Source of the DNA: Escherichia phage HK542
Strand: one strand, 5' to 3'
DNA: 38,964 nucleotides
Sequence record: NC_019769.1
Shown here: positions 1-38,964 of the stretch, piece after piece
Layout of the letters: every line of letters starts with the position of its first letter
How positions within the stretch are numbered: position 1 is the first letter of the stretch
The notes under the pieces: generated by a model
What the model was told of the DNA's origin: nothing
The model's input: the letters and a program-made list of their open reading frames with translations, nothing else
Databases searched by the model: none
Translations under genes and position numbers: made by a program

Positions 1-486
1 ATGGCAGATAAACGAATCCGTTCCGACAGTTCGGCGGCAGCGGTTCAGGCCATGAAAAATGCAGCTGTGGACACCATCGATCCGCCGTCCCATGCAGGTT
101 TGGAGAAAAAAGCCGAACCATTCTGGCATGACAATATCAGATCGAAAGCTCTGGACAGCTGGACGCCTGCCGACCTTCTAGCCGCCGTAGAACTTGCTAA
201 TAATCAGCTCTATATCACCGTTTTACGCAAGGATTTACGCAAAGAAGAGCGCATACGCGGGGAGGAGCGAGACGAAGGCCTTATAAAAGACCTCCGCAAG
301 CAAATTGTTGAGCTACAACGAACTATCCTGGCTCAGCGCCGCGACCTCCAGATCCACTCCCACGCAACCAACGGCGAAAGTCGCGACCAGAAGAAACGTA
401 ATCAGAACGATCGTGATGCACGGAATACCAAAAACGAGCATCAGGACCAGGACGATAACCTGATCGCCTTTCCCAAGCACGGATAA
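1..486 (+). CDS. Terminase small subunit
   Basis: 161-aa ORF immediately upstream of terL with a basic/acidic C-terminus; position and size fit a P27/HK97-type TerS; starts at window base 1 so the N-terminus could be incomplete. Confidence 0.65.
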   Translation: MADKRIRSDSSAAAVQAMKNAAVDTIDPPSHAGLEKKAEPFWHDNIRSKALDSWTPADLLAAVELANNQLYITVLRKDLRKEERIRGEERDEGLIKDLRKQIVELQRTILAQRRDLQIHSHATNGESRDQKKRNQNDRDARNTKNEHQDQDDNLIAFPKHG

Positions 487-492
487 AAGACT

Positions 493-2007
493 ATGACGCG
501 AGGTGAGCGTGTAATAGCGTTCATTGAGCGCTTTTGCATCGTGCCGGAAGGCAAGCTTATCGGCCAGCCAATGAGGCTGGACACCTTTCAGAAAGAATTC
601 ATCCTGGCGGTTTACGACAATCCAGCCGGAACGGATATGGCGATCCTCAGCATCGCCCGAAAAAATGGTAAGACTGGCCTGATTGCCGGAATTCTGCTGG
701 CTCACCTGGTGGGGCCTGAAGCGGTGCAGAACACGCAGATTGTCAGCGGTGCACTCAGCCGGGAACAGGCGGCCATCGTTTTTAACCTCGCGGTGAAGAT
801 GGTTAACCTGAACCCCAAGCTGCAGGAGATTGTGCACATTACGCCCAGCGGCAAAAAGCTGATCGGCCTGCCGTGTAACGTCGAATACAAGGCTTTATCC
901 GCAGAAGGTAAGACGACGCACGGCCTTTCCCCCATTCTGGCCATTCTCGATGAAACAGGGCAGGTTAGGGGCCCGCAGGATGATTTTATCGATGCAATAA
1001 CTACGGCGCAGGGGGCTCATGAAAACCCGCTGCTAATCGTTATCAGTACGCAGGCAGCAAACGATGCTGACCTGCTTAGCATCTGGATTGATGATGCGGT
1101 CAAATCGAAAGATCCGCACATCGTGTGCCACGTTTATGAAGCGCCAAAAGACGCTGATATCAGTAAACGCGAGTCCTGGCTGGCTGCGAACCCGGCACTG
1201 GGAACATTCAGGTCAGAAAAAGACATGGCGCGCCAGGCTGAGAAAGCTTGCCGAATGCCAAGCTTCGAAAACACCTTCCGAAACCTCAACCTCAATCAGC
1301 GCGTGTCTACCGTATCGCCGTTTATCTCCCGCAGCGTGTGGGAGCTTTGCGGAGAGATGCCGATTAACACCCCGAGGAAGTGGTACGCGGGGCTGGATCT
1401 GTCAGCCAGGAACGACTTAACGGCGCTGGTTATCGCTGGTGAAGCAGATGATGGTGTCTGGGATGTTTTCCCCTTCTTCTGGACACCGCAAAAGACTCTT
1501 GAAGAGCGAACCAAAACGGACCGAGCACCCTATGACGTTTGGGTGAGGGAGGGGCTGCTGCGCACCACGCCAGGAGCTTCGGTGGATTACTCATTCGTCG
1601 TTGCTGATATCGCTGAAATTATCGGTGATTTCGACCTTACCTCGATGGCTTTTGACCGCTGGCGCATTGACCAGTTCAGGAAGGATGCCGATGCCATTGG
1701 GCTGAGCCTCCCGCTGGTCGAGTTCGGCCAGGGCTTTAAGGATATGGGGCCAGCTGTAGACACGCTGGAGTCTCTGATGCTTAACGGGCGCGTGAGGCAT
1801 GGCATGCACCCCGTATTAACGATGTGTGCTGTGAATGCGGTGGTGGTGAAAGATGCTGCTGGCAACCGCAAGCTCGATAAATCCAAAGCAACGGGCCGTA
1901 TTGATGGCATGGTCGCAATGACAATGTCCGTTGGTGCTGCTAATGGGGAAGTTACCGAACAGGGTGGTGACTTCGACGACTTCATTTTCCGACCGCTGAG
2001 CATGTGA
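493..2007 (+). CDS. Terminase large subunit
   Basis: 504 aa; N-terminal ATPase-like region (GKTGLIAGILLAH; ILDETGQV Walker B-like) and C-terminal nuclease-like region; sits between terS and portal. Confidence 0.9.
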   Translation: MTRGERVIAFIERFCIVPEGKLIGQPMRLDTFQKEFILAVYDNPAGTDMAILSIARKNGKTGLIAGILLAHLVGPEAVQNTQIVSGALSREQAAIVFNLAVKMVNLNPKLQEIVHITPSGKKLIGLPCNVEYKALSAEGKTTHGLSPILAILDETGQVRGPQDDFIDAITTAQGAHENPLLIVISTQAANDADLLSIWIDDAVKSKDPHIVCHVYEAPKDADISKRESWLAANPALGTFRSEKDMARQAEKACRMPSFENTFRNLNLNQRVSTVSPFISRSVWELCGEMPINTPRKWYAGLDLSARNDLTALVIAGEADDGVWDVFPFFWTPQKTLEERTKTDRAPYDVWVREGLLRTTPGASVDYSFVVADIAEIIGDFDLTSMAFDRWRIDQFRKDADAIGLSLPLVEFGQGFKDMGPAVDTLESLMLNGRVRHGMHPVLTMCAVNAVVVKDAAGNRKLDKSKATGRIDGMVAMTMSVGAANGEVTEQGGDFDDFIFRPLSM

Positions 2008-3281
2008 TGGAAGAACCTAAATACACGATTGACCTGCGAACCAATAACGGCTGGTGGGCAAGGCTGCAGTCCTGGTTTGTCGGCGGGCGTTTAGTCACCC
2101 CAAATCAGGGCTCACAGACGGGGCCTGTTTCGGCCCACGGACACCTGGGCGATTCATCCATTAACGATGAACGGATACTGCAAATTTCGACTGTGTGGCG
2201 CTGCGTGAGCCTGATTTCAACGCTCACGGCATGCTTACCGCTTGATGTCTTCGAAACAGACCAGAATGACAACCGTAAAAAAGTGGATTTGAGCAATCCA
2301 CTGGCGCGACTGCTGCGCTACTCACCGAATCAGTACATGACCGCCCAAGAATTCAGGGAGGCCATGACGATGCAGCTCTGTTTCTACGGTAACGCATATG
2401 CACTTGTGGACCGCAACAGCGCAGGTGACGTGATCAGCCTTCTCCCGCTTCAGTCTGCCAATATGGATGTGAAGCTCGTCGGAAAAAAAGTGGTTTATCG
2501 CTATCAACGCGACAGCGAATACGCCGACTTTTCGCAGAAAGAGATTTTTCACCTTAAAGGCTTCGGATTCACCGGGCTTGTAGGCCTGTCACCCATTGCT
2601 TTTGCCTGTAAATCGGCAGGTGTGGCAGTTGCGATGGAGGACCAGCAGCGAGATTTCTTTGCCAACGGCGCCAAGTCTCCGCAAATCCTCTCAACTGGCG
2701 AAAAAGTGCTAACTGAACAGCAGCGCTCCCAGGTCGAAGAGAACTTCAAAGAGATCGCCGGCGGCCCGGTAAAAAAACGCCTCTGGATTCTGGAAGCGGG
2801 TTTTTCTACATCGGCAATTGGCGTAACTCCGCAGGATGCCGAAATGATGGCGTCCCGAAAATTTCAGGTAAGTGAACTGGCGCGATTCTTTGGCGTACCG
2901 CCTCACCTTGTCGGCGACGTCGAGAAATCAACGAGCTGGGGATCGGGCATCGAGCAGCAGAATCTCGGCTTCCTGCAGTACACCCTGCAGCCCTATATCT
3001 CCAGGTGGGAAAACAGCATTCAGCGGTGGCTTATTCCTGCTAAGGATGTTGGCCGCATTCATGCTGAGCACAACCTCGACGGCCTGCTGAGGGGCGATTC
3101 GGCATCCCGCGCTGCCTTTATGAAGGCAATGGGAGAGGCAGGGCTACGCACCATCAACGAGATGCGACGAACGGACAACCTCCCGCCATTGCCGGGTGGC
3201 GATGTGGCAATGCGCCAGTCGCAATACGTGCCGATCACCGATTTAGGAACCAACAAAGAGCCCCGTAATAACGGGGCTTAA
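2004..3281 (+). CDS. Portal protein, HK97 family
   Basis: 425 aa, overlaps terL stop; typical portal position and size upstream of the prohead protease. Confidence 0.88.
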   Translation: MMEEPKYTIDLRTNNGWWARLQSWFVGGRLVTPNQGSQTGPVSAHGHLGDSSINDERILQISTVWRCVSLISTLTACLPLDVFETDQNDNRKKVDLSNPLARLLRYSPNQYMTAQEFREAMTMQLCFYGNAYALVDRNSAGDVISLLPLQSANMDVKLVGKKVVYRYQRDSEYADFSQKEIFHLKGFGFTGLVGLSPIAFACKSAGVAVAMEDQQRDFFANGAKSPQILSTGEKVLTEQQRSQVEENFKEIAGGPVKKRLWILEAGFSTSAIGVTPQDAEMMASRKFQVSELARFFGVPPHLVGDVEKSTSWGSGIEQQNLGFLQYTLQPYISRWENSIQRWLIPAKDVGRIHAEHNLDGLLRGDSASRAAFMKAMGEAGLRTINEMRRTDNLPPLPGGDVAMRQSQYVPITDLGTNKEPRNNGA

Positions 3282-3286
3282 TTTTT

Positions 3287-3976
3287 ATGGGGGCCGTAAT
3301 GCCTGAAATCGTAAAAACGCTGTCCTTCGACGAGACAGAAATCAAATTCACCGGTGACGGTAAACAGGGGATTTTTGAAGGCTACGCCTCTGTTTTTAAT
3401 AACACCGATTCCGATGGCGACATCATTCTGCCCGGGGCGTTTAAAAACGCGCTGGCGAACCAGACCCGAAAAGTGGCGATGTTTTTTAACCACAGGACGT
3501 GGGAACTGCCGGTTGGCAAATGGGACAGCCTGGCTGAGGACGAAAAAGGCCTGTATGTGCGCGGTCAACTTACCCCAGGACACAGCGGCGCCGCTGACCT
3601 GAAAGCGGCAATGCAGCACGGTACGGTTGAAGGTATGTCGGTTGGCTTTTCCGTTTCGAAAGACGATTACACCATCATTCCAACAGGCCGCATTTTTAAG
3701 AATATCCAGGCTCTGCGCGAAATCAGCGTCTGCACTTTCCCCGCCAACGAACAGGCTGGCATCGCAGCCATGAAAAGTGTCGATGGTATTGAAACGATTC
3801 GTGATGTGGAGAACTGGCTGAGGGATTCAGTCGGCCTCACCAAATCACAGGCAGTTGGGCTAATTGCCCGGTTTAAGTCAGCGATTCGGAGCGAGTCCGA
3901 GGGCGACGGAAACGAAGCACAAATAAACGCTCTGCTTCAGAGCATCAAATCTTTCCCTTCTAACTTAGGTAAATAA
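3287..3976 (+). CDS. Prohead maturation protease (HK97 family, peptidase U35-like)
   Basis: 229 aa between portal and capsid gene; N-terminal region typical of HK97-type prohead proteases; alternative start at ATG 3299. Confidence 0.85.
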   Translation: MGAVMPEIVKTLSFDETEIKFTGDGKQGIFEGYASVFNNTDSDGDIILPGAFKNALANQTRKVAMFFNHRTWELPVGKWDSLAEDEKGLYVRGQLTPGHSGAADLKAAMQHGTVEGMSVGFSVSKDDYTIIPTGRIFKNIQALREISVCTFPANEQAGIAAMKSVDGIETIRDVENWLRDSVGLTKSQAVGLIARFKSAIRSESEGDGNEAQINALLQSIKSFPSNLGK

Positions 3977-3978
3977 TT

Positions 3979-5136
3979 ATGTCTGAACTCGCTCTCATTC
4001 AAAAAGCTATCGAAGAATCCCAGCAGAAAATGACCCAGCTTTTCGATGCGCAGAAAGCAGAAATCGAAAGCACAGGCCAGGTTTCCAAACAGTTGCAGTC
4101 CGACCTGATGAAAGTACAGGAAGAGCTGACCAAATCCGGCACTCGCCTCTTCGATCTGGAACAGAAACTGGCATCCGGCGCTGAGAATCCTGGTGAGAAG
4201 AAATCCTTCTCTGAACGGGCTGCTGAAGAGCTTATTAAGTCATGGGACGGTAAACAGGGCACCTTTGGCGCTAAAACGTTTAACAAGTCACTAGGCAGTG
4301 ACGCTGATTCGGCTGGCTCACTGATCCAGCCTATGCAGATCCCAGGCATCATCATGCCAGGCCTGCGCCGTCTTACCATTCGTGATCTGCTGGCTCAGGG
4401 CCGCACTTCCAGTAACGCTCTGGAATATGTGCGTGAAGAGGTGTTTACCAATAACGCCGACGTGGTGGCAGAGAAAGCACTGAAGCCAGAATCGGATATC
4501 ACCTTCAGCAAACAAACCGCGAACGTGAAGACCATCGCGCACTGGGTGCAGGCATCACGTCAGGTGATGGATGATGCGCCAATGCTTCAGTCCTACATTA
4601 ACAACCGCCTCATGTACGGCCTGGCACTGAAGGAAGAGGGCCAGCTGCTGAACGGCGACGGTACCGGGGATAACCTGGAAGGGCTGAACAAAGTGGCAAC
4701 CGCCTATGACACCTCGCTGAATGCCACCGGCGACACCCGCGCTGACATTATCGCTCACGCTATTTATCAGGTGACCGAGTCTGAGTTCAGCGCTTCCGGT
4801 ATCGTCCTGAACCCGCGCGACTGGCACAACATCGCGTTGCTGAAAGACAATGAAGGCCGCTATATCTTCGGTGGTCCTCAGGCATTCACCAGTAACATCA
4901 TGTGGGGCTTGCCAGTGGTTCCGACTAAGGCGCAGGCCGCCGGCACCTTTACCGTAGGCGGTTTCGATATGGCCTCACAGGTCTGGGATCGCATGGATGC
5001 CACCGTGGAAGTTAGCCGTGAAGACCGCGATAACTTCGTGAAAAACATGCTGACCATCCTGTGCGAAGAGCGTCTGGCGCTGGCGCATTATCGCCCGACA
5101 GCAATCATCAAGGGCACCTTCTCTTCTGGCTCATGA
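3979..5136 (+). CDS. Major capsid protein, HK97 fold
   Basis: 385 aa; from memory, matches HK97 gp5 along its length, including the delta-domain boundary (FNKS/LGSDADSAG) and the Lys (AEKALKPESD) and Asn (SREDRDNFVKNM) crosslink contexts. Confidence 0.95.
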   Translation: MSELALIQKAIEESQQKMTQLFDAQKAEIESTGQVSKQLQSDLMKVQEELTKSGTRLFDLEQKLASGAENPGEKKSFSERAAEELIKSWDGKQGTFGAKTFNKSLGSDADSAGSLIQPMQIPGIIMPGLRRLTIRDLLAQGRTSSNALEYVREEVFTNNADVVAEKALKPESDITFSKQTANVKTIAHWVQASRQVMDDAPMLQSYINNRLMYGLALKEEGQLLNGDGTGDNLEGLNKVATAYDTSLNATGDTRADIIAHAIYQVTESEFSASGIVLNPRDWHNIALLKDNEGRYIFGGPQAFTSNIMWGLPVVPTKAQAAGTFTVGGFDMASQVWDRMDATVEVSREDRDNFVKNMLTILCEERLALAHYRPTAIIKGTFSSGS

Positions 5137-5142
5137 TGGAGG

Positions 5143-5164
5143 GGGCGGGGAAACCCGCCCTTTT
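5143..5164 (+). terminator. Hairpin with GAAA loop and short T-run after capsid gene
   Basis: gggcggg-gaaa-cccgccc followed by tttt, 7 nt after the capsid stop. Confidence 0.45.
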
Positions 5165-5169
5165 AACGT

Positions 5170-5496
5170 ATGGCGATAGATGTTCTGGATGTAATTTCCC
5201 TCAGTCTGTTTAAGCAGCAGATTGAGTTTGAGGAAGACGACAGGGACGAGCTGATCACGCTGTACGCCCAGGCCGCTTTTGACTACTGCATGCGCTGGTG
5301 CGATGAACCAGCATGGAAGGTTGCGGCTGATATTCCTGCCGCCGTTAAGGGCGCCGTTCTGCTTGTCTTTGCTGACATGTTTGAACACCGGACGGCACAA
5401 AGCGAAGTGCAGCTTTATGAGAATGCAGCCGCCGAACGCATGATGTTCATTCATCGCAACTGGCGCGGTAAAGCCGAATCAGAGGAGGGCTCCTGA
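5170..5496 (+). CDS. Head-tail connector (gp6-like)
   Basis: 108-aa ORF directly after capsid gene; size and position. Confidence 0.6.
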   Translation: MAIDVLDVISLSLFKQQIEFEEDDRDELITLYAQAAFDYCMRWCDEPAWKVAADIPAAVKGAVLLVFADMFEHRTAQSEVQLYENAAAERMMFIHRNWRGKAESEEGS

Positions 5497-5834
5497 TGGA
5501 ACCAGGACGATTCAGGCACCGGGTAAAAATTCTCACCTTCACGACTTCGCGCGATCCATCTGGTCAGCCGGTTGAATCGTGGACAGGTGGCAACCCGGTC
5601 CCGGCTGAGGTAAAGGGGATCAGCGGCAGAGAGCAGCTTTCAGGCGGCGCGGAAACGGCGCAGGCAACGATTCGCGTCTGGATGCGCTTCAGGTCAGAGC
5701 TGAATGCCTCTTCTCGTCTGGAAGTGCTCAGCGGCCCGTATAAAGGTCAGGTGCTAAATATCATCGGTCCTCCTGTAGCAAATGCGACTGGCACTCGCCT
5801 GGAAATTCTTTGCAAAACGGGAGCTGAAAAATGA
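5496..5834 (+). CDS. Head closure / head-tail adaptor protein
   Basis: 112-aa ORF with start/stop overlap to neighbours; position in head-tail joining block. Confidence 0.6.
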   Translation: MEPGRFRHRVKILTFTTSRDPSGQPVESWTGGNPVPAEVKGISGREQLSGGAETAQATIRVWMRFRSELNASSRLEVLSGPYKGQVLNIIGPPVANATGTRLEILCKTGAEK

Positions 5835-6280
5835 TTGAGACGAGCCTCGATTTTTCCGGGTTAAATGACATCGCAAAGGATCTGGAGGCGCTTAGCCGCG
5901 CTGAAAACAATAAGGTTCTTCGTGATGCCACCCGCGCCGGCGCGGAAGTGCTTAAGGAAGAAGTGATCGCCCGCGCTCCGGTGCGTACCGGCAAACTGAA
6001 AAAAAACGTGGTGGTGGTGACCCAAAAAAGCCGTCGCCGCGGGGAAATTTCTTCCGGCGTCCATATTCGTGGCGTTAACCCGCGCACCGGAAACAGCGAT
6101 AACACGATGAAGGCTAATAACCCGAGAAACGCCTTTTACTGGCGATTCGTTGAAATGGGAACTGCCAACATGACGGCACATCCTTTCATTCGTCCAGCGT
6201 TTGACGTCCGACAGGAGCAGGCGACAGAGGTCGCGATCAGGCGCATGAACCAGGCCATCGATGAGGCATTAAGCAAATGA
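5831..6280 (+). CDS. HK97 gp10-family tail component
   Basis: 149 aa; motifs APVRTGKL and FVEMGT...HPFIRPAF typical of the HK97 gp10-like family. Confidence 0.7.
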   Translation: MIETSLDFSGLNDIAKDLEALSRAENNKVLRDATRAGAEVLKEEVIARAPVRTGKLKKNVVVVTQKSRRRGEISSGVHIRGVNPRTGNSDNTMKANNPRNAFYWRFVEMGTANMTAHPFIRPAFDVRQEQATEVAIRRMNQAIDEALSK

Positions 6281-6624
6281 CGGAAGACGATCTCTATCCT
6301 CTGCTGGAACCGCTGGCAGGAGGGCAGGTTTATCCCTACGTTGCGCCGCTCGGCAGTGACGGGAAGCCTTCAGTATCTCCGCCCTGGGTAATTTTCTCGA
6401 TTATTACCGACGTGGCCGCAGACGTTCTCTGCGGTCAGGCTGAATCTGCCGTTTCTGTGCAGGTTGATGTCTATTCCAGCACAATCACTGAAGCGCGCAC
6501 AATCAGGAATATGGCGCTTGATGCCCTGCAGGTGCTGAAGCCGGGAAGCATTGTTAAAACGCCGGGCTATGAGCCTGATCTGCGCTATCACCGGGCAACG
6601 CTCGAATTTCAGGTAACCGTTTAA
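6277..6624 (+). CDS. Tail completion protein (DUF3168-like)
   Basis: 115 aa, overlapping upstream stop; position before major tail gene. Confidence 0.55.
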   Translation: MTEDDLYPLLEPLAGGQVYPYVAPLGSDGKPSVSPPWVIFSIITDVAADVLCGQAESAVSVQVDVYSSTITEARTIRNMALDALQVLKPGSIVKTPGYEPDLRYHRATLEFQVTV

Positions 6625-6640
6625 CTTTTCCCACCATAAC

Positions 6641-6665
6641 AGACCGCTCTGGCGGTCTTTTTTTA
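6641..6665 (+). terminator. Intrinsic terminator-like hairpin before major tail gene
   Basis: agaccgc-tctg-gcggtct followed by tttttttat. Confidence 0.6.
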
Positions 6666-6677
6666 TCTGGAGAAATC

Positions 6678-7148
6678 ATGACCAGTAAGTATGAAGTTAC
6701 AAAGGGGATGACCTTTGCCGTCTCCGACGCACCCGTAACCGCCGAGGATTTTAATGCCTTAGGTTTCCCGGGGGATGGTGTTACCTGGCTGGAAGCGGCC
6801 TGCGCAACAAAGGAGATCACCTTCACGGGCGGTCAAAAAGGGGATATTGACGTAACCACGCTTTGCTCAACTGAACAGGAGCAAACCAACGGCCTCGCCG
6901 CGCCTGCTGAAATGAGCATTACCCGTAACTGGGTTGGCGATGAAGCAGCACAGGGGGCACTGCAGACCGCTTACGAAAATGACGAACTGCGCGCGCTGCG
7001 CGTGGTATTCCCGTCTGGCAACGGTTTCTACGTGCTGGTGGAGGTACGCCAGAGCTCATGGTCTGCTGCAACCTCTTCCGTTGTTGGCGCCACCTATTCT
7101 CTGCGTGTACGCGGCAAACCTAAACGCATCCACGCGTCTGGTTCCTGA
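6678..7148 (+). CDS. Major tail (tube) protein
   Basis: 156 aa with strong RBS; directly upstream of the G/GT chaperone pair; followed by a terminator hairpin. Confidence 0.75.
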   Translation: MTSKYEVTKGMTFAVSDAPVTAEDFNALGFPGDGVTWLEAACATKEITFTGGQKGDIDVTTLCSTEQEQTNGLAAPAEMSITRNWVGDEAAQGALQTAYENDELRALRVVFPSGNGFYVLVEVRQSSWSAATSSVVGATYSLRVRGKPKRIHASGS

Positions 7149-7170
7149 GCGGCTTCGGCCGCTTTTTTTA
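7148..7170 (+). terminator. Intrinsic terminator-like hairpin after major tail gene
   Basis: agcggc-ttcg-gccgct with a UUCG-type loop followed by ttttttt. Confidence 0.6.
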
Positions 7171-7202
7171 TCCCTCCGATCATGTAACAAGAGAAAAATG
7201 AA

Positions 7203-7604
7203 ATGGCGCAAAAAACATCACAGAATTCATTACGCAACGTGGCGCTTACAGCATCGAAAGCCTATCGCACCAAAGAAGGTATCACGGTCCCTGAATGGGA
7301 TGGCGCAAAGGTAACGCTGCGTGAACCCTCTGGCGATGCCTGGGTGAAATTCCGGGAGATCGTTAACCCACAGCTCGCCGAGGGCGAAGAGGCACCGACG
7401 CTGACGGAGGCGGAAAAGTTTCTGCGTAACAAAGATGCTGATGTGGTTCTGTTTATTGACGTTCTGCTGGATGAAAACGGCGAGCGAGTATTCAGCGATG
7501 AGGATCAGGAGCAGGTATCTAAAATTTATGGTCCTGTGCACTCCCGCCTGCTGGCTCAGGCCCTCAACCTCGGAATGAGCCAGGAAGAAGCGGGAAAGCC
7601 GTAA
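7203..7604 (+). CDS. Tail assembly chaperone (lambda G analogue)
   Basis: 133-aa acidic ORF ending just after the slippery heptamer GGGAAAG. Confidence 0.75.
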   Translation: MAQKTSQNSLRNVALTASKAYRTKEGITVPEWDGAKVTLREPSGDAWVKFREIVNPQLAEGEEAPTLTEAEKFLRNKDADVVLFIDVLLDENGERVFSDEDQEQVSKIYGPVHSRLLAQALNLGMSQEEAGKP

Positions 7605-7891
7605 AGCAGCCGCTGACCTTCTTCCTGATGTCGCTGGCGCTCCGGTTGGGACGTACTCTCCACGAACTGCGCCAGAACATGACCGCCAGCGAGCTCAAAA
7701 TGTGGATCGAGTTCGACCGCATCAGTCCGATTGGTGACTGGCGCGCCGATGCTCAGGCGGCGCAGATCTCCGTTGCAATGCTGAACTCTCAGGGCGGGAA
7801 ATTCACCATTCCTGACGTGATGCTGAAATGGGGTGAGCAGGAAGAAGGCGCTGAAGTCTCTGAACTTGAAGAATGGATGTCCAGTCTTTGA
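7203..7891 (+). CDS. Tail assembly chaperone GT fusion (via -1 frameshift at 7592-7598)
   Basis: G frame to 7598, then -1 frame through the 87-aa T-like ORF (7628..7891 in the track); same arrangement as lambda G/GT. Confidence 0.65.
7592..7598 (+). promoter_or_regulatory. Programmed -1 ribosomal frameshift site (GGGAAAG)
   Basis: Heptamer G GGA AAG in the G frame, 4 nt before the G stop; the -1 frame is open from here to 7891. Confidence 0.7.
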
Positions 7892-7892
7892 T

Positions 7893-7915
7893 GCCCGCGG
7901 CTGCGGGCTTTTTTA
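7893..7915 (+). terminator. Terminator-like hairpin before tape measure gene
   Basis: gcccgc-ggct-gcgggc followed by ttttttatgg. Confidence 0.55.
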
Positions 7916-7925
7916 TGGGTGAAAT

Positions 7926-10900
7926 ATGGCAACGCTGCGCGAGCTAATCATCAAAATTTCGGCGAACTCTTCTTCTTTTCAGTCAGAGATCGCCAGAGCG
8001 TCCCGCATGGGAACCGATTACTACCGCACTATGGAACAGGGCGGGAAAAAAGCTGCAGCGGCCACGCGTGAAACTCAGCGGTCTTTGGCTGACCTGAATT
8101 CTCAGCTTGCAACCGTGCGATCCTCTGCTGCCGGGCTTGCCGGTGCGTGGGCTGGTGCATTTGCCACGCATCAGCTGATTCAGTTTGCCGACACGTGGAA
8201 CCAGTTGAATGGGCGTCTTCGCCTTGCGTCCTCTTCCAGTGAGGATTACGTGCAATCCCAGCGCGTGCTGATGGAGATTAGCCAGCGCACCGGAACATCC
8301 CTCGAGGCAAACAGCAACCTGTACAGCCGAATTGCGCAGTCCCTGCGTGATGCCGGTTACGCTTCTGCTGACGTCGCAAAAGTTACGGAAACCGTAGCAA
8401 CCTCACTGAAGCTGTCTGGCGCCAGTACCGAAGAGGCGAGTTCTGTTATCACCCAGCTTAGCCAGGCACTTGGCTCAGGCGTTTTGCGAGGCGAAGAATT
8501 TAACTCCATCATGGAGAACGGTGGACGCCTGGCGAAACTGCTGGCTGATGGGCTGGGTACCACTGTTGGTGGCCTGCGAAATATGGCCAACAACGGCGAG
8601 CTGACGACCAACAAGATCGTCCCGCTGCTGACCAACGTTGAGATCCTCCGTAAAGAATTCGACACCCTTCCTGCATCCATCAGCGGATCTGCACAGAAAG
8701 TGCAAAACGCCTTCCTTGCATGGGTTGGCGGGGCGAACGATGCGGTCGGCGCATCATCAACGCTTTCCGGCGTGCTGGATGGTCTGGCGAATAACATCGA
8801 TGATGTGGCGAACACCGCAGGCATTCTGGTTGGTGTTGGCCTCGCTCGTTATTTTGGCAACATGGTCGGCAGCGTTGCTCAGTCAACCCGGGCAGTCCTC
8901 GCTAATACGGCCGCCGAGGTCGCGCTGGCGCAGGCTCAGGTTCGCGGAGCTCAGGTTAGCGTTGCTGCTGGTCGCCAGGCTGTTTACCGCGCTCAACAGG
9001 CGCGCGCAGCGGCGACGAGTATTGAGGCTCAGATTGTCGCTGAGCGTAATCTTGCTGCTGCTCAGGCATCACTGAATACGGCGCTTGCTGGCAGGACTTC
9101 GGCCGTTAATAACCTCACCAATACAGCCTCGGTGATGTCCCGCCTGGGTAGTGGCGTTCTTGGCATTCTCGGTGGCTGGCCTGGAGTGATTATCGGTGCC
9201 GGCGCTGCGATGTATGGCCTTTATCAGCATACCCAGCAGGTGCACCGTGAGGCGGTAGGTTTTGCCAACAACCTTGACGAGATCAACACCAAGCTCCAGC
9301 AGATGTCGGTGCTTGGCCTGCGTTCGACCGCGGCTGATGCCCGTACATCTTTACAGGCGCAAAAACAGGACCTGGCCGACCTCGACTCTCAGATTGCGAA
9401 GGTGAAAGACAGTCTTAAGGCGGTTGATCAAATCCAGCAGGACTACAACCGCCATCCGACGCTGACCCTGATCAACACCTTCATGGACCAGGCCGACATC
9501 ACGGCCAAAAACATCGAGCTTACCGATAAGCTGAACCAGCTTGAGTACCAGCGCGAACAGGCAGCCTCAAAAGTCGAGCAAACGCAGAAGCTGGTTAATC
9601 AGGCCAGTGATCTGGCTACACAAAAGGCTATCGAACAGGCTGGCGCTGTCTCAATCCTGAAAGGTGCGTATGACCTGCTTAACCGCTCGATGTCAGCGAC
9701 CGCTGGCGCCAAGCCGCCGCAATATGCCGGGCCCGTCGTCTCACTGGCGAATGCAACGCCTCAACAGCAAACTGCACTGGAGCGCTCGCGCCGCGATAAT
9801 GAGCTAGCCAGCTTAAGCGGATTAGAGAAACTCCATCAGCAGCACGTCTACGAAGCAGAAGACCTGCAGCTGACGGGGGCGCTTTACACCCAGTACATCT
9901 ACAACAAGGATCAGGCAGCCAAAAAGGATGCAGCAGCTGCAGAGGCAAAAAAAACCTCTACCGCCGCCTCGAAAGCGCAGAGTAAAGCCGAGCGCGAAGC
10001 GGCCAGCACCGCCGAACAGTATTCCCGGAAAATGGCCGATCTGAGCGTGGCTATCGATGTGCAACGCGTCCGGGCCACGGAAGGAGAAAAAGCCTCTGAG
10101 CTTTACGCGGCGTCGCACCAGGCAGGCACTAAATGGACCGACGAGCAGCGCAGAGCAATCCAGGCATCATCAACAGAGCTGGCAAAATGGACGCAAAAAG
10201 CCGACGAGAACGTGCGCAAGCAGCGCGAACAGGCTGATGCCCTGAAGGATTTAACTGAAGCGGCCCGAAAGTTCAGGGATGAGGCGACGCTGACAACCGA
10301 AACCGCAGGCATGAGTGATCGTCAGCGCAGCCGGTTCGATGAGACGCAACAGATCGACCGTGTTTTTGCTAAAACGGACGGCGGCATCGAGGCCATCGCA
10401 CAGCGCGCCGCAGCCCTCGATGCTCTGGAGGAGAAATACAAGGCTATTGCAGCAGCTGAAGCGGATTGGATGTTCGGTGTATCACGCGGCTATGCCAACT
10501 GGTTTGATGAAATCAGTGATGTATCCGGAACGGTTTCTGACGGGGTGAAAACCACACTCGACAGCGCGTTTGGTAACGTCACCTCAATGCTCGAAGGCAA
10601 TAAAGTTAGCTGGAAATCGTGGGGTATTTCTGTCCTGCAGATTATCGAAAAAGTGGCTCTGCAGATGGCGGTGGTTAGCGCGATGGGTGGGGCCTCTTCC
10701 GGTTCTGGCATCTTTGGCTCACTCATCGGCAGTGTAGGCAGCTTCTTCGGGGGCGGGGCGGGAGCATCAGCCAGCACCGGTACGGCGGTTTCCAGTTACG
10801 GATCGAACTTCCAGTTTAACGCCAAAGGCGGCGTTTATGACTCCCCCTCTCTGAGCGCTTTCAGTAATGGGATCGTCAGAAACCCCACCATGTTCGCTTT

Positions 10901-11207
10901 CGCAAAAGGCGGGGCCGGAATCATGGGCGAGGCTGGGCCGGAGGCGATCATGCCGCTTACCCGCGCGCCGGATGGTTCTCTCGGCGTTCGTGCGGTCGGA
11001 GGTGGCGGCGGTCAGTCTGTATCTTCGGCGCCACAGGTTTATATCACCATCGATGGCAACGGCAACACTCAAACTCAGGCCTCACCAGGCCTTGAGCAAT
11101 TTGGTGCCGAGGTCGGGGAATTTGTTGATCGACGTTATAAGCAGAATGTGATGCGTGACATTCGTCCCGGCGGCGACATCTGGAACGCAATGAAAGGAAC
11201 CCGATAA
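7926..11207 (+). CDS. Tail tape measure protein
   Basis: 1093 aa, Ala/Gln-rich coiled-coil composition and Gly-rich C-terminus; sits between GT and M. Confidence 0.9.
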   Translation: MATLRELIIKISANSSSFQSEIARASRMGTDYYRTMEQGGKKAAAATRETQRSLADLNSQLATVRSSAAGLAGAWAGAFATHQLIQFADTWNQLNGRLRLASSSSEDYVQSQRVLMEISQRTGTSLEANSNLYSRIAQSLRDAGYASADVAKVTETVATSLKLSGASTEEASSVITQLSQALGSGVLRGEEFNSIMENGGRLAKLLADGLGTTVGGLRNMANNGELTTNKIVPLLTNVEILRKEFDTLPASISGSAQKVQNAFLAWVGGANDAVGASSTLSGVLDGLANNIDDVANTAGILVGVGLARYFGNMVGSVAQSTRAVLANTAAEVALAQAQVRGAQVSVAAGRQAVYRAQQARAAATSIEAQIVAERNLAAAQASLNTALAGRTSAVNNLTNTASVMSRLGSGVLGILGGWPGVIIGAGAAMYGLYQHTQQVHREAVGFANNLDEINTKLQQMSVLGLRSTAADARTSLQAQKQDLADLDSQIAKVKDSLKAVDQIQQDYNRHPTLTLINTFMDQADITAKNIELTDKLNQLEYQREQAASKVEQTQKLVNQASDLATQKAIEQAGAVSILKGAYDLLNRSMSATAGAKPPQYAGPVVSLANATPQQQTALERSRRDNELASLSGLEKLHQQHVYEAEDLQLTGALYTQYIYNKDQAAKKDAAAAEAKKTSTAASKAQSKAEREAASTAEQYSRKMADLSVAIDVQRVRATEGEKASELYAASHQAGTKWTDEQRRAIQASSTELAKWTQKADENVRKQREQADALKDLTEAARKFRDEATLTTETAGMSDRQRSRFDETQQIDRVFAKTDGGIEAIAQRAAALDALEEKYKAIAAAEADWMFGVSRGYANWFDEISDVSGTVSDGVKTTLDSAFGNVTSMLEGNKVSWKSWGISVLQIIEKVALQMAVVSAMGGASSGSGIFGSLIGSVGSFFGGGAGASASTGTAVSSYGSNFQFNAKGGVYDSPSLSAFSNGIVRNPTMFAFAKGGAGIMGEAGPEAIMPLTRAPDGSLGVRAVGGGGGQSVSSAPQVYITIDGNGNTQTQASPGLEQFGAEVGEFVDRRYKQNVMRDIRPGGDIWNAMKGTR

Positions 11208-11209
11208 TT

Positions 11210-11548
11210 ATGGCCATTGAAACTTTCACCTGGTGCCCACGGATTAACGCGGAGGCTGATACAAGTTTCCGCGTCAGAAAAGCCCAGTTTGGCGATGGAT
11301 ATGAGCAGGTTTCAGGGGATGGATTGAACACCAGAACCCAGCAATGGACGCTCAACTTCACTGGCAACGAAACCTACATTTCTGCCATTAAATCTTTTCT
11401 CGACAGGCATGAAGGAACGAAAGCCTTTCAATGGAAGCCGCCGCTCGAGCCTTTGGGTTTGTATCGTTGCGAAACGTATAAACCCACCGGGCTGGGTGCG
11501 GGAAAATTCAACCTTGAAGCAACATTCATCCAGGCATTTAAACCATGA
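11210..11548 (+). CDS. Minor tail protein M-like
   Basis: 112 aa immediately after tape measure; lambda gpM-like size and position. Confidence 0.75.
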   Translation: MAIETFTWCPRINAEADTSFRVRKAQFGDGYEQVSGDGLNTRTQQWTLNFTGNETYISAIKSFLDRHEGTKAFQWKPPLEPLGLYRCETYKPTGLGAGKFNLEATFIQAFKP

Positions 11549-12303
11549 GCTTAAACGCAGACTATCAGAAGCTTGAATCCGGAAACGATGTTCGTCTGAT
11601 TGAGGTGGACGGTTCTTCCTTTGGGCTAACGGACGTTCTCCGCTTTCACAATTACCGCATTCCCCACACGGAAGCGGAAATCATCGCCGCTGGTGGGGAT
11701 GAGTCCAAGCTTCCGGCGAAACCAATCTGGTGGCAGGGAAATGAATACGCCGCCTGGCCGTATCAGCTGGAAGGCCTGGAAAAATCAACCAGTGGGAGCA
11801 ATGCAACGCCATCACTGACGGTTGCGAACATCGAAAGCTCTATTTCTGCCATGTGTCTTGCGTATGACGATCTGCTGCAGGCGAAAGTCACTATTCACGA
11901 CACAAAAGAGAAATATCTCGATGCCAGAAATTTCGCGGACGGCAACCCCACAGCAGACCCGACTCAGGAAAAGCTGCAGGTCTGGTATATCGACGGGAAA
12001 ACTGGCGAGCTTGCCGGTGAAACCGTTGAATTTGTTCTGTCCAGCCCGATGGACCTGCAGGGGCAAATGATCCCGACGCGACAGCTTCATTCCCTGTGTA
12101 CCTGGTGCATCCGGAATAAATATCGTACCGGCGACGGCTGCGACTATGCCGGCACCCGCTATTTCGACAAAAACAACAACCCGGTAAGCGATCCGTCGCT
12201 GGATGAATGCAACGGCACGCTGACGGCCTGCAAACTCCGATTCGGCGAAAATAACGAACTCTCGTTTGGTGGCTTCCCGGGCACGTCTTTGATCAGGAGT
12301 TGA
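11545..12303 (+). CDS. Minor tail protein L-like
   Basis: 252 aa with a Cys cluster near the C-terminus, as in lambda gpL; overlaps M stop. Confidence 0.8.
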   Translation: MSLNADYQKLESGNDVRLIEVDGSSFGLTDVLRFHNYRIPHTEAEIIAAGGDESKLPAKPIWWQGNEYAAWPYQLEGLEKSTSGSNATPSLTVANIESSISAMCLAYDDLLQAKVTIHDTKEKYLDARNFADGNPTADPTQEKLQVWYIDGKTGELAGETVEFVLSSPMDLQGQMIPTRQLHSLCTWCIRNKYRTGDGCDYAGTRYFDKNNNPVSDPSLDECNGTLTACKLRFGENNELSFGGFPGTSLIRS

Positions 12304-12304
12304 T

Positions 12305-13015
12305 ATGCGTCAGAAAACCATCGATGCGATTATGGCGCATGCTGCAGCTGAATATCCTCATGAGTGTTGCGGCGTGGTGGCGCAGAAAAGCCGCGTTGAA
12401 CGTTATTTCCCGTGCCGGAATCTTGCCGCGGCGCCGGAGGACAATTTTGTCCTTTGCCCCGAAGACTACGCAGCTGCTGAGGACTGGGGAACGGTGATCG
12501 CCATCGTTCACAGTCACCCTGACGCCACAACGCAGCCGAGCGAACTGGATAAAGCGCAATGCGACGCAACGCTTTTACCCTGGCATATTGTGAGCTGGCC
12601 GGAGGGGGATTTACGCACCATCCAGCCGCGCGGAGAACTGCCACTGCTGGAGCGTCCGTTTGTGCTTGGACACTTCGACTGCTGGGGGCTGGTAATGAGC
12701 TATTTCCGGCAAACGCATGGTATCGAGCTCCACGATTACCGGGTGGATTATCCCTGGTGGGAAAACGCCTATCCGGACAATTTTTATCAGGATTGCTGGT
12801 ATGAATGCGGATTCAGGGAGTTTGACGGCCCGCCTCAGGAAGGGGACCTCGTCATCATGCAGGTGCAGGCCGATAAGTGGAATCATGCCGGGATTTTACT
12901 GGAGGGTAACATGCTGCTGCACCACCTGTACGGACATCTGAGCCAGCGCGTGCCGTATGGTGGCTACTGGCAGGAAAGGACGATGAAGATTCTTAGACAT
13001 CAGAATTTTATTTAA
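12305..13015 (+). CDS. Tail assembly protein K-like (MPN/JAMM plus NlpC/P60 domains)
   Basis: 236 aa; HSHPDA JAMM-like motif N-terminally and a Cys-His (DCWGLV) peptidase-like region C-terminally. Confidence 0.8.
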   Translation: MRQKTIDAIMAHAAAEYPHECCGVVAQKSRVERYFPCRNLAAAPEDNFVLCPEDYAAAEDWGTVIAIVHSHPDATTQPSELDKAQCDATLLPWHIVSWPEGDLRTIQPRGELPLLERPFVLGHFDCWGLVMSYFRQTHGIELHDYRVDYPWWENAYPDNFYQDCWYECGFREFDGPPQEGDLVIMQVQADKWNHAGILLEGNMLLHHLYGHLSQRVPYGGYWQERTMKILRHQNFI

Positions 13016-13062
13016 CAAACTGTCACTGATACTATCGTGTAGTACACAGCAAGGAGAACGAT

Positions 13063-13287
13063 ATGTATACAGTTGGGTTTGGTTGGATCTTCGTCGGTAT
13101 TTTTATTGGGTTAATTCTCTGGTTTTTCATCAACCGCGCCAGCGTCAGAGCGAACAGGCAGGTTGAATTACTTGAGTCTATCGACCAGAAATTATCAAAA
13201 ATAGTAGATCCAAACTTCGAGGCAAATAACAAAGACCAGTCGAAAGAAAACTACCTTGAAGAAGCAAGGAAAAAAGCTGGGCTTTGA
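13063..13287 (+). CDS. Small single-pass membrane protein (moron between K and I)
   Basis: 74 aa; AAGGAG RBS 7 nt upstream; one N-terminal TM helix (VGFGWIFVGIFIGLILWFFI) and a charged C-tail; AT-rich; own terminator. Confidence 0.5.
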   Translation: MYTVGFGWIFVGIFIGLILWFFINRASVRANRQVELLESIDQKLSKIVDPNFEANNKDQSKENYLEEARKKAGL

Positions 13288-13302
13288 GAGCGTAAATTAA
13301 CA

Positions 13303-13326
13303 AACCACCTACGGGTGGTTTTTTTA
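13303..13326 (+). terminator. Intrinsic terminator after the small membrane ORF
   Basis: aaccacc-tacg-ggtggtt followed by tttttttatgg. Confidence 0.65.
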
Positions 13327-13336
13327 TGGGGGCAGC

Positions 13337-13945
13337 ATGCAAGAGGTAATGACAAGAATTGAGCTAAGTGGCGTGCTAGCTAAGACATATGGAAGGGTTC
13401 ATCACCGTCTGGTTCGCACTACTGCTGAAGCCATTAATGCACTCGCGAAAACCATCAATGGATTCGAGAAATTCTTAAACACAAGCAAGGCCCGAGGGCT
13501 GACGTATGCCGTTTATAGAGATAAAAAGAATATTGGCGTTGATGATCTCGGCTTTCCCGTCACCGGCGAAGTGATCCGGATTGTCCCTGTAGTAATAGGG
13601 AGTAAAAAGGCTGGTCTTTTGCAGACAATCCTAGGGGCCGTGCTTATTACTGCTGCTGTATTGACTGGCCCTGGCGGTATTGGCGCTGCTTTCGCTGCTG
13701 GTGGATTGACGGGGTTTGCTGCTGCCACTGGCGCCTCGTTGGTCCTCGGTGGGGTTATTCAGCTTCTTTCACCACAGCCATCAGGCATAGCCAGCAAACA
13801 AAGCGCAGATAACCGTGCATCGTATGCATTCGGCGGTGTTACAAACACCGCGGCACAGGGGTACCCGGTGCCTCTGCTTTATGGTAAGCGTCGAATCGGC
13901 GGAGCGATTATTTCTGCAGGAATTTATGTCGAAGATCAGCAGTAG
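13337..13945 (+). CDS. Tail assembly protein I-like
   Basis: 202 aa with Gly/Ala-rich hydrophobic C-terminal half as in lambda gpI; directly precedes J. Confidence 0.75.
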   Translation: MQEVMTRIELSGVLAKTYGRVHHRLVRTTAEAINALAKTINGFEKFLNTSKARGLTYAVYRDKKNIGVDDLGFPVTGEVIRIVPVVIGSKKAGLLQTILGAVLITAAVLTGPGGIGAAFAAGGLTGFAAATGASLVLGGVIQLLSPQPSGIASKQSADNRASYAFGGVTNTAAQGYPVPLLYGKRRIGGAIISAGIYVEDQQ

Positions 13946-13963
13946 ATAACTAACCTTTTTACA

Positions 13964-13988
13964 AGCCACCTCCGGGTGGCTTTTTTTA
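13964..13988 (+). terminator. Terminator-like hairpin between I and J
   Basis: agccacc-tccg-ggtggct followed by tttttttatgg; near-identical to the hairpin at 13303-13326. Confidence 0.55.
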
Positions 13989-13998
13989 TGGACGCAAT

Positions 13999-16900
13999 AT
14001 GGCAACTGCAACCGCGATTAAAGGCCGCAAAGGCGGTAGTTCAAAGACACGCACTCCAACTGAACAGCCCGATGATCTGCAGTCAGTTGCGAAGGCGAAA
14101 ATTTTAATCGCCCTTGGCGAGGGCGAGTTCTCCGGGCAATTAACCGGCAAAGATATCTACCTGGACGGAACAGCGCTGGAGAATGCTGACGGCTCCCAAA
14201 ACTTCAGCGGGGTAACGTGGGAGTTTCGCGCGGGAACGCAGGCGCAAAAATATATTCAGGGTATTCCCGGTACCGAAAACGAGATCAGCGTAGGAACTGA
14301 GGTATCAAGTGCCACAGCCTGGACGCGCACGTTTACCAATACGCAGCTTTCAGCAGTTCGCCTGCGTCTTAAATGGCCCTCGCTTTTCAAACAGGAAGAC
14401 GACGGCGATCTGGTGGGTTACTCGGTCAATTATGCGATTGACCTGCAGACTGACGGCGGCACATGGCAGACGGTACTCAATACCAGCGTGACCGGCAAAA
14501 CGACGTCTGGTTATGAGCGCAGCCACCGTATCGATTTACCGCAGGCTGGCAGCACATGGACAATACGTCTGCGTAAGATTACCTCTGACGCCAACAGCGC
14601 GAAGATCGGCGACACGATGATGCTGCAGAGCTTCACCGAGGTGATTGACGCCAAACTGCGCTACCCGAACACCGCGCTGCTCTACGTCGAATTCGACTCA
14701 AGCCAGTTCAACGGCTCTATTCCTCAAATTTCATGCGAACCGCGCGGCCGCGTTATCCGCGTTCCAGATACCTACGACCCTGAAACCCGCACTTATAGCG
14801 GTACATGGACCGGTGCGTTTAAGTGGGCATGGACGGATAACCCTGCGTGGATTTTTTACGACCTGGTTGTTTCTGACCGGTTCGGCCTTGGGCACCGTTT
14901 GACCGCTGCGAATATTGATAAATGGACGCTTTATCAGGTTGCTCAGTATTGTGATCAGATGGTACCAGACGGCAAAGGGGGCAACGGTACAGAACCACGC
15001 TATACCTGCAACGTGTACATTCAGGACCGGAACGACGCCTACACAGTCCTGCGTGATTTTGCCGCTATCTTCCGTGGCATGACCTACTGGGGCGGGGATC
15101 AGATTGTGGCCCTGGCTGACATGCCGCGCGATGTTGATTACAGCTATACGCGCGCTAACGTTGTTGGCGGTCGCTTCACCTATTCGAGCAGCACCACGAA
15201 AAGCCGCTACACCACAGCGCTGGTTTCATGGTCAGACCCGGGTAACGCTTATGCCGACGCGATGGAGCCGGTATTTGAGCAGGCGCTGGTGGCGCGGTAC
15301 GGCTTCAATCAGCTGGAAATGACAGCCATCGGCTGCACCAGGCAGTCAGAGGCGAACCGAAAGGGGCGCTGGGGTATTCTCACCAATAACAAGGATCGCG
15401 TTGTTTCGTTTGATGTCGGGCTGGACGGAAACATTCCGCAGCCTGGCTACATCATCGCCGTGGCAGACGAGCTGCTTTCCGGAAAGGTTATGGGCGGCCG
15501 CATCAGCGCCGTTAACGGTCGCGTTATCAAACTTGACCGCGTAGCTGATGCAGCACCAGGTGATCGCCTTATTCTCAACCTTCCCTCCGGAGCGTCGCAG
15601 AGCAGGACCATTCAGGCCGTGAACGGGGAATCAGTCACAGTCACCACGGCATACAGTGAGACGCCACAGGCCGAAGCTGTTTGGGTGGTTGAATCTGACG
15701 AGCTCTACGCGCAGCAGTATCGAGTTGTCAGCGTTTCCGATAACAATGATGGCACTTTCTCGATTACCGGCGCATGGCACGACCCGGATAAATATGCCCG
15801 TATCGATACCGGAGCCATCATTGACCAACGGCCGGTGAGCGTGATCCCGCCGGGCAACCAGTCGCCGCCTGCGAATATCGTGATCAGCTCGTTTTCCGTG
15901 GTTCAGCAAAATATCAGCGTCGAAACAATGCGCGTGAGCTGGGACCAGGCGCAGAACGCTATCGCCTATGAAGCGCAATGGCGCCGCAACGACGGGAACT
16001 GGGTTAACGTGCCGCGCACCTCCACCACGTCATTCGACGTCCCGGGGATTTATGCCGGGCGCTACCTGGTGCGGGTGCGCGCAATCAATGCCGCAGAAAT
16101 TTCATCCGGATGGGGCTATTCAGAAGAGAAAACGCTGACGGGTAAAGTGGGCAATCCACCGAAGCCGGTTGGCTTTATCGCCTCTGAAAACGTGGTGTTC
16201 GGTATCGAGCTGAACTGGGGATTCCCGGCGAATACCGACGACACGCTGAAGACGGAAATTCAGTACAGCCTGACCGGGAGCGAAGATGATGCCATTCTTC
16301 TGAGCGATGTTCCCTATCCGCAGCGCAAGTATCAGCAGATGGGCCTGAAGGCGGGGCAAATTTTCTGGTACCGGGCGCAGCTGGTGGACAGGACAGGCAA
16401 TGAGTCGGGTTATACCGACTGGGTACGTGGACAGGCCAGTATCGATGTGTCGGATATCACCGATGTTATCCTGGAGGACATTAAAGAATCGGACACGTTC
16501 AAGGAACTGATCGAAAGCGCAGTAGACAGCAACGAAAAAATTGCTGGTATGGCTGACGATATCAGACAGAACGCTGACGATCTGGAGCAACAGGCGCTGG
16601 CCATCAAGGAAAACGCCGATGGGCTCGCCCAGGCCGAGGTGAAGATTGACGAAATCTCTGTCTCGATGGATGGCATGACGGGAGGCGTTAAAAACTCCTC
16701 TATCGCGGTTATTCAGAACAGCCTCGCGCAGGTCACCAGCCGTCGATCCCAGACAGCCACCAACGCCGGGAACAGCGCCAGCATCGACCGTATCGATACC
16801 ACCATTGCAGATACCAGCCAGGCGGTTGCCCGTGCGCTGGTTACGCTTGATGCTTCTGCCGGTGGTAATGTCTCAAACGCGACCGATCTCACCGAAACCC

Positions 16901-17454
16901 TTGCTGATTTCACGCAGGCCTCGGCCACGAAAATCAACTCCCTGACGGTTACGGTAAACGGCCAGACAGCGGCTATTAACCAGACCGCGCAGGCGGTGGC
17001 TGATGTGAACGGTAACCTCAGCGCGATGTATAACATCAAGGTTGGCGTTTCCAGCAACGGTCAGTATTACGCCGCGGGCATGGGGATTGGTGTTGAGAAT
17101 ACGCCGTCCGGGATGCAGTCGCAGGTCATCTTCCTGGCTGACCGCTTCGCCGTCACCACGGCAGCAGGTAACAGCGTGGCTTTGCCGTTTGTGATCCAGA
17201 ATGGACAGACATTCATCCGGGCCAGTTTCATCCAGGACGGCACTATCAGCAACGCAAAGATTGGTAATTTTATCCAGTCGAACAATTATGTTGCTGGTTC
17301 TGCTGGCTGGAAGCTTGATAAAGGGGGGACGTTTGAGAACTACGGTTCGACTGCTGGTGAGGGAGCCATGAAACTGACAAATCAGACGATCAGCGTCAAA
17401 GATGGCAGTAATGTTCTTAGGGTGCAGGTTGGACGATTAACGGGAGTATTCTGA
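13999..17454 (+). CDS. Host specificity / central tail fibre protein J-like
   Basis: 1151 aa, the largest tail ORF downstream of I; lambda gpJ-like size and position. Confidence 0.88.
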   Translation: MATATAIKGRKGGSSKTRTPTEQPDDLQSVAKAKILIALGEGEFSGQLTGKDIYLDGTALENADGSQNFSGVTWEFRAGTQAQKYIQGIPGTENEISVGTEVSSATAWTRTFTNTQLSAVRLRLKWPSLFKQEDDGDLVGYSVNYAIDLQTDGGTWQTVLNTSVTGKTTSGYERSHRIDLPQAGSTWTIRLRKITSDANSAKIGDTMMLQSFTEVIDAKLRYPNTALLYVEFDSSQFNGSIPQISCEPRGRVIRVPDTYDPETRTYSGTWTGAFKWAWTDNPAWIFYDLVVSDRFGLGHRLTAANIDKWTLYQVAQYCDQMVPDGKGGNGTEPRYTCNVYIQDRNDAYTVLRDFAAIFRGMTYWGGDQIVALADMPRDVDYSYTRANVVGGRFTYSSSTTKSRYTTALVSWSDPGNAYADAMEPVFEQALVARYGFNQLEMTAIGCTRQSEANRKGRWGILTNNKDRVVSFDVGLDGNIPQPGYIIAVADELLSGKVMGGRISAVNGRVIKLDRVADAAPGDRLILNLPSGASQSRTIQAVNGESVTVTTAYSETPQAEAVWVVESDELYAQQYRVVSVSDNNDGTFSITGAWHDPDKYARIDTGAIIDQRPVSVIPPGNQSPPANIVISSFSVVQQNISVETMRVSWDQAQNAIAYEAQWRRNDGNWVNVPRTSTTSFDVPGIYAGRYLVRVRAINAAEISSGWGYSEEKTLTGKVGNPPKPVGFIASENVVFGIELNWGFPANTDDTLKTEIQYSLTGSEDDAILLSDVPYPQRKYQQMGLKAGQIFWYRAQLVDRTGNESGYTDWVRGQASIDVSDITDVILEDIKESDTFKELIESAVDSNEKIAGMADDIRQNADDLEQQALAIKENADGLAQAEVKIDEISVSMDGMTGGVKNSSIAVIQNSLAQVTSRRSQTATNAGNSASIDRIDTTIADTSQAVARALVTLDASAGGNVSNATDLTETLADFTQASATKINSLTVTVNGQTAAINQTAQAVADVNGNLSAMYNIKVGVSSNGQYYAAGMGIGVENTPSGMQSQVIFLADRFAVTTAAGNSVALPFVIQNGQTFIRASFIQDGTISNAKIGNFIQSNNYVAGSAGWKLDKGGTFENYGSTAGEGAMKLTNQTISVKDGSNVLRVQVGRLTGVF

Positions 17455-17455
17455 A

Positions 17456-17758
17456 ATGGCTTATGGAATACAGACCTGGGATGCTTCAGGAAAACCCAAC
17501 AACTATGGCATCAAACCCGTTTCCGTCGTTGGGCGAATACAGCTGGCTGCCGGGCAAACCTCCGGCAGCTGGTCTTTTACGGTGCCCTCAGGAATGAAAG
17601 TTGGTTTTGTTCTTTCACTTGATGAAGGAGGTAACAGCGTAGGGCGGCGCATTGTCGCGTCAGGGAGCACAATAACCGTAAGCGCTGCATCTTCTGTAGG
17701 CCTGGGAAATTATCCGGCCTCAAAATGTGAGGTGGTTGTTTTCATGGAGAAAGCATAA
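17456..17758 (+). CDS. Hypothetical tail-associated protein
   Basis: 100-aa ORF starting 2 nt after J stop. Confidence 0.45.
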   Translation: MAYGIQTWDASGKPNNYGIKPVSVVGRIQLAAGQTSGSWSFTVPSGMKVGFVLSLDEGGNSVGRRIVASGSTITVSAASSVGLGNYPASKCEVVVFMEKA

Positions 17759-18396
17759 TGGCCGAATTTGGCGCGATGATATTAATGGACAACGGGAACC
17801 CATTTGTAACGCCCCAGTCAACGCCTTTTTGTCTTTACGGCAAGTACACTTTCAACTCCTCTGCTAATGGCAGTTCGCAGCAGGTTGCTCAGAATATTGC
17901 ATTAAATGCTGACTACCCTGTGATGGTATTTATCAGGACCACAAATACCGCCCAGCCCACGCCAGTAATATCTTACCGGAACGGCGGAAATATATATGTC
18001 GCGGGGGTTAATCCTTATAACCAGAGCTTCACGTTAACTGCATATATATTTGCCATATTTCCACAGACGTTACCGAAGTGGGGGATGGCAATCTGGGATT
18101 CGAGCGGGAAGCTGGTACTCACTAATGAGTCCCGCGTGCTGTCAGACTTGCAGACAATCGGAACGCCTGGAGCAAACGGCGGGATTAACATTGACCAGAC
18201 GCTTGATGGTTCATGGGCAGTGGCTCCATCAAGGCTGGGGCAAGTGAACAGAAACGACGCTTACTCATCTTGTAGGTATTCAGGCACAAGTACAAGAATA
18301 AACGCCGGTACAGCCGCAAATACACCTGGCGGTGCTGGAGGGGTGATAAATAATGGAATTATCCTGACAGCAATTAAAACAGACGCCTATGATTGA
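17758..18396 (+). CDS. Hypothetical tail-associated protein
   Basis: 212-aa ORF with TAATG overlap to the upstream ORF. Confidence 0.45.
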   Translation: MAEFGAMILMDNGNPFVTPQSTPFCLYGKYTFNSSANGSSQQVAQNIALNADYPVMVFIRTTNTAQPTPVISYRNGGNIYVAGVNPYNQSFTLTAYIFAIFPQTLPKWGMAIWDSSGKLVLTNESRVLSDLQTIGTPGANGGINIDQTLDGSWAVAPSRLGQVNRNDAYSSCRYSGTSTRINAGTAANTPGGAGGVINNGIILTAIKTDAYD

Positions 18397-18503
18397 TTAT
18401 TTTGAGCGATCAATAACAAATAATTTATCTATCTAATCAATTATACCCATCGATTATGTATTGGTATCTTCGAAGCTACTGAATACCTCTGGATACTATC
18501 AAA

Positions 18504-18737
18504 ATGAAAAGGCTAATTATCTGCATAGCGGGCGCTTTAATGCTGTCTGGTTGCGCTGGTGTACTTGAGAAACAGAAACCGATTTGCAGCGGCACGGCAT
18601 ATATGGGTGGCCATGAGAATACCGTTATGATTTACGCCGTTCGAAAGCAAAACAACCAGACGCAATACCGGGCCGGATATCCCTTTAACTGGCGCTGGGT
18701 AAGTGCGAACACATTCACAAGCACGACATGTAAATAA
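18504..18737 (+). CDS. Small lipoprotein (moron)
   Basis: 77 aa; signal peptide with lipobox LSGC; AT-rich upstream leader and downstream terminator. Confidence 0.6.
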   Translation: MKRLIICIAGALMLSGCAGVLEKQKPICSGTAYMGGHENTVMIYAVRKQNNQTQYRAGYPFNWRWVSANTFTSTTCK

Positions 18738-18757
18738 CTCATGATTTTCAATGCAAA

Positions 18758-18782
18758 CCTCGCCTCGGCGGGGTTTTTTATT
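18758..18782 (+). terminator. Intrinsic terminator after lipoprotein gene
   Basis: cctcgc-ctcg-gcgggg followed by ttttttatt. Confidence 0.6.
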
Positions 18783-18795
18783 GCCTGGAGAAAAT

Positions 18796-20148
18796 ATGCT
18801 TTATAACACTGGAACCATCGCCATTAACGGAAACAGCGCCACCGGCACGGGCACGAACTGGACGGCACCCGCCAGCCAGGTTCGCGCTGGCCAGACGATT
18901 ATCGTGATGTCTAACCCGGTGCAGCTGTTTCAGATTTCATCCGTGAACAGCGCCACGTCAATGACGGTTACTCCAGCTGCTTCCCCGGCGCTGAGCGGCC
19001 AGAAGTATGGAATTCTTGTGTCGGACATTATCTCGGTCGACGGACTGGCACAGGCCATGTCACAGCTCATCAACGAGTACGATGAGAATATTGGTGCATG
19101 GGAGACGTTCGCTACTACCTCAGCGAACCAGATTATCACTGTAACCATCAACGGTACCTCCGTGAATATTCCGGGCATTGGTGGCCTGGCTCGAAAAGGG
19201 GCAAACAGCGATATCACGGAGCTGAAAGGGCTCACTACTGCGCTTTCTATTGCGCAGGGCGGCACCGGTGCAACGAACGCTGCAGACGTTCGCACAAACC
19301 TCGGTTTGGGAACAGCGGCTACATCCAATACCTTGACCAATGTTGTAGACCAAAGCGCTGGGGCGCTTGTAAGAAACAGTGATTTCGGTATCGGTGGTAA
19401 TGGTGGCGCAGGGGAAGGTGTGCCTATTGGTAGCTATGGCAATAATGCAAACTACATGGCATTAAATGGCTGGTACGGTGGTGCGGGTGTTAACGCCGTA
19501 AACCATTTTGACGGCTTCTCCCCATTATTGACAATGTGCCGGTTCGCTGGTGGTTACATTGGACAAATTCAGATTACTAAATCCGGTAAAATGGGTATTC
19601 GTGGAGGTACTGGAGCAACAACTTCAAATCAGGGCACATGGACACCGTGGTATGAGGTTTACAGCACTGGTAACACGACAAAATCCAGCGACGGTACACT
19701 GAAGGCTGCGTCTCCGGTTGCACGTATCGTTAAAAGCCAGGGGGAATGCCAGCGCGCCGATATAACTGAGGATGGTTTCTCCTGGTGCGGCTGTGGTACG
19801 GCGAACGCCGAGGCGGAGGGAATAACCATTTCCCGCCTCGAGGTGGGTGTTTACTTGCTGGCCGGTTCGGCAGGACTTGCGTCAGAGGGATGGCAACTGC
19901 TGCCGCCAATGGACCCTGGCGGAATGGGAGAGCTTGGCGTTGTCGAAGCAGAACAGACCGAAAGCGGCGAGCTGACAATCCGTCTTTTCAAGCGAAAATA
20001 TATCCTGAGCGATGAAGGTGAGGTCATCAAAACCAAAGGTGAACCGATTGACGTCCCGGCGAACAGCTGGATCGATGTTCGTCTTGATATGCCAGAAAAC
20101 AGTGTCTGGAATCAGCGCCAGAAAGAGGCGATTGAACCTGCTTCATAA
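18796..20148 (+). CDS. Tail fibre protein
   Basis: 450 aa from ATG 18796 with GGAG RBS; contains the tail-fibre repeat motif SIAQGGTGATNAADVRTNLGLG; the track start at 18751 would include the terminator hairpin. Confidence 0.75.
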   Translation: MLYNTGTIAINGNSATGTGTNWTAPASQVRAGQTIIVMSNPVQLFQISSVNSATSMTVTPAASPALSGQKYGILVSDIISVDGLAQAMSQLINEYDENIGAWETFATTSANQIITVTINGTSVNIPGIGGLARKGANSDITELKGLTTALSIAQGGTGATNAADVRTNLGLGTAATSNTLTNVVDQSAGALVRNSDFGIGGNGGAGEGVPIGSYGNNANYMALNGWYGGAGVNAVNHFDGFSPLLTMCRFAGGYIGQIQITKSGKMGIRGGTGATTSNQGTWTPWYEVYSTGNTTKSSDGTLKAASPVARIVKSQGECQRADITEDGFSWCGCGTANAEAEGITISRLEVGVYLLAGSAGLASEGWQLLPPMDPGGMGELGVVEAEQTESGELTIRLFKRKYILSDEGEVIKTKGEPIDVPANSWIDVRLDMPENSVWNQRQKEAIEPAS

Positions 20149-20481
20149 AGAAAACCGCCGCCTGTCGTATGCAAGCACGAGCCACGGCTGGCTGTCTAAC
20201 TTTCGATAGTGCGAGTATTGAATGATTTCCAGCCGCTACCGATTTTACTATGTTTTCAGTAGAACACTTAGACAAAACTGAGACACACAAATCTTTGCAC
20301 TGGATTGCAAGGCTTTGTGCTCTTCTGTGAATGTGTGGCTATATGTTTGAAGATCGTTGTGCCGTATTTGTGACATATATATGGCAACATCATGCATCAA
20401 CTTTCTGTTTGTGCCATCAACTATAGCTTAGTGAATGCGGTTAATGCTTGCTAAAACAGATAGTTATGATTGGTGCTACAG

Positions 20482-20527
20482 ATTCGTAATGCGAAGGTCG
20501 TAGGTTCGACTCCTATTATCGGCACCA
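20482..20527 (+). other. attP core, identical to the 3' portion of a tRNA-Thr(CGU) gene
   Basis: attcgtaatgcgaaggtcgtaggttcgactcctattatcggcacca has anticodon loop, T-arm and acceptor 3' strand plus CCA, but no matching 5' half; adjacent to int. Confidence 0.75.
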
Positions 20528-20541
20528 TTTAAATCAATGAG

Positions 20542-21702
20542 TTACCTCGCATTTAAGTAAACCACGTTCTCCTCTTGTGCCGTATTTGTGCCATTGCGAC
20601 TTATAATCGCATCGATTTTGCTCGCGTGCTCGGTGAGATGCCCGGCTGAAAGGTGGGCGTATCTTTGAACCATTTCGAGAGTTTCCCATCCTCCCATCTC
20701 TTTAAGTGCAAGAAGAGAGACACCGGACTGAACCAGCCAGCTTGCCCAAGTATGCCTCAGGTCATGGAAGCGGAAGTTGCTAATGCCTGCCCGCTTTAAC
20801 GCTCCCTTCCATGCCTTGTTGCTGTCGGTTCTCATCTTCCTTACCGCTGCTGTTTTTGTTCCGTCGCTTCGGTAGGCAGGTTTGGTGTGGACAAACACCC
20901 ATCTCTTATGGAGCCCCTGCTGTTTTCTTAATATCTGGCATGCGGTTTCGTTAAGAGGAACTCCGATCGCATTGCCAGCTTTTGTTTCATCAGGGTGCAT
21001 CCATGCCATTTTCTTATCCAGATCGACCTGTGACCACTCAAGGTCTGTAACGTTGGAACGGCGAAGGCCTGTCGTGATTGCAAACATGACCACAGGGAAG
21101 AAATGAGGAGCAATTTCTGCAAACAGGCGCTTAGATTCCTCTTCTGTAAGCCATCTAATGCGTCCATTCTTAACGCGTGGTGTTGATATTTTGGGCGCCC
21201 TGTCAAGCCATCCCCATTCAACAGCCATATTGAGAATAGCGCGAAGTATTGCCAGATGCCGCGTCTTCGTTCCTTTGCTTGCCAGCTTTGGTTTATACTC
21301 CGGCACTGGCTTGCCAAGCCGCAAACACCTGTCCCGGCTCATCTCCCAGTTCAGGCGATGGCGGCGGTTTTCCATCCCGTCTACCGCCTCCATTATTTTT
21401 TCTGTTGTTATGTCAGAGAGAATGGTTTCTCTGAAGTGCAACATCCAGAACGATATAATGCTCTTGTCATCATCAATGGACTTCTTATCCGATTTCTCTC
21501 GCAGCCACCGTATGCAGGCTTCCTTGAATAGCTTTTTCGGTGATTCCCCGAGATTTTTTACTCTCCACGCTTCTGCTTTTAGACGATCGTGAAGTTCTTG
21601 CGCTTGCCTTTTGTCCGATGTTTCAAGAGAGCGTCTAACTCTTGATCCATCTGGCGCGACGAAATCACAGTGCCACGTGCCACCGCGTAGTTTGATTGAC
21701 AT
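20542..21702 (-). CDS. int: Tyrosine integrase, P22-like
   Basis: 386 aa; from memory, closely matches P22 Int including the C-terminal catalytic region RFHDLRHTWASWLVQ...VQRYAHL. Confidence 0.93.
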   Translation of the reverse strand: MSIKLRGGTWHCDFVAPDGSRVRRSLETSDKRQAQELHDRLKAEAWRVKNLGESPKKLFKEACIRWLREKSDKKSIDDDKSIISFWMLHFRETILSDITTEKIMEAVDGMENRRHRLNWEMSRDRCLRLGKPVPEYKPKLASKGTKTRHLAILRAILNMAVEWGWLDRAPKISTPRVKNGRIRWLTEEESKRLFAEIAPHFFPVVMFAITTGLRRSNVTDLEWSQVDLDKKMAWMHPDETKAGNAIGVPLNETACQILRKQQGLHKRWVFVHTKPAYRSDGTKTAAVRKMRTDSNKAWKGALKRAGISNFRFHDLRHTWASWLVQSGVSLLALKEMGGWETLEMVQRYAHLSAGHLTEHASKIDAIISRNGTNTAQEENVVYLNAR

Positions 21703-21926
21703 GCTTTAACCTCCTGCACATCAACCGCATTCACCGCGCTATTGTGTCTTACAGACTTAAGCGCCGCAATGCAGTCTGACTTGCAAATGCGATATGGGCT
21801 TTTAGGTTTATCTGGATTTATCTTTGCGGCCTGAAGTCGTCCACTTCGTATCCACTGCGTGATAGTGCCTTTGTCTACCTTCAGATACGACGCTGCCTCT
21901 TCACGAGTGAAGATTTCTTCTTCCAC
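21579..21926 (-). CDS. xis: Excisionase-like HTH protein
   Basis: GTG start with GGAGA RBS; N-terminal excisionase-type HTH (TREEAASYLKV...TITQWIRSG); 3' end overlaps int start. Confidence 0.6.
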   Translation of the reverse strand: MEEEIFTREEAASYLKVDKGTITQWIRSGRLQAAKINPDKPKSPYRICKSDCIAALKSVRHNSAVNAVDVQEVKACQSNYAVARGTVISSRQMDQELDALLKHRTKGKRKNFTIV

Positions 21927-21953
21927 CTGGAATCTCCATTTATTGAGTTGGTA

Positions 21954-22097
21954 TTATTGCGGTAGGTCTGGATATCTTGAGAAATGAACAGGCCTCATCG
22001 AGTGTGAGGCGTTAGTCCTTGCGTAGCTCGCTGATTCTTCTGTAAGTCTCTGGTGCTTTGCTATCTCACGCAGTGCCTGATAGTCAATCTTGCTCAC
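21954..22097 (-). CDS. Hypothetical small protein (47 aa)
   Basis: GTG start in GTGA overlap with the upstream stop and AGGAGG RBS; not in the ORF track (below 60 aa). Confidence 0.3.
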   Translation of the reverse strand: MSKIDYQALREIAKHQRLTEESASYARTNASHSMRPVHFSRYPDLPQ

Positions 22098-22540
22098 TGG
22101 TTGCCTCCTTTGCGAAGCTGGTCGGCGAACAAACGCACACTAGACGCTTCACTGTGTAGAAACTTAACGGCATAATCAAAACCACCTCGTTCTGCGTCGC
22201 CCGCTACGTTGTCGAGGTTATCTGCGTACATCTCCACGCCCTGCGCCCGCACTTCAGCCAGGAAATCCTGGTACGCAGGAATCTGCAGCACAGCCAGAGC
22301 TCCGATAATCTTCTGTACTTCTGGATGGCATTGATCGTAATGAGCATCGGTGATGAACACCGCGTCATTGTGAATTTCTTCAATTGCACTCAACTCCGCA
22401 GCCAGCGCCGCGCACTTGGCCTCCGCTTCAGCAAATTTGCGCACCAGATATTCAGCGTTTGTTTCGTTAACCTTTAAATCTCGTGGGATGCATTTACCTT
22501 TCAGAAATCCATCCATCTCAATTAGTGACATTTGTTTCAT
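22094..22540 (-). CDS. Hypothetical early protein
   Basis: 148-aa ORF in the PL operon between ssb/erf and xis. Confidence 0.5.
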
Positions 22541-22854
22541 TTCTTCCCACTCCGCAACATCGCATTCAGATATTTGTTGTCATTAACAGAACCGAAACTA
22601 TTTCTCTTAAGCAATTCCTCTCTCGATGGCATTGGCTTTACGCGTTGGCGAATAATCATTTCTGCCGGAAGAATGCCGGGATTGTATGCAAGTCCTCTCA
22701 TAGTAAATTCCTCAGTCATTACTGATAGCGCCATAGCGTGAGCGGTAATTACGCAGGCGCGGGTCGATATATTCAGGGAAGTGGGTATATGTGGCTTTGC
22801 GGAATGGTCGGATTGATGTCTGGTAAATTCGCTCGCGTTCTTCTTTCTCTGCAA
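22537..22854 (-). CDS. Hypothetical early protein (start uncertain)
   Basis: ORF overlaps the upstream gene by 143 nt; a shorter product from an internal ATG with GAGG RBS is more plausible. Confidence 0.35.
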
Positions 22855-23008
22855 GCCATATACAGTGGCGAAATTCCTTTTCCTCTTTCGTTTCCTGCGG
22901 TAGAGACATTATTCGATCGTAGTTTTTTCTGAATTTATCCAGCACCTCCGATACGGAATTGCCGGAACAGCGGCGCGGGTCATCCGCGCCATATAGAGGC
23001 GCTGGCAT
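22712..23008 (-). CDS. Hypothetical early protein
   Basis: 98 aa with AAGGA RBS 8 nt upstream of the ATG. Confidence 0.45.
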
Positions 23009-23031
23009 AATTAAATCCTTATTTTTCTAAA

Positions 23032-23415
23032 TCAGAATGGGATGGAATCGTCGTATACAGGAGTGTTCTGCTGGTTACTACTTTGCTGCTGCGGGCCATT
23101 TCCTGAAGTTGTAAATCCAATCTTTGCATTCAGTAATTCAAGAGTGATTGATTGACCATTTTGCCCCTGATAAACATCAACCCTGATGTTTTCTCCGGTA
23201 ATTTCCACAATGCCACCTTCAACCAGAACGCTACGGTAGTAATCCGCTTGCGCTCCTGGCTTGGCAAATACAACGGCGCTGTAGTTTGTCCATTCTTTCT
23301 TTTTTGTCTGGCGATCGTAATACTGAACGCCAGCACGGATGTTGAATCCGATATTTTCCCCGGCCTGAAACTCTCTTGCGGGTTTGTTTAGTCTTACTGT
23401 AATCGAATGTGCCAT
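23032..23415 (-). CDS. SSB-like protein with DDSIPF C-terminal tip
   Basis: 127 aa; C-terminus VYDDSIPF resembles the bacterial SSB acidic tip (DDDIPF); TAATG coupling to erf. Confidence 0.6.
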   Translation of the reverse strand: MAHSITVRLNKPAREFQAGENIGFNIRAGVQYYDRQTKKKEWTNYSAVVFAKPGAQADYYRSVLVEGGIVEITGENIRVDVYQGQNGQSITLELLNAKIGFTTSGNGPQQQSSNQQNTPVYDDSIPF

Positions 23416-24020
23416 TAAGCAGCCGCTCCTTCTAATTCGTCTCGTCTGATGTTGTAAACGTCCTGCGCTTTATGCTGCTCCGGTGTGCCTTCGAGCATCT
23501 TCCACGCTTTGGCGAACGCCTGTTTAAGCTCTTCCACGGTGTTTTTCTGCAATGCTGCGTCAGTGAATGCTTTTAGAACCTGTTCAGGTGTAGGTGATGG
23601 TTTTGATTGCTTTGCTGCTGCGTTCTGCTGATGTTTATGCTCGTCGGTATCTGCATCTTTCGCATCATCAATGCCGAATAAACCATTGAGGCAATACTTG
23701 CGTGCATAAGAGCTTGTAGCTCCAGTAACTTGTGCAGAATCCATTCCTTTCTTGCTTTCTTCCTCTCGTGCAAGAGCGGTTGCCGTATGACTGTTTTCGC
23801 CATCGGTAATAGTTGCCGTGGCTTTCACGTAATACCGATCACCAATCAACACAACTTCATCGCTGATTGATAAAAACAGGCCATTCAGTAACGGCTTAAC
23901 GCCTTCAAGAATGTCTTCGCAGCTTCTGTATTTATATTTACCGAATGAGTTGTACTGATTCTTTGGCGCGTTCAGATTCTCCTGAATAGCTGCCAGTCTT
24001 GCGTAAAATTCTTTGCTCAT
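23415..24020 (-). CDS. erf: Erf single-strand annealing recombinase
   Basis: From memory, N-terminal ~140 aa closely match P22 Erf (MSKEFYARL...YKYRSCEDILEGVKPLL...GATSSYARKYCLNGLFGIDD); the track start at 24050 is TTG, ATG at 24020 is used here. Confidence 0.9.
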   Translation of the reverse strand: MSKEFYARLAAIQENLNAPKNQYNSFGKYKYRSCEDILEGVKPLLNGLFLSISDEVVLIGDRYYVKATATITDGENSHTATALAREEESKKGMDSAQVTGATSSYARKYCLNGLFGIDDAKDADTDEHKHQQNAAAKQSKPSPTPEQVLKAFTDAALQKNTVEELKQAFAKAWKMLEGTPEQHKAQDVYNIRRDELEGAAA

Positions 24021-24109
24021 ATGATTGTTCTCAGAATGGACACGGCCCAAGGAAATAACGCTGATTTAATACTTCAGTCTTTGCCGCATTTAAAAATACG
24101 CGAACACCT

Positions 24110-24280
24110 TCACGATCTCCCTTCTGGCGATACATTAACGCCTGCTGCGTGTACATGCGTCTCTGTAACTTGCTCTCCTTCACTGTGGTTGCAAGTGACA
24201 TGAATATCTCCTTCGTTACCGATTAAATCTTTCATCTGACGAATAAATTCTTCGTCTGAACAGTTATCTGTAAAACTCAT
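24110..24280 (-). CDS. Hypothetical small protein in kil position
   Basis: 56 aa from an ATG in ATGA overlap with the cIII stop; lies between cIII and erf. Confidence 0.4.
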   Translation of the reverse strand: MSFTDNCSDEEFIRQMKDLIGNEGDIHVTCNHSEGEQVTETHVHAAGVNVSPEGRS

Positions 24281-24447
24281 GGACGGCCTTGTTGTTTCAA
24301 AATATCCCAAAGCTTTTCGAGCAAACTTTTCATTCTTGGTTGTTTAAAGTCTGCTCCGGTTAAAATATTTTTTCGTGAATGCTGTACCGATAAAATCGGG
24401 TTGAAAGGGCGAACCGATGCCGCCCCTGCAATAGCGAACTGTTGCAT
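24277..24447 (-). CDS. cIII: cIII-like protease inhibitor
   Basis: 56 aa from ATG 24447 with AAGGAG RBS; MQQFAIAG...LWDILKQQGRP resembles lambda cIII (MQYAIAG...LIDILNQPG). Confidence 0.7.
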   Translation of the reverse strand: MQQFAIAGAASVRPFNPILSVQHSRKNILTGADFKQPRMKSLLEKLWDILKQQGRP

Positions 24448-24671
24448 AGGATGCTCCTTCTGTTTGATTGCATAACGAAAACGCCTCGAATGAAGCGTTA
24501 TTGGTATGCATATAAAAAGGCCCTCACACTGGAGGGCAAAGAAGATTTCCAATAATCAGAACAAGTCGGCTCCTGTTTAGTTACGAGCGACATTGCTCCG
24601 TGTATTCACTCGTTGGAATGAATACACAGTGCAGTGTTTATTCTGTTTTTTATGGCAAAAATAAAGGCCGA

Positions 24672-25295
24672 CTATGCGGCTTCGGAAGGAAGTCCAATCA
24701 TCTTATTCAAATCTTCTACCCGTAAAGCAGGAAGTGCTGTACTTGCTTTATCTGCTTCTTTTGGTAGCAATTCTTTGCTTTCAGGCCAAACTTCAATAAG
24801 TCGCTTAACTGTTGTGACTGAGTTCAAAGCAGCCCATACATTTGATTCGATATCCTTTTTCTTGGCTTCAAGTTTTTGTTGCAATGCGCAGATTTCATCA
24901 AACCTTTTTGTTATTTCGTGTTCTGCGTCAAACATGCATTTATCTTTGGTCGGAGTAGGGAGCAATATATCTTCGCCGTTGCCGTCTTTCCCATATGAAA
25001 GCCATCCAACCCTTCTGCCAGATACAGTCAGATAAATTGAAGTAGAACGAACATCGTATGAGTAAAATGAACATCCCATCTTTCCAAGTTCTTCACTTAT
25101 AGCTACCAACTTGGATGATAACTGATCCACTTCCTCAGTTTTCTTTTTACCGCAAAACGCAATAACTCTGGCGTCAAGTGCAAGCTGGTTCTTTAACTTT
25201 GTTACTTCTTCAAGTTCAGTGAAAACCCCAGACTTAATTAAAGCGTTACGAGCGATTTCCTCTTTCATTCTCGTAGTTAAGCGGATTGATGACAT
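24672..25295 (-). CDS. Hypothetical 207-aa protein (AT-rich, adjacent to N)
   Basis: ATG 25295 with GAGGAA RBS; no TM segment; charged coiled-coil-like stretches; lower GC than neighbours. Confidence 0.55.
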   Translation of the reverse strand: MSSIRLTTRMKEEIARNALIKSGVFTELEEVTKLKNQLALDARVIAFCGKKKTEEVDQLSSKLVAISEELGKMGCSFYSYDVRSTSIYLTVSGRRVGWLSYGKDGNGEDILLPTPTKDKCMFDAEHEITKRFDEICALQQKLEAKKKDIESNVWAALNSVTTVKRLIEVWPESKELLPKEADKASTALPALRVEDLNKMIGLPSEAA

Positions 25296-25306
25296 ATTAA
25301 TTCCTC

Positions 25307-25633
25307 TCAAATAAGTGGTTTGCTGCCTAATTTCATTTTCTGGCGACCAACACAAGTCACACCCATTTCACTGCGTGGCTTGCTGTACCATGTGCGCTGA
25401 TTCTTGCGCTCAATACGTTGCAGGTTGCTTTCAATCTGTTCGTGGTATTCAGCCAGCACCGTAAGGTCTATCGGATTCAGTGCGCTGTCTACTCGTGATT
25501 TCGGTTTGCGATTCAGCGAGAGAATAGGGCGGTTAACTGGTTTTGCGCTTACCCCAACCAACAGGGGATTTGCTGCTTTCCATTGAGCCTGTTTCTCTGC
25601 GCGACGTTCGCGGCGGCGTGTTTGTGCATCCAT
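25307..25633 (-). CDS. N: Antitermination protein N
   Basis: 108 aa from ATG 25633 with AGGAG RBS; from memory, near-identical to lambda N including the Arg-rich motif MDAQTRRRERRAEKQAQWKAAN. Confidence 0.92.
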   Translation of the reverse strand: MDAQTRRRERRAEKQAQWKAANPLLVGVSAKPVNRPILSLNRKPKSRVDSALNPIDLTVLAEYHEQIESNLQRIERKNQRTWYSKPRSEMGVTCVGRQKMKLGSKPLI

Positions 25634-25743
25634 CTGGATTCTCCTGTCAGTTAGCTTTGAGTAACGCGCCGTGATGCTTATCTCCACGGTTGCTGTCTTG
25701 CAGCTGCATTTCGCGCTACTCAAAGCCTTCTGCTTTGAATGCT

Positions 25744-25774
25744 GCCCTTCTTCAGGGCTTAATTTTTAAGAGCA
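25744..25774 (-). promoter_or_regulatory. nutL (boxA and boxB)
   Basis: Minus strand reads TGCTCTTAAAAATTAA then GCCCTGAAGAAGGGC hairpin, upstream of N. Confidence 0.75.
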
Positions 25775-25812
25775 TCACCTTCAATGGTGGTCAGTGCGTC
25801 CTGCTGATGTGC

Positions 25813-25877
25813 TTAGTATCACCGCCAGTGGTATTTATGTCAACACCGCCAGAGATAATTTATCACCGCAGATGGTT
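25813..25877 (-). promoter_or_regulatory. OL1-OL2-OL3 operators with PL promoter
   Basis: 17-mers tatcaccgccagtggta, caacaccgccagagata and tatcaccgcagatggtt match the lambda OL sites as remembered; TTGACA and GATACT on the minus strand overlap OL2/OL1. Confidence 0.85.
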
Positions 25878-26032
25878 ATCTGTATGTTTTTTATATAGAT
25901 TTATTTTTTGCAGGGTTGTGTGGATTGGGAAGGTGATCGAGAGATCTGAATTGCGATGTTTAGTGAGTTGTATCTATTAATTTCCAAATAAATACAATTG
26001 GTTATGTGTTCTTGGGTGAGGGGGATCGTGAG

Positions 26033-26060
26033 GCAAAGAAAACCCGGCGCTGAGGCCGGG
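26033..26060 (-). terminator. tIMM-like intrinsic terminator closing the cI operon
   Basis: cccggc-gctgag-gccggg hairpin with a downstream T-run on the minus strand, 8 nt past the stop at 26069. Confidence 0.7.
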
Positions 26061-26068
26061 TTAATGCG

Positions 26069-26689
26069 TTAATGCTGGGGAGTGATTTTTTTGTTGTCTG
26101 TTGGCTGGGTATTTTGTGGCGGCGCTTGCAAAGTGGAAGGCTGTTGCAAAGGTGCGTGGTCTGACTTTAAAGCTGATACCAGCCCGGGAATCGCAACTAT
26201 TACAGCGATAATGACACTAAAAATGGCTAATCGTATAGAAATACCCGACTGAACACCACTAATTGCGGTATTAACCCCTGTTATTTGTCCTTGAATTCCT
26301 TCGAATCTCCCATTAATTGCTTTTATATCGCCAGCAGCGCTATCCATCTTTCCATCGATCTTGGACGATAGAGAGTTTATGGCTGCATTAAGTGATGCAA
26401 ATTGGACATTAACGCTTTCACGAGATAGAGCCATGTCAGCCCTAATGGAAGAAGCAATAGACTCCATCTCTGCTTTATTAGCAGCTAAGCGAGCATCAAG
26501 TTCCTCTCTGCTGATCGTTCCCACTTCTTCCTCCGTTTGTGGCGGTTTTATGTAATTATTTTGCACCTTGGTGGGAGAATTATCAAATTCAGCCTCAAAA
26601 TAGGAACCGCCAACAACCTTCAACCTCCGGCTTTCAGATATGTTGGTGTCTTGCTTTCCATGATTATTTAAATTGCTGTCGTCACTCAT
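26069..26689 (-). CDS. Rex-position protein B: coiled-coil-like protein with C-terminal TM anchor
   Basis: 206 aa; ATGA overlap with upstream gene; Ala/Ser/Ile-rich heptad-like region then one TM helix (ISIRLAIFSVIIAVIVAIPGLVSAL) and a Pro/Gln-rich tail. Confidence 0.6.
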   Translation of the reverse strand: MSDDSNLNNHGKQDTNISESRRLKVVGGSYFEAEFDNSPTKVQNNYIKPPQTEEEVGTISREELDARLAANKAEMESIASSIRADMALSRESVNVQFASLNAAINSLSSKIDGKMDSAAGDIKAINGRFEGIQGQITGVNTAISGVQSGISIRLAIFSVIIAVIVAIPGLVSALKSDHAPLQQPSTLQAPPQNTQPTDNKKITPQH

Positions 26690-27120
26690 AATAGCTCTAC
26701 GGTGAAAAATGATTCATTTTTATGAAGTTCATTTTTAGGGTCTTCATTATCCTGCAATATCCCTATAACACTATACAGCCCTTTAGCTGGGACCCTAATT
26801 TCTTTCAATGTTACTATTACCTGTCCGCCAACCCCTGTTTCAAAATGGCTATCTTTCGTATCGATGAAAAGTGAAACTGATTCCGAAGAGCCGTCAGGGA
26901 ATTGAATTTCCTCACCTTTTTTTATAATTAGGTGCGCGGGGATTACCATAATACCCAAATTATATCTTGAATTTGGTTTCAACCCGATCATACCAACCCT
27001 GAAATCAATTGATAGCCGCGCAGGAAATTCATTGCATGTAAAATTAAGCGTCGGTTGGTTGGGTTCTTCGCTGCTATCAAATGGGGTTATAAAAGATATT
27101 CTTTCTAAATTAAGTGCCAT
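26686..27120 (-). CDS. Rex-position protein A: soluble 144-aa protein
   Basis: ATG 27120 with AGGAG RBS 7 nt upstream; the track start at 27174 is a GTG overlapping the cI stop; no TM segment; AT-rich. Confidence 0.6.
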   Translation of the reverse strand: MALNLERISFITPFDSSEEPNQPTLNFTCNEFPARLSIDFRVGMIGLKPNSRYNLGIMVIPAHLIIKKGEEIQFPDGSSESVSLFIDTKDSHFETGVGGQVIVTLKEIRVPAKGLYSVIGILQDNEDPKNELHKNESFFTVELL

Positions 27121-27170
27121 AAATTCTCCTGCATCGCTGTATGCTCTACGAGCATCTCGGCGACTTATCA

Positions 27171-27887
<717 letters not shown>

Positions 27888-27893
27888 TTAAAT

Positions 27894-27966
27894 CTATCAC
27901 CGCAAGGGATAAATATCTAACACCGTGCGTGTTGACTATTTTACCTCTAGCGGTGATAATAGTTGC
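27894..27966. promoter_or_regulatory. OR3-OR2-OR1 operators with divergent PRM and PR
   Basis: tatcaccgcaagggata (OR3), taacaccgtgcgtgttg (OR2), tacctctagcggtgata (OR1); PR TTGACT 27931-27936 and GATAAT 27954-27959. Confidence 0.9.
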
Positions 27967-27975
27967 ATGTACTAA

Positions 27976-28185
<210 letters not shown>

Positions 28186-28192
28186 ATAACCC

Positions 28193-28224
28193 CGCTCTTA
28201 CACATTCCAGCCCTGAAAAAGGGC
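28193..28224 (+). promoter_or_regulatory. nutR (boxA CGCTCTTAC, boxB GCCCTGAAAAAGGGC)
   Basis: Sequence matches lambda nutR as remembered; lies between cro and cII, followed by a tR1-like AT-rich region. Confidence 0.85.
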
Positions 28225-28303
28225 ATCAAATTAAACCACACCTATGGTGTATGCATTTATTTGCATACATTCAATCAATTGTTATCTAAGGAAATACTTA
28301 CAT

Positions 28304-28582
28304 ATGCAACTTACAAGTACTCGCAAGAAAGCGAATGCAATTACAAGCAACATCCTGAATCGAATTGCTGTACGTGGTCAGCGAAAGGTTGCTGATGCGT
28401 TAGGGATTAATGAATCGCAAATTTCGCGATGGAAAGACAGCTTCATCCCAAAAATGGGAATGCTTCTGGCTGTTCTTGAATGGGGTGTTGAAGACGAGGA
28501 GTTGGCGGAACTGGCTAAGAAAGTAGCCAGAATGCTGACAAAAGAAAAAGCCCCGAAGAACGGCGAATTCTTCGAGGCCTGA
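28304..28582 (+). CDS. cII: CII-like transcriptional activator
   Basis: 92 aa from ATG 28304; central and C-terminal region (ESQISRWK...IPKMGMLLAVLEWGVEDEE) resembles lambda CII, N-terminus diverged. Confidence 0.78.
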   Translation: MQLTSTRKKANAITSNILNRIAVRGQRKVADALGINESQISRWKDSFIPKMGMLLAVLEWGVEDEELAELAKKVARMLTKEKAPKNGEFFEA

Positions 28583-28616
28583 TGTAGAAAGACTGGATCA
28601 ATCCACAGGAGTAATT

Positions 28617-28778
28617 ATGACAAAACGTCGTAAGAAATACCAGGAAAAAGAAGAGATTCGACACCCTGATTCACCTGAGGGATTAGTGGTAGCCGCAGCA
28701 AATAACAGGGCGTTCGCAGAGCGCCTTGTTGGTGTTTACAGACTAGCCAAAGCAGGAGTGGAACATGGGCGTCGTTAA
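28617..28778 (+). CDS. Hypothetical small basic protein (53 aa)
   Basis: AGGAG RBS 6 nt upstream; overlaps the start of the O-like gene; not in the ORF track. Confidence 0.3.
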   Translation: MTKRRKKYQEKEEIRHPDSPEGLVVAAANNRAFAERLVGVYRLAKAGVEHGRR

Positions 28779-29655
28779 GTTAGCTGATTACAGGCATAAC
28801 CCTGTACAACATCAGGAGGCATCCAGTATGGGGTATGTCTCTATACACCGCCAGTTTATGGACAGCAGGCTCTATAAGGACTCTCAGGCAGTACATCTTT
28901 GGCTTCACTTAATCCTCAAGGCTAATCACGAATCTACTGTCGTCAATACGGATATCGGTCCGATAACTGTTGATCGCGGTCAGATGATAACTGGACGCCC
29001 GTCGCTGGTCAGAGAAACATTCATCCCCGACAACAAAGTTCGGAGCTTATTACGGACTTTTGAGTCGAAAGGTATGCTTAATATTTGCTCGATGGGGAAG
29101 AAATTTAGCCTGTTTACAATCGTTAAATATGACGATTTTCAGGCAAAAAATTGTCCAACGGTTGTCCAACAGTTGTCCAACGCAAACACCAGTAATGGTG
29201 CGGCTCTCAGCGGAGATTGTCCAACGGTTGTCCAACGGTTGTCCATAAACAATAATATAAATAATATCTCTAATACTGACGTATTAGAGAGTGCTACAGC
29301 AGACAAAAAGTCTGACAAGAAAAAACCTTCCGTCAGCTGTCAGGATGTTGTCGATGCTTACCACGAAATCCTTCCTGAAGCGCCAAGAATCCGCGCACTG
29401 AATGACAAGCGTAAAAACCAGATCCGAACGTTCTGGCGCAAAGCCGGAGTGATAACACGCCAGCTTGACGGGCATGGGTTCACGATGCAGGACTGGAGAA
29501 ATTATTTGAGCTACGTTGGCAAAAATTGTCGATGGATGTTCGAAGAGCGTCCAAACCATCAACGCGGAACTGTCTGGCACAAAAAGGGATTTGATTTCCT
29601 GCTTAACGATAATACCTACCTGAAAGTTCGTGAGGGTGAACACGATGACCGATAA
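28765..29655 (+). CDS. Replication initiator, O-like, with internal origin iterons
   Basis: 296 aa; the coding sequence embeds tandem 11-bp iterons; alternative start at ATG 28828 with AGGAGG RBS. Confidence 0.75.
   Translation: MGVVKLADYRHNPVQHQEASSMGYVSIHRQFMDSRLYKDSQAVHLWLHLILKANHESTVVNTDIGPITVDRGQMITGRPSLVRETFIPDNKVRSLLRTFESKGMLNICSMGKKFSLFTIVKYDDFQAKNCPTVVQQLSNANTSNGAALSGDCPTVVQRLSINNNINNISNTDVLESATADKKSDKKKPSVSCQDVVDAYHEILPEAPRIRALNDKRKNQIRTFWRKAGVITRQLDGHGFTMQDWRNYLSYVGKNCRWMFEERPNHQRGTVWHKKGFDFLLNDNTYLKVREGEHDDR
29151..29280 (+). repeat. Origin iterons (six 11-bp TTGTCCAACGG-like repeats) plus AT-rich segment
   Basis: Repeats at 29151, 29162, 29173, 29217, 29228 and 29239, followed by aataatataaataatatctctaatactgac. 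Confidence 0.75.
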
Positions 29656-31081
29656 TTTTTATGCGCCGCCCCATAGCATCGAGGCAGAGCAGGCGGTGAT
29701 TGGTGGATTGCTTCTGGATGATGACAGCAGTGAGCGCGTCCAGAAAGTTCTGGCGATGCTGAAGCCTGACTCATTTTACAGCCGGCCACACAAAATCCTT
29801 TTCGAAGAAATAACCAGAATGCACCGGGAGCAAAAGCCAGTAGATGGCCTGACGCTTTTCGATGAACTGGAGCGTAAATCGTTAACGGCGTCTGTTGGCG
29901 GTTTTGCTTATATCGCTGAGATCGCAAAGAACACGCCAAGCGCAGCAAACATCGTTGCCTATGCAATGCAGGTTCGTGAAACCGCAATGGAACGCTACGC
30001 CATCAACCGCATGACTGAAGCGACGGAATTGCTCTATTCCCGCAACGGAATGACTGCAACGCAGAAGTACGAAGCTATTCAGTCGATTTTCACGCAACTG
30101 ACAGACCATGCAAAAACCGGATCGCGTCGCGGCCTTCGTTCATTTGGTGAGGTCATGGAAGACTGGGTTAGCGACCTTGAGAAGCGATTTGACCCATCAG
30201 GCGAACAACGGGGAATGAGCACAGGGATCCCATCGCTGGACAGGATGCTGTCACCGAAAGGTCTGGTGAAAGGCTCTCTGTTTGTCATTGGCGCTCGCCC
30301 TAAGATGGGGAAAACGACGCTATACAGCCAGATGGCAATCAATTGCGCAGTGCATGAGAAAAAGCCCGCTTTGATGTTCAGCCTTGAAATGCCAGGTGAT
30401 CAGATACTGGAAAAACTGGTAGGGCAGAAGTCTGGTGTTAACCCGAATATTTTTTACCTTCCGGCGACAAATGACGCTGATGACGGCTATCAGGGTGATT
30501 ACGATGGTGACTTCAACAGGGCGATCGAAACAGCTAATCGCTTGAGTGAAATCGACATGCTTTACATCGACGACACGCCGGGATTATCTCTGGCTCAAAT
30601 CGTCAGCGAAAGCCGTCGAATCAAGCGAGAAAAAGGATGTGTTGGCATGATTCTGGTCGATTACCTGACACTAATGACCGCTGAGAAGGCCGATCGCAAC
30701 GACCTTGCTTACGGCATGATCACCAAAGGACTGAAGAACCTTGCCAAAGAGCTTGATTGCGTTGTTGTGCTTCTGACACAGCTTAACCGCGCACTGGAAA
30801 GCCGAACCAATAAACGCCCATTACCAAGTGACTCACGAGATACAGGGCAGATTGAACAGGATTGCGATTATTGGGTTGGGATCCATCGTGAAGGCGCTTT
30901 TGATGACAGTGTTCCACCTGGTGAAACCGAACTAATCCTTCGTCTCAATCGTCATGGCAATACCGGCACGGTGTATTGCATTCAGGCAAATGGCGCTATT
31001 TATGACACAGACCAACAGTCTGCTGAAATGCGCCGACGTGAACGCGAGGAACCGCAGTCCAAGAAGAAAGGAGGGTTCTGA
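29645..31081 (+). CDS. Replicative DNA helicase, DnaB family
   Basis: ATG 29645 overlaps the O stop; N-terminal DnaB-type domain (SIEAEQAVIGGLLLD) and C-terminal RecA-like ATPase with Walker A GARPKMGKT. Confidence 0.9.
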   Translation: MTDNFYAPPHSIEAEQAVIGGLLLDDDSSERVQKVLAMLKPDSFYSRPHKILFEEITRMHREQKPVDGLTLFDELERKSLTASVGGFAYIAEIAKNTPSAANIVAYAMQVRETAMERYAINRMTEATELLYSRNGMTATQKYEAIQSIFTQLTDHAKTGSRRGLRSFGEVMEDWVSDLEKRFDPSGEQRGMSTGIPSLDRMLSPKGLVKGSLFVIGARPKMGKTTLYSQMAINCAVHEKKPALMFSLEMPGDQILEKLVGQKSGVNPNIFYLPATNDADDGYQGDYDGDFNRAIETANRLSEIDMLYIDDTPGLSLAQIVSESRRIKREKGCVGMILVDYLTLMTAEKADRNDLAYGMITKGLKNLAKELDCVVVLLTQLNRALESRTNKRPLPSDSRDTGQIEQDCDYWVGIHREGAFDDSVPPGETELILRLNRHGNTGTVYCIQANGAIYDTDQQSAEMRRREREEPQSKKKGGF

Positions 31082-31157
31082 TGACCATCTACATCACTGA
31101 GCTAATAACAGGCCTGCTGGTAATCGCAGGCCTTTTTATTTGGGGGAGAGGGAAGTC

Positions 31158-31598
31158 ATGAAAAAACTAATCTTTGAAATTCGATCTCCAGTACATCAGC
31201 AAAACGCTATTCACGCAGTACAGCAAATCCTTCCAGACCCAACCAAACCAATCGTAGTAACCATTCAGGAACGCAACCGCAGCTTAGACCAGAATCGGAA
31301 GCTTTGGGCTTGCCTTGGTGACGTTTCGCGTCAGGTTGAATGGCATGGGCGCTGGCTGGATGCAGAAAGCTGGAAGTGTGTGTTTACCGCAGCATTAAAG
31401 CAGCAGGACGTTGTTCCTAACCTTGCCGGGAATGGCTTTGTGGTAATAGGCCAGTCAACCAGCAGGATGCGTGTAAGCGAATTTGCGGAGCTATTAGAGC
31501 TTATACAGGCATTCGGTACAGAGCATGGCGTTAAGTGGTCAGACGAAGCGCGACTGGCTCTCGAATGGAAAGCGCGATGGGGAGACAGGGCGGCATGA
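31158..31598 (+). CDS. ninB: NinB recombination protein
   Basis: 146 aa from ATG 31158; from memory, near-identical to lambda NinB. Confidence 0.88.
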
Positions 31599-31777
31599 GA
31601 CGACAGCGACGAAGTTTCACCGACATAATCTGCGAAAACTGCAATTACCTTCCAACGAAACGCTCCAGAAATAAACGCAAGCCAATCCCAAAATAATCTG
31701 ACGTAAAAACCTTCAACTACACGGCTCACCTGTGGGATATCCGGTGGCTTAGAGAACGTGCGAGGAAAACAAGGTGA
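31595..31777 (+). pseudogene. nin small ORF interrupted by an in-frame TAA
   Basis: ATG 31595 in ATGA overlap with ninB stop; codon 34 is TAA (31694-31696) but the same frame stays open and coding-like (SDVKTFNYTAHLWDIRWL) to a TGA at 31775-31777 that overlaps the next start. Confidence 0.5.
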
Positions 31778-31944
31778 TTGACCCAAATCGAAGTTACGAA
31801 CAAGAAAGCGTCGAGCGGGCTTTAACGTGCGCTAACTGCGGTCAGAAGCTGCATATGCTGGAAGTTCACGTGTGCTCCGATTGCTGCGCAGAACTGATGA
31901 GCGATCCGAATAGCTCAATGTACGAGGAAGAAGACGATGAATGA
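31774..31944 (+). CDS. Nin-region small zinc-ribbon-like protein
   Basis: 56 aa, GTG start with GAGGAA RBS; CxxC...CxxCC Cys pattern; acidic C-terminus. Confidence 0.5.
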   Translation: MIDPNRSYEQESVERALTCANCGQKLHMLEVHVCSDCCAELMSDPNSSMYEEEDDE

Positions 31945-32662
31945 GTTAATAAATGGCAATGCCATCAAAATGACAAGCATTGAAATCGCTGAGTTGGTAG
32001 AAAGCCGCCATAGCAATGTAAAAGTATCCATAGATAGATTGGTGAAACGTGGCGTTATCAAGCCTCCTGCATTGCAGCACACTAACATAATCAATGATTT
32101 AGGTGTTATTACCGGGAAGCGTGATTTCTACGTCTTCGAGGGCGAACAAGGAAAGCGAGACAGCATTATTGTCGTCGCCCAGTTGTCGCCAGAGTTCACC
32201 GCTCGCCTTGTTGACCGCTGGCGAGAGCTTGAAGAAGCTGCGGTTAATATCCCCAAAACGCTACCGGAAGCGTTGCGCCTTGCTGCTGATCTTGCTGAGC
32301 AGAAAATGCAGCTGGAAAACCAGCTCGCAATTGCCGCACCTAAAGTTGAGTTTGCCGATCGCGTTGGCGAGGCCAGCGGAATTTTGATTGGAAACTTTGC
32401 AAAGGTTGTTGGTATTGGTCCAAACAAACTGTTTGCGTGGATGCGCGATCACAAAATCCTTATTGCTTCAGGTTCCCGGCGCAATGTGCCAATGCAGGAA
32501 TATATGGATCGCGGCTATTTCACAGTGAAAGAAACAGCGGTCAACACAAATCACGGAATACAGATATCGTTCACTACAAAAATCACCGGACGTGGCCAAC
32601 AGTGGCTGACCAGAAAGCTGCTCGATAACGGAATGCTGAAAGTAACAGGGGAGGCTGCTTAA
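31937..32662 (+). CDS. Rha-family regulatory / antirepressor-like protein
   Basis: 241 aa; N-terminal pRha-like motif (MTSIEIAELVESRHSNV) and a C-terminal KilA-C/Ant-like region. Confidence 0.6.
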   Translation: MNELINGNAIKMTSIEIAELVESRHSNVKVSIDRLVKRGVIKPPALQHTNIINDLGVITGKRDFYVFEGEQGKRDSIIVVAQLSPEFTARLVDRWRELEEAAVNIPKTLPEALRLAADLAEQKMQLENQLAIAAPKVEFADRVGEASGILIGNFAKVVGIGPNKLFAWMRDHKILIASGSRRNVPMQEYMDRGYFTVKETAVNTNHGIQISFTTKITGRGQQWLTRKLLDNGMLKVTGEAA

Positions 32663-32952
32663 TGGCTAACCTACGCAAAGAAGCGCGCGGCAGAGAATGC
32701 CAGGTACGTATTTACGGCATATGCAATGGCAACCCTGAAACTACAGTTCTGGCACATTACCGGATGGCTGGAATTTGCGGAACGGGAATGAAACCTGACG
32801 ACCTGATTGGCGCATGGGCTTGTAGCGCGTGTCACGATGAAATCGACCGACGCACCCATAACCTCGACAACAAAGACGCCAGACTTTACCACCTCGAAGG
32901 CGTGATCAGGACGCAGGCGATACTGCTGAAGGAGGGAAAGATTAAGCCATGA
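32662..32952 (+). CDS. Cys-rich nin-region protein (DUF1364-like)
   Basis: 96 aa with conserved Cys/His pattern (C..C......C..C.CH); lies upstream of rusA. Confidence 0.5.
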   Translation: MANLRKEARGRECQVRIYGICNGNPETTVLAHYRMAGICGTGMKPDDLIGAWACSACHDEIDRRTHNLDNKDARLYHLEGVIRTQAILLKEGKIKP

Positions 32953-33311
32953 ACGAATATCAGTTTGTGCTTCCATACCCGCCGTCGGTGAATACCTACT
33001 GGCGAAGACGGGGAAGCCAATACTACATCAGCGATAAAGGCCAGAAATACCGAAAAGACGTTCAGCAAATCATCCGCCAACTCAAGTTAGATATTTTCAC
33101 CAAATCACGGCTCCGTATCAAAGTCATCGCAGACGTTCCAGACTCCCGCCGCCGCGACCTCGACAACATCCTGAAAGGTTTACTCGACTCCCTTATCCAC
33201 GCCGGATTTGCGGAAGACGACGAGCAATTCGATGACATTCGCGTAATTCGTGGCGTGAAAGTACCAGGCGGAAGGCTTGGAATAAAAATCACCGAGCTGG
33301 AGAACGTATGA
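32949..33311 (+). CDS. rusA: RusA Holliday junction resolvase
   Basis: 120 aa; catalytic acidic cluster RRRDLDN and overall similarity to E. coli RusA. Confidence 0.88.
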   Translation: MNEYQFVLPYPPSVNTYWRRRGSQYYISDKGQKYRKDVQQIIRQLKLDIFTKSRLRIKVIADVPDSRRRDLDNILKGLLDSLIHAGFAEDDEQFDDIRVIRGVKVPGGRLGIKITELENV

Positions 33312-33496
33312 ACGCCACAATTCAAACGATACCAGAGCTTCTTATCCAGACACGAGGCAATCAGACCGAAGTGGCGAGGATGCTTTCCTGCGCAAGAGGA
33401 ACAGTGCTCAAGTACAACCGAGACAGCAAAGGTGAGCGTCACGTAATAGTTAACGGCGTCCTGATGGTCAAACAGGGCAAGAGGGGAAGACCATGA
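33308..33496 (+). CDS. ninH: NinH-like HTH protein
   Basis: 62 aa; motif GNQTEVARMLSCARGTVLKY resembles lambda NinH. Confidence 0.7.
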   Translation: MNATIQTIPELLIQTRGNQTEVARMLSCARGTVLKYNRDSKGERHVIVNGVLMVKQGKRGRP

Positions 33497-34116
33497 GACT
33501 CGAAAGCGTAGCTAAATTTCACTCGCCAAAAAGCCCGATGATGAGCGACTCACCACGGGCCACGGCTTCTGACTCTCTTTCCGGTACTGATGTGATGGCT
33601 GCTATGGGGATGGCGCAATCACAAGCCGGATTCGGAATGGCTGCATTCTGCGGTAAGCATGAACTCAGCCAGAACGACAAACAAAAGGCTATCAACTATC
33701 TGATGCAATTTGCACACAAGGTATCGGGGAAATACCGTGGTGTGGCAAAGCTTGAAGGAAATACTAAGGCAAAGGTACTGCAAGTTCTCGCAACATTCGC
33801 TTATGCGGATTATTGCCGTAGTGCCGCGACGCCGGGTGCAAGATGCAGAGATTGCCACGGTACAGGTCGGGCGGTTGATATTGCCAAAACAGAGCTGTGG
33901 GGGAGAGTTGTTGAGAAAGAATGCGGAAGATGCAAAGGTGTCGGCTATTCAAGAATGCCAGCAAGCGCCGCATATCGCGCTGTAACGATGCTAATCCCAA
34001 ACCTCACCCAACCCACCTGGTCACGCACTGTTAAGCCGCTGTATGACGCTCTGGTGGTGCAATGCCACAAGGAAGAGTCAATTGCAGACAACATTTTGAA
34101 CGCGGTCACACGTTAG
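33493..34116 (+). CDS. Q: Late antiterminator Q
   Basis: 207 aa; from memory, near-identical to lambda Q, including the zinc-finger Cys cluster. Confidence 0.95.
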   Translation: MRLESVAKFHSPKSPMMSDSPRATASDSLSGTDVMAAMGMAQSQAGFGMAAFCGKHELSQNDKQKAINYLMQFAHKVSGKYRGVAKLEGNTKAKVLQVLATFAYADYCRSAATPGARCRDCHGTGRAVDIAKTELWGRVVEKECGRCKGVGYSRMPASAAYRAVTMLIPNLTQPTWSRTVKPLYDALVVQCHKEESIADNILNAVTR

Positions 34117-34158
34117 CAGCATGATTGCCACGGATGGCAACATATTAACGGCATGATA

Positions 34159-34195
34159 TTGACTTTTTGAATAAAGTTGGGTAAATTTGACATCA
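34159..34195 (+). promoter_or_regulatory. Late promoter PR' with qut region
   Basis: TTGACT (34159-34164), 17-bp spacer, TAAATT (34182-34187); matches lambda PR' as remembered. Confidence 0.75.
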
Positions 34196-34224
34196 ACGAT
34201 GGATAAATGCACTCGTTAAATAAA

Positions 34225-34253
34225 GCCCTGAGTTAATAGCTCGGGGCTTTTTG
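34225..34253 (+). terminator. tR'-like intrinsic terminator about 60 nt after PR' start
   Basis: gccctgag-ttaatag-ctcggggc hairpin followed by ttttt. Confidence 0.6.
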
Positions 34254-34549
34254 CGTTTTAAGCACGGCCTTTCTGAAAGCACATCAAACCAAATACCAGA
34301 CAGACAATACCCTCACCTTATCCGCTGTGGCTACGGTGCGGTGTGCTTTGTATAAAAGAAAACCAGCTCAATGTCTGGCTTCGTGAAAGCGGGTGGCAGG
34401 AGGTTGCGCTAACAACCTCATGCCGTTTTGCCCGTGCATATCGGTCACGAACAAATCTGATTACTAAACACAGTAACCTGGATTTGTTCTATCAGTAATC
34501 GACCTTATTCCTAATTAAATAGAGCAAATCCCCTTATTGGGGGTAAGAC

Positions 34550-34873
34550 ATGAAGATGCCAGAAAAACATGACCTGTTAGCCGCCATTCTCGCGGCAAAG
34601 GAACAAGGCATCGGGGCAATCCTTGCGTTTGCAATGGCGTACCTTCGCGGCAGATATAATGGCGGGGCGTTTACAAAAACAGTAATCGACGCAACGATGT
34701 GCGCCATTATCGCCTGGTTCATTCGTGACCTTCTCGGCTTCGCCGGACTAAGTAGCAATCTCGCTTATATAACGAGCGTGTTTATCGGCTACATCGGTAC
34801 TGACTCGATTGGTTCGCTTATCAAACGCTTCGCTGCTAAAAAAGCCGGAGTAGAAGATGGTGGGAATCAATAA
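34550..34873 (+). CDS. S: Holin S (dual-start MKM motif)
   Basis: 107 aa beginning [10 protein letters not shown] with three TM segments; from memory, near-identical to lambda S. Confidence 0.95.
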
Positions 34874-35333
34874 TCAACGTAAGGCGTTCCTCGATATGCT
34901 GGCATGGTCAGAGGGAACTGATAACGGACGTCAGAAAACCAGAAATCATGGTTATGACGTCATTGTAGGCGGAGAGCTATTCACTGATTACTCCGATCAC
35001 CCTCGCAAACTTGTCACGCTAAACCCCAAACTCAAATCAACAGCAGCCGGACGTTACCAGCTTCTTTCCCGTTGGTGGGATGCCTACCGCAAGCAGCTTG
35101 GCCTGAAAGACTTCTCTCCGAAAAGCCAGGACGCTGTGGCATTGCAGCAGATTAAAGAGCGTGGCGCTTTGCCGATGATTGATCGTGGTGATATTCGTCA
35201 GGCAATTGACCGTTGCAGCAATATCTGGGCTTCACTGCCGGGCGCTGGTTATGGTCAGTTCGAGCATAAGGCTGACAGCCTGATTGCAAAATTCAAAGAG
35301 GCTGGCGGAACGGTCAGAGAGATTGAGGTATGA
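34857..35333 (+). CDS. R: Endolysin R (lytic transglycosylase)
   Basis: 158 aa; from memory, near-identical to lambda R. Confidence 0.95.
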
Positions 35334-35767
35334 GCAGAGTCACCGCGATTATCTCCGCTCTGGTTATCTGCATCATCGTTTGCCTGTCATGGGCTGTTAA
35401 TCATTACCGTGATAACGCCATCTCCTACAAAGAGCAGCGCGATAAAGCCACATCCATCATCGCTGATATGCAGAAGCGTCAACGTGATGTAGCAGAGCTC
35501 GACGCCAGATACACAAAGGAGCTTGCTGATGCTAACGCGACTATCGAAAGCCTCCGTGCTGATGTTTCTGCTGGTCGTAAGCGCCTGCAAGTCGCCGCCA
35601 CCTGTGCAAAGTCAACGACCGGAGCCAGCGGCATGGGCGATGGAGAAAGCCCAGGACTTACAGCAGATGCTGAACTCAATTATTACCGTCTCCGAATTGG
35701 AATCGACAGGATAACCGCGCAGGTTAACTACCTGCAGGAGTACATCAGGACGCAATGCCTGAAGTAA
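35330..35767 (+). CDS. Rz: Inner-membrane spanin Rz
   Basis: 145 aa with N-terminal TM helix and coiled-coil periplasmic domain; overlaps R stop. Confidence 0.9.
35523..35714 (+). CDS. Rz1: Outer-membrane lipoprotein spanin Rz1 (embedded in Rz, +1 frame)
   Basis: 63 aa with lipobox VVSAC and Pro-rich mature region, wholly inside Rz. Confidence 0.8.
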
Positions 35768-35798
35768 TTTTTTTGCAAATCACAAAGTCCATTTAATG

Positions 35799-35823
35799 AG
35801 CCTCGCGATGCGGGGCTTTTTTA
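35799..35823 (+). terminator. Intrinsic terminator after lysis cassette
   Basis: agcctcgc-gat-gcggggct hairpin followed by tttttt. Confidence 0.55.
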
Positions 35824-35972
35824 CATCTGCAGTAAACGCGCATTCTCGTGCGCATATCAACCAAGAGCTTTTCGGGATATGAGACAGAGACAGGACGGTG
35901 GCTTACATCGTGCCGCTCTTGGGCTGTCCATGTCTGCGAGAACTGGCTCATATCACCAAAAAGGTAAATACG

Positions 35973-36200
35973 ATGTCCAATATCATCCCGATTGATTTCG
36001 AAGGCCATCCCATGCGTTTTTCTGACGATGGCTGGTTTGACGCGACTGCGGCAGCTGACAAGTTCAACAAGGAGCCGGCTCAGTGGCTTAGGCTTCCTGA
36101 GACTGTCCGTTACATCGAGGCGTTAAAGAGTAGATATGGGAATATCACATATGTAAAAACCAGCCGCGCTCGCAAAGACCGTGGCGGCGGTGGTCGATAA
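35973..36200 (+). CDS. KilA-N domain protein
   Basis: 75 aa from ATG 35973; IIPIDFEG..MRF..DGWFDATAAADKFNKEPAQWLRLPETVRYIEAL fits the KilA-N/APSES-type fold. Confidence 0.55.
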   Translation: MSNIIPIDFEGHPMRFSDDGWFDATAAADKFNKEPAQWLRLPETVRYIEALKSRYGNITYVKTSRARKDRGGGGR

Positions 36201-36209
36201 GGGGCTTTT

Positions 36210-37667
36210 ATGGAAGTCTCTATCAATGGCGTACCGTATGTACCAGCTGGTGCCGTATTCTCCCGGATTGGGATTGCAATAACGACGCACCAACGCGCCG
36301 ACGTTCTTAAACGAGCGCTCGAACAGCACATGAAACATCTTCCCGCCGGCGCGCTGGTGGTTGTTATCGATGATGGTTCAAAACCTGCAACGGAAGTTAC
36401 CGACGGCGTGCAGCTGCTTCGCAATGAAACATCACTCGGCATTGTTGCTTCGAAGAACGCCAGCCTGTCTGCCCTGATGGATGCCGGGTGCGAGCACCTG
36501 TTTTTATGGGATGACGACGCCTGGCCTATCGCCGACAACTGGCACCTGCCGTATATCGAATCTCCAGAGCCGCACCTGGCTTATCAGTTTCTCGATCTGG
36601 CTGGCCCGCGAAAGATTAACGATATGACCGTTCTGTACCGGGATGATAAGCATATTGCTTACACTGGGCAGCGCGGAGTGATGTTGTACTACCACCGCAG
36701 CGCCATCGAGAAGGTGGGCGGGTTCGATCCGGTGTATGGCCGGGGCATGTATGAGCATCCTGATCTGGCGCTTCGGATTTATAACGCTGGCTTAACGTCC
36801 TGGGCGTTTGCTGATGTGGTTGGCTCTGAAAAGCTGATTCATTCGATGGATGAATACGAAGAAGGCGCGCGCAGTATACCGAGGCCAGAACGTGAAGCGC
36901 TCGATAAAAAGAACGCTGTGATTTACGGGCAGCGCAGGGATTCAGGATATACAGGCTATGCCGAGTATCGATCTCAGCGTGACGTGGTCATCACTACGTT
37001 ACTAACCAGCCAGCCAGACCCGCAGCGCGGTACGAAAATGGCCGCCTCACCTGACATGCTGGCTAAATGGGCCTCATCGCTCCGGAATTGTGGCCGTATC
37101 GCGCTGGTGGATGAACTACAGACGGCACCGGCAGACGTTGAGCTGTACCGCGTTCCTGACGTGAAGATGAATGTCTACTTCCGGCGCTGGCTGCATATCT
37201 GGCAGCACCTGCGCGATCACCCTGAATATCGGTTCGTCTGGTGTACCGATGGTACCGACGTCGAAATGCTTCGCGCGCCGTGGGAAGAAATGCAGCCCGG
37301 GACTGTTTACGTCGGTTCTGAACCGAAGACCTACGCCGACACCTGGGCGAAACAGAATCATCCTGAGCGTATCTATCAGGAATTCATTGAAGCGCACCGC
37401 AACGATGTGATGCTTAACGCTGGTCTGCTGGGTGGCAGCCGCGCTGATGTAATGGCGTTCGCTCACGGCATCATCCGTCTTTACTACCGGATCGAGAGTT
37501 ATCGTTTCTGGAAGAAAGAACAGGCTGGCGCCGCGGTGGGTGACATGCTGGCATTCGGTATTGTCGCGCAGTCATTCGCTGACAGACTGGTCACCGGCCC
37601 TCTGGTACATACCGTTTTCAAAACTGATGGTATCGGTAAGGAGGCCGCATGGTGGAAACACAAGTGA
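36210..37667 (+). CDS. Putative two-domain glycosyltransferase (N-terminal GT2-like GT-A domain)
   Basis: 485 aa; GT2 hallmarks IGIAITTHQR, VVVIDDGS, WDDDAW (DXD), GGFDP...EHPDLALR; C-terminal half has a second GT-A-like pattern (VVITTLL...VWCTDGTDVEM); no TM segments; GC-rich. Confidence 0.7.
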   Translation: MEVSINGVPYVPAGAVFSRIGIAITTHQRADVLKRALEQHMKHLPAGALVVVIDDGSKPATEVTDGVQLLRNETSLGIVASKNASLSALMDAGCEHLFLWDDDAWPIADNWHLPYIESPEPHLAYQFLDLAGPRKINDMTVLYRDDKHIAYTGQRGVMLYYHRSAIEKVGGFDPVYGRGMYEHPDLALRIYNAGLTSWAFADVVGSEKLIHSMDEYEEGARSIPRPEREALDKKNAVIYGQRRDSGYTGYAEYRSQRDVVITTLLTSQPDPQRGTKMAASPDMLAKWASSLRNCGRIALVDELQTAPADVELYRVPDVKMNVYFRRWLHIWQHLRDHPEYRFVWCTDGTDVEMLRAPWEEMQPGTVYVGSEPKTYADTWAKQNHPERIYQEFIEAHRNDVMLNAGLLGGSRADVMAFAHGIIRLYYRIESYRFWKKEQAGAAVGDMLAFGIVAQSFADRLVTGPLVHTVFKTDGIGKEAAWWKHK

Positions 37668-38239
37668 AGTTTGTTGTGGTTGGCCATCACTCTCGCATAG
37701 GTTATGCGCAACGACTTGCCGCGATGCTGGATGCTCATCTGCTTATTGATGAAGGTAACCGCGGCGCTAACTGGAATCATCGTCGCGCTATCGAATGGGC
37801 TGCTGAGCAACCTTGCCGGGTAGTAGTGTTGGAAGACGACGCGCTTCCTGTGCAGGGCTTCACCGATAAGGTAACTGACTGGCTGGTGCGCTTCCCTGAC
37901 GACATGCTGAGCTTTTATCTCGGTACTGGCCGACCGCCGCAGTATCAGAAAGAGATTGCCGGAATGCTGGTGGATGCGGATCGCGTCTGTGGTGACCACA
38001 TCGTATTAAGCAAACTGATTCACGGCGTATGTTACAGCCCTCCTCAGGGCAGGCTGGGGCGCATGCTCAGCACCTGGAATAAAACGCTGGCAGCTGATTA
38101 CGCCGTCGGTGAGGCATTCGGTGGCCGGGTGATTTATCCGTGTTACTCGCTGGTGGATCACGCCGACATGCCGACAGTTGAGCGTCACCCTGACAACGAG
38201 CCGAGGACGGAACGCCGCCGCGCATGGAGACTGGCATGA
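37649..38239 (+). CDS. Putative nucleotide-sugar transferase-like protein
   Basis: 196 aa with AAGGAGG RBS, overlapping the upstream gene; FVVVGHH and VVVLEDDA resemble a GT-A strand plus DXD motif; weak evidence. Confidence 0.4.
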   Translation: MVETQVKFVVVGHHSRIGYAQRLAAMLDAHLLIDEGNRGANWNHRRAIEWAAEQPCRVVVLEDDALPVQGFTDKVTDWLVRFPDDMLSFYLGTGRPPQYQKEIAGMLVDADRVCGDHIVLSKLIHGVCYSPPQGRLGRMLSTWNKTLAADYAVGEAFGGRVIYPCYSLVDHADMPTVERHPDNEPRTERRRAWRLA

Positions 38240-38577
38240 ACAAAGAGCCCCGCGTATATGGCAGCCGATGGGATAAAGCCCGTCTGCGTTTCCTGCAGCA
38301 GCACCCACTATGTGTGATGTGCGAGCAGCAGGGGCGCATAACCCCAGCAACGGTGGTTGACCATATCGTGCCCCACAAACTGAAAGATGCGCTTAAGTCA
38401 GGTAACCCACTGGCCATATCGAAAGCACAGCTCCTGTTCTGGAGTAAAGAGAACTGGCAGCCACTGTGCAAAGCGCATCATGACTCAACGAAACAGAGAA
38501 TGGAGAAGAGCGGCACGGTAATAGGCTGTGATGCCAACGGCTACCCGCTCGATCCTGCGTCTCACTGGAGCACGTAA
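38224..38577 (+). CDS. HNH endonuclease (terminase-associated)
   Basis: 117 aa with HNH-type pattern (CVMCEQQG...VDHIVPH...LCKAHHD); alternative ATGA-coupled start at 38236; sits just upstream of terS on the circular map. Confidence 0.85.
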   Translation: METGMNKEPRVYGSRWDKARLRFLQQHPLCVMCEQQGRITPATVVDHIVPHKLKDALKSGNPLAISKAQLLFWSKENWQPLCKAHHDSTKQRMEKSGTVIGCDANGYPLDPASHWST

Positions 38578-38780
38578 TGAAAGACCTCAGCATTGAATAC
38601 CGAGACGGTAAGTTTGTTCAGCTGGCGATTGATGGCGTGGAGATGAAGCGCGTAACATCTATCCAGTTCTCCCACACCGTAGGCGAGGACGTACCGACAT
38701 TGACCGTCTCAGGACATGTGTGGTCCGAGTATGGGAAAGGCGATCACAAACTCGAACAGGTAGACAAACATTCGGCATAG
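38577..38780 (+). CDS. Hypothetical small protein
   Basis: 67-aa ORF with TAATG overlap to the HNH stop. Confidence 0.4.
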   Translation: MKDLSIEYRDGKFVQLAIDGVEMKRVTSIQFSHTVGEDVPTLTVSGHVWSEYGKGDHKLEQVDKHSA

Positions 38781-38964
38781 CGCGGCGGCGGCAAGTCGAT
38801 TATCTATCATGTGAAATCATTTCAAATGCAACGATATCAAATGAGAATGAATCGCATTCATGGCAGGGGGGGGATCAAATCTTCAAAACCTTTGCCCCAA
38901 ATGACCGCCGCCAAAGTTTGAATTTAACGCTAACCCGATTTTTTTAGTTTTAAGGTGTTGACAT

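Follow-up and report, generated by a model that had tools for sequence, protein, structure and literature searches.

The HK97 protein gp15 is reportedly a superinfection-exclusion moron (Cumby et al. 2012, 2015), and it is the first named moron product. The original definition of morons, with which the element studied here was also described, goes back to Juhala et al. (2000; cited in PMC3594210). According to PMC3594210, gp15 is made from the prophage, inserts in the inner membrane, and keeps HK97 and HK75 from injecting their genomes; its N-terminus resembles YebO while its C-terminus has diverged, and HK97 is unaffected by either deletion or overexpression of YebO. PMC12939059 and bioRxiv 10.1101/2025.12.01.691526 describe gp15 as acting via a complex of the tape-measure protein with PtsG. 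P22 SieA, Tuc2009 Sie2009, and TP-J34 Ltp are further envelope proteins that are made from a prophage and prevent DNA from entering once a phage has adsorbed, and in the siphophage cases it is the tape-measure protein that determines specificity (PMC10883804).

We analyzed a window of 38,964 nucleotides from Escherichia phage HK542 (NC_019769.1), by which we mean the whole stretch of DNA under study. The window belongs to the HK97-like lambdoid phages (Hendrixvirinae), with best overall matches to ECP1, mEp506, HK446, HK75, and HK544. An initial annotation had proposed that a 74-aa ORF with its own AAGGAG ribosome-binding site, a single transmembrane helix, and an intrinsic terminator forms a moron in AT-rich DNA between tail genes K and I, and that its product might act in exclusion or as a toxin. 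Both the ORF (13063–13287) and its ribosome-binding site (13051–13056) are present, and the locus comprises the following features.

12305 to 13015, plus strand: tail-tip gene K, the left flank, lambda K-like, with matches to Pfam Prok-JAB and NlpC/P60
13027 to 13035, plus strand: putative extended −10 element TGATACTAT, a predicted feature of the form TGnTAnnnT, 27 nt 5′ of the gene 20 ATG
13051 to 13056, plus strand: Shine–Dalgarno sequence AAGGAG of gene 20, seen directly in the sequence, with the ATG 6 nt further on
13063 to 13287, plus strand: gene 20, from the ORF list, with an ATG start, for a predicted 74-aa YebO-family single-pass membrane protein, gp20 (PF13974, PHROG 5031)
13032 to 13232, minus strand: 66-aa ORF with a TTG start, from the ORF list, antisense to and overlapping gp20
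13302 to 13328, plus strand: intrinsic-terminator-like hairpin AAACCACC-TACG-GGTGGTTT followed by a T-run, found by scan and RNA folding, just 5′ of the gene I ribosome-binding site and ATG
13337 to 13945, plus strand: tail-tip assembly gene I, the right flank, with a Pfam Lambda_tail_I match of 28.6 bits against a cut-off of 23.8

The element is not new: HK97, HK022, and their lambdoid relatives carry it as the gene 20 moron, annotated in HK022 since 2000. The 551 bases around the ORF are 99 to 100% identical in 26 phage records, which include those of HK97, HK022, HK75, HK544, HK633, HK106, mEp234, mEp235, and mEpX1. The depositors of HK022 labeled the identical ORF of that phage (HK022_20, AAF30371.1) “moron gene product.” The HK97 record names K as Gp19 and I as Gp21 and annotates the terminator, but the CDS feature for gene 20 is missing and the numbering jumps from 19 to 21. 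The gene is nevertheless the same in both phages, with 99.5 to 99.6% DNA identity over the K-gp20-I segment and a protein that is 100% identical to HK022 gp20 and 98 to 99% identical to the HK97 product. It occupies the same slot between K and I with the same terminator, and there is no difference of substance. Among 5,426 complete E. coli genomes, the gene was found in 7, within prophage tail clusters, where the NCBI annotation pipeline labels it “YebO family protein.” A separate annotation slip, off by one gene, was observed in ECP1 (KY979108.1), in which the K gene (ECP1_040, 206–916, 236 aa) is mislabeled “YebO” and the true YebO-like ORF (ECP1_041, 964–1188) is called “hypothetical protein.” A literature search returned no experimental work on gp20, nor any defined function of YebO. 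What the present analysis adds is the link of gp20 to the YebO/gp15 family, a conserved extended −10 motif, the breakpoints and alternative cargo of the slot, a distribution over three junctions, and the signature of strong purifying selection on gene 20 (dN/dS 0.06).

The base composition of the locus bears out the AT-rich character claimed for it, with GC content near 40% as opposed to 52 to 60% in the flanks (0.39–0.42 across positions 13000–13350, 0.52–0.60 in K, and approximately 0.54–0.59 in the body of I). Homologous copies of the gene have GC values of 0.35 to 0.41 throughout. Comparison with the homologue at locus L029, whose protein is 91% identical, revealed 21 synonymous and 8 nonsynonymous differences (dN/dS 0.06), and in remoter homologues synonymous sites are saturated while protein identity is still 50 to 76%. 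Judged by these substitution patterns, gene 20 is a real gene under strong purifying selection. The antisense ORF is probably spurious, given that the pattern of substitutions among homologues matches the plus-strand frame. An Rfam scan of positions 12800 to 14100 gave no match near threshold, and thus the region is not a known sRNA or riboswitch.

The gp20 protein scores 47.7 bits (E = 1.8e-12) with Pfam YebO (PF13974), whose curated cut-off is 27, and matches PHROG 5031 with E = 7e-41, the latter being a family listed without known function. A search of NCBIfam yielded sub-threshold noise only. As had been noted initially, a single transmembrane helix is predicted: the Kyte–Doolittle hydropathy maximum (19-residue window) is 2.36 at residues 5 to 23, followed by R25, R29, and R32. 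An AlphaFold2 model computed from a 28-sequence alignment contains helices only, with one long helix at residues 3 to 48 and a weaker one at residues 52 to 71 (mean pLDDT 69.9). Alignments, hydropathy, and the model together give the layout of the YebO family, wherein a single N-terminal transmembrane helix is followed by a conserved NRAS-R-N-Q-ELLE segment. By the positive-inside rule, the three arginines after the transmembrane residues predict an N-out/C-in single-pass topology, with a short periplasmic N-terminus and, in the cytoplasm, some 50 residues of helical tail.

HK97 gp15 matches the same two families, PF13974 and PHROG 5031, and is 43% identical to gp20 over 44 aa (BLASTP E = 5e-9). 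The two proteins share an N-terminal transmembrane helix, a basic juxtamembrane segment, and a further helix, and both are encoded by AT-rich cassettes consisting of a Shine–Dalgarno sequence, an ORF, and a hairpin with T-run within the tail operon. However, gp15 sits at the T–H junction whereas gp20 sits at K–I, and their C-terminal tails do not align and are unrelated: that of the gp20 subfamily ends in a conserved YLEEARKKAGL motif that is found in neither gp15 nor YebO. The chromosomal YebO of E. coli K-12 (b1825, downstream of mgrB) also belongs to PF13974 and has a core nearly identical to that of gp20, with 73% identity over the 30-aa segment IGLILWFFINRAS-R-N-Q-ELLE. At 95 aa, the host protein differs in its longer N-terminus, its unrelated C-terminal tail, and its chromosomal rather than phage context. 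A DNA-level search missed chromosomal yebO, which is too diverged. We also observed that yebO lies 74 bp downstream of the PhoQ inhibitor gene mgrB on the same strand (positions 2262–2767 of the K-12 locus), such that these two small membrane-protein genes could be cotranscribed.

We surveyed YebO-like ORFs by an IMG/VR pattern scan, which produced 69 loci, and by protein look-ups, which contributed three more for a total of 72. Flanking genes were labeled by tblastn with the tail proteins of the window. All 72 loci reside within siphophage tail modules and are distributed as follows.

K–I junction: 28 loci
H–M junction: 6 loci
T–H junction with a gp20-type protein: 3 loci
T–H junction with a gp15-type protein: 26 loci
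downstream of the tape-measure gene, with a different tail-tip set: 9 loci encoding 154-aa proteins with a YebO-like N-terminus

With the exception of the nine 154-aa fusions, every locus therefore maps to one of three junctions in prophages of Enterobacterales, namely T–H, H–M, or K–I. In the nine exceptions (L049–L057, at approximately 5950–6430 in each), a transmembrane helix and the motif WFFLNRASVRxNR..ELLE are fused to a C-terminal domain of about 100 aa; the layout of promoter motif and terminator is the same, and the tail-tip genes are unlike M, L, K, or I. Named homologues come nearly all from Escherichia, Enterobacter, Metakosakonia, Serratia, and Pantoea, plus one metagenome bin labeled Eubacterium sp., in keeping with a family confined to Enterobacterales, and a gp20-type gene was found in 5 of 185,579 species-representative genomes (one Enterobacter, two Serratia, and two Pantoea).

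Two aspects of this distribution bear on the relationship with gp15. First, gp20-type proteins fill the T–H slot of gp15 at loci L041, L042, and L047. Second, seven of the surveyed loci, HK97 among them, carry gp15 plus gp20, and the pair occurs together in HK97, HK75, HK446, HK544, HK633, and mEpX1, which argues that the two are not redundant. The window itself is without gp15, as the T frame stops at 7891 and the tape-measure gene begins at 7926 (window positions 7604–7926 examined), and its tape-measure protein is only 42 to 45% identical to the HK97-type protein that accompanies gp15. HK022 naturally lacks gp15 as well.

The initial annotation had stated that K and I are normally adjacent in lambda. 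They overlap in lambda and abut in the HK97-like viral contigs L065, L071, L074–76, and L078, whereas in the window, where M and L sit further upstream of K, gene 20 lies between them. DNA homology between the window and mEp390, HK140, L077, and L079 ends at 12991–12993, within the last seven or so codons of K (12994–13015), and restarts at 13300–13303, the foot of the hairpin. These breakpoints define an exchangeable unit of approximately 12994–13300, and the gene 20 cassette is thus an AT-rich element of about 310 bp. Its place is taken by a PHROG 890 lipoprotein in mEp390, a PHROG 914 protein in HK140, and a reverse-strand Lom/Ail outer-membrane protein in Providencia phage PSTRCR_117lys, and a Serratia prophage (L005) carries both a YebO-like gene and a PHROG 914 gene. 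From these assignments, the slot between K and I carries other envelope cargo, lipoproteins or Lom, in sister phages.

Gene 20 is missing or swapped in lambda, mEp390, HK140, mEpX2, L077, L079, and L065, and phages whose K is 94 to 95% identical carry unrelated genes in its place. The moron interpretation is supported by the extra DNA of deviant GC content and terminator found between K and I and matches the label given in HK022, and the relatives do not display the conserved structural tail gene that had been considered as the opposing outcome. Within the K–I loci, however, gp20 identity (54–76%) tracks that of K, L, and I (50–79%), which indicates that the gene has long been retained at this junction in one lineage, though swapped out in close relatives.

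These comparisons also dispose of the reading in which gp20 helps to build the tail tip, as a structural part or in assembly, which is hardly credible despite the position between K and I and the codivergence with flanking tail genes in one lineage, because gene 20 is absent where K and I abut in lambda and HK97-like contigs, is replaced by unrelated genes where K is nearly unchanged, and encodes a predicted integral membrane protein with its own terminator.

The terminator reported previously was recovered as a GC-rich 8-bp stem at 13302–13321 followed by seven T residues, with a predicted folding energy of −14.9 kcal/mol (z = −2.8 relative to shuffles), and it is annotated as a putative terminator after gene 20 in HK97, HK446, and other records. 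However, it is not peculiar to gene 20. Every cargo variant in the K–I slot is followed by a hairpin and T-run that are built alike but differ in the stem, and similar hairpins followed by TTTTTTATGG occur at junctions that are empty in the window, namely T–H (7893–7908) and I–J (13963–13982). Therefore, the terminator belongs to the slot as much as to the ORF. In HK97, morons fill those junctions: T–H holds gp15, and I–J holds gp22/gp23. The I–J hairpin of the window is identical in 22 of 22 bases to the terminator after the lipoprotein cargo in the K–I slot of mEp390, and all cargo junctions share the order hairpin, T-run, ATGG, short spacer, ATG. This shared layout may be a joint for cassette exchange or a leftover of lost morons.

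A scan of positions 12000 to 14500 for the sigma-70 −35/−10 consensus found no site, and we therefore compared extended −10 elements across homologous cassettes. The motif TGnTAnnnT, starting 42 to 34 nt before the start codon, is present in 13 of 22 nonredundant upstream regions of YebO-like cassettes, compared to 1.0 ± 0.95 in shuffles, a comparison that is not to be read as a probability because the loci are mutually related. Use of the annotated GTG start at L006 would raise the count to 14. Outside the motif, the surrounding sequence cannot be aligned between the deeper branches. In the window as a whole, the motif has 37 matches on both strands versus 56 expected, and only five of these fall on the plus strand of the first 18 kb. 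The conserved motif predicts a weak extended −10 promoter for gene 20. Note that sigma-70 −35/−10 sites are depleted in the late region (window positions 1–20000), where 4 occur against 13.0 ± 3.9 expected. Together with the genome-wide depletion of TGnTAnnnT, this would fit selection that keeps promoters out of the interior of the late operon.

We favor the interpretation, at a probability of about one half, that gene 20 encodes a prophage-expressed inner-membrane protein with its own predicted promoter and terminator that blocks genome injection by particular siphophages, with a specificity unlike that of gp15. The predicted weak extended −10 promoter and the terminator would permit transcription of gene 20 from the repressed prophage, and the antiterminated late transcript would run through the gene as well. 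The protein would then sit in the inner membrane and interfere at the step in which the tape-measure protein of a superinfecting siphophage engages its inner-membrane receptor. Its target range would differ from that of gp15, as suggested by the dissimilar tails and by the several phages, HK97 included, that carry both genes. The mode of action proposed here is the same as that of SieA, Sie2009, and Ltp, although these have no sequence relationship to gp20 and differ in size and topology. The exclusion role put forward in the initial annotation gains support from the homology with gp15, with which gp20 shares both its Pfam and PHROG families.

Several observations weigh against this interpretation. 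The C-terminal half of gp15, which sets it apart from the inactive YebO and is not shared by gp20, may be the part that carries exclusion activity, and YebO, whose core resembles that of gp20 more than gp15 does, had no effect on HK97 (PMC3594210). The promoter is a motif match in a region where the −35/−10 scan was empty, and the PADLOC defense models matched neither gp20 nor gp15. Moreover, gp20 is carried by HK97 and HK75 themselves, whose exclusion by HK97 lysogens is reported to be due to gp15, and so it probably does not exclude these two phages. Finally, the association with tail modules may reflect merely where morons are tolerated.

A wider form of the injection-blocking interpretation, which we offer only tentatively, is that YebO-derived proteins constitute a diversified family of injection blockers that move as promoter-ORF-terminator cassettes among T–H, H–M, and K–I, and that gp20 represents a second specificity class, distinct from gp15 and directed at another pair of tape-measure protein and inner-membrane receptor. 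Such a distinct specificity would explain why HK97-like phages keep both gp15 and gp20. If this is true, then the core shared with the host protein would hint that YebO itself is a small-protein partner of an inner-membrane transporter.

The shared core can also be taken in another direction. On this alternative, gp20 is a lysogenic-conversion protein that acts on the host's physiology and not on phages: having diverged from host YebO, it would retain the membrane partner of YebO via the core WFFINRASxRxNxQxELLE and alter the host envelope or transport to the benefit of the lysogen. We regard this as doubtful. The core of gp20 is indeed nearer to chromosomal YebO (73% over 30 aa) than to gp15 (43%), and Lom/Ail and lipoproteins are among the other cargo of the slot, proteins that in lambda are tied to interaction with the host cell (PMC3594210). 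Nevertheless, since YebO is without known function, no specific prediction follows; the sole characterized member of the family acts on phage entry; and the cassette occurs only within siphophage tail modules, beside tape-measure or tail-tip genes.

The orientation of the gene invites a further alternative. Gene 20 lies in the sense direction inside the late tail operon and must therefore be on the Q-antiterminated late mRNA, so that gp20 could be a late accessory protein of lytic growth, for example one that, once a cell has been infected, seals its inner membrane against secondary injections or against ejection by progeny, with no meaningful expression from the prophage. The failure of the scan to find a canonical −35/−10 promoter and the retention of the same slot through deep divergence of the tail genes would fit such a role. 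We consider it unlikely, however, because upstream regions that cannot otherwise be aligned share the extended −10 motif at a fixed distance, the homologue gp15 is made from the prophage (PMC3594210), and gene 20 is dispensed with in close relatives.

The toxin option raised initially, in which gp20 is a small membrane toxin or a holin-like membrane-disrupting peptide, takes account of a protein that is small, single-pass, and hydrophobic, but it is very unlikely and was rejected along with the tail-structural reading: the chromosomal member of the family is a benign, ubiquitous enterobacterial gene, neither an antitoxin nor an antisense RNA partner was found (the Rfam scan being negative), lysis genes are located elsewhere in the window, and type I toxins have no such long, conserved, polar helical tail.

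As a sequence feature, gene 20 is of limited weight, being a rediscovered textbook moron in a well-studied phage group. Its product, however, is a paralogue of one of the few characterized injection blockers of Gram-negative siphophages, and it is present in the classic laboratory phages HK97 and HK022, such that its function is easily accessible to test. If gp20 does act in exclusion, it would provide a second specificity for dissecting the passage of the tape-measure protein across the inner membrane, and it might also offer a handle on the function of YebO.

What the first reader, a model, noticed from the sequence alone, without database searches (positions are those of the whole stretch)
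18397..18790. Lipoprotein moron after the J-associated genes: possible Cor/Llp-type receptor-blocking protein
An AT-rich stand-alone unit (AT-rich leader, 77-aa lipoprotein with lipobox LSGC, own terminator) is inserted between the tail-tip genes and the tail fibre gene. Small outer-membrane lipoproteins encoded near tail genes in lambdoid phages (Cor, and Llp of T5) block the phage receptor and give superinfection exclusion. The analogy rests on position and features only.
Basis: inference. Interest (0 to 1): 0.55.

Follow-up and report, generated by a model that had tools for sequence, protein, structure and literature searches.

The report
Known Cor phage-exclusion lipoprotein gene

The parts
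13999..17454 (+). gpJ-like central tail fibre / tail tip protein (1151 aa); context
   Evidence: PHROG 31 'central tail fiber J', E = 0. The last 150 aa are identical to HK022 J, and the last 250 aa are 79% identical.
17456..17758 (+). 100-aa ORF, first gene of the locus downstream of J (PHROG label 'outer membrane protein'); context. Together with the next ORF it is the candidate FhuA-type receptor-binding locus.
   Evidence: phrog_557, E = 2e-36. Homologous to HK022 gp25, phi80 gp22, T1 orf32 and ES18 gp30. The literature places this locus with cor in FhuA-dependent phages (PMC13164509; PMC8594841).
17758..18396 (+). 212-aa ORF, second gene of the locus downstream of J (PHROG label 'membrane associated protein'); context
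   Evidence: phrog_425, E = 1e-74. Homologues in 348 phage records, including T1 (50% identity) and ES18 (36%). No signal peptide or transmembrane segment is visible in the sequence.
18364..18393 (+). Candidate sigma-70 promoter CTGACA-N18-TATGAT inside the end of the 212-aa ORF (unverified)
   Evidence: Matches 10 of 12 positions, but the count of such sites does not exceed shuffles, and the -35 hexamer is not conserved in phi80.
18397..18503 (+). AT-rich non-coding leader of cor (G+C 0.29)
   Evidence: Composition. Identical to HK022 apart from one base at its 5' end; 77-87% identical to phi80 in 60-nt blocks.
18440..18470 (+). Counterpart of the promoter annotated in the phi80 record: -35 ATTATA at 18440-18445, extended -10 TGGTATCTT at 18462-18470, implied start near 18478 (unverified here)
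   Evidence: phi80 record FN582354 annotates -35, -10 and a transcription start for cor. Positions were transferred through alignment A2.
18504..18737 (+). cor: 77-aa precursor of the phage exclusion lipoprotein Cor. Signal peptide 18504-18551, lipidated Cys17 at 18552-18554, mature protein 61 aa with conserved Cys28 and Cys76.
18755..18782 (+). Intrinsic terminator of cor: 9-pair hairpin, loop CUCG, T-run
   Evidence: Annotated as a terminator in mEp235 and phi80. The arms are conserved in phi80; only the loop differs.
18787..20148 (+). Side tail fibre gene (453 aa from the ATG at 18787); context, downstream boundary of the unit
   Evidence: phrog_1591, E = 5e-145; Pfam PF25670, E = 5e-32.

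Best explanation
This is the cor gene of an HK022-type lambdoid phage.

Shown here: it encodes a 77-aa lipoprotein precursor identical to HK022 Cor, with its own terminator and an AT-rich leader. It sits directly after the two small genes downstream of J.

Established elsewhere for Cor of HK022, phi80, N15 and mEp167: cells expressing Cor lose FhuA function. They exclude FhuA-dependent phages and take up less ferrichrome.

Inferred mechanism: signal peptidase II cleaves before Cys17 and the cysteine is acylated. [quoted passage not shown] The 61-aa small beta-barrel, probably braced by a Cys28-Cys76 disulfide, binds the periplasmic face or plug of FhuA, as T5 Llp does. FhuA is then locked in a state whose outer loops no longer accept the phage receptor-binding proteins. 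This protects lysogens from HK022-like, phi80, N15, T1 and T5-type phages, and during lytic growth it keeps progeny from adsorbing to infected cells and debris. Because its J end and post-J locus are identical to those of FhuA-dependent HK022-group phages, this phage most probably uses FhuA itself, so Cor is the exclusion protein matched to its own receptor-binding module.
For: - Family and identity. GenBank notes for HK022 and phi80 cor read 'moron', 'phage exclusion' and 'blocks TonB-dependent outer membrane FhuA receptor'.
- Window identity: an HK022-like phage, 98.6% identical to ECP1 over 91% of bases 1-25000. The last 150 aa of J are identical to HK022. FhuA is the HK022 receptor (PMC6814406).
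- Function of Cor: PMC3594210, bioRxiv 10.64898/2026.03.26.714494 and PMC9311878, all citing Uc-Mass 2004 and Arguijo-Hernandez 2018.
- Shared layout with Llp: both precursors are 77 aa, with a lipobox Cys plus two further Cys at matching places. Cor has C17/C28/C76; Llp has C16/C26/C73. PMC9586334 says the Llp disulphide is shared with Cor proteins and that Cor likely works like Llp.
- Independent transcription unit: cor lies on the opposite strand in T1 and ES18. It is absent from a Klebsiella Webervirus that keeps J and both post-J genes.
- Cassette linked to FhuA use: PMC13164509, PMC8594841.
Against: - No experiment here: the exclusion phenotype, lipidation, localisation and FhuA binding are all taken from relatives.
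- The molecular mechanism of Cor is stated to be unresolved. [quoted passage not shown]
- Sequence homology to Llp is not demonstrable beyond the signal peptide and first strand (hhalign, 29 columns, probability 80%).
- Foldseek does not separate Llp (E = 0.39, rank 38) from Tudor and SH3-like small barrels.
- The promoter is only predicted.
Confidence: 0.88

Rival explanations
1. Cor excludes FhuA-dependent phages indirectly. It does not dock on the periplasmic face of FhuA like Llp. Instead it acts through, or together with, other outer membrane proteins (OmpA, OmpC, OmpF, OmpW, LamB, Slp) that alter FhuA's environment or accessibility.
For: A review summarising Arguijo-Hernandez 2018 reports Cor interactions with these proteins. 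The 2026 Llp preprint says the molecular mechanism of Cor has not been elucidated. Sequence similarity to Llp is negligible.
Against: The best structural match of the model is FhuA-bound Llp, and the cysteine layout and size are shared. An AlphaFold3 model of T1-like Cor docks on the periplasmic side of FhuA with ipTM 0.84 (PMC13164509). Cor also abolishes ferrichrome uptake, which points to FhuA itself.
Confidence: 0.1
2. The gene is not a lysogenic-conversion moron with its own promoter. It is a late gene read through from the tail operon, and its main role is lytic: it prevents progeny from adsorbing to infected cells and debris, as Llp does for T5.
For: It lies on the same strand as the tail genes and directly downstream of them. 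The promoter-like sites are weak and no more frequent than in shuffles. Virulent T1-like phages also carry cor. The literature mentions protection of progeny from debris.
Against: The AT-rich 107-nt leader and a dedicated terminator are conserved. The phi80 record annotates a promoter and transcription start. cor is transcribed against the tail genes in T1 and ES18, so it has its own promoter there, with TTGCAA or TTGCTT and TACAAT hexamers visible upstream. Lysogens of cor+ phages are reported to exclude FhuA-dependent phages. The two roles are not mutually exclusive.
Confidence: 0.1
3. The lipoprotein is a structural or assembly accessory of the tail tip, part of the three-gene module after J, and not a host-directed exclusion factor.
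For: It is tightly linked to the two post-J genes in many phages. In the comparison with phi80, the mosaic boundary falls inside the 212-aa ORF, so its C-terminal half and cor diverge together.
Against: A lipoprotein signal peptide sends the protein to the cell envelope, away from cytoplasmic tail assembly. Webervirus phages keep J and both post-J genes without cor. The orientation of cor flips between phages. Cor alone is reported to inactivate FhuA.
Confidence: 0.02

Closest known systems
Cor (gp27) of phage HK022, and the identical Cor of HK75, mEp234, mEp235, HK106 and mEpX1
   Same: 100% amino-acid identity. The leader and terminator are identical apart from one base at the leader's 5' end. 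The position is the same: after J, the 100-aa ORF and the 212-aa ORF, and before the side tail fibre.
   Different: Nothing in the unit itself. The surrounding phage is a different mosaic: the closest is ECP1, the tail fibre C-terminus and parts of J differ, and the last 250 aa of J are 79% identical to HK022.
Cor of phi80 and N15 (the original 'conversion resistance' lipoproteins) and of mEp167
   Same: Same family. phi80 Cor is 79% identical, with the same length, lipobox and Cys pattern, the same locus and the same terminator arms. Reported function: inactivation of FhuA.
   Different: About 20% sequence divergence, concentrated in residues 30-45. phi80 has an antisense 'gene 25' moron next to cor that is interrupted by a stop codon in this window.
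Cor of T1-like phages (Drexlerviridae), Dhillonvirus and ES18
   Same: Same family: T1 is 36% identical and the Cys pair is conserved. cor lies next to homologues of the same two post-J genes.
   Different: cor is on the opposite strand, convergent with the tail genes, and is carried by virulent phages. It therefore acts as a lytic-cycle exclusion function there, not as lysogenic conversion.
Llp, lytic conversion lipoprotein of phage T5 (PDB 8A60 with FhuA; 7QJF free)
   Different: 11-12% identity over the structural alignment. The profile comparison aligns only the signal peptide and the first strand. No shared Pfam, NCBIfam or PHROG family. The T5 receptor-binding protein pb5 is unrelated to the post-J locus here.
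Rtp45 of phage Rtp (exclusion lipoprotein against LptD-dependent phages)
   Same: A small periplasmic lipoprotein encoded in the locus downstream of the J homologue, beside the receptor-binding protein, that blocks that phage's own receptor.
   Different: Its target is LptDE. It acts by steric displacement of loops and not by allostery through a TonB-dependent transporter plug. It was not tested for sequence or fold relation here.
HK97 gp15 moron
   Same: A small exclusion protein encoded by a moron inserted in a lambdoid tail operon.
   Different: gp15 is an inner-membrane protein that blocks DNA entry. It is not a lipoprotein and does not act on a receptor.

Membership tests
Cor phage exclusion lipoproteins (NCBIfam NF047972, PHROG 1119) | Full-length match to the family profile above the curated cut-off | tested here: met
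   138.8 bits against a cut-off of 31, residues 1-76 on profile positions 1-76 of 78. PHROG 1119 at E = 2.4e-37.
Cor phage exclusion lipoproteins (NCBIfam NF047972, PHROG 1119) | Lipoprotein signal peptide with a lipobox and an invariant Cys | tested here: met
   MKRLIICIAGALM-LSGC. C17 is invariant in 51 homologues.
Cor phage exclusion lipoproteins (NCBIfam NF047972, PHROG 1119) | Two further conserved cysteines in the mature protein (presumed disulfide) and the conserved RAGYPFxW motif | tested here: met
   C28 is nearly invariant and C76 invariant. G58, P60, F61 and W65 are invariant. All are conserved in T1 and ES18 Cor. The disulfide itself was not verified.
Cor phage exclusion lipoproteins (NCBIfam NF047972, PHROG 1119) | Encoded directly after the gpJ homologue and the two small post-J genes | tested here: met
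   Order J, 100-aa ORF, 212-aa ORF, cor, tail fibre, as in HK022, phi80, T1 and ES18.
Cor phage exclusion lipoproteins (NCBIfam NF047972, PHROG 1119) | The carrying phage uses FhuA as its receptor | tested here: inconclusive
   Inferred only. The last 150 aa of J are identical to HK022. The 212-aa post-J protein is 100% identical to those of mEp235, mEp234 and HK633, and the post-J region is 96.5% identical to HK022 in DNA. HK022 uses FhuA. No plating data exist for this phage.
Cor phage exclusion lipoproteins (NCBIfam NF047972, PHROG 1119) | Expression abolishes FhuA functions: exclusion of FhuA-dependent phages and reduced ferrichrome uptake | not testable with these tools
   Reported for relatives, including HK022 Cor of identical sequence, in secondary sources. 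The primary papers are not held.
T5 Llp (lytic conversion lipoprotein) | Detectable sequence homology to Llp over the mature domain | tested here: not met
   hhalign of the Cor profile against Llp aligns only 29 columns, from the signal peptide to the second Cys, at probability 80%. phmmer of Cor against PDB sequences does not find Llp.
T5 Llp (lytic conversion lipoprotein) | Same fold as Llp | tested here: met
T5 Llp (lytic conversion lipoprotein) | [quoted passage not shown] | not testable with these tools
   Only single-chain prediction is available here. A published AF3 model for T1-like Cor supports periplasmic docking.
Moron (Juhala et al. 2000 sense) | Own terminator | tested here: met
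   Hairpin and T-run at 18755-18782, annotated as a terminator in relatives.
Moron (Juhala et al. 2000 sense) | Own promoter active in the prophage | tested here: inconclusive
   Two candidate sites, 18364-18393 and 18440-18470. The consensus scan finds no excess over shuffles, and there are no transcript data.
Moron (Juhala et al. 2000 sense) | Composition different from the surrounding genes | tested here: inconclusive
   The leader has G+C 0.29, against 0.51 for the window. The ORF has G+C 0.474 and GC3 0.526, which is not distinct from its neighbours.
Moron (Juhala et al. 2000 sense) | Present or absent as a unit between otherwise syntenic genomes | tested here: met
   Klebsiella phage SegesCirculi has J and both post-J genes but no cor. 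cor is inverted in T1 and ES18. However, against phi80 the mosaic boundary lies inside the 212-aa ORF and not at the edge of the unit.

The most novel reading that the evidence does not exclude
Against phi80, the DNA from the end of J to the first third of the 212-aa ORF is about 100% identical. The C-terminal half of that ORF, the leader and cor then diverge together (57-87% identity). The most novel reading my evidence does not exclude is that Cor and the C-terminal half of the putative FhuA-binding protein are exchanged and evolve as a matched pair. Cor variants would then be tuned to the particular FhuA conformation or loops that their own receptor-binding protein recognises, which would give allele-specific rather than blanket exclusion among FhuA-dependent phages. 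The plainer reading is a single recombination breakpoint plus physical linkage.
Probability: 0.1. Interest if true: 0.4.

Novelty: already known. Interest (0 to 1): 0.08.

Why it matters
This adds little. Cor has been described since the 1980s-1990s for phi80 and N15, was annotated in HK022 in 2000, and has its own NCBIfam equivalog and PHROG family. This copy is identical to the HK022 protein.

Its practical value is for annotation. It marks the phage as very probably FhuA-dependent. It predicts that lysogens resist T1, T5, phi80 and HK022-type phages, and probably colicin M and albomycin, at the cost of ferrichrome uptake.

The one open question it touches is general, not specific to this window: the molecular mechanism of Cor, whether direct Llp-like binding to FhuA or dependence on other outer membrane proteins.

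Tried and rejected
- Pfam has no family for Cor; only sub-threshold MiAMP1 and LPAM_1 hits appeared.
- PADLOC has no model for Cor, the two post-J proteins or the 74-aa ORF.
- phmmer against PDB sequences found only a signal-peptide match to TraV.
- hhalign of Cor against Llp did not extend beyond the N-terminal 29 columns.
- An Rfam scan of 18250-18900 gave only sub-threshold hits driven by the terminator hairpin (istR, 24 bits against a gathering score of 45), so no known RNA element lies in the leader.
- I checked whether the phi80 antisense 'gene 25' moron exists here. It is broken by a stop codon.
- The eLife HK022 lysogen paper has no data on cor expression. It only confirms FhuA as the receptor.
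- The primary papers (Uc-Mass 2004, Wietzorrek 2006, Arguijo-Hernandez 2018) are not in the held library, so their content is cited second-hand.
- I did not use the second structure job on the 100-aa and 212-aa proteins. A 2026 paper reports no structural hits for them.

Full report
**1. The observation**

The window holds an ORF at 18504..18737 on the + strand that encodes 77 aa, MKRLIICIAGALMLSGCAGVLEKQKPICSGTAYMGGHENTVMIYAVRKQNNQTQYRAGYPFNWRWVSANTFTSTTCK. Its N-terminus has the three parts of a bacterial lipoprotein signal peptide:
- basic residues K2 and R3;
- a hydrophobic core;
- the lipobox L-S-G-C, with Cys17 at 18552-18554.

Ala follows the cysteine. By the established Lol sorting rule (my own knowledge), this predicts outer-membrane localisation.

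Upstream lies a 107-nt non-coding leader (18397-18503) with G+C 0.29, in the lowest 0.13% of all 107-nt windows of this 38,964-base sequence. Downstream there is a 9-pair hairpin at 18755-18776 with a T-run. The terminator scan found it, and it folds at -16.2 kcal/mol, z = -2.2. The same element is annotated as a rho-independent terminator in phages mEp235 and phi80.

The side tail fibre gene starts at the ATG at 18787, behind a GGAG. It matches phrog_1591 at E = 5e-145. The in-frame ATG at 18751 in the mechanical ORF list lies inside the terminator region and is unlikely to be the real start.

Two refinements are needed:
- The ORF itself is not AT-rich. Its G+C is 0.474 and its GC3 is 0.526, like its neighbours.
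- A promoter is not shown. The best consensus match, CTGACA-N18-TATGAT at 18364-18393, lies within the end of the preceding ORF. The number of promoter-like sites in the region (4) does not exceed the number in shuffles (4.5 +/- 2.3).

**2. What it is**

The protein matches the curated NCBIfam equivalog NF047972, "phage exclusion lipoprotein Cor", at 138.8 bits against a cut-off of 31, over its whole length. It also matches PHROG 1119, "Cor superinfection exclusion protein", at E = 2.4e-37. Pfam has no family for it.

tblastn against 50,697 phage records finds 235 records with a homologue:

| Phage | Identity to this Cor |
|---|---|
| HK022, HK75, mEp234, mEp235, HK106, mEpX1 | 100% |
| phi80, mEp213, HK225 | 79% |
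| Dhillonvirus phages | about 44% |
| T1-like phages | about 35% |

The window as a whole is an HK022-like lambdoid phage. The closest record is Escherichia phage ECP1, at 98.6% identity over 91% of bases 1-25000. The HK022 GenBank record annotates the identical gene as "cor protein; moron gene product; gp27; phage exclusion". RefSeq calls the same unit "cor: phage exclusion lipoprotein Cor" in the 11 of 5,426 complete E. coli genomes that carry it at the DNA level.

The leader, ORF and terminator are identical to HK022 apart from one base at the leader's 5' end (a second difference lies just upstream, in the end of the 212-aa ORF). Against phi80 they are 72-92% identical in 60-nt blocks, with the terminator arms conserved.

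**3. Family features**

An alignment of 51 homologues from the large protein database (55-97% identity) shows:
- C17, G35, I43, Y44, G58, P60, F61, W65 and C76 invariant;
- C28 nearly invariant.

The mature 61-aa protein therefore has the lipidated cysteine plus a conserved cysteine pair. T1 and ES18 Cor keep the same pattern.

**4. Relation to Llp, tested independently**

The AlphaFold2 model built from this alignment has mean pLDDT 82.9, and above 89 from residue 31 on. It shows a five-stranded small beta-barrel behind the signal helix.

- Foldseek is not discriminating. Llp ranks 38th at E = 0.39.
- At sequence level, the Cor profile aligns with Llp only from the signal peptide to the second cysteine (29 columns, probability 80%).
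- The layouts are nevertheless parallel. Both precursors are 77 aa. Cysteines lie at 17/28/76 in Cor and 16/26/73 in Llp.

Published work reaches the same view. [quoted passage not shown] A 2026 preprint that modelled HK022 Cor explicitly concludes that Cor and Llp belong to one family. An AF3 model docks T1-like Cor on the periplasmic side of FhuA (PMC13164509).

In short, Cor works like Llp. It is a member of the Cor family, and membership of the Llp family is supported by fold only.

**5. Context: not an isolated insertion**

The two ORFs between J and cor are homologues of HK022 gp25/gp26, phi80 gp22/gp23, T1 orf32/orf31 and ES18 gp30/gp31:
- the 100-aa ORF, phrog_557;
- the 212-aa ORF, phrog_425, found in 348 phage records.

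Despite their PHROG labels ("outer membrane protein", "membrane associated protein"), I see no signal peptide or transmembrane segment in either sequence. The literature describes the locus downstream of gpJ homologues as the site of the bona fide receptor-binding proteins with their cognate exclusion proteins (PMC8594841; bioRxiv 10.64898/2026.04.02.716166). It also describes the three-gene arrangement with cor as a hallmark of FhuA-dependent phages T1, HK022, N15, ES18 and phi80 (PMC13164509).

The last 150 residues of J in the window are identical to HK022 J, and FhuA is the HK022 receptor (PMC6814406). I therefore infer that this phage uses FhuA and that Cor is matched to its own receptor module.

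**6. Is cor a separate unit (a moron)?**

In favour:
- It has its own terminator.
- It has the AT-rich leader.
- It is inverted relative to the tail genes in T1 and ES18, where good TTGCAA or TTGCTT and TACAAT hexamers precede it.
- It is absent from Klebsiella phage SegesCirculi. That phage keeps J and both post-J genes, followed after 27 bp by a tail fibre gene on the other strand.

Against a clean cassette: in the comparison with phi80, bases 17250-17970 are about 100% identical. This stretch covers the end of J, the 100-aa ORF and the first third of the 212-aa ORF. Identity then falls to 57-87% from about 18090 to 18750. The mosaic boundary therefore lies inside the 212-aa ORF, not at the edge of cor.

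A candidate promoter equivalent to the one annotated in phi80 lies at 18440-18470 (ATTATA ... TGGTATCTT). Neither this site nor the one at 18364-18393 is verified.

**7. Mechanism, and what is shown versus inferred**

- Shown here: the gene, its family, its identity to HK022 Cor, its lipoprotein features, its terminator, its context and its predicted Llp-like fold.
- Taken from the literature on identical or close relatives: Cor inactivates FhuA, excludes FhuA-dependent phages and reduces ferrichrome uptake.
- Inferred: lipidation at Cys17, sorting to the periplasmic leaflet of the outer membrane, a Cys28-Cys76 disulfide, and docking on the periplasmic face or plug of FhuA with allosteric closure of the outer loops as in Llp.

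The main rival for the mechanistic step is an indirect action that needs other outer membrane proteins. The field regards the Cor mechanism as unresolved.

**8. Other checks**

No Rfam family reaches its threshold in 18250-18900. No PADLOC model matches. The phi80 antisense "gene 25" is interrupted by a stop codon here.

**9. Verdict**

The feature is the already known cor gene, identical to that of HK022. Interest is low.

Noticed in passing
window 13063-13287 (+): A 74-aa ORF with an N-terminal transmembrane helix (MYTVGFGWIFVGIFIGLILWFFINR...) and G+C 0.40 sits between the gpK-like gene (12305-13015) and the gpI-like gene (13337-13945). It matches phrog_5031, of unknown function, at E = 7e-41 and has no PADLOC hit. 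It looks like a second moron-like insertion in the tail operon, in a position reminiscent of the HK97 gp15 type of inner-membrane exclusion protein.
   Followed up: partly
window 17250-18750, compared with phi80 locus L002: The DNA is about 100% identical to phi80 from the last ~70 codons of J through the 100-aa ORF and the first third of the 212-aa ORF (17250-17970). Identity then drops to 57-87% across the C-terminal half of the 212-aa ORF, the leader and cor. The recombination boundary lies inside the 212-aa ORF.
   Followed up: partly
window 17456-18396 (+): [quoted passage not shown] According to recent literature they are the candidate FhuA-specific receptor-binding locus downstream of J, and their structures and exact roles are still unknown.
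   Followed up: partly
L005 (Klebsiella phage vB_KpnS_SegesCirculi) 1-2690: About 111 Klebsiella phage records have homologues of the 212-aa protein (33-35% identity). In the one I inspected, J and both post-J genes are present without any cor gene. So the post-J pair is not strictly tied to cor, and perhaps not to E. coli-type FhuA exclusion.
   Followed up: partly
window 18792-19049 (-), compared with L002 2800-3057 (-): phi80 annotates an antisense 'gene 25' moron, with its own promoter and terminator, overlapping the start of the tail fibre gene. The counterpart in the window has an in-frame stop (W to stop) and so is not intact.
   Followed up: yes
window 18397-18790, compared with E. coli genomes: Only 11 of 5,426 complete E. 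coli genomes carry this cor unit at the DNA level. Two of them are laboratory strains with the phi80-type allele (XL10-Gold and JCL301, 79.5% identity), consistent with phi80 remnants in lab strains.
   Followed up: no
window 20542-21702 (-) and about 20200-20540: An integrase gene follows the tail fibre gene after a lower-G+C non-coding stretch that should hold attP, as in HK022 and mEp235, where attP is annotated at the same relative place.
   Followed up: no

Follow-up and report, generated by a model that had tools for sequence, protein, structure and literature searches.

The int-xis-att region of phage HK542

The window analysed here, a stretch of 38,964 nucleotides, is the complete genome of Escherichia phage HK542 (NC_019769.1), a lambdoid siphophage of the HK97-like group. 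Its first 25 kb are matched by ECP1 (98.6% identity over 91% of the query), and HK446, HK75, HK544 and HK633 match them too. Because the HK446 match begins at base 1 in both sequences, the window represents the virion (cos-ended) form of the genome.

The attP region is flanked by a tail-fibre gene (18751-20148, + strand) and the integrase gene int, with the excisionase gene xis lying beyond int (Table 1). The int open reading frame ends 14 bp from the attP core, and int and xis overlap by 124 bp, an arrangement that is also found in P22. Both a tyrosine recombinase gene and an excisionase gene thus adjoin the site, as is characteristic of complex (lambda-type) attPs. Over 380 aa, the HK542 Int is 54% identical to P22 Int (E = 1e-157), with 58% identity in the N-terminal 65 residues, which upholds the description of the integrase as P22-like in an earlier, sequence-only reading of this DNA. 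Homology to P22 Int is also a property of the thrW-targeting P22-family att modules.

Table 1. Genes and sequence elements of the HK542 attP region. Offsets run from the core edges to the start of TGTG (HK542) or of TGGGAC (P22).
Feature	Position	Strand	Description
Outer P22-like segment	20271-20317	+	40/47 match to P22 P arm -122 to -76; local score 64, as against at most 26 in shuffles
Candidate Int arm-type site P1	20357-20367	+	TTGTGCCGTAT; offset -124 (P22 TGGGAC, -125); kept in 20 non-redundant P arms and in L101
Candidate Int arm-type site P2	20368-20378	+	TTGTGACATAT; 11 bp tandem with P1; offset -113 (P22, -114); kept in the same 20 P arms
Candidate Int arm-type site P3	20409-20417	+	TTGTGCCAT; offset -72 (third P22 site, -60); position kept across diverged TGTGCC-type arms
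Conserved P-arm block	20430-20440	+	AGTGAATGCGG; conserved at 85% or more across the 20 non-redundant P arms; P22-type arms have the similar GTGTGAGCGCAG here
Conserved P-arm block	20453-20466	+	AAAACAGaTAGTTA; candidate accessory or host-factor site; conserved among the 20 non-redundant P arms; no strict IHF consensus match
attP common core	20482-20527	+	ATTCGTAATGCGAAGGTCGTAGGTTCGACTCCTATTATCGGCACCA; 46/46 match to the 3' end of E. coli thrW (tRNA-Thr CGU)
IHF-consensus site, candidate H'	20532-20544	+	AATCAATGAGTTA; overlaps int stop codon; P22 match at equal offset (21343)
int	20542-21702	-	Tyrosine integrase, 386 aa, SfX subtype of P22 Int family; PF00589, E = 9e-35
Candidate Int arm-type site P'1	20575-20585	+	TTGTGCCGTAT; inside int 3' end; offset +49 in HK542, P22 and L101; nearly invariant in 32 P' arm variants
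Candidate Int arm-type site P'2	20586-20596	+	TTGTGCCATTG; tandem with P'1; offset +60 in HK542, P22 and L101
xis	21579-21926	-	Excisionase, 115 aa; 42% identical to P22 Xis; HTH_17 match; annotated as excisionase in relatives

The attP core and integration at thrW

The sequence-only reading had proposed that a 46-bp segment of this region corresponds to a tRNA-Thr(CGU) gene from the anticodon loop through the CCA end but lacks the 5' half, and had suggested an alignment with thrW as a check. The alignment confirms the first part of this proposal: the core is the same, base for base, as positions 31-76 of thrW, a gene annotated as 76 nt long, beginning with the last base of the 5' side of the anticodon stem and continuing through the anticodon loop (CGT) and onward through CCA. 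Identity ends abruptly at 20481, where the phage reads GGTGCTACAG and thrW reads AGAGCAGCGC. Over the whole window, ARAGORN found no tRNA gene, and hence no complete cloverleaf such as a functional tRNA gene possesses; the 5' half of thrW is therefore truly missing, as had been claimed.

A 46-bp core was mapped experimentally for SfI, and the same core is found in SfII, SfV, SfX and P22 (PMC3636060). The HK542 core is letter-for-letter equal to the published SfI core, a feature that it shares with the thrW-targeting P22-family modules. Strand exchange takes place somewhere within 20482-20527, and comparison of the 23-bp attP core annotated in the P22 record with the phage sequence points to 20489-20511 as its likely counterpart.

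An allele of the core was observed in which the equivalents of 20501 and 20515 are both substituted, the first from T to G and the second from A to C (T19G + A33C). The two changes form a compensatory pair in the T-stem of the tRNA, always occur together (L025, L027, L041 and L211-L228), and are present in attL, attR and hybrid sites and with both Int families. In one 87-kb contig, the attL core is the variant one and the core of an internal junction is the standard one. As a means of mapping the crossover, the allele was set aside, for the tandem array places that exchange only outside 20501-20515 and is not decisive.

Integration of such modules at thrW is recorded in annotation and has been studied experimentally. 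HK446, mEp213 and mEpX2, which are 95-99% identical to HK542 in this region, carry a misc_feature reading 'attP; similar to thrW tRNA gene and ptwF'. The attP, attL and attR of SfX at thrW were determined by PCR and sequencing (PMC3306764), and the statement in the sequence-only reading that P22 integrates at thrW is borne out by the literature (PMC2629481). Many complete E. coli genomes contain a match that starts exactly at 20482 and runs into int, across features annotated as 'tRNA-Thr' and 'site-specific integrase'. In E. coli 13C1065T, a whole prophage of 42 kb lies between proA-thrW and the yagP/paoD region with both junctions present, and its Int is identical to that of HK542 (384/384). 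The attL and attR cores of this prophage are 42,345 bp apart; the phage flank of attL is identical to 20528-20727 at 197 of 200 positions, and that of attR to 20282-20481 at 194 of 200.

The corresponding empty attB was sought with a 205-nt query in which the core was placed between the bacterial flanks of attL and attR. ATCC 8739 is among the many strains that have this sequence uninterrupted and at 100% identity, and at query coverage of 80% or more, at least 1897 of 5426 E. coli genomes contain it. As in lambda-type systems, the core is identical in attP and attB, and both prophage junctions divide the phage sequence there. The mapping of attL and attR in lysogens, which had been suggested as a check on the placement of attP at thrW, was thus carried out from genome sequences and located both junctions at the core. 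Because of the 13C1065T junctions and the empty attB, lysogen junctions elsewhere, the outcome that had been named as counting against this placement, are not what is seen.

The thrW locus of another strain, E. coli SWYHX138.261ft, holds a decayed prophage remnant with an attL that is 100% identical to HK542. The remnant has a near-identical int-xis pair, its Int being the same RefSeq protein as that of the 13C1065T prophage, and carries gtrABC-like genes along with IS1, IS30, IS3 and IS5 insertions.

It was also observed that the 72 bp following the thrW CCA in E. coli constitute a fossil SfX-type P' arm, as seen in the 13C1065T attR flank (L005:4375-4446) and in the ATCC 8739 attB. An IHF-consensus site (AAATCAAAGAGTTA) and both arm units (CTGTGCCGTATTTGTGCCATTG) are kept in this fossil, which has a 1-bp deletion relative to HK542. 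With a fossil P' arm beside thrW, the empty attB therefore resembles an attL, and the attR of a lysogen resembles a whole attP. That an attL-like target of this kind could affect the efficiency of integration by SfX-type Int, the directionality of excision or the frequent formation of tandem prophage arrays at thrW is a speculation to which we give little credence. As a separate point, the SfX and P22 subtypes, having the same core and layout and a switched arm motif, would make a natural pair.

Repeats and other elements of the P and P' arms

A 16-bp direct repeat had been claimed on both sides of the core in the sequence-only reading, and the 16-mer TTGTGCCGTATTTGTG indeed occurs exactly at 20357-20372 and at 20575-20590. 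When up to three mismatches are allowed, the window contains 3 matches, as against 0.38 expected, and none of 100 shuffles reached 3. The right-hand copy lies within the int 3' end, as had been stated, and belongs to a second pair at 20575-20596 inside the int coding sequence; the partial copy that had been placed near 20407 is TTTGTGCCAT at 20408-20417. Each 16-mer amounts to one and a half units of a tandem pair, the units being about 11 bp long and spaced at 11 bp. The shorter motif TTGTGMCRT has only 6 matches on both strands of the 38,964 bp, of which five, all on the + strand, lie within the 240-bp attP stretch and start at the first bases of the five candidate sites in Table 1. The suggestion that the repeats are candidate Int arm sites keeps the support of layout and conservation, while its count has to be amended from two repeats to five sites, arranged as tandem pairs and a single unit. 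A repeated motif that is unlike the core and present on both arms (three copies on P and two on P') is again characteristic of lambda-type attPs.

Very similar modules are found in SfX, ECP1, HK75, HK446, mEpX2, mEp213 and mEp043, in which the DNA from the P arm through the int 3' end is 95-99.6% identical to that of HK542; the SfX module is 98% identical over 20270-20700. Only the neighbouring cargo differs among them, together with a few point differences outside the repeats. HK542 has its tail-fibre gene upstream, whereas the P22-type Shigella converting phages SfV and SfII have gtr O-antigen genes at that place.

The P22 attP shares with HK542 the 46-bp core, the number of motifs on each arm (three on P and two on P'), four of the five motif offsets, the offset of the IHF-consensus site after the core, the length of the int-xis overlap, and homologous Int and Xis proteins. 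Five of the 11 genomic copies of TGGGAC in P22 are at the offsets given in Table 1, and these repeats are presumably the arm-type sites of P22 Int. The two attPs differ in the third P-arm site, which is 12 bp further from the core in HK542, and in the arm motif, which is TGTG(C/A)C in HK542 and TG(G/A)GAC in P22; the arms of P22 are otherwise not alignable to those of HK542, save for a displaced 47-bp segment. A different arm motif under a shared architecture fits an Int that has diverged this far from P22 Int, in its N-terminal 65 residues as elsewhere. The Int proteins of SfV, SfII, SfI and SfIV are about 89% identical to P22 Int, and SfV (89%) has TG(G/A)GAC at the offsets of P22. Because its own arm motif is not TG(G/A)GAC, HK542 is assigned to the SfX subtype and not to the P22 subtype.

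Conservation of the arms was assessed in a comparison set made up of every IMG/VR site whose core is not preceded by the thrW base. The P arms of this set form two families, TGTGCC-type (family A) and TGGGAC-type. The three motif positions stay fixed in 20 non-redundant TGTGCC-type P arms while the sequence that separates them diverges freely, and the majority fraction averages 0.92 within the motifs as against 0.70 in the rest of the arm. The tandem pair hardly varies among the 32 P' arm variants compared, unlike the spacer; because the P' sites are coding (they encode NGTNTAQ in int), their conservation is confounded with protein constraint. A more distant comparison is offered by IMGVR_UViG_2568526066_000001 (L101), in which two thrW cores, at 1396 and 4573, bound a 3.2-kb element. 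The Int of this element has 64% identity with that of HK542, its P' flank otherwise looks unrelated by eye, and the arm motif is found at all five HK542 offsets (-124, -113, -72, +49 and +60). This element may be a satellite or a remnant integrative element. Three diverged TGTGCC-type P arms (L112, L115 and L156) were seen to have a third tandem unit 11 bp outward, at -135.

All isolated phages examined have P and P' motifs of one type along with the matching Int type, and a search among phage records found no hybrid attP. Hybrid junctions, in which an SfV/SfII-type P arm and the core are followed by an SfX-type P' arm and int, are confined to prophage-derived IMG/VR contigs (L019, L035, L056, L057 and L059, with gtr genes in L035); the reverse combination occurs too. 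The possibility that these loci are functional hybrid attPs was rejected, because no isolated phage has one and because tandem lysogeny, by integration of SfI into the SfX attL, has been shown experimentally (PMC3306764). The hybrid junctions are consistent with tandem prophages at thrW.

Next to the core, the candidate H' site is one of only 2 matches to the IHF consensus WATCAANNNNTTR in the whole window, and its ATCAA...TTA pattern is retained in most P' arm variants; a search of the P arm with the strict IHF consensus gave no match. Further out, the segment at 20271-20317 has as its P22 counterpart the distal tandem pair and the sequence that follows it, here displaced to about 89 bp further from the core. 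Within it are three TTTGCA-like repeats, spaced at 10 bp, and TTAGACA/TGAGACA units in degenerate form. An inverted repeat at 20286-20319 was considered as a terminator or sib-like element for int and dismissed, since its fold is no better than those of shuffled sequences (z = -0.54); a terminator scan at this position gave a weak + strand match only.

Judged by these comparisons, the flanking repeats are almost certainly Int arm-binding sites. It is very unlikely that the TTGTGCC repeats bind Xis or a host factor instead of the N-terminal domain of Int, although the 11-bp separation of the tandem units would suit such a role, recombination directionality factor sites being described as typically direct repeats about one helical turn apart (PMC7498355). 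Against it, the motif is found in the P' arm within int as well as in the P arm, its arrangement of three and two copies matches that of the repeated motif in the P22 attP, and it follows the Int lineage (TGTGCC or TGGGAC) with matched pairing in all isolated phages examined. In lambda and P22, moreover, sites for the directionality factor are known from the P arm only. That the repeats have no function at all, the P' copy being preserved only for the Int C-terminal residues that it encodes and the P copies having arisen by duplication or chance, is hardly credible. The P' pair does encode NGTNTAQ at the Int C-terminus, and translation of the L101 P' arm gives a similar peptide, but the P-arm copies are non-coding and yet are the best-conserved positions, at fixed offsets, in the 20 diverged arms. 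The concentration at this one locus of all but one of the genomic TTGTGMCRT matches, and the equivalent offsets of a different motif in P22, likewise speak against absence of function.

A separate question is how far the P arm extends. Because the outer segment is conserved within an E. coli sublineage, the functional P arm could be longer than the one proposed here, with 20271-20317 adding further Int or Xis sites. The homology of the segment to the P1-P2 region of P22 and the stretch beyond, the conservation of the TTTGCA-like triple repeat in the sublineage, and a module boundary common to mEp213 and SfX at about 20270 would all agree with such an extension. However, many close relatives have decayed TGAGACA units, and diverged TGTGCC-type elements, whose P arms end at about -125 to -135, lack the segment. 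A longer arm is therefore considered unlikely, and the outer segment is probably the relic of a P22-type arm.

Proposed recombination and its place among known systems

The reading preferred here, to which a probability of about 0.9 is attached, is that approximately 20357-20596 is the attP of an HK97-like lambdoid coliphage with a thrW-targeting int-xis-att module of the SfX type, including five inferred Int arm sites. The tyrosine integrase recombines the 46-bp core with the identical 3' end of chromosomal thrW. The resulting attL consists of the thrW 5' half completed by a 3' end from the phage, with the P' arm and int beyond it, and attR consists of the P arm and the 46-bp tRNA fragment. 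Because the phage supplies the thrW 3' end at attL, the tRNA gene stays intact. Recombination at the core and its attL and attR products are shown at the level of genome sequence. By analogy with lambda and P22, Int would be heterobivalent, its catalytic and core-binding domains acting at the core and its N-terminal domain binding the five arm-type sites (consensus TTGTG(C/A)C(G/A)T). Three of these would lie on the P arm, two in tandem and one alone, and the other two in tandem on the P' arm, within the 3' end of int. IHF, bound to its consensus match beside the core, and Xis, on the P arm, would be expected to bend the DNA into an intasome and to set the direction of the reaction.

The lambda attP has the same general plan, with a core common to attP and attB, arm-type sites for Int to either side of it, accessory roles for IHF and Xis, and int and xis adjoining the site. 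Lambda differs in having an intergenic attB, a 15-bp common core, and arm sites P1, P2 and P'1-3. HK542, by contrast, targets a tRNA gene and carries its own copy of the 46 nt at the 3' end of that gene.

The feature described here is already known, as an ordinary lambda-like coliphage attP at thrW that is annotated in near-identical phages. Because such sites have been both annotated and experimentally characterised in those phages, nothing in the attP itself is new. The result places the integration site of the phage at thrW and explains how the tRNA gene survives lysogeny, and is of little wider importance. The comparison nevertheless maps five candidate arm sites for integrase of the SfX type, apparently never footprinted before, and this map could be useful for thrW-targeted integration vectors or for the study of how arm specificity changes while core specificity remains fixed.

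Follow-up and report, generated by a model that had tools for sequence, protein, structure and literature searches.

The gene that directly follows the antitermination gene N in the HK97/HK022-like temperate siphovirus examined here, which has lambda immunity of the HK542 type, is with near certainty a member of the Nmad5 family (Pfam PF18757). Membership names the protein and does not explain it, because the literature found holds no demonstrated biochemical activity for any Nmad5 member, nor a functional study of the HK542 or HK244 gene. The sequence and the family are both already in public databases, and nothing is new at that level. As to function, we tentatively propose, giving the proposal a probability of roughly 0.35, that the product is an early, non-catalytic protein that binds, and so modulates, either a conserved host activity of DNA processing or the DNA of replication and recombination. 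This proposal draws on the position of the gene as the second of the early leftward operon, on the residues that the family conserves, on the erratic gene neighbourhoods in which it occurs and on the genetics of a homologue from virulent phages.

The gene and the start of the early leftward operon

The window, a stretch of 38,964 nucleotides, is a complete HK97/HK022-like temperate siphovirus genome, with the small terminase subunit gene at position 1 and a gp74-type HNH gene (38224-38577) at the other end. The immunity regions deposited for HK542 and HK244 match its own at 100% identity. A sequence-only reading had described an AT-rich frame of 207 codons lying directly behind N and equipped with its own ribosome-binding site, all of which was borne out, and the strand, which it had left unstated, is minus. 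The start codon lies 11 nt beyond the TGA stop of the lambda-type N gene, and a GAGG element with a 7-nt spacer precedes it (Table 1). At 40.1%, its GC content falls below the 50.9% of the whole window and places the gene at the 0.8th percentile of 624-nt windows; GC3 is 33.7%. An in-frame TTG at 25355, giving a 227-aa product, was rejected as the start codon, as it overlaps N, is without a ribosome-binding site and the homologues share an MSSIRLT start. The antisense frame c101 of HK542 (24634-25035, plus strand), for which PHROG gave no match, is a probable artefact.

Table 1. Coordinates of the Nmad5-family gene, its transcription signals and other features of the window
Feature	Position	Strand	Details
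Nmad5-family gene	24672..25295	-	207 aa; ATG at 25295, TAG stop 24674-24672
Shine-Dalgarno GAGG	25306-25303	-	7 nt before the Nmad5 ATG; read from sequence
N antiterminator gene, lambda allele	25307..25633	-	108 aa; translation MDAQTRRRERRAEKQAQWKAANPLL...; annotated N in HK542
nutL boxB GCCCTGAAGAAGGGC	25744..25758	-	String search; annotated nutL boxB in HK542 EF120458
pL early leftward promoter, TTGACA-17-GATACT	25815..25843	-	Promoter scan; annotated pL in the 100% identical HK542 immunity-region record
14-bp hairpin, 3' untranslated region of Nmad5 gene	24598..24629	-	RNA fold
First intrinsic-terminator-like hairpin after pL	24512..24537	-	GCCCTC-CAGTGT-GAGGGC + T-run; terminator scan
Second terminator-like hairpin	24474..24499	-	Terminator scan
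cIII-like gene, next downstream of Nmad5	24277..24447	-	56 aa; translation resembles lambda CIII (MQ.AIAG...SLLE..W..L.DIL)
Abc2	22712-23008		Leftward operon; PF11043, E=4e-62
Glycosyltransferase + glucosyltransferase pair	36210-38239		PHROG E=4e-251 and 7e-72

Both terminator-like hairpins lie downstream of the Nmad5 gene and upstream of the cIII-like gene, the latter being assigned only from its resemblance and position, as a Pfam scan gave no match. The promoter scan found no sigma-70 promoter-like site between pL and the Nmad5 gene, the gap between N and Nmad5 included. Immediate-early co-transcription with N is expected because the Nmad5 gene precedes the first predicted intrinsic terminators. 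Judged on intrinsic terminators, we infer that the immediate-early part of the pL transcript, which does not depend on N, consists of N and, as the second gene, Nmad5; the Nmad5 gene should then be expressed within the first minutes after infection or induction, with no need of N antitermination. This agrees with the early expression that had been deduced from the location of the gene in the ral accessory slot. The 3' untranslated region is highly structured, folding over 24505-24675 with a minimum free energy of -52.6 kcal/mol (z = -4.8 against shuffles), and an Rfam search of 24200-26050 returned one sub-threshold chance match only.

In a repressed lysogen the Nmad5 gene should be silent, since no promoter-like site follows pL and pL is itself repressed in lysogens. 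This bears on one of the roles for which the gene had been put forward, exclusion, which would make it a superinfection-exclusion or abortive-infection factor of the SieB or Rex type, protecting the lysogen. Lambda and P22 carry sieB in this region, the low GC content and moron-like distribution would fit such a factor, and the gene is prophage-borne in 3.9% of complete E. coli genomes. Expected silence in the lysogen argues against it, as do the lack of a membrane segment, a search of PADLOC-DB (5027 defence protein models) that gave 0 families at E<=1, and the abundance of the family in strictly virulent Dhillonvirus, Yuavirus and N4-like phages. An exclusion role is thus very improbable. 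The wider suggestion of an anti-restriction, anti-defence or exclusion factor survives in its anti-defence part, which early expression and the ral slot make plausible, and loses its exclusion part to the predicted expression from pL only and to the virulent carriers.

Family membership, conserved residues and predicted structure

The protein matches PF18757, whose full name is 'Nucleotide modification associated domain 5', at E=3.2e-72 (243.3 bits against a cutoff of 27), residues 4-203 of 207 aligning with positions 1-206 of the 206-position model, and it matches PHROG 1965 at E=4.7e-83. HK542 DNA is 100% identical across the whole ORF, and the HK244 protein is 100% identical over all 207 residues. 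The identical GenBank protein is HK542c102, a 'hypothetical protein', and NCBI/PGAP names the close relatives 'Nmad5 family putative nucleotide modification protein'. The earlier claim that the product lacks a recognisable family was therefore mistaken. The ORF is under purifying selection (pN/pS = 0.33; 62 distinct alleles from 76 close loci), and it is a real gene because it combines this ratio with a Pfam match at E=3e-72.

Other searches of the protein returned little. The NCBIfam scan gave no match, and the Pfam scan at E<=1 gave, besides Nmad5, only three sub-threshold matches, PF11058 (Ral) not among them. The product is predicted to be soluble, as had been proposed (GRAVY -0.31, pI 6.65), and has no membrane or hydrophobic segment. 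A likeness to ral or sieB at the level of sequence thus fails, there being neither a PF11058 match nor a SieB-like hydrophobic segment. A DNA mimic of the Ocr/ArdA type was considered and rejected on the pI of 6.65, a family median pI of 7.6, a median net charge of +1 and the lack of a fold match.

The family is very widespread. A profile search of 1.84 billion representative proteins (50% identity clusters) yielded 2290 clusters at E<=0.001, of which 700 reach E<=1e-10. Nearly all of the best 150 of the 2290 clusters are ~190-230 aa long with full-length matches, a few being shorter and apparently truncated; the representatives and homologues listed are mostly about 185-235 aa and carry PF18757 alone, and no domain fusions were seen among the best 150 representatives or the 55 profile matches with an architecture. 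RefSeq annotates Nmad5 in 211 of 5426 complete E. coli genomes (3.9%), nearly always on the chromosome, and many Shiga-toxin phages carry it.

Across 142 members with a mean identity of 30%, the near-invariant residues, numbered as in the window protein, are I14, A18, R43, G48-G49, G93, T162, L166, W170-P171-E172, L176, P178, L196-N197 and G201-L202-P203. The family-conserved residues from R43 to P203 are all present in the window protein except G48, which is Cys. Residue 48 is Gly in 97% of the 142 diverse members and in 75 of 76 close relatives, and Cys in the window allele and in HK244; this allele may be a weakened copy. The near-invariant residues of the family include no catalytic constellation of Asp, Glu, His, Lys or Cys, and the pattern of conservation appears to be of a structural or binding type and not enzyme-like.

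An AlphaFold2 model built from a 26-sequence alignment (pLDDT 84.7, pTM 0.69) displays three long N-terminal helices, a beta-hairpin region, a 32-residue helix extending from residue 127 to 158 and several short C-terminal helices. The long predicted helices make the coiled-coil-like impression noted from the sequence a fair one. Confidence is low (pLDDT 46-55) for the last 20 residues, which are highly conserved. A Foldseek search of the PDB had no match below E 0.58, and PDB sequence and profile searches were empty. Against predicted viral structures (BFVD), the only significant matches were phage Nmad5 proteins (probability 1.0, TM up to 0.75), those at probability 1.0 being Nmad5-annotated or unnamed phage proteins, including those of eiAU, C130_2 and Vibrio phages. 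As modelled, the fold is without a solved relative. Remote homology and structure prediction, which had been recommended as checks, thus delivered a family, Nmad5, and did not deliver a solved structural relative.

Gene neighbourhoods and the roles they suggest

The close set comprises 80 viral contigs that carry the gene at 94-99% identity. Among lambdoid and other close relatives it stands directly behind at least five N alleles; four of these match Pfam N_peptide, and some are chimeric, with nothing but the C-terminal end in common with lambda N. Directly upstream lies ral (PF11058, E=2e-48) at 9 of 69 close loci, and the downstream gene varies widely, being kil-like, lambda cIII or one of several unknowns. 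An IS3-family element splits the gene near codon 33 in Stx2a-converting phages. The sister phage ECP1, which has the same Erf/SSB/Abc2 block and the same layout from N to cIII, carries an 'anti-restriction protein' (a Ral-like gene) in the slot and is without Nmad5 by profile search. A profile search of genome contigs gave nine Enterobacterales loci. Because the upstream and downstream genes vary, the gene is IS-disrupted in Stx2a phages and ECP1 is without it, the Nmad5 gene is an optional, horizontally mobile cassette in the accessory slot between N and cIII. Ral and Nmad5 are not simple substitutes, because they co-occur.

More distant relatives occupy very different positions. Salmonella phage SPN3UB carries Nmad5 in the nin region, a Serratia prophage as the first gene behind the repressor, and one contig next to a Tad2-like gene. 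A second viral-contig scan supplied the neighbourhood sample, 24 clusters (below 60% identity) taken with three genes on either side (142 neighbours, as raw counts from crude ORF calls). The Pfam families met most often were HTH_3 (6), Peptidase_S24 (4), PDDEXK_1 (4), DUF2800 (3), Enc34 SSB (3), DNA_pol_A (3), AAA_24 (3) and VapE (2), and no partner gene is conserved across the 24 clusters. The commonest neighbours are genes of the immunity region, CI-type repressors among them, and of replication and recombination.

The family name points elsewhere. In the founding paper, by Iyer et al. in 2013, it was reportedly taken from genomic association with nucleotide- or DNA-modifying enzymes. Nmad5 would then be an accessory of DNA or nucleotide modification that recruits, scaffolds or regulates base-modifying enzymes on new phage DNA; those served could be the hypermodification enzymes of M6-like phages, the DNA methyltransferases of temperate phages or possibly, as with Ral, host methylases. 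Ral, which shares the slot, acts by altering host methylation, and the curated Pfam and PGAP names speak for a role of this kind. So does the location of the Nmad5 gene in M6-like Pseudomonas phages, within the cassette for thymidine hypermodification, as in Yuavirus AN14, where it lies between the aGPT-Pplase clade 1 gene and the dUMP hydroxymethylase gene, and as described for the SN1/M6 modification cassette, which includes Nmad5 (PMC9476957). Methylases are also found near Nmad5 in prophages, in the order Nmad5-DUF1281_C-Dam-DNA_methylase in one (L174; Dam and C5 methylases downstream), DUF4406-Nmad5-x-MT-A70 in a second (L177) and with MT-A70 further along in a third (L088). MazG, NUDIX and ThyX are nucleotide-metabolism neighbours, MazG together with AAA_24 adjoining Nmad5 in an N4-like contig.

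The genome under study gives this account little to work with. Beyond the cIII-like gene, the rest of its leftward operon comprises two small genes matching 'recombinase' PHROGs, Erf, an SSB-like gene, Abc2, a 148-aa unknown and int, and the window ORFs scanned include no hydroxymethylase, kinase, aGPT-Pplase or DNA methyltransferase. A pair of glycosyltransferase genes (Table 1), matched in 17 phage records, was rejected as a modification partner, since the two modules do not co-occur: a profile search found no Nmad5 in ECP1 and mEp390, the carriers of the pair that were checked, the 17 records include none of the Nmad5-bearing lambdoids that were seen, and the pair thus travels independently. 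The window Nmad5 gene is without a co-occurring modification enzyme, a feature of its context that does not negate its membership. Across the family, none of the 142 neighbours in the 24 clusters has a methylase or aGPT-Pplase match among the listed families, no catalytic residues are conserved, and many carriers are lambdoid phages, which are not known to hypermodify their DNA. The association with modification genes, on which the 'nucleotide modification' name rests, holds for a minority of members, and a modification accessory is an unlikely explanation of the gene.

The neighbourhoods also raise the alternative that Nmad5 is an accessory of replication or recombination, a mediator or organiser acting with phage SSB and annealing proteins, exonucleases or polymerases at forks and DNA ends, with no role in host conflict. 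Families of replication and recombination dominate the neighbourhoods. The gene is embedded in AAA_24-DUF2800-SSB-PolA modules in three loci (L111, L152 and L173) and adjoins AAA_24 in another (L175); an N4-like Ithacavirus has it between ThyX and primase, and in Edwardsiella phage eiAU it comes behind the helicase-primase gene. In the window it shares the leftward operon with Erf, the SSB-like gene and Abc2. However, in lambdoids terminators and cIII separate it from the recombination block and its downstream neighbour varies, ECP1 does without it despite having the same Erf/Abc2 module, Stx2a phages carry it IS-disrupted, and in three unrelated phage groups, represented by Dhillonvirus, Vibrio phage P23 and VchM-138, it is an isolated opposite-strand insert in structural modules. 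We consider a dedicated replication accessory improbable.

The Tmn connection, the proposed binding role and comparison with known systems

The only experimental work found on the family concerns the Dhillonvirus Nmad5 (Yamashita et al. 2025; PMC11846954). In that study, K216E or K296E in Nmad5 was found in phage mutants that evade the Tmn defence, reversion of the Nmad5 mutation restores Tmn sensitivity, an Nmad5 deletion mutant is still Tmn-sensitive, and the gene could not be cloned, apparently owing to toxicity (PMC11846954). Because the deletion mutant stays sensitive, wild-type Nmad5 is neither the sole trigger of Tmn nor its inhibitor, and the Tmn data on the homologue are ambiguous. 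The Dhillonvirus protein (PhiSMS22 CDS6, PhiSMA8 CDS7 and SSL-2009a orf7) belongs to the same Pfam family, SSL-2009a orf7 matching at E=7e-62, and shares 32% identity with the window protein over the C-terminal 100 residues. Unlike the window protein, it is longer (254-334 aa), has a divergent middle and is encoded on the opposite strand within the head-gene module of a virulent phage. In the alignment, K216 of the 254-aa SSL-2009a protein falls opposite R165 in the window protein, which comes second in the conserved K164-R165 dyad, and this K-[KR] dyad sits in a T-x-K-R-L-x-E-x-W-P-E motif. With the numbering transferred from SSL-2009a, K216E of PhiSMA8 would fall on the R165 position of the dyad.

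A 2026 preprint shows that RIIB, an early replisome-associated protein, is the trigger of Tmn in T2 and leaves Nmad5 unmentioned (PMC13001434); a trigger of this kind at least fits the idea of Nmad5 as an early protein of DNA metabolism. The 'NMAD' domain of a validated defence system in the DefensePredictor paper is Nmad2 (PF18753) according to its supplement, not Nmad5, and a preprint on OLD used HK542 only as an OLD-sensitive phage.

The binding role that we propose would take the following form. The product would be a stand-alone, mostly helical binding protein and not an enzyme, with a binding face that may comprise R43, the GG turn, the T-x-K-R-L-x-E-x-W-P-E-x-x-E-L-x-P motif and the C-terminal L-N-x-x-I-G-L-P tail. 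Its target would be conserved across proteobacterial hosts, as implied by the retention of the motif across phages of many host genera, and would most likely be a DNA-processing enzyme, or else replication or recombination DNA. Binding would alter the handling of incoming and replicating phage DNA, on the same logic as Ral, Gam and Abc2, which are early non-catalytic modulators of host DNA enzymes, and the protein would not act as a dedicated inhibitor of a single defence protein. We favour the binding modulator because the protein has no catalytic signature, is immediate-early, occupies the ral slot and behaves like a moron, and because a homologue is apparently toxic and shows a genetic interaction with a defence system. 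Points against it are the curated name, the location in the M6-like cassette, the low-confidence C-terminal tail, the G48C allele and the Dhillonvirus deletion mutant that remains Tmn-sensitive; in addition, the neighbourhood counts come from crude ORF calls in 24 clusters. An anti-defence or host-modulating role is plausible.

A bolder version, possible though doubtful, would make Nmad5 a first-in-class immediate-early effector with a new fold, whose WPE...LN..IGLP surface binds a conserved proteobacterial component of DNA processing or immune sensing. If true, it would explain the spread of the family through thousands of phage lineages, the toxicity on cloning and the effect on Tmn of a charge change in the dyad, and the target would be easiest to find in HK542, which has lambda immunity and E. 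coli K-12 as its host. With an immediate-early Nmad5 gene in the ral slot, no co-occurring modification enzymes and growth on E. coli K-12, HK542 offers a convenient test of the family name, and its context is suited to asking whether Nmad5 is a host-modulating or counter-defence protein.

In comparison with known systems, the window protein resembles the Nmad5 family in its end-to-end profile match, its stand-alone build of ~200 aa, its motifs and its matching predicted fold, and differs in a genome without co-occurring modification enzymes and in a Cys at the 97%-conserved Gly48. Lambda Ral (PF11058) shares with it the slot of first accessory gene after N and early expression from pL; Ral is a small non-enzymatic phage protein, as proposed for Nmad5, and the two genes are adjacent in nine related loci. 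In contrast, the proteins have no similarity of sequence or fold, and Ral has 66 aa against 207 aa. Although lambda Gam and P22 Abc2 have no Pfam or fold match with Nmad5, and HK542 already encodes Abc2, they are likewise early leftward-operon proteins, and they bind a conserved host DNA enzyme, which is the mechanism proposed here for Nmad5.

The Nmad5 allele and its neighbourhood

Residue 48 of the HK542 Nmad5 protein (codon ~25154-25152) is a cysteine, while glycine occupies this position in 75 of 76 close relatives and in 97% of the family. The residue is located in the GG turn joining helices 2 and 3. Cys48 is common to HK244, which encodes the same protein, and the DNA of the window is identical to the HK542 record over the whole ORF. 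The Cys48 allele may represent a weakened or altered copy of Nmad5. The ORF annotated in HK542 antisense to the gene, encoding hypothetical protein c101, displays no PHROG match and is probably a spurious annotation.

In Stx2a-converting phages an IS3-family element splits the Nmad5 gene near codon 33, as in Stx2_06E050 (locus L179), and Nmad5 is therefore dispensable for Stx2a-converting prophages. Several of the N alleles located upstream of Nmad5 (loci L002-L081, which carry Nmad5 homologues) are chimeras, in which likeness to lambda N is confined to the last ~25 residues, YSKPRSEMGVTCVGRQKMKLGSKPLI. This lambda-like end places a recombination junction inside N, and the N tail accompanies the Nmad5 cassette.

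The untranslated region 3' of the Nmad5 gene (24505-24675, minus strand) folds well above shuffled sequence (z = -4.8) and includes a perfect hairpin, and a search of Rfam revealed no match for it. This structured region might constitute a processing site or a piece of a mosaic boundary; the HK542 record labels the mosaic boundary "boundary sequence 4".

Features of the HK542 genome and of one Stx2a-converting phage
Feature	Coordinates	Strand	Size and properties
Hypothetical protein c101	24634-25035	+	133 aa; antisense to Nmad5 gene
Perfect hairpin	24598-24629	-	14 bp; precedes two terminator-like hairpins
IS3-family interruption of Nmad5	L179 (Stx2_06E050) 238-2025		Transposase ORFs of 108 aa and 296 aa
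Glycosyltransferase	pair at 36210-38239	+	485 aa; PHROG 1579 (E=4e-251); weak Pfam GT2
Glucosyltransferase	pair at 36210-38239	+	196 aa; PHROG 854
Two genes at lambda rexA/rexB position	26069-27174	-	Between cI and Timm terminator
Two small overlapping ORFs	24031-24310	-	Between cIII-like gene and erf; "recombinase" PHROGs 2123 and 1723
74-aa protein gene	13063-13287	+	Tail module; low GC (40%); PHROG 5031 ("unknown function")
Cor superinfection-exclusion lipoprotein	18504-18737	+	Tail module; 77 aa; PHROG 1119 (E=2e-37)

Glycosyltransferase pair

The glycosyltransferase and glucosyltransferase genes are flanked by lysis genes on one side and by HNH/terminase genes on the other. The pair was identified in only 17 phage records, including ECP1, mEp390 and ENT39118, and displays no co-occurrence with Nmad5. 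Its substrate may be DNA, the virion or the cell envelope.

Candidate accessory genes

The genes at the rexA/rexB position are unrelated and of low GC content. They encode proteins of 206 aa (gene GC 43%), with an apparent hydrophobic C-terminal stretch as read from the sequence, and 162 aa (gene GC 39%), which match PHROGs 5820 and 5893, both labelled "unknown function"; PADLOC returned no match for either protein. Judged from their position, the two genes should be co-expressed with cI in the lysogen, and because position predicts this expression the pair is a candidate Rex-like prophage defence module.

The tail module houses two small accessory genes, encoding Cor and a 74-aa protein with a hydrophobic stretch at its start. 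Of the overlapping ORFs preceding erf, one may be the counterpart of HK75 Gp33, which is reported to trigger the Old defence of P2 and possibly to modulate RecBCD (2026 preprint, 10.64898/2026.07.10.737580).

Follow-up and report, generated by a model that had tools for sequence, protein, structure and literature searches.

The 38,964-nucleotide stretch of Escherichia phage HK542 analysed here (NC_019769.1; hereafter the window) carries two glycosyltransferase genes downstream of its lysis genes, which raises the question of what molecule these enzymes modify. The initial annotation had described three same-strand genes between Rz and the HNH/terminase genes, encoding a KilA-N protein and two glycosyltransferases. 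The site was confirmed, and the three open reading frames were found at positions 35973-36200, 36210-37667 and 37649-38239, all on the plus strand, with the gene order GT-GT-HNH-orf-TerS-TerL for the glycosyltransferase (GT) genes and their downstream neighbours. The higher GC content claimed for the block was also recovered, with values of 0.53-0.58 over 36.0-38.4 kb, compared with 0.45-0.52 for the lysis region, and none of the three products has a segment resembling a transmembrane helix, the maximum Kyte-Doolittle means over 19-mers being 1.37, 0.92 and -0.19.

To delimit the acquired segment, we compared the window with GT-less relatives. In a blastn comparison with mEp506, the window was 98.3% identical over positions 35301-36190 and 97.0% identical from position 38210 onward, and the gap between them was empty of matches. 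This loss and return of homology places the inserted or replaced segment at 36191-38209, a cassette of about 2 kb, for which the C-terminal part of a KilA-N/P63C gene and two small ORFs in mEp506 have been swapped out. The 75-aa KilA-N ORF (35973-36200, plus strand) is not a third cargo gene, as had been assumed, but the stump of a gene cut off by the insertion. It exactly reproduces residues 1-73 of HK97 gp73, a 242-aa protein with KilA-N and P63C domains, and then ends with Gly-Arg and a stop codon, the rest of the gp73-type gene being replaced by the cassette. The KilA-N domain is incomplete, since the Pfam match (PF04383, E 3.9e-9, 36.7 bits) covers only positions 4-74 of the 107 in the model and the identity to gp73 ends at residue 73, just before the stop. 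A similar stump of 76 aa is present in HK633, which carries a glycosyltransferase of the 196-aa type alone. On the other side of the cassette, the gene for an HK97 gp74-type HNH endonuclease is located at 38236-38577 on the plus strand (Pfam HNH, E 1.3e-5; phrog_2323, E 3.2e-53). An alternative start codon at 38224 was rejected in favour of 38236, where the start overlaps the stop codon of the preceding glycosyltransferase gene (ATGA) and where the equivalent CDS is annotated in mEp506. The slot that separates Rz from the packaging genes is hypervariable in its accessory content.

The larger of the two genes (36210-37667, plus strand) encodes a protein of 485 aa that was assigned to the PHROGs glycosyltransferase family phrog_1579 (E 4e-251). 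The motifs quoted for it previously are all present (ALVVVIDDGS, LFLWDDDAW and YEHPDLALR), and the suggested N-terminal GT2-like domain of the GT-A type is backed by family-level matches to Pfam and PDB profiles. The Pfam GT2 match of the protein itself (PF00535, residues 22-109) is sub-threshold, with 21.1 bits versus a cut-off of 23.3, and NCBIfam gave far-sub-threshold GT2-type matches only; among its relatives, GT2 was detected in 62 of 79 (best E 5e-13) and Glyco_transf_7C in 55 of 79. For the N-terminal domain (GT2/GT7/GT27-like, residues 18-243, positions 36261-36938, plus strand), a profile search of the PDB matched chondroitin synthase (1e-7), heparosan synthase, PglI, ppGalNAc-T1 and beta4GalT7. 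Sequence searches of the PDB with the single glycosyltransferase proteins yielded chance matches only, such as proteasome beta4. Residues D55 and D103 are invariant in this domain and conservation is at least 90% for D54, D101 and D102, with the DxD motif corresponding to D101-D102-D103.

The C-terminal domain of the 485-aa protein comprises residues 250-485 (positions 36957-37664, plus strand) and contains the conserved motifs DPQR, D347-x-x-D350, G369-x-E371, LNAG-x-GG and a C-terminal H484-K485. Its resemblance to GT-A enzymes is at the level of motifs only (D347/D350 and LNAGxxGG). No Pfam match was obtained for this domain among nine diverse representatives, the profile search gave no PDB sequence match, and hhalign indicated no convincing kinship with either the N-terminal domain or the small glycosyltransferase; the alignment to the N-terminal domain had an E-value of 0.021 and a probability of 2%, with WCTDG placed on FLWDDD. 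The AF2 models of the two glycosyltransferases, for which the input alignments consisted of homologues 78-94% identical, are of low confidence (pLDDT 44.6 and 55.3), and the C-terminal domain is modelled as an alternation of alpha and beta elements at pLDDT <60. This half of the enzyme may constitute a second catalytic domain. Residues 2-485 show about 44% identity to glycosyltransferases of cluster-F mycobacteriophages, such as Velveteen gp98 (E 2e-120), and the protein is 53% identical to a homologue from a jumbo Serratia/Klebsiella phage. In total, 244 clusters defined at 50% identity match it at E<1e-30, most of the top matches being full-length, while no similarity was detected to Che8 gp108 or gp109.

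The smaller gene (37649-38239, plus strand), which overlaps the 485-aa gene, encodes a GT25-like protein of 196 aa with the expected motif (CRVVVLEDDA) and belongs to another PHROGs glycosyltransferase family, phrog_854 (E 6.7e-72). It is a homologue of Che8 gp110, with 33% identity over 192 aa (BLASTP, E 3e-23). The columns E62-D63-D64, H125, H171 and D173 are invariant across members from enterophages and actinophages, and the same holds for the motifs N-H, xLEDDAxP, SxYLG, H and SLxxHxD in Che8, Velveteen, Ryadel and members from a Klebsiella jumbo phage, Salmonella, Cronobacter and E. coli. Pfam gave no match for the 196-aa protein itself and matched GT25 (PF01755) in 4 of 14 relatives (best E 1.2e-7). 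A Foldseek search of the low-confidence model against the PDB returned nothing at E <= 1e-3, only generic Rossmann-like noise. Homologues are encoded in 719 phage records, and this family is the most widespread part of phage virion-glycosylation cassettes. To quantify the selective constraints, we calculated dN/dS for the two genes against 25-32 homologues. The resulting ratios of about 0.12-0.14 (0.115 for the 485-aa gene and 0.143 for the 196-aa gene) indicate that both genes are real and constrained.

We also examined the signals for transcription and translation. Just downstream of the Q gene (33493-34116), the promoter scan identified a pR'-like late promoter at 34159-34187 and the terminator scan a tR'-like terminator at 34222-34250, both on the plus strand, and the offset of the promoter from Q is the same as for the annotated PR'/qut of HK633. 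Using a simple consensus scan, no other sigma-70-like site was found on the plus strand between 34188 and 38964. Shine-Dalgarno sequences precede the two glycosyltransferase genes (AAGGGG before 36210 and AAGGAGG before 37649), and the overlaps of the two ORFs with each other and with the HNH gene suggest translational coupling. From these sequence signals, we infer that the cassette is driven from the pR'-like promoter as part of the late operon.

The view that glycosyltransferases are unusual cargo at this site was not borne out, since the cassette recurs at the same locus in ECP1, mEp390, LMessi, Fostie, ENT39118 and other phages. Related proteins are encoded by the hundreds in prophages of Enterobacter, Citrobacter, Cronobacter and Klebsiella, and most of the cassette is present in 2 of 5426 complete E. 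coli genomes. The same ordered pair is found in Velveteen (gp98 and gp100) and in Klebsiella/Serratia jumbo phages, and the order GT-GT-HNH-(cos)-TerS-TerL is common to the window, Velveteen and Che8 (gp108-110, gp111 and the HNH gene gp112). The glycosyltransferase genes of the Corndog-like Ryadel are located between portal and protease, and the pair in Cronobacter phage ENT47670 directly follows the major tail gene within the tail operon. The HNH endonuclease of the window has no similarity to that of Che8; since the same is true of the 485-aa protein and Che8 gp108 and gp109, the synteny is one of position and does not reflect inheritance as a block.

The structural proteins offer a candidate for the substrate. 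Only 3 of the 175 six-frame ORFs of at least 60 aa in the window terminate in Gly-Ser, and all three encode virion proteins: the HK97 gp5-type major capsid protein (MCP; 385 aa, 3979-5136, plus strand, phrog_10, E 1.4e-86), which ends in GTFSSGS; the head-tail adaptor Ad1 (108 aa, 5170-5496, plus strand, phrog_40, E 1.7e-26), which ends in SEEGS; and the major tail (tube) protein (MTP; 156 aa, 6678-7148, plus strand, phrog_158, E 1.2e-40), which ends in IHASGS. The terminal Gly-Ser codons are located at 5128-5133 in the MCP gene and at 7140-7145 in the MTP gene. Among the annotated left-arm genes of Che8, Velveteen and Ryadel, only those for the MCP and MTP encode proteins ending in GS or DS. 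In a set of 80 GT-bearing IMG/VR loci, the MCPs of which represent three unrelated or distant sequence types, the GS end was present in 50 of 52 MCPs and in 29 of 30 MTPs. The G and S are the sole invariant residues in 17 distinct MCP tails, positions -3 to -10 being variable, and adaptor homologues in other loci are likewise GS-terminated. A C-terminal serine was observed in 15 of the 16 MCPs and MTPs from phages with the glycosyltransferases versus 1 of 12 in controls without them (Fisher p = 6e-6).

A few cases deviate from this pattern. Fraca has the cassette, yet its MCP ends in GGGA. HK97 has no glycosyltransferase genes and keeps the SSGS and EEGS ends of gp5 and gp6, and the structural genes of mEp506, which is also GT-less, are 97.9% identical to those of the window, indicating that the motif within this lineage is not limited to carriers of the enzymes and may serve another role. 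The jumbo phage KpSz_1 has only 3 GS-terminated ORFs among 412, one of which encodes a virion structural protein and none of which is of MCP size; as an independent test of the rule this is only weakly supportive.

Among the roles considered in the initial annotation, homology, synteny, the GS motif, the purifying selection seen in the dN/dS ratios and the location in the late operon favour the glycosylation of virion proteins. Since the glycosyltransferases are related to mycobacteriophage enzymes and the virion proteins have the same Gly-Ser ends, the phage probably glycosylates its own particles, and we consider late-expressed O-glycosylation of virion proteins at a C-terminal serine a likely function of the cassette. 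The C-terminal Gly-Ser of the MCP and MTP is proposed to be the acceptor, with Ad1 as a possible further one. We infer the initiating enzyme, the modified residue, the sugars used and the advantage to the phage along the following lines. The cassette would be a portable virion-glycosylation module, transcribed only within the Q-antiterminated late operon along with the lysis, packaging and morphogenesis genes, and the soluble enzymes would modify freshly synthesised structural proteins in the cytoplasm. The 196-aa glycosyltransferase, the proposed initiating enzyme, would recognise the free C-terminal -Gly-Ser of the MCP, the MTP and possibly Ad1, and attach an initial sugar to the serine at the end. 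The 485-aa enzyme, which is putatively the glycan-extending one, would then use its two presumed catalytic domains to lengthen the glycan from host nucleotide sugars. Short O-glycans would be borne in their hundreds by C-termini exposed on the surface of assembled heads and tails; in P22 and BPP-1, HK97-fold coat proteins have their C-termini on the outside (PMC9962691; PMC3863775). The benefit may be shielding from antibodies or proteases, or altered adhesion, as proposed for mycobacteriophages.

Other targets of the enzymes were also considered. One is a host protein, a defence factor or a small molecule that would be glycosylated during lytic growth for host takeover or counter-defence, with which late or lytic expression would be compatible, as would the jumbo-phage copies located outside recognisable structural operons. 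A search with PADLOC gave nothing relevant, and the target would need to be conserved between Actinobacteria and Enterobacteria. As it also leaves the repeated linkage to head and tail genes and the association with GS termini unexplained, we regard a host or defence target as less likely than virion glycosylation, and unlikely in absolute terms.

Lysogenic conversion, with the enzymes modifying LPS core, O-antigen units or capsule at the cytoplasmic face of the membrane and thereby changing the serotype or blocking superinfection, would fit the hypervariability of the slot and the many LPS and O-antigen enzymes in the GT2 and GT25 families, as well as the cassette being commonest in prophages of encapsulated or O-antigen-diverse Enterobacteriaceae. 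This role had been listed for lysogens in the initial annotation and is disfavoured by several observations: no promoter was found between pR' and the cassette, which is tied into the late operon by translational coupling; mycobacteriophages, whose hosts lack LPS, carry full-length homologous pairs, as do virulent or jumbo phages; the glycosyltransferases have no membrane segments; and ENT47670 has a separate GtrABC conversion module next to int, apart from the GT pair in its tail operon. We therefore judge conversion to be improbable.

Glycosylation of DNA bases, as by the T4 alpha/beta-glucosyltransferases or TET-associated glycosyltransferases, was suggested by weak Pfam TAGT (PF20691) matches, with a best E of 2.5e-5, in 14 of the 79 relatives of the 485-aa protein and by a gene for a Nucleotide-modification-associated-domain-5 (Nmad5) protein at 24672-25355. 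This lead was rejected, since the TAGT matches are weak and Nmad5 homologues are common in lambdoid and Stx phages that lack the glycosyltransferases, so that their occurrence does not follow that of the cassette. The 485-aa protein of the window has no TAGT match itself, and such matches are far fewer than those to GT2 and Glyco_transf_7C in the same proteins, as expected from cross-matching among GT-A enzymes. No hydroxymethylase, TET or thymidylate-synthase-like enzyme was found among 10 early-region proteins scanned, and the mycobacteriophage homologues are linked to protein glycosylation, which makes a role in DNA modification highly improbable. The chance that the cassette is inert or decaying hitch-hiker DNA without a current function in this phage is equally slight: the insertion did cut off a neighbouring gene and the cassette is rare in E. 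coli, but both ORFs are intact, have ribosome-binding sites and overlap in a way that suggests coupling, the dN/dS ratios are low and the catalytic motifs are conserved across phyla.

Returning to the glycosylation of the phage's own particles, we lean on balance towards a broader generalisation, namely that HK97-like phages of Enterobacteriaceae O-glycosylate their capsids, tail tubes and perhaps connectors by means of a two-gene, three-domain cassette that reads a minimal Gly-Ser tag, using the same tag and enzyme family as mycobacteriophages. If true, phages of Gram-negative bacteria would have their first virion-glycosylation system, the enzyme/tag pair would be an ancient one that works across phyla, and the finding would provide a function for generically or hypothetically annotated families in prophages of Enterobacter, Citrobacter, Klebsiella, Cronobacter and Salmonella. 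It would extend the phenomenon into the best-understood capsid system, HK97 gp5, and is open to testing in E. coli K-12 with existing phages (ECP1 and mEp390). The pair would then be movable to any coat protein for glyco-engineering in E. coli, including HK97 gp5, in which the tag is already present, and might serve as a compact tool for glycan shields on therapeutic phages or on HK97/encapsulin-type nanoparticles.

Compared with known systems, the cassette shares with the T4 alpha/beta-glucosyltransferases and the TET-associated glycosyltransferases that the enzymes are soluble and phage-encoded, with weak TAGT cross-matches in some relatives; it differs in that TAGT is minor relative to GT2 and that the early-region scan of the window revealed no modified-base pathway. 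The GT25 family comprises bacterial LPS beta-1,4-galactosyltransferases and animal collagen galactosyltransferases, and thus includes enzymes that O-glycosylate proteins. The 196-aa protein has the EDD motif of this family and relatives that match PF01755, but is shorter and itself below the Pfam threshold. GtrABC modules are likewise glycosyltransferase cargo of temperate enterobacterial phages. However, Gtr proteins are located in the membrane, and their genes adjoin int/att and are expressed in lysogens, whereas the enzymes of the window are soluble, with no 19-mer above 1.37, and their genes are located in the late operon about 15 kb from the integrase ORF.

The closest resemblance is to the mycobacteriophage systems. 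To our knowledge, mycobacteriophages are so far the only phages for which glycosylation of the virion by the phage's own enzymes has been demonstrated, and there it shields the particles from antibodies. The glycans are reportedly located at the C-terminus, and there is said to be little evidence for virion glycosylation in other phages. The mycobacteriophage O-glycosylation cassettes were described by Freeman et al. 2023 (Cell Host Microbe), as cited in passages of PMC12363180, PMC11256854 and PMC11652166, and the first of these passages names Che8 gp110 and Corndog gp38 as essential glycosyltransferases for capsid glycosylation (PMC12363180, citing Freeman et al. 2023). Enterobacterial phages are not addressed in the papers found that cite this study. 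The window resembles these cassettes in that the 196-aa enzyme is a full-length homologue of Che8 gp110 and Ryadel gp39, in the multi-GT operon adjoining HNH/terminase or inside the head genes, and in the Gly-Ser ends of the MCP and MTP. It differs in being from an HK97-like lambdoid phage of a Gram-negative enterobacterium. The partner enzyme is a two-domain glycosyltransferase of 485 aa and not gp108/gp109 as in Che8, and there is no methyltransferase, unlike in the Corndog type with its MTase and three glycosyltransferases.

The variant pair of clusters F and I (Velveteen gp98 and gp100; the Che9c gp82 region), on which we know of no direct experiment, contains a small ORF, gp99, between the two glycosyltransferase genes in Velveteen, and genomic GC content and host phylum also differ. 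Despite these differences, the two families are the same and occur in the same order, with identities of about 44% and about 31% and similar lengths (485 versus 478 aa and 196 versus 203 aa), and the pair is located at the genome end, immediately before HNH-TerS-TerL.

The genome is that of a complete temperate HK97-like (Hendrixvirinae) phage of 38,964 bp, its first base being the ATG of the small-terminase gene, and its counterpart in IMG/VR is contig UViG_2602041809_000001. The structural half shows 98.9% identity to Escherichia phage ECP1, whose host is MG1655, and 97.9% to mEp506. The three open reading frames (ORFs) singled out in the initial annotation are located at the right end, within the late operon. 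Here, the Q gene (33493-34116) is followed by a pR'-like promoter and tR'-like terminator (34159-34250), the holin and endolysin genes, Rz (ending at 35767), the three ORFs (35973-36200, 36210-37667 and 37649-38239, all on the plus strand), an HNH gene of the HK97 gp74 type (38236-38577, plus strand), a small conserved ORF and, across cos, TerS and TerL at position 1. The small ORF between the HNH gene and cos/TerS (38577-38780, plus strand; 67 aa; phrog_10282, E 2.7e-47) is kept in HK542, ECP1 and mEp506. A strong terminator-like hairpin on the plus strand (35798-35818; 9 bp stem with 6 GC pairs, then a T-run) is situated 30 nt 3' of Rz and 5' of the three ORFs, and Q-mediated read-through would be needed for all genes past it, those for packaging on the far side of cos among them. 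No tRNA gene was detected in the whole window, whereas mEp506 has tRNA-Asn and tRNA-Thr genes between pR' and the holin gene.

All three ORFs were recovered in the window with the motifs attributed to them. The two longer ones, encoding proteins of 485 and 196 aa, had been proposed to be glycosyltransferases (GTs), which is borne out by matches to PHROGs GT families (phrog_1579, E 4e-251, for the large GT; phrog_854, E 6.7e-72, for the small GT). As also claimed, hydropathy shows no transmembrane segment in the proteins and the block is more GC-rich than its surroundings (0.53-0.58 vs 0.45-0.52 in the flank). Each GT gene has a ribosome-binding site upstream, the small GT gene overlaps the end of the large one by 19 nt, and its stop codon overlaps the true HNH start (38236) as ATGA. 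The dN/dS ratios of the two genes, estimated against 25-32 homologues, were 0.12-0.14. Because of the ORFs, the PHROGs matches, the ribosome-binding sites, the overlaps and the dN/dS ratios, we conclude that the GT genes are real and under purifying selection.

The third ORF, of 75 aa, matches KilA-N in Pfam and had been counted among the cargo genes, which our comparison with mEp506 and HK97 contradicts. The match spans only model positions 4-74 of 107, and the product is identical throughout to residues 1-73 of HK97 gp73, followed by GR and a stop codon; the ORF is a stump of that gene. Homology to the DNA of mEp506, which lacks the cassette, stops at 36190 and returns at 38210, and in the same interval mEp506 and HK97 contain the remainder of a 242-aa KilA-N/P63C gene and two small ORFs. 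A similar stump of 76 aa is present in HK633 (2574-4117), followed by a different insert in which the small GT, preceded by an opposite-strand ORF, is the only GT. Since a similar stump is thus joined to a different insert, recombination has recurred at this junction, within an accessory slot that is hypervariable, and KilA-N does not belong to the cargo. HK633 may carry the system in a minimal form with a single enzyme. In ECP1, an extra 186-aa HNH endonuclease gene (2216-2776) touches the 5' end of the cassette directly upstream of the GT pair, and a different KilA-N gene and a small ORF are also present. Near-identical phages therefore do not share the left junction of the cassette, and a homing-type nuclease may help the mobility of the cassette.

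The cassette is found at the same locus in ECP1, LMessi, Fostie, SaltyDalty, CharmingMan, mEp390, Cronobacter phage ENT39118 and Aeromonas phage AsXd-1, and is also present in Salmonella phage FSL SP-016. It is abundant in Enterobacter, Citrobacter, Cronobacter, Klebsiella and Salmonella genomes, with top matches 92-94% identical, and rare in E. coli, where most of it was present in 2 of 5426 complete genomes. This distribution and the raised GC content suggest import from prophages of higher-GC Enterobacteriaceae. In tblastn searches of phage genomes, mycobacteriophages accounted for most homologues, with 662 of 719 small-GT records and 568 of 610 large-GT records.

The large GT belongs to a family of 1448 clusters (50% identity, E <= 1e-3), the top matches being mostly 450-500 aa and aligned end-to-end. 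The GT2-type N-terminal domain assigned to it was matched below threshold in the window's own protein (Pfam GT2, residues 22-109); at the family level, there were GT2 matches in 62 of 79 relatives, Glyco_transf_7C in 55 and, weakly, TAGT in 14; a PDB profile search matched GT2, GT7 and GT27 enzymes over the N-domain only. Conserved in the 79-member alignment were D54/D55 and D101-D103 (DxD) in the N-domain and DPQR, D347/D350, G369/E371, LNAG-GG and the terminal HK in the C-domain. For the C-domain, there was no match in Pfam or PDB sequences, and its putative relation to GT-A obtained an hhalign probability of 2%. No Pfam match was obtained for the window's own small GT, while 4 of 14 relatives matched GT25; the invariant columns are N-H, LEDDA-P, S-YLG, H and SL--H-D. 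Structure models of the two GTs, built without diverse sequences, had pLDDT values of 44.6 and 55.3, and a fold search with a low-confidence model as query returned nothing informative.

The mycobacteriophage study by Freeman and colleagues reportedly places O-linked glycans at the C-terminal ends of the subunits that form the capsid and tail tube. We therefore compared the ends of the major capsid protein (MCP) and major tail protein (MTP). In phages with the cassette, these are, respectively, TGS and DGS in Che8, DGS and DGS in Velveteen, VGS and GDS in Ryadel, TAS (putative MCP) and DGS in Che9c, SSGS and ASGS in HK542 (3979-5136 and 6678-7148), AGS and PGS in FSL SP-016, ATS and PSS in ENT47670, and GGGA and ASGS in Fraca. 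The MCPs of these phages have mostly no mutual similarity detectable by BLAST. In the annotated left arms of Che8, Velveteen and Ryadel, no gene product other than the MCP and MTP has a GS or DS ending. In the window, the GS ending is confined to the MCP, the MTP and the head-tail adaptor Ad1 (5170-5496; EEGS), corresponding to 3 of 175 six-frame ORFs of at least 60 aa, and the identities of all three were confirmed with PHROGs.

A terminal Ser was present in 15/16 MCP and MTP proteins of the cassette-bearing set vs 1/12 of the GT-less set (Fisher p = 6e-6) and a terminal GS in 11/16 vs 0/12 (p = 2.5e-4), in small sets with lambda, L5, Bxb1, TM4, Giles, Halo and Rosebush as GT-less controls and with a test that ignores phylogeny. 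In IMG/VR contigs with the small GT (n = 80), a GS ending is found on 50 of 52 MCPs, which fall into three sequence types, and on 29 of 30 MTPs, which fall into two. Across 17 distinct MCP and 11 distinct MTP tails, the final G and S are the only invariant positions. In P22 (PMC9962691) and BPP-1 (PMC3863775), HK97-fold coat proteins have their C-termini on the outside of the capsid, and the MCP C-terminus is probably exposed in HK542 as well.

Within this lineage, the GS motif is, as judged from the genomes compared, not confined to GT carriers, because GT-less HK97 has the endings SSGS (gp5, MCP), EEGS (gp6) and TIS (gp12, MTP) and the structural genes of GT-less mEp506 are near-identical to those of the window. 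Modules may be exchanged often, or the enzymes may make use of a motif that was there before them. The MTP of the window is a short 156-aa form, whereas HK97 gp12 (6733-7437) is a 234-aa protein whose C-terminal extension ends in TLTIS; one GT-bearing contig has the 234-aa form ending in TLTVN. A phage may thus decorate its tail-tube surface either with such a C-terminal extension or with the GS tag. Fraca (4587-5807 and 39824-40411) contains both GT genes, the small one unannotated and overlain by short ORF calls. Its MCP ends in AAGGGA, that of most close relatives in GAGS, while SGS ends its MTP and a tail-fibre protein; Fraca may have lost the tag naturally. In the Serratia/Klebsiella jumbo phage KpSz_1, GS endings are confined to 3 of 412 ORFs, of which none is of MCP size and one is a phrog_2935 virion structural protein. 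The latter (178 aa, stitched coordinates 113779-114315, ending in DGFGS) is one of only three GS-ending ORFs of at least 100 aa in ~295 kb, and is a candidate acceptor for the jumbo-phage GT pair.

That the GTs act on a host or defence target is unlikely, since this would leave both the structural-gene linkage and the GS pattern unexplained. Conversion of the lipopolysaccharide (LPS) or capsule is quite improbable, as the cassette is in the late operon with no promoter of its own detected by a consensus scan, its proteins lack transmembrane segments, homologues occur in phages of hosts without LPS and the Gtr module of ENT47670 is separate. DNA glycosylation, for which nothing speaks other than the weak TAGT cross-matches and an Nmad5 gene that is widespread among GT-less lambdoids, has very little probability. 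This gene (24672-25355, minus strand), just downstream of the N/immunity region, encodes a 227-aa protein with Nucleotide modification associated domain 5 (Pfam, E 4.5e-72); its homologues occur in mEp235, many Stx1/Stx2-converting phages, Kapi1 and Pseudomonas/Vibrio phages, independently of the GT cassette. Inert cargo is hardly credible in view of the dN/dS ratios and the coupling.

Glycosylation of the virion subunits is the proposed mechanism. What the data show are the homology, the synteny, the selection on the genes and the association with the motif. Late expression would come from a Q-antiterminated transcript, and the soluble GTs would act on structural subunits in the cytoplasm. 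The gp110-type small GT, the most widespread component in phage searches (719 vs 610 records) and the sole GT in HK633, would put the first sugar on the C-terminal serine, and both domains of the large GT would extend the glycan from UDP-sugars of the host; no sugar-nucleotide gene stood out in the window. We infer the enzyme order, the residue, the identity of the sugar and the benefit.

PHROGs and RefSeq already contain the protein families and label them generically as glycosyltransferases, and phage-encoded virion O-glycosylation is already known from mycobacteriophages. No report of enterobacterial HK97-like phages with a homologous cassette and a matching C-terminal tag was found among 17 papers citing Freeman et al. 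2023. The system is of above-average interest since it can be tested directly in E. coli K-12 and bears on the model capsid of HK97. The small GT is 33% identical to Che8 gp110 over 192 aligned residues (E 3e-23). Che8 gp110 and Corndog gp38 are described as essential glycosyltransferases for capsid glycosylation in a passage of PMC12363180 citing Freeman et al. 2023, and passages of PMC11256854 and PMC11652166 summarising that study state that phage GTs O-glycosylate capsid and/or tail proteins, giving antibody shielding.

The large GT is unrelated to gp108 and gp109 of Che8, but a GT of other cluster-F/I phages is ~44% identical to it over the whole length. Velveteen gp98 and gp100 are the same pair in the same order at the genome end, directly 5' of HNH-TerS-TerL, and Che8 has gp108-110, gp111 and the HNH gene gp112 at this position. 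In Ryadel, which is Corndog-like, the portal and protease genes enclose genes for a methyltransferase and for three GTs, one of them a gp110 homologue. The Klebsiella/Serratia jumbo phages contain the pair as a two-gene unit. Cronobacter phage ENT47670, with structural genes of another type, has the pair directly 3' of the major tail gene and before the chaperone/tape-measure genes (40111-42143), together with a complete GtrA/GtrB/GtrC O-antigen conversion module adjoining the integrase (4622-7334), and therefore contains two separate glycosylation systems in one phage.
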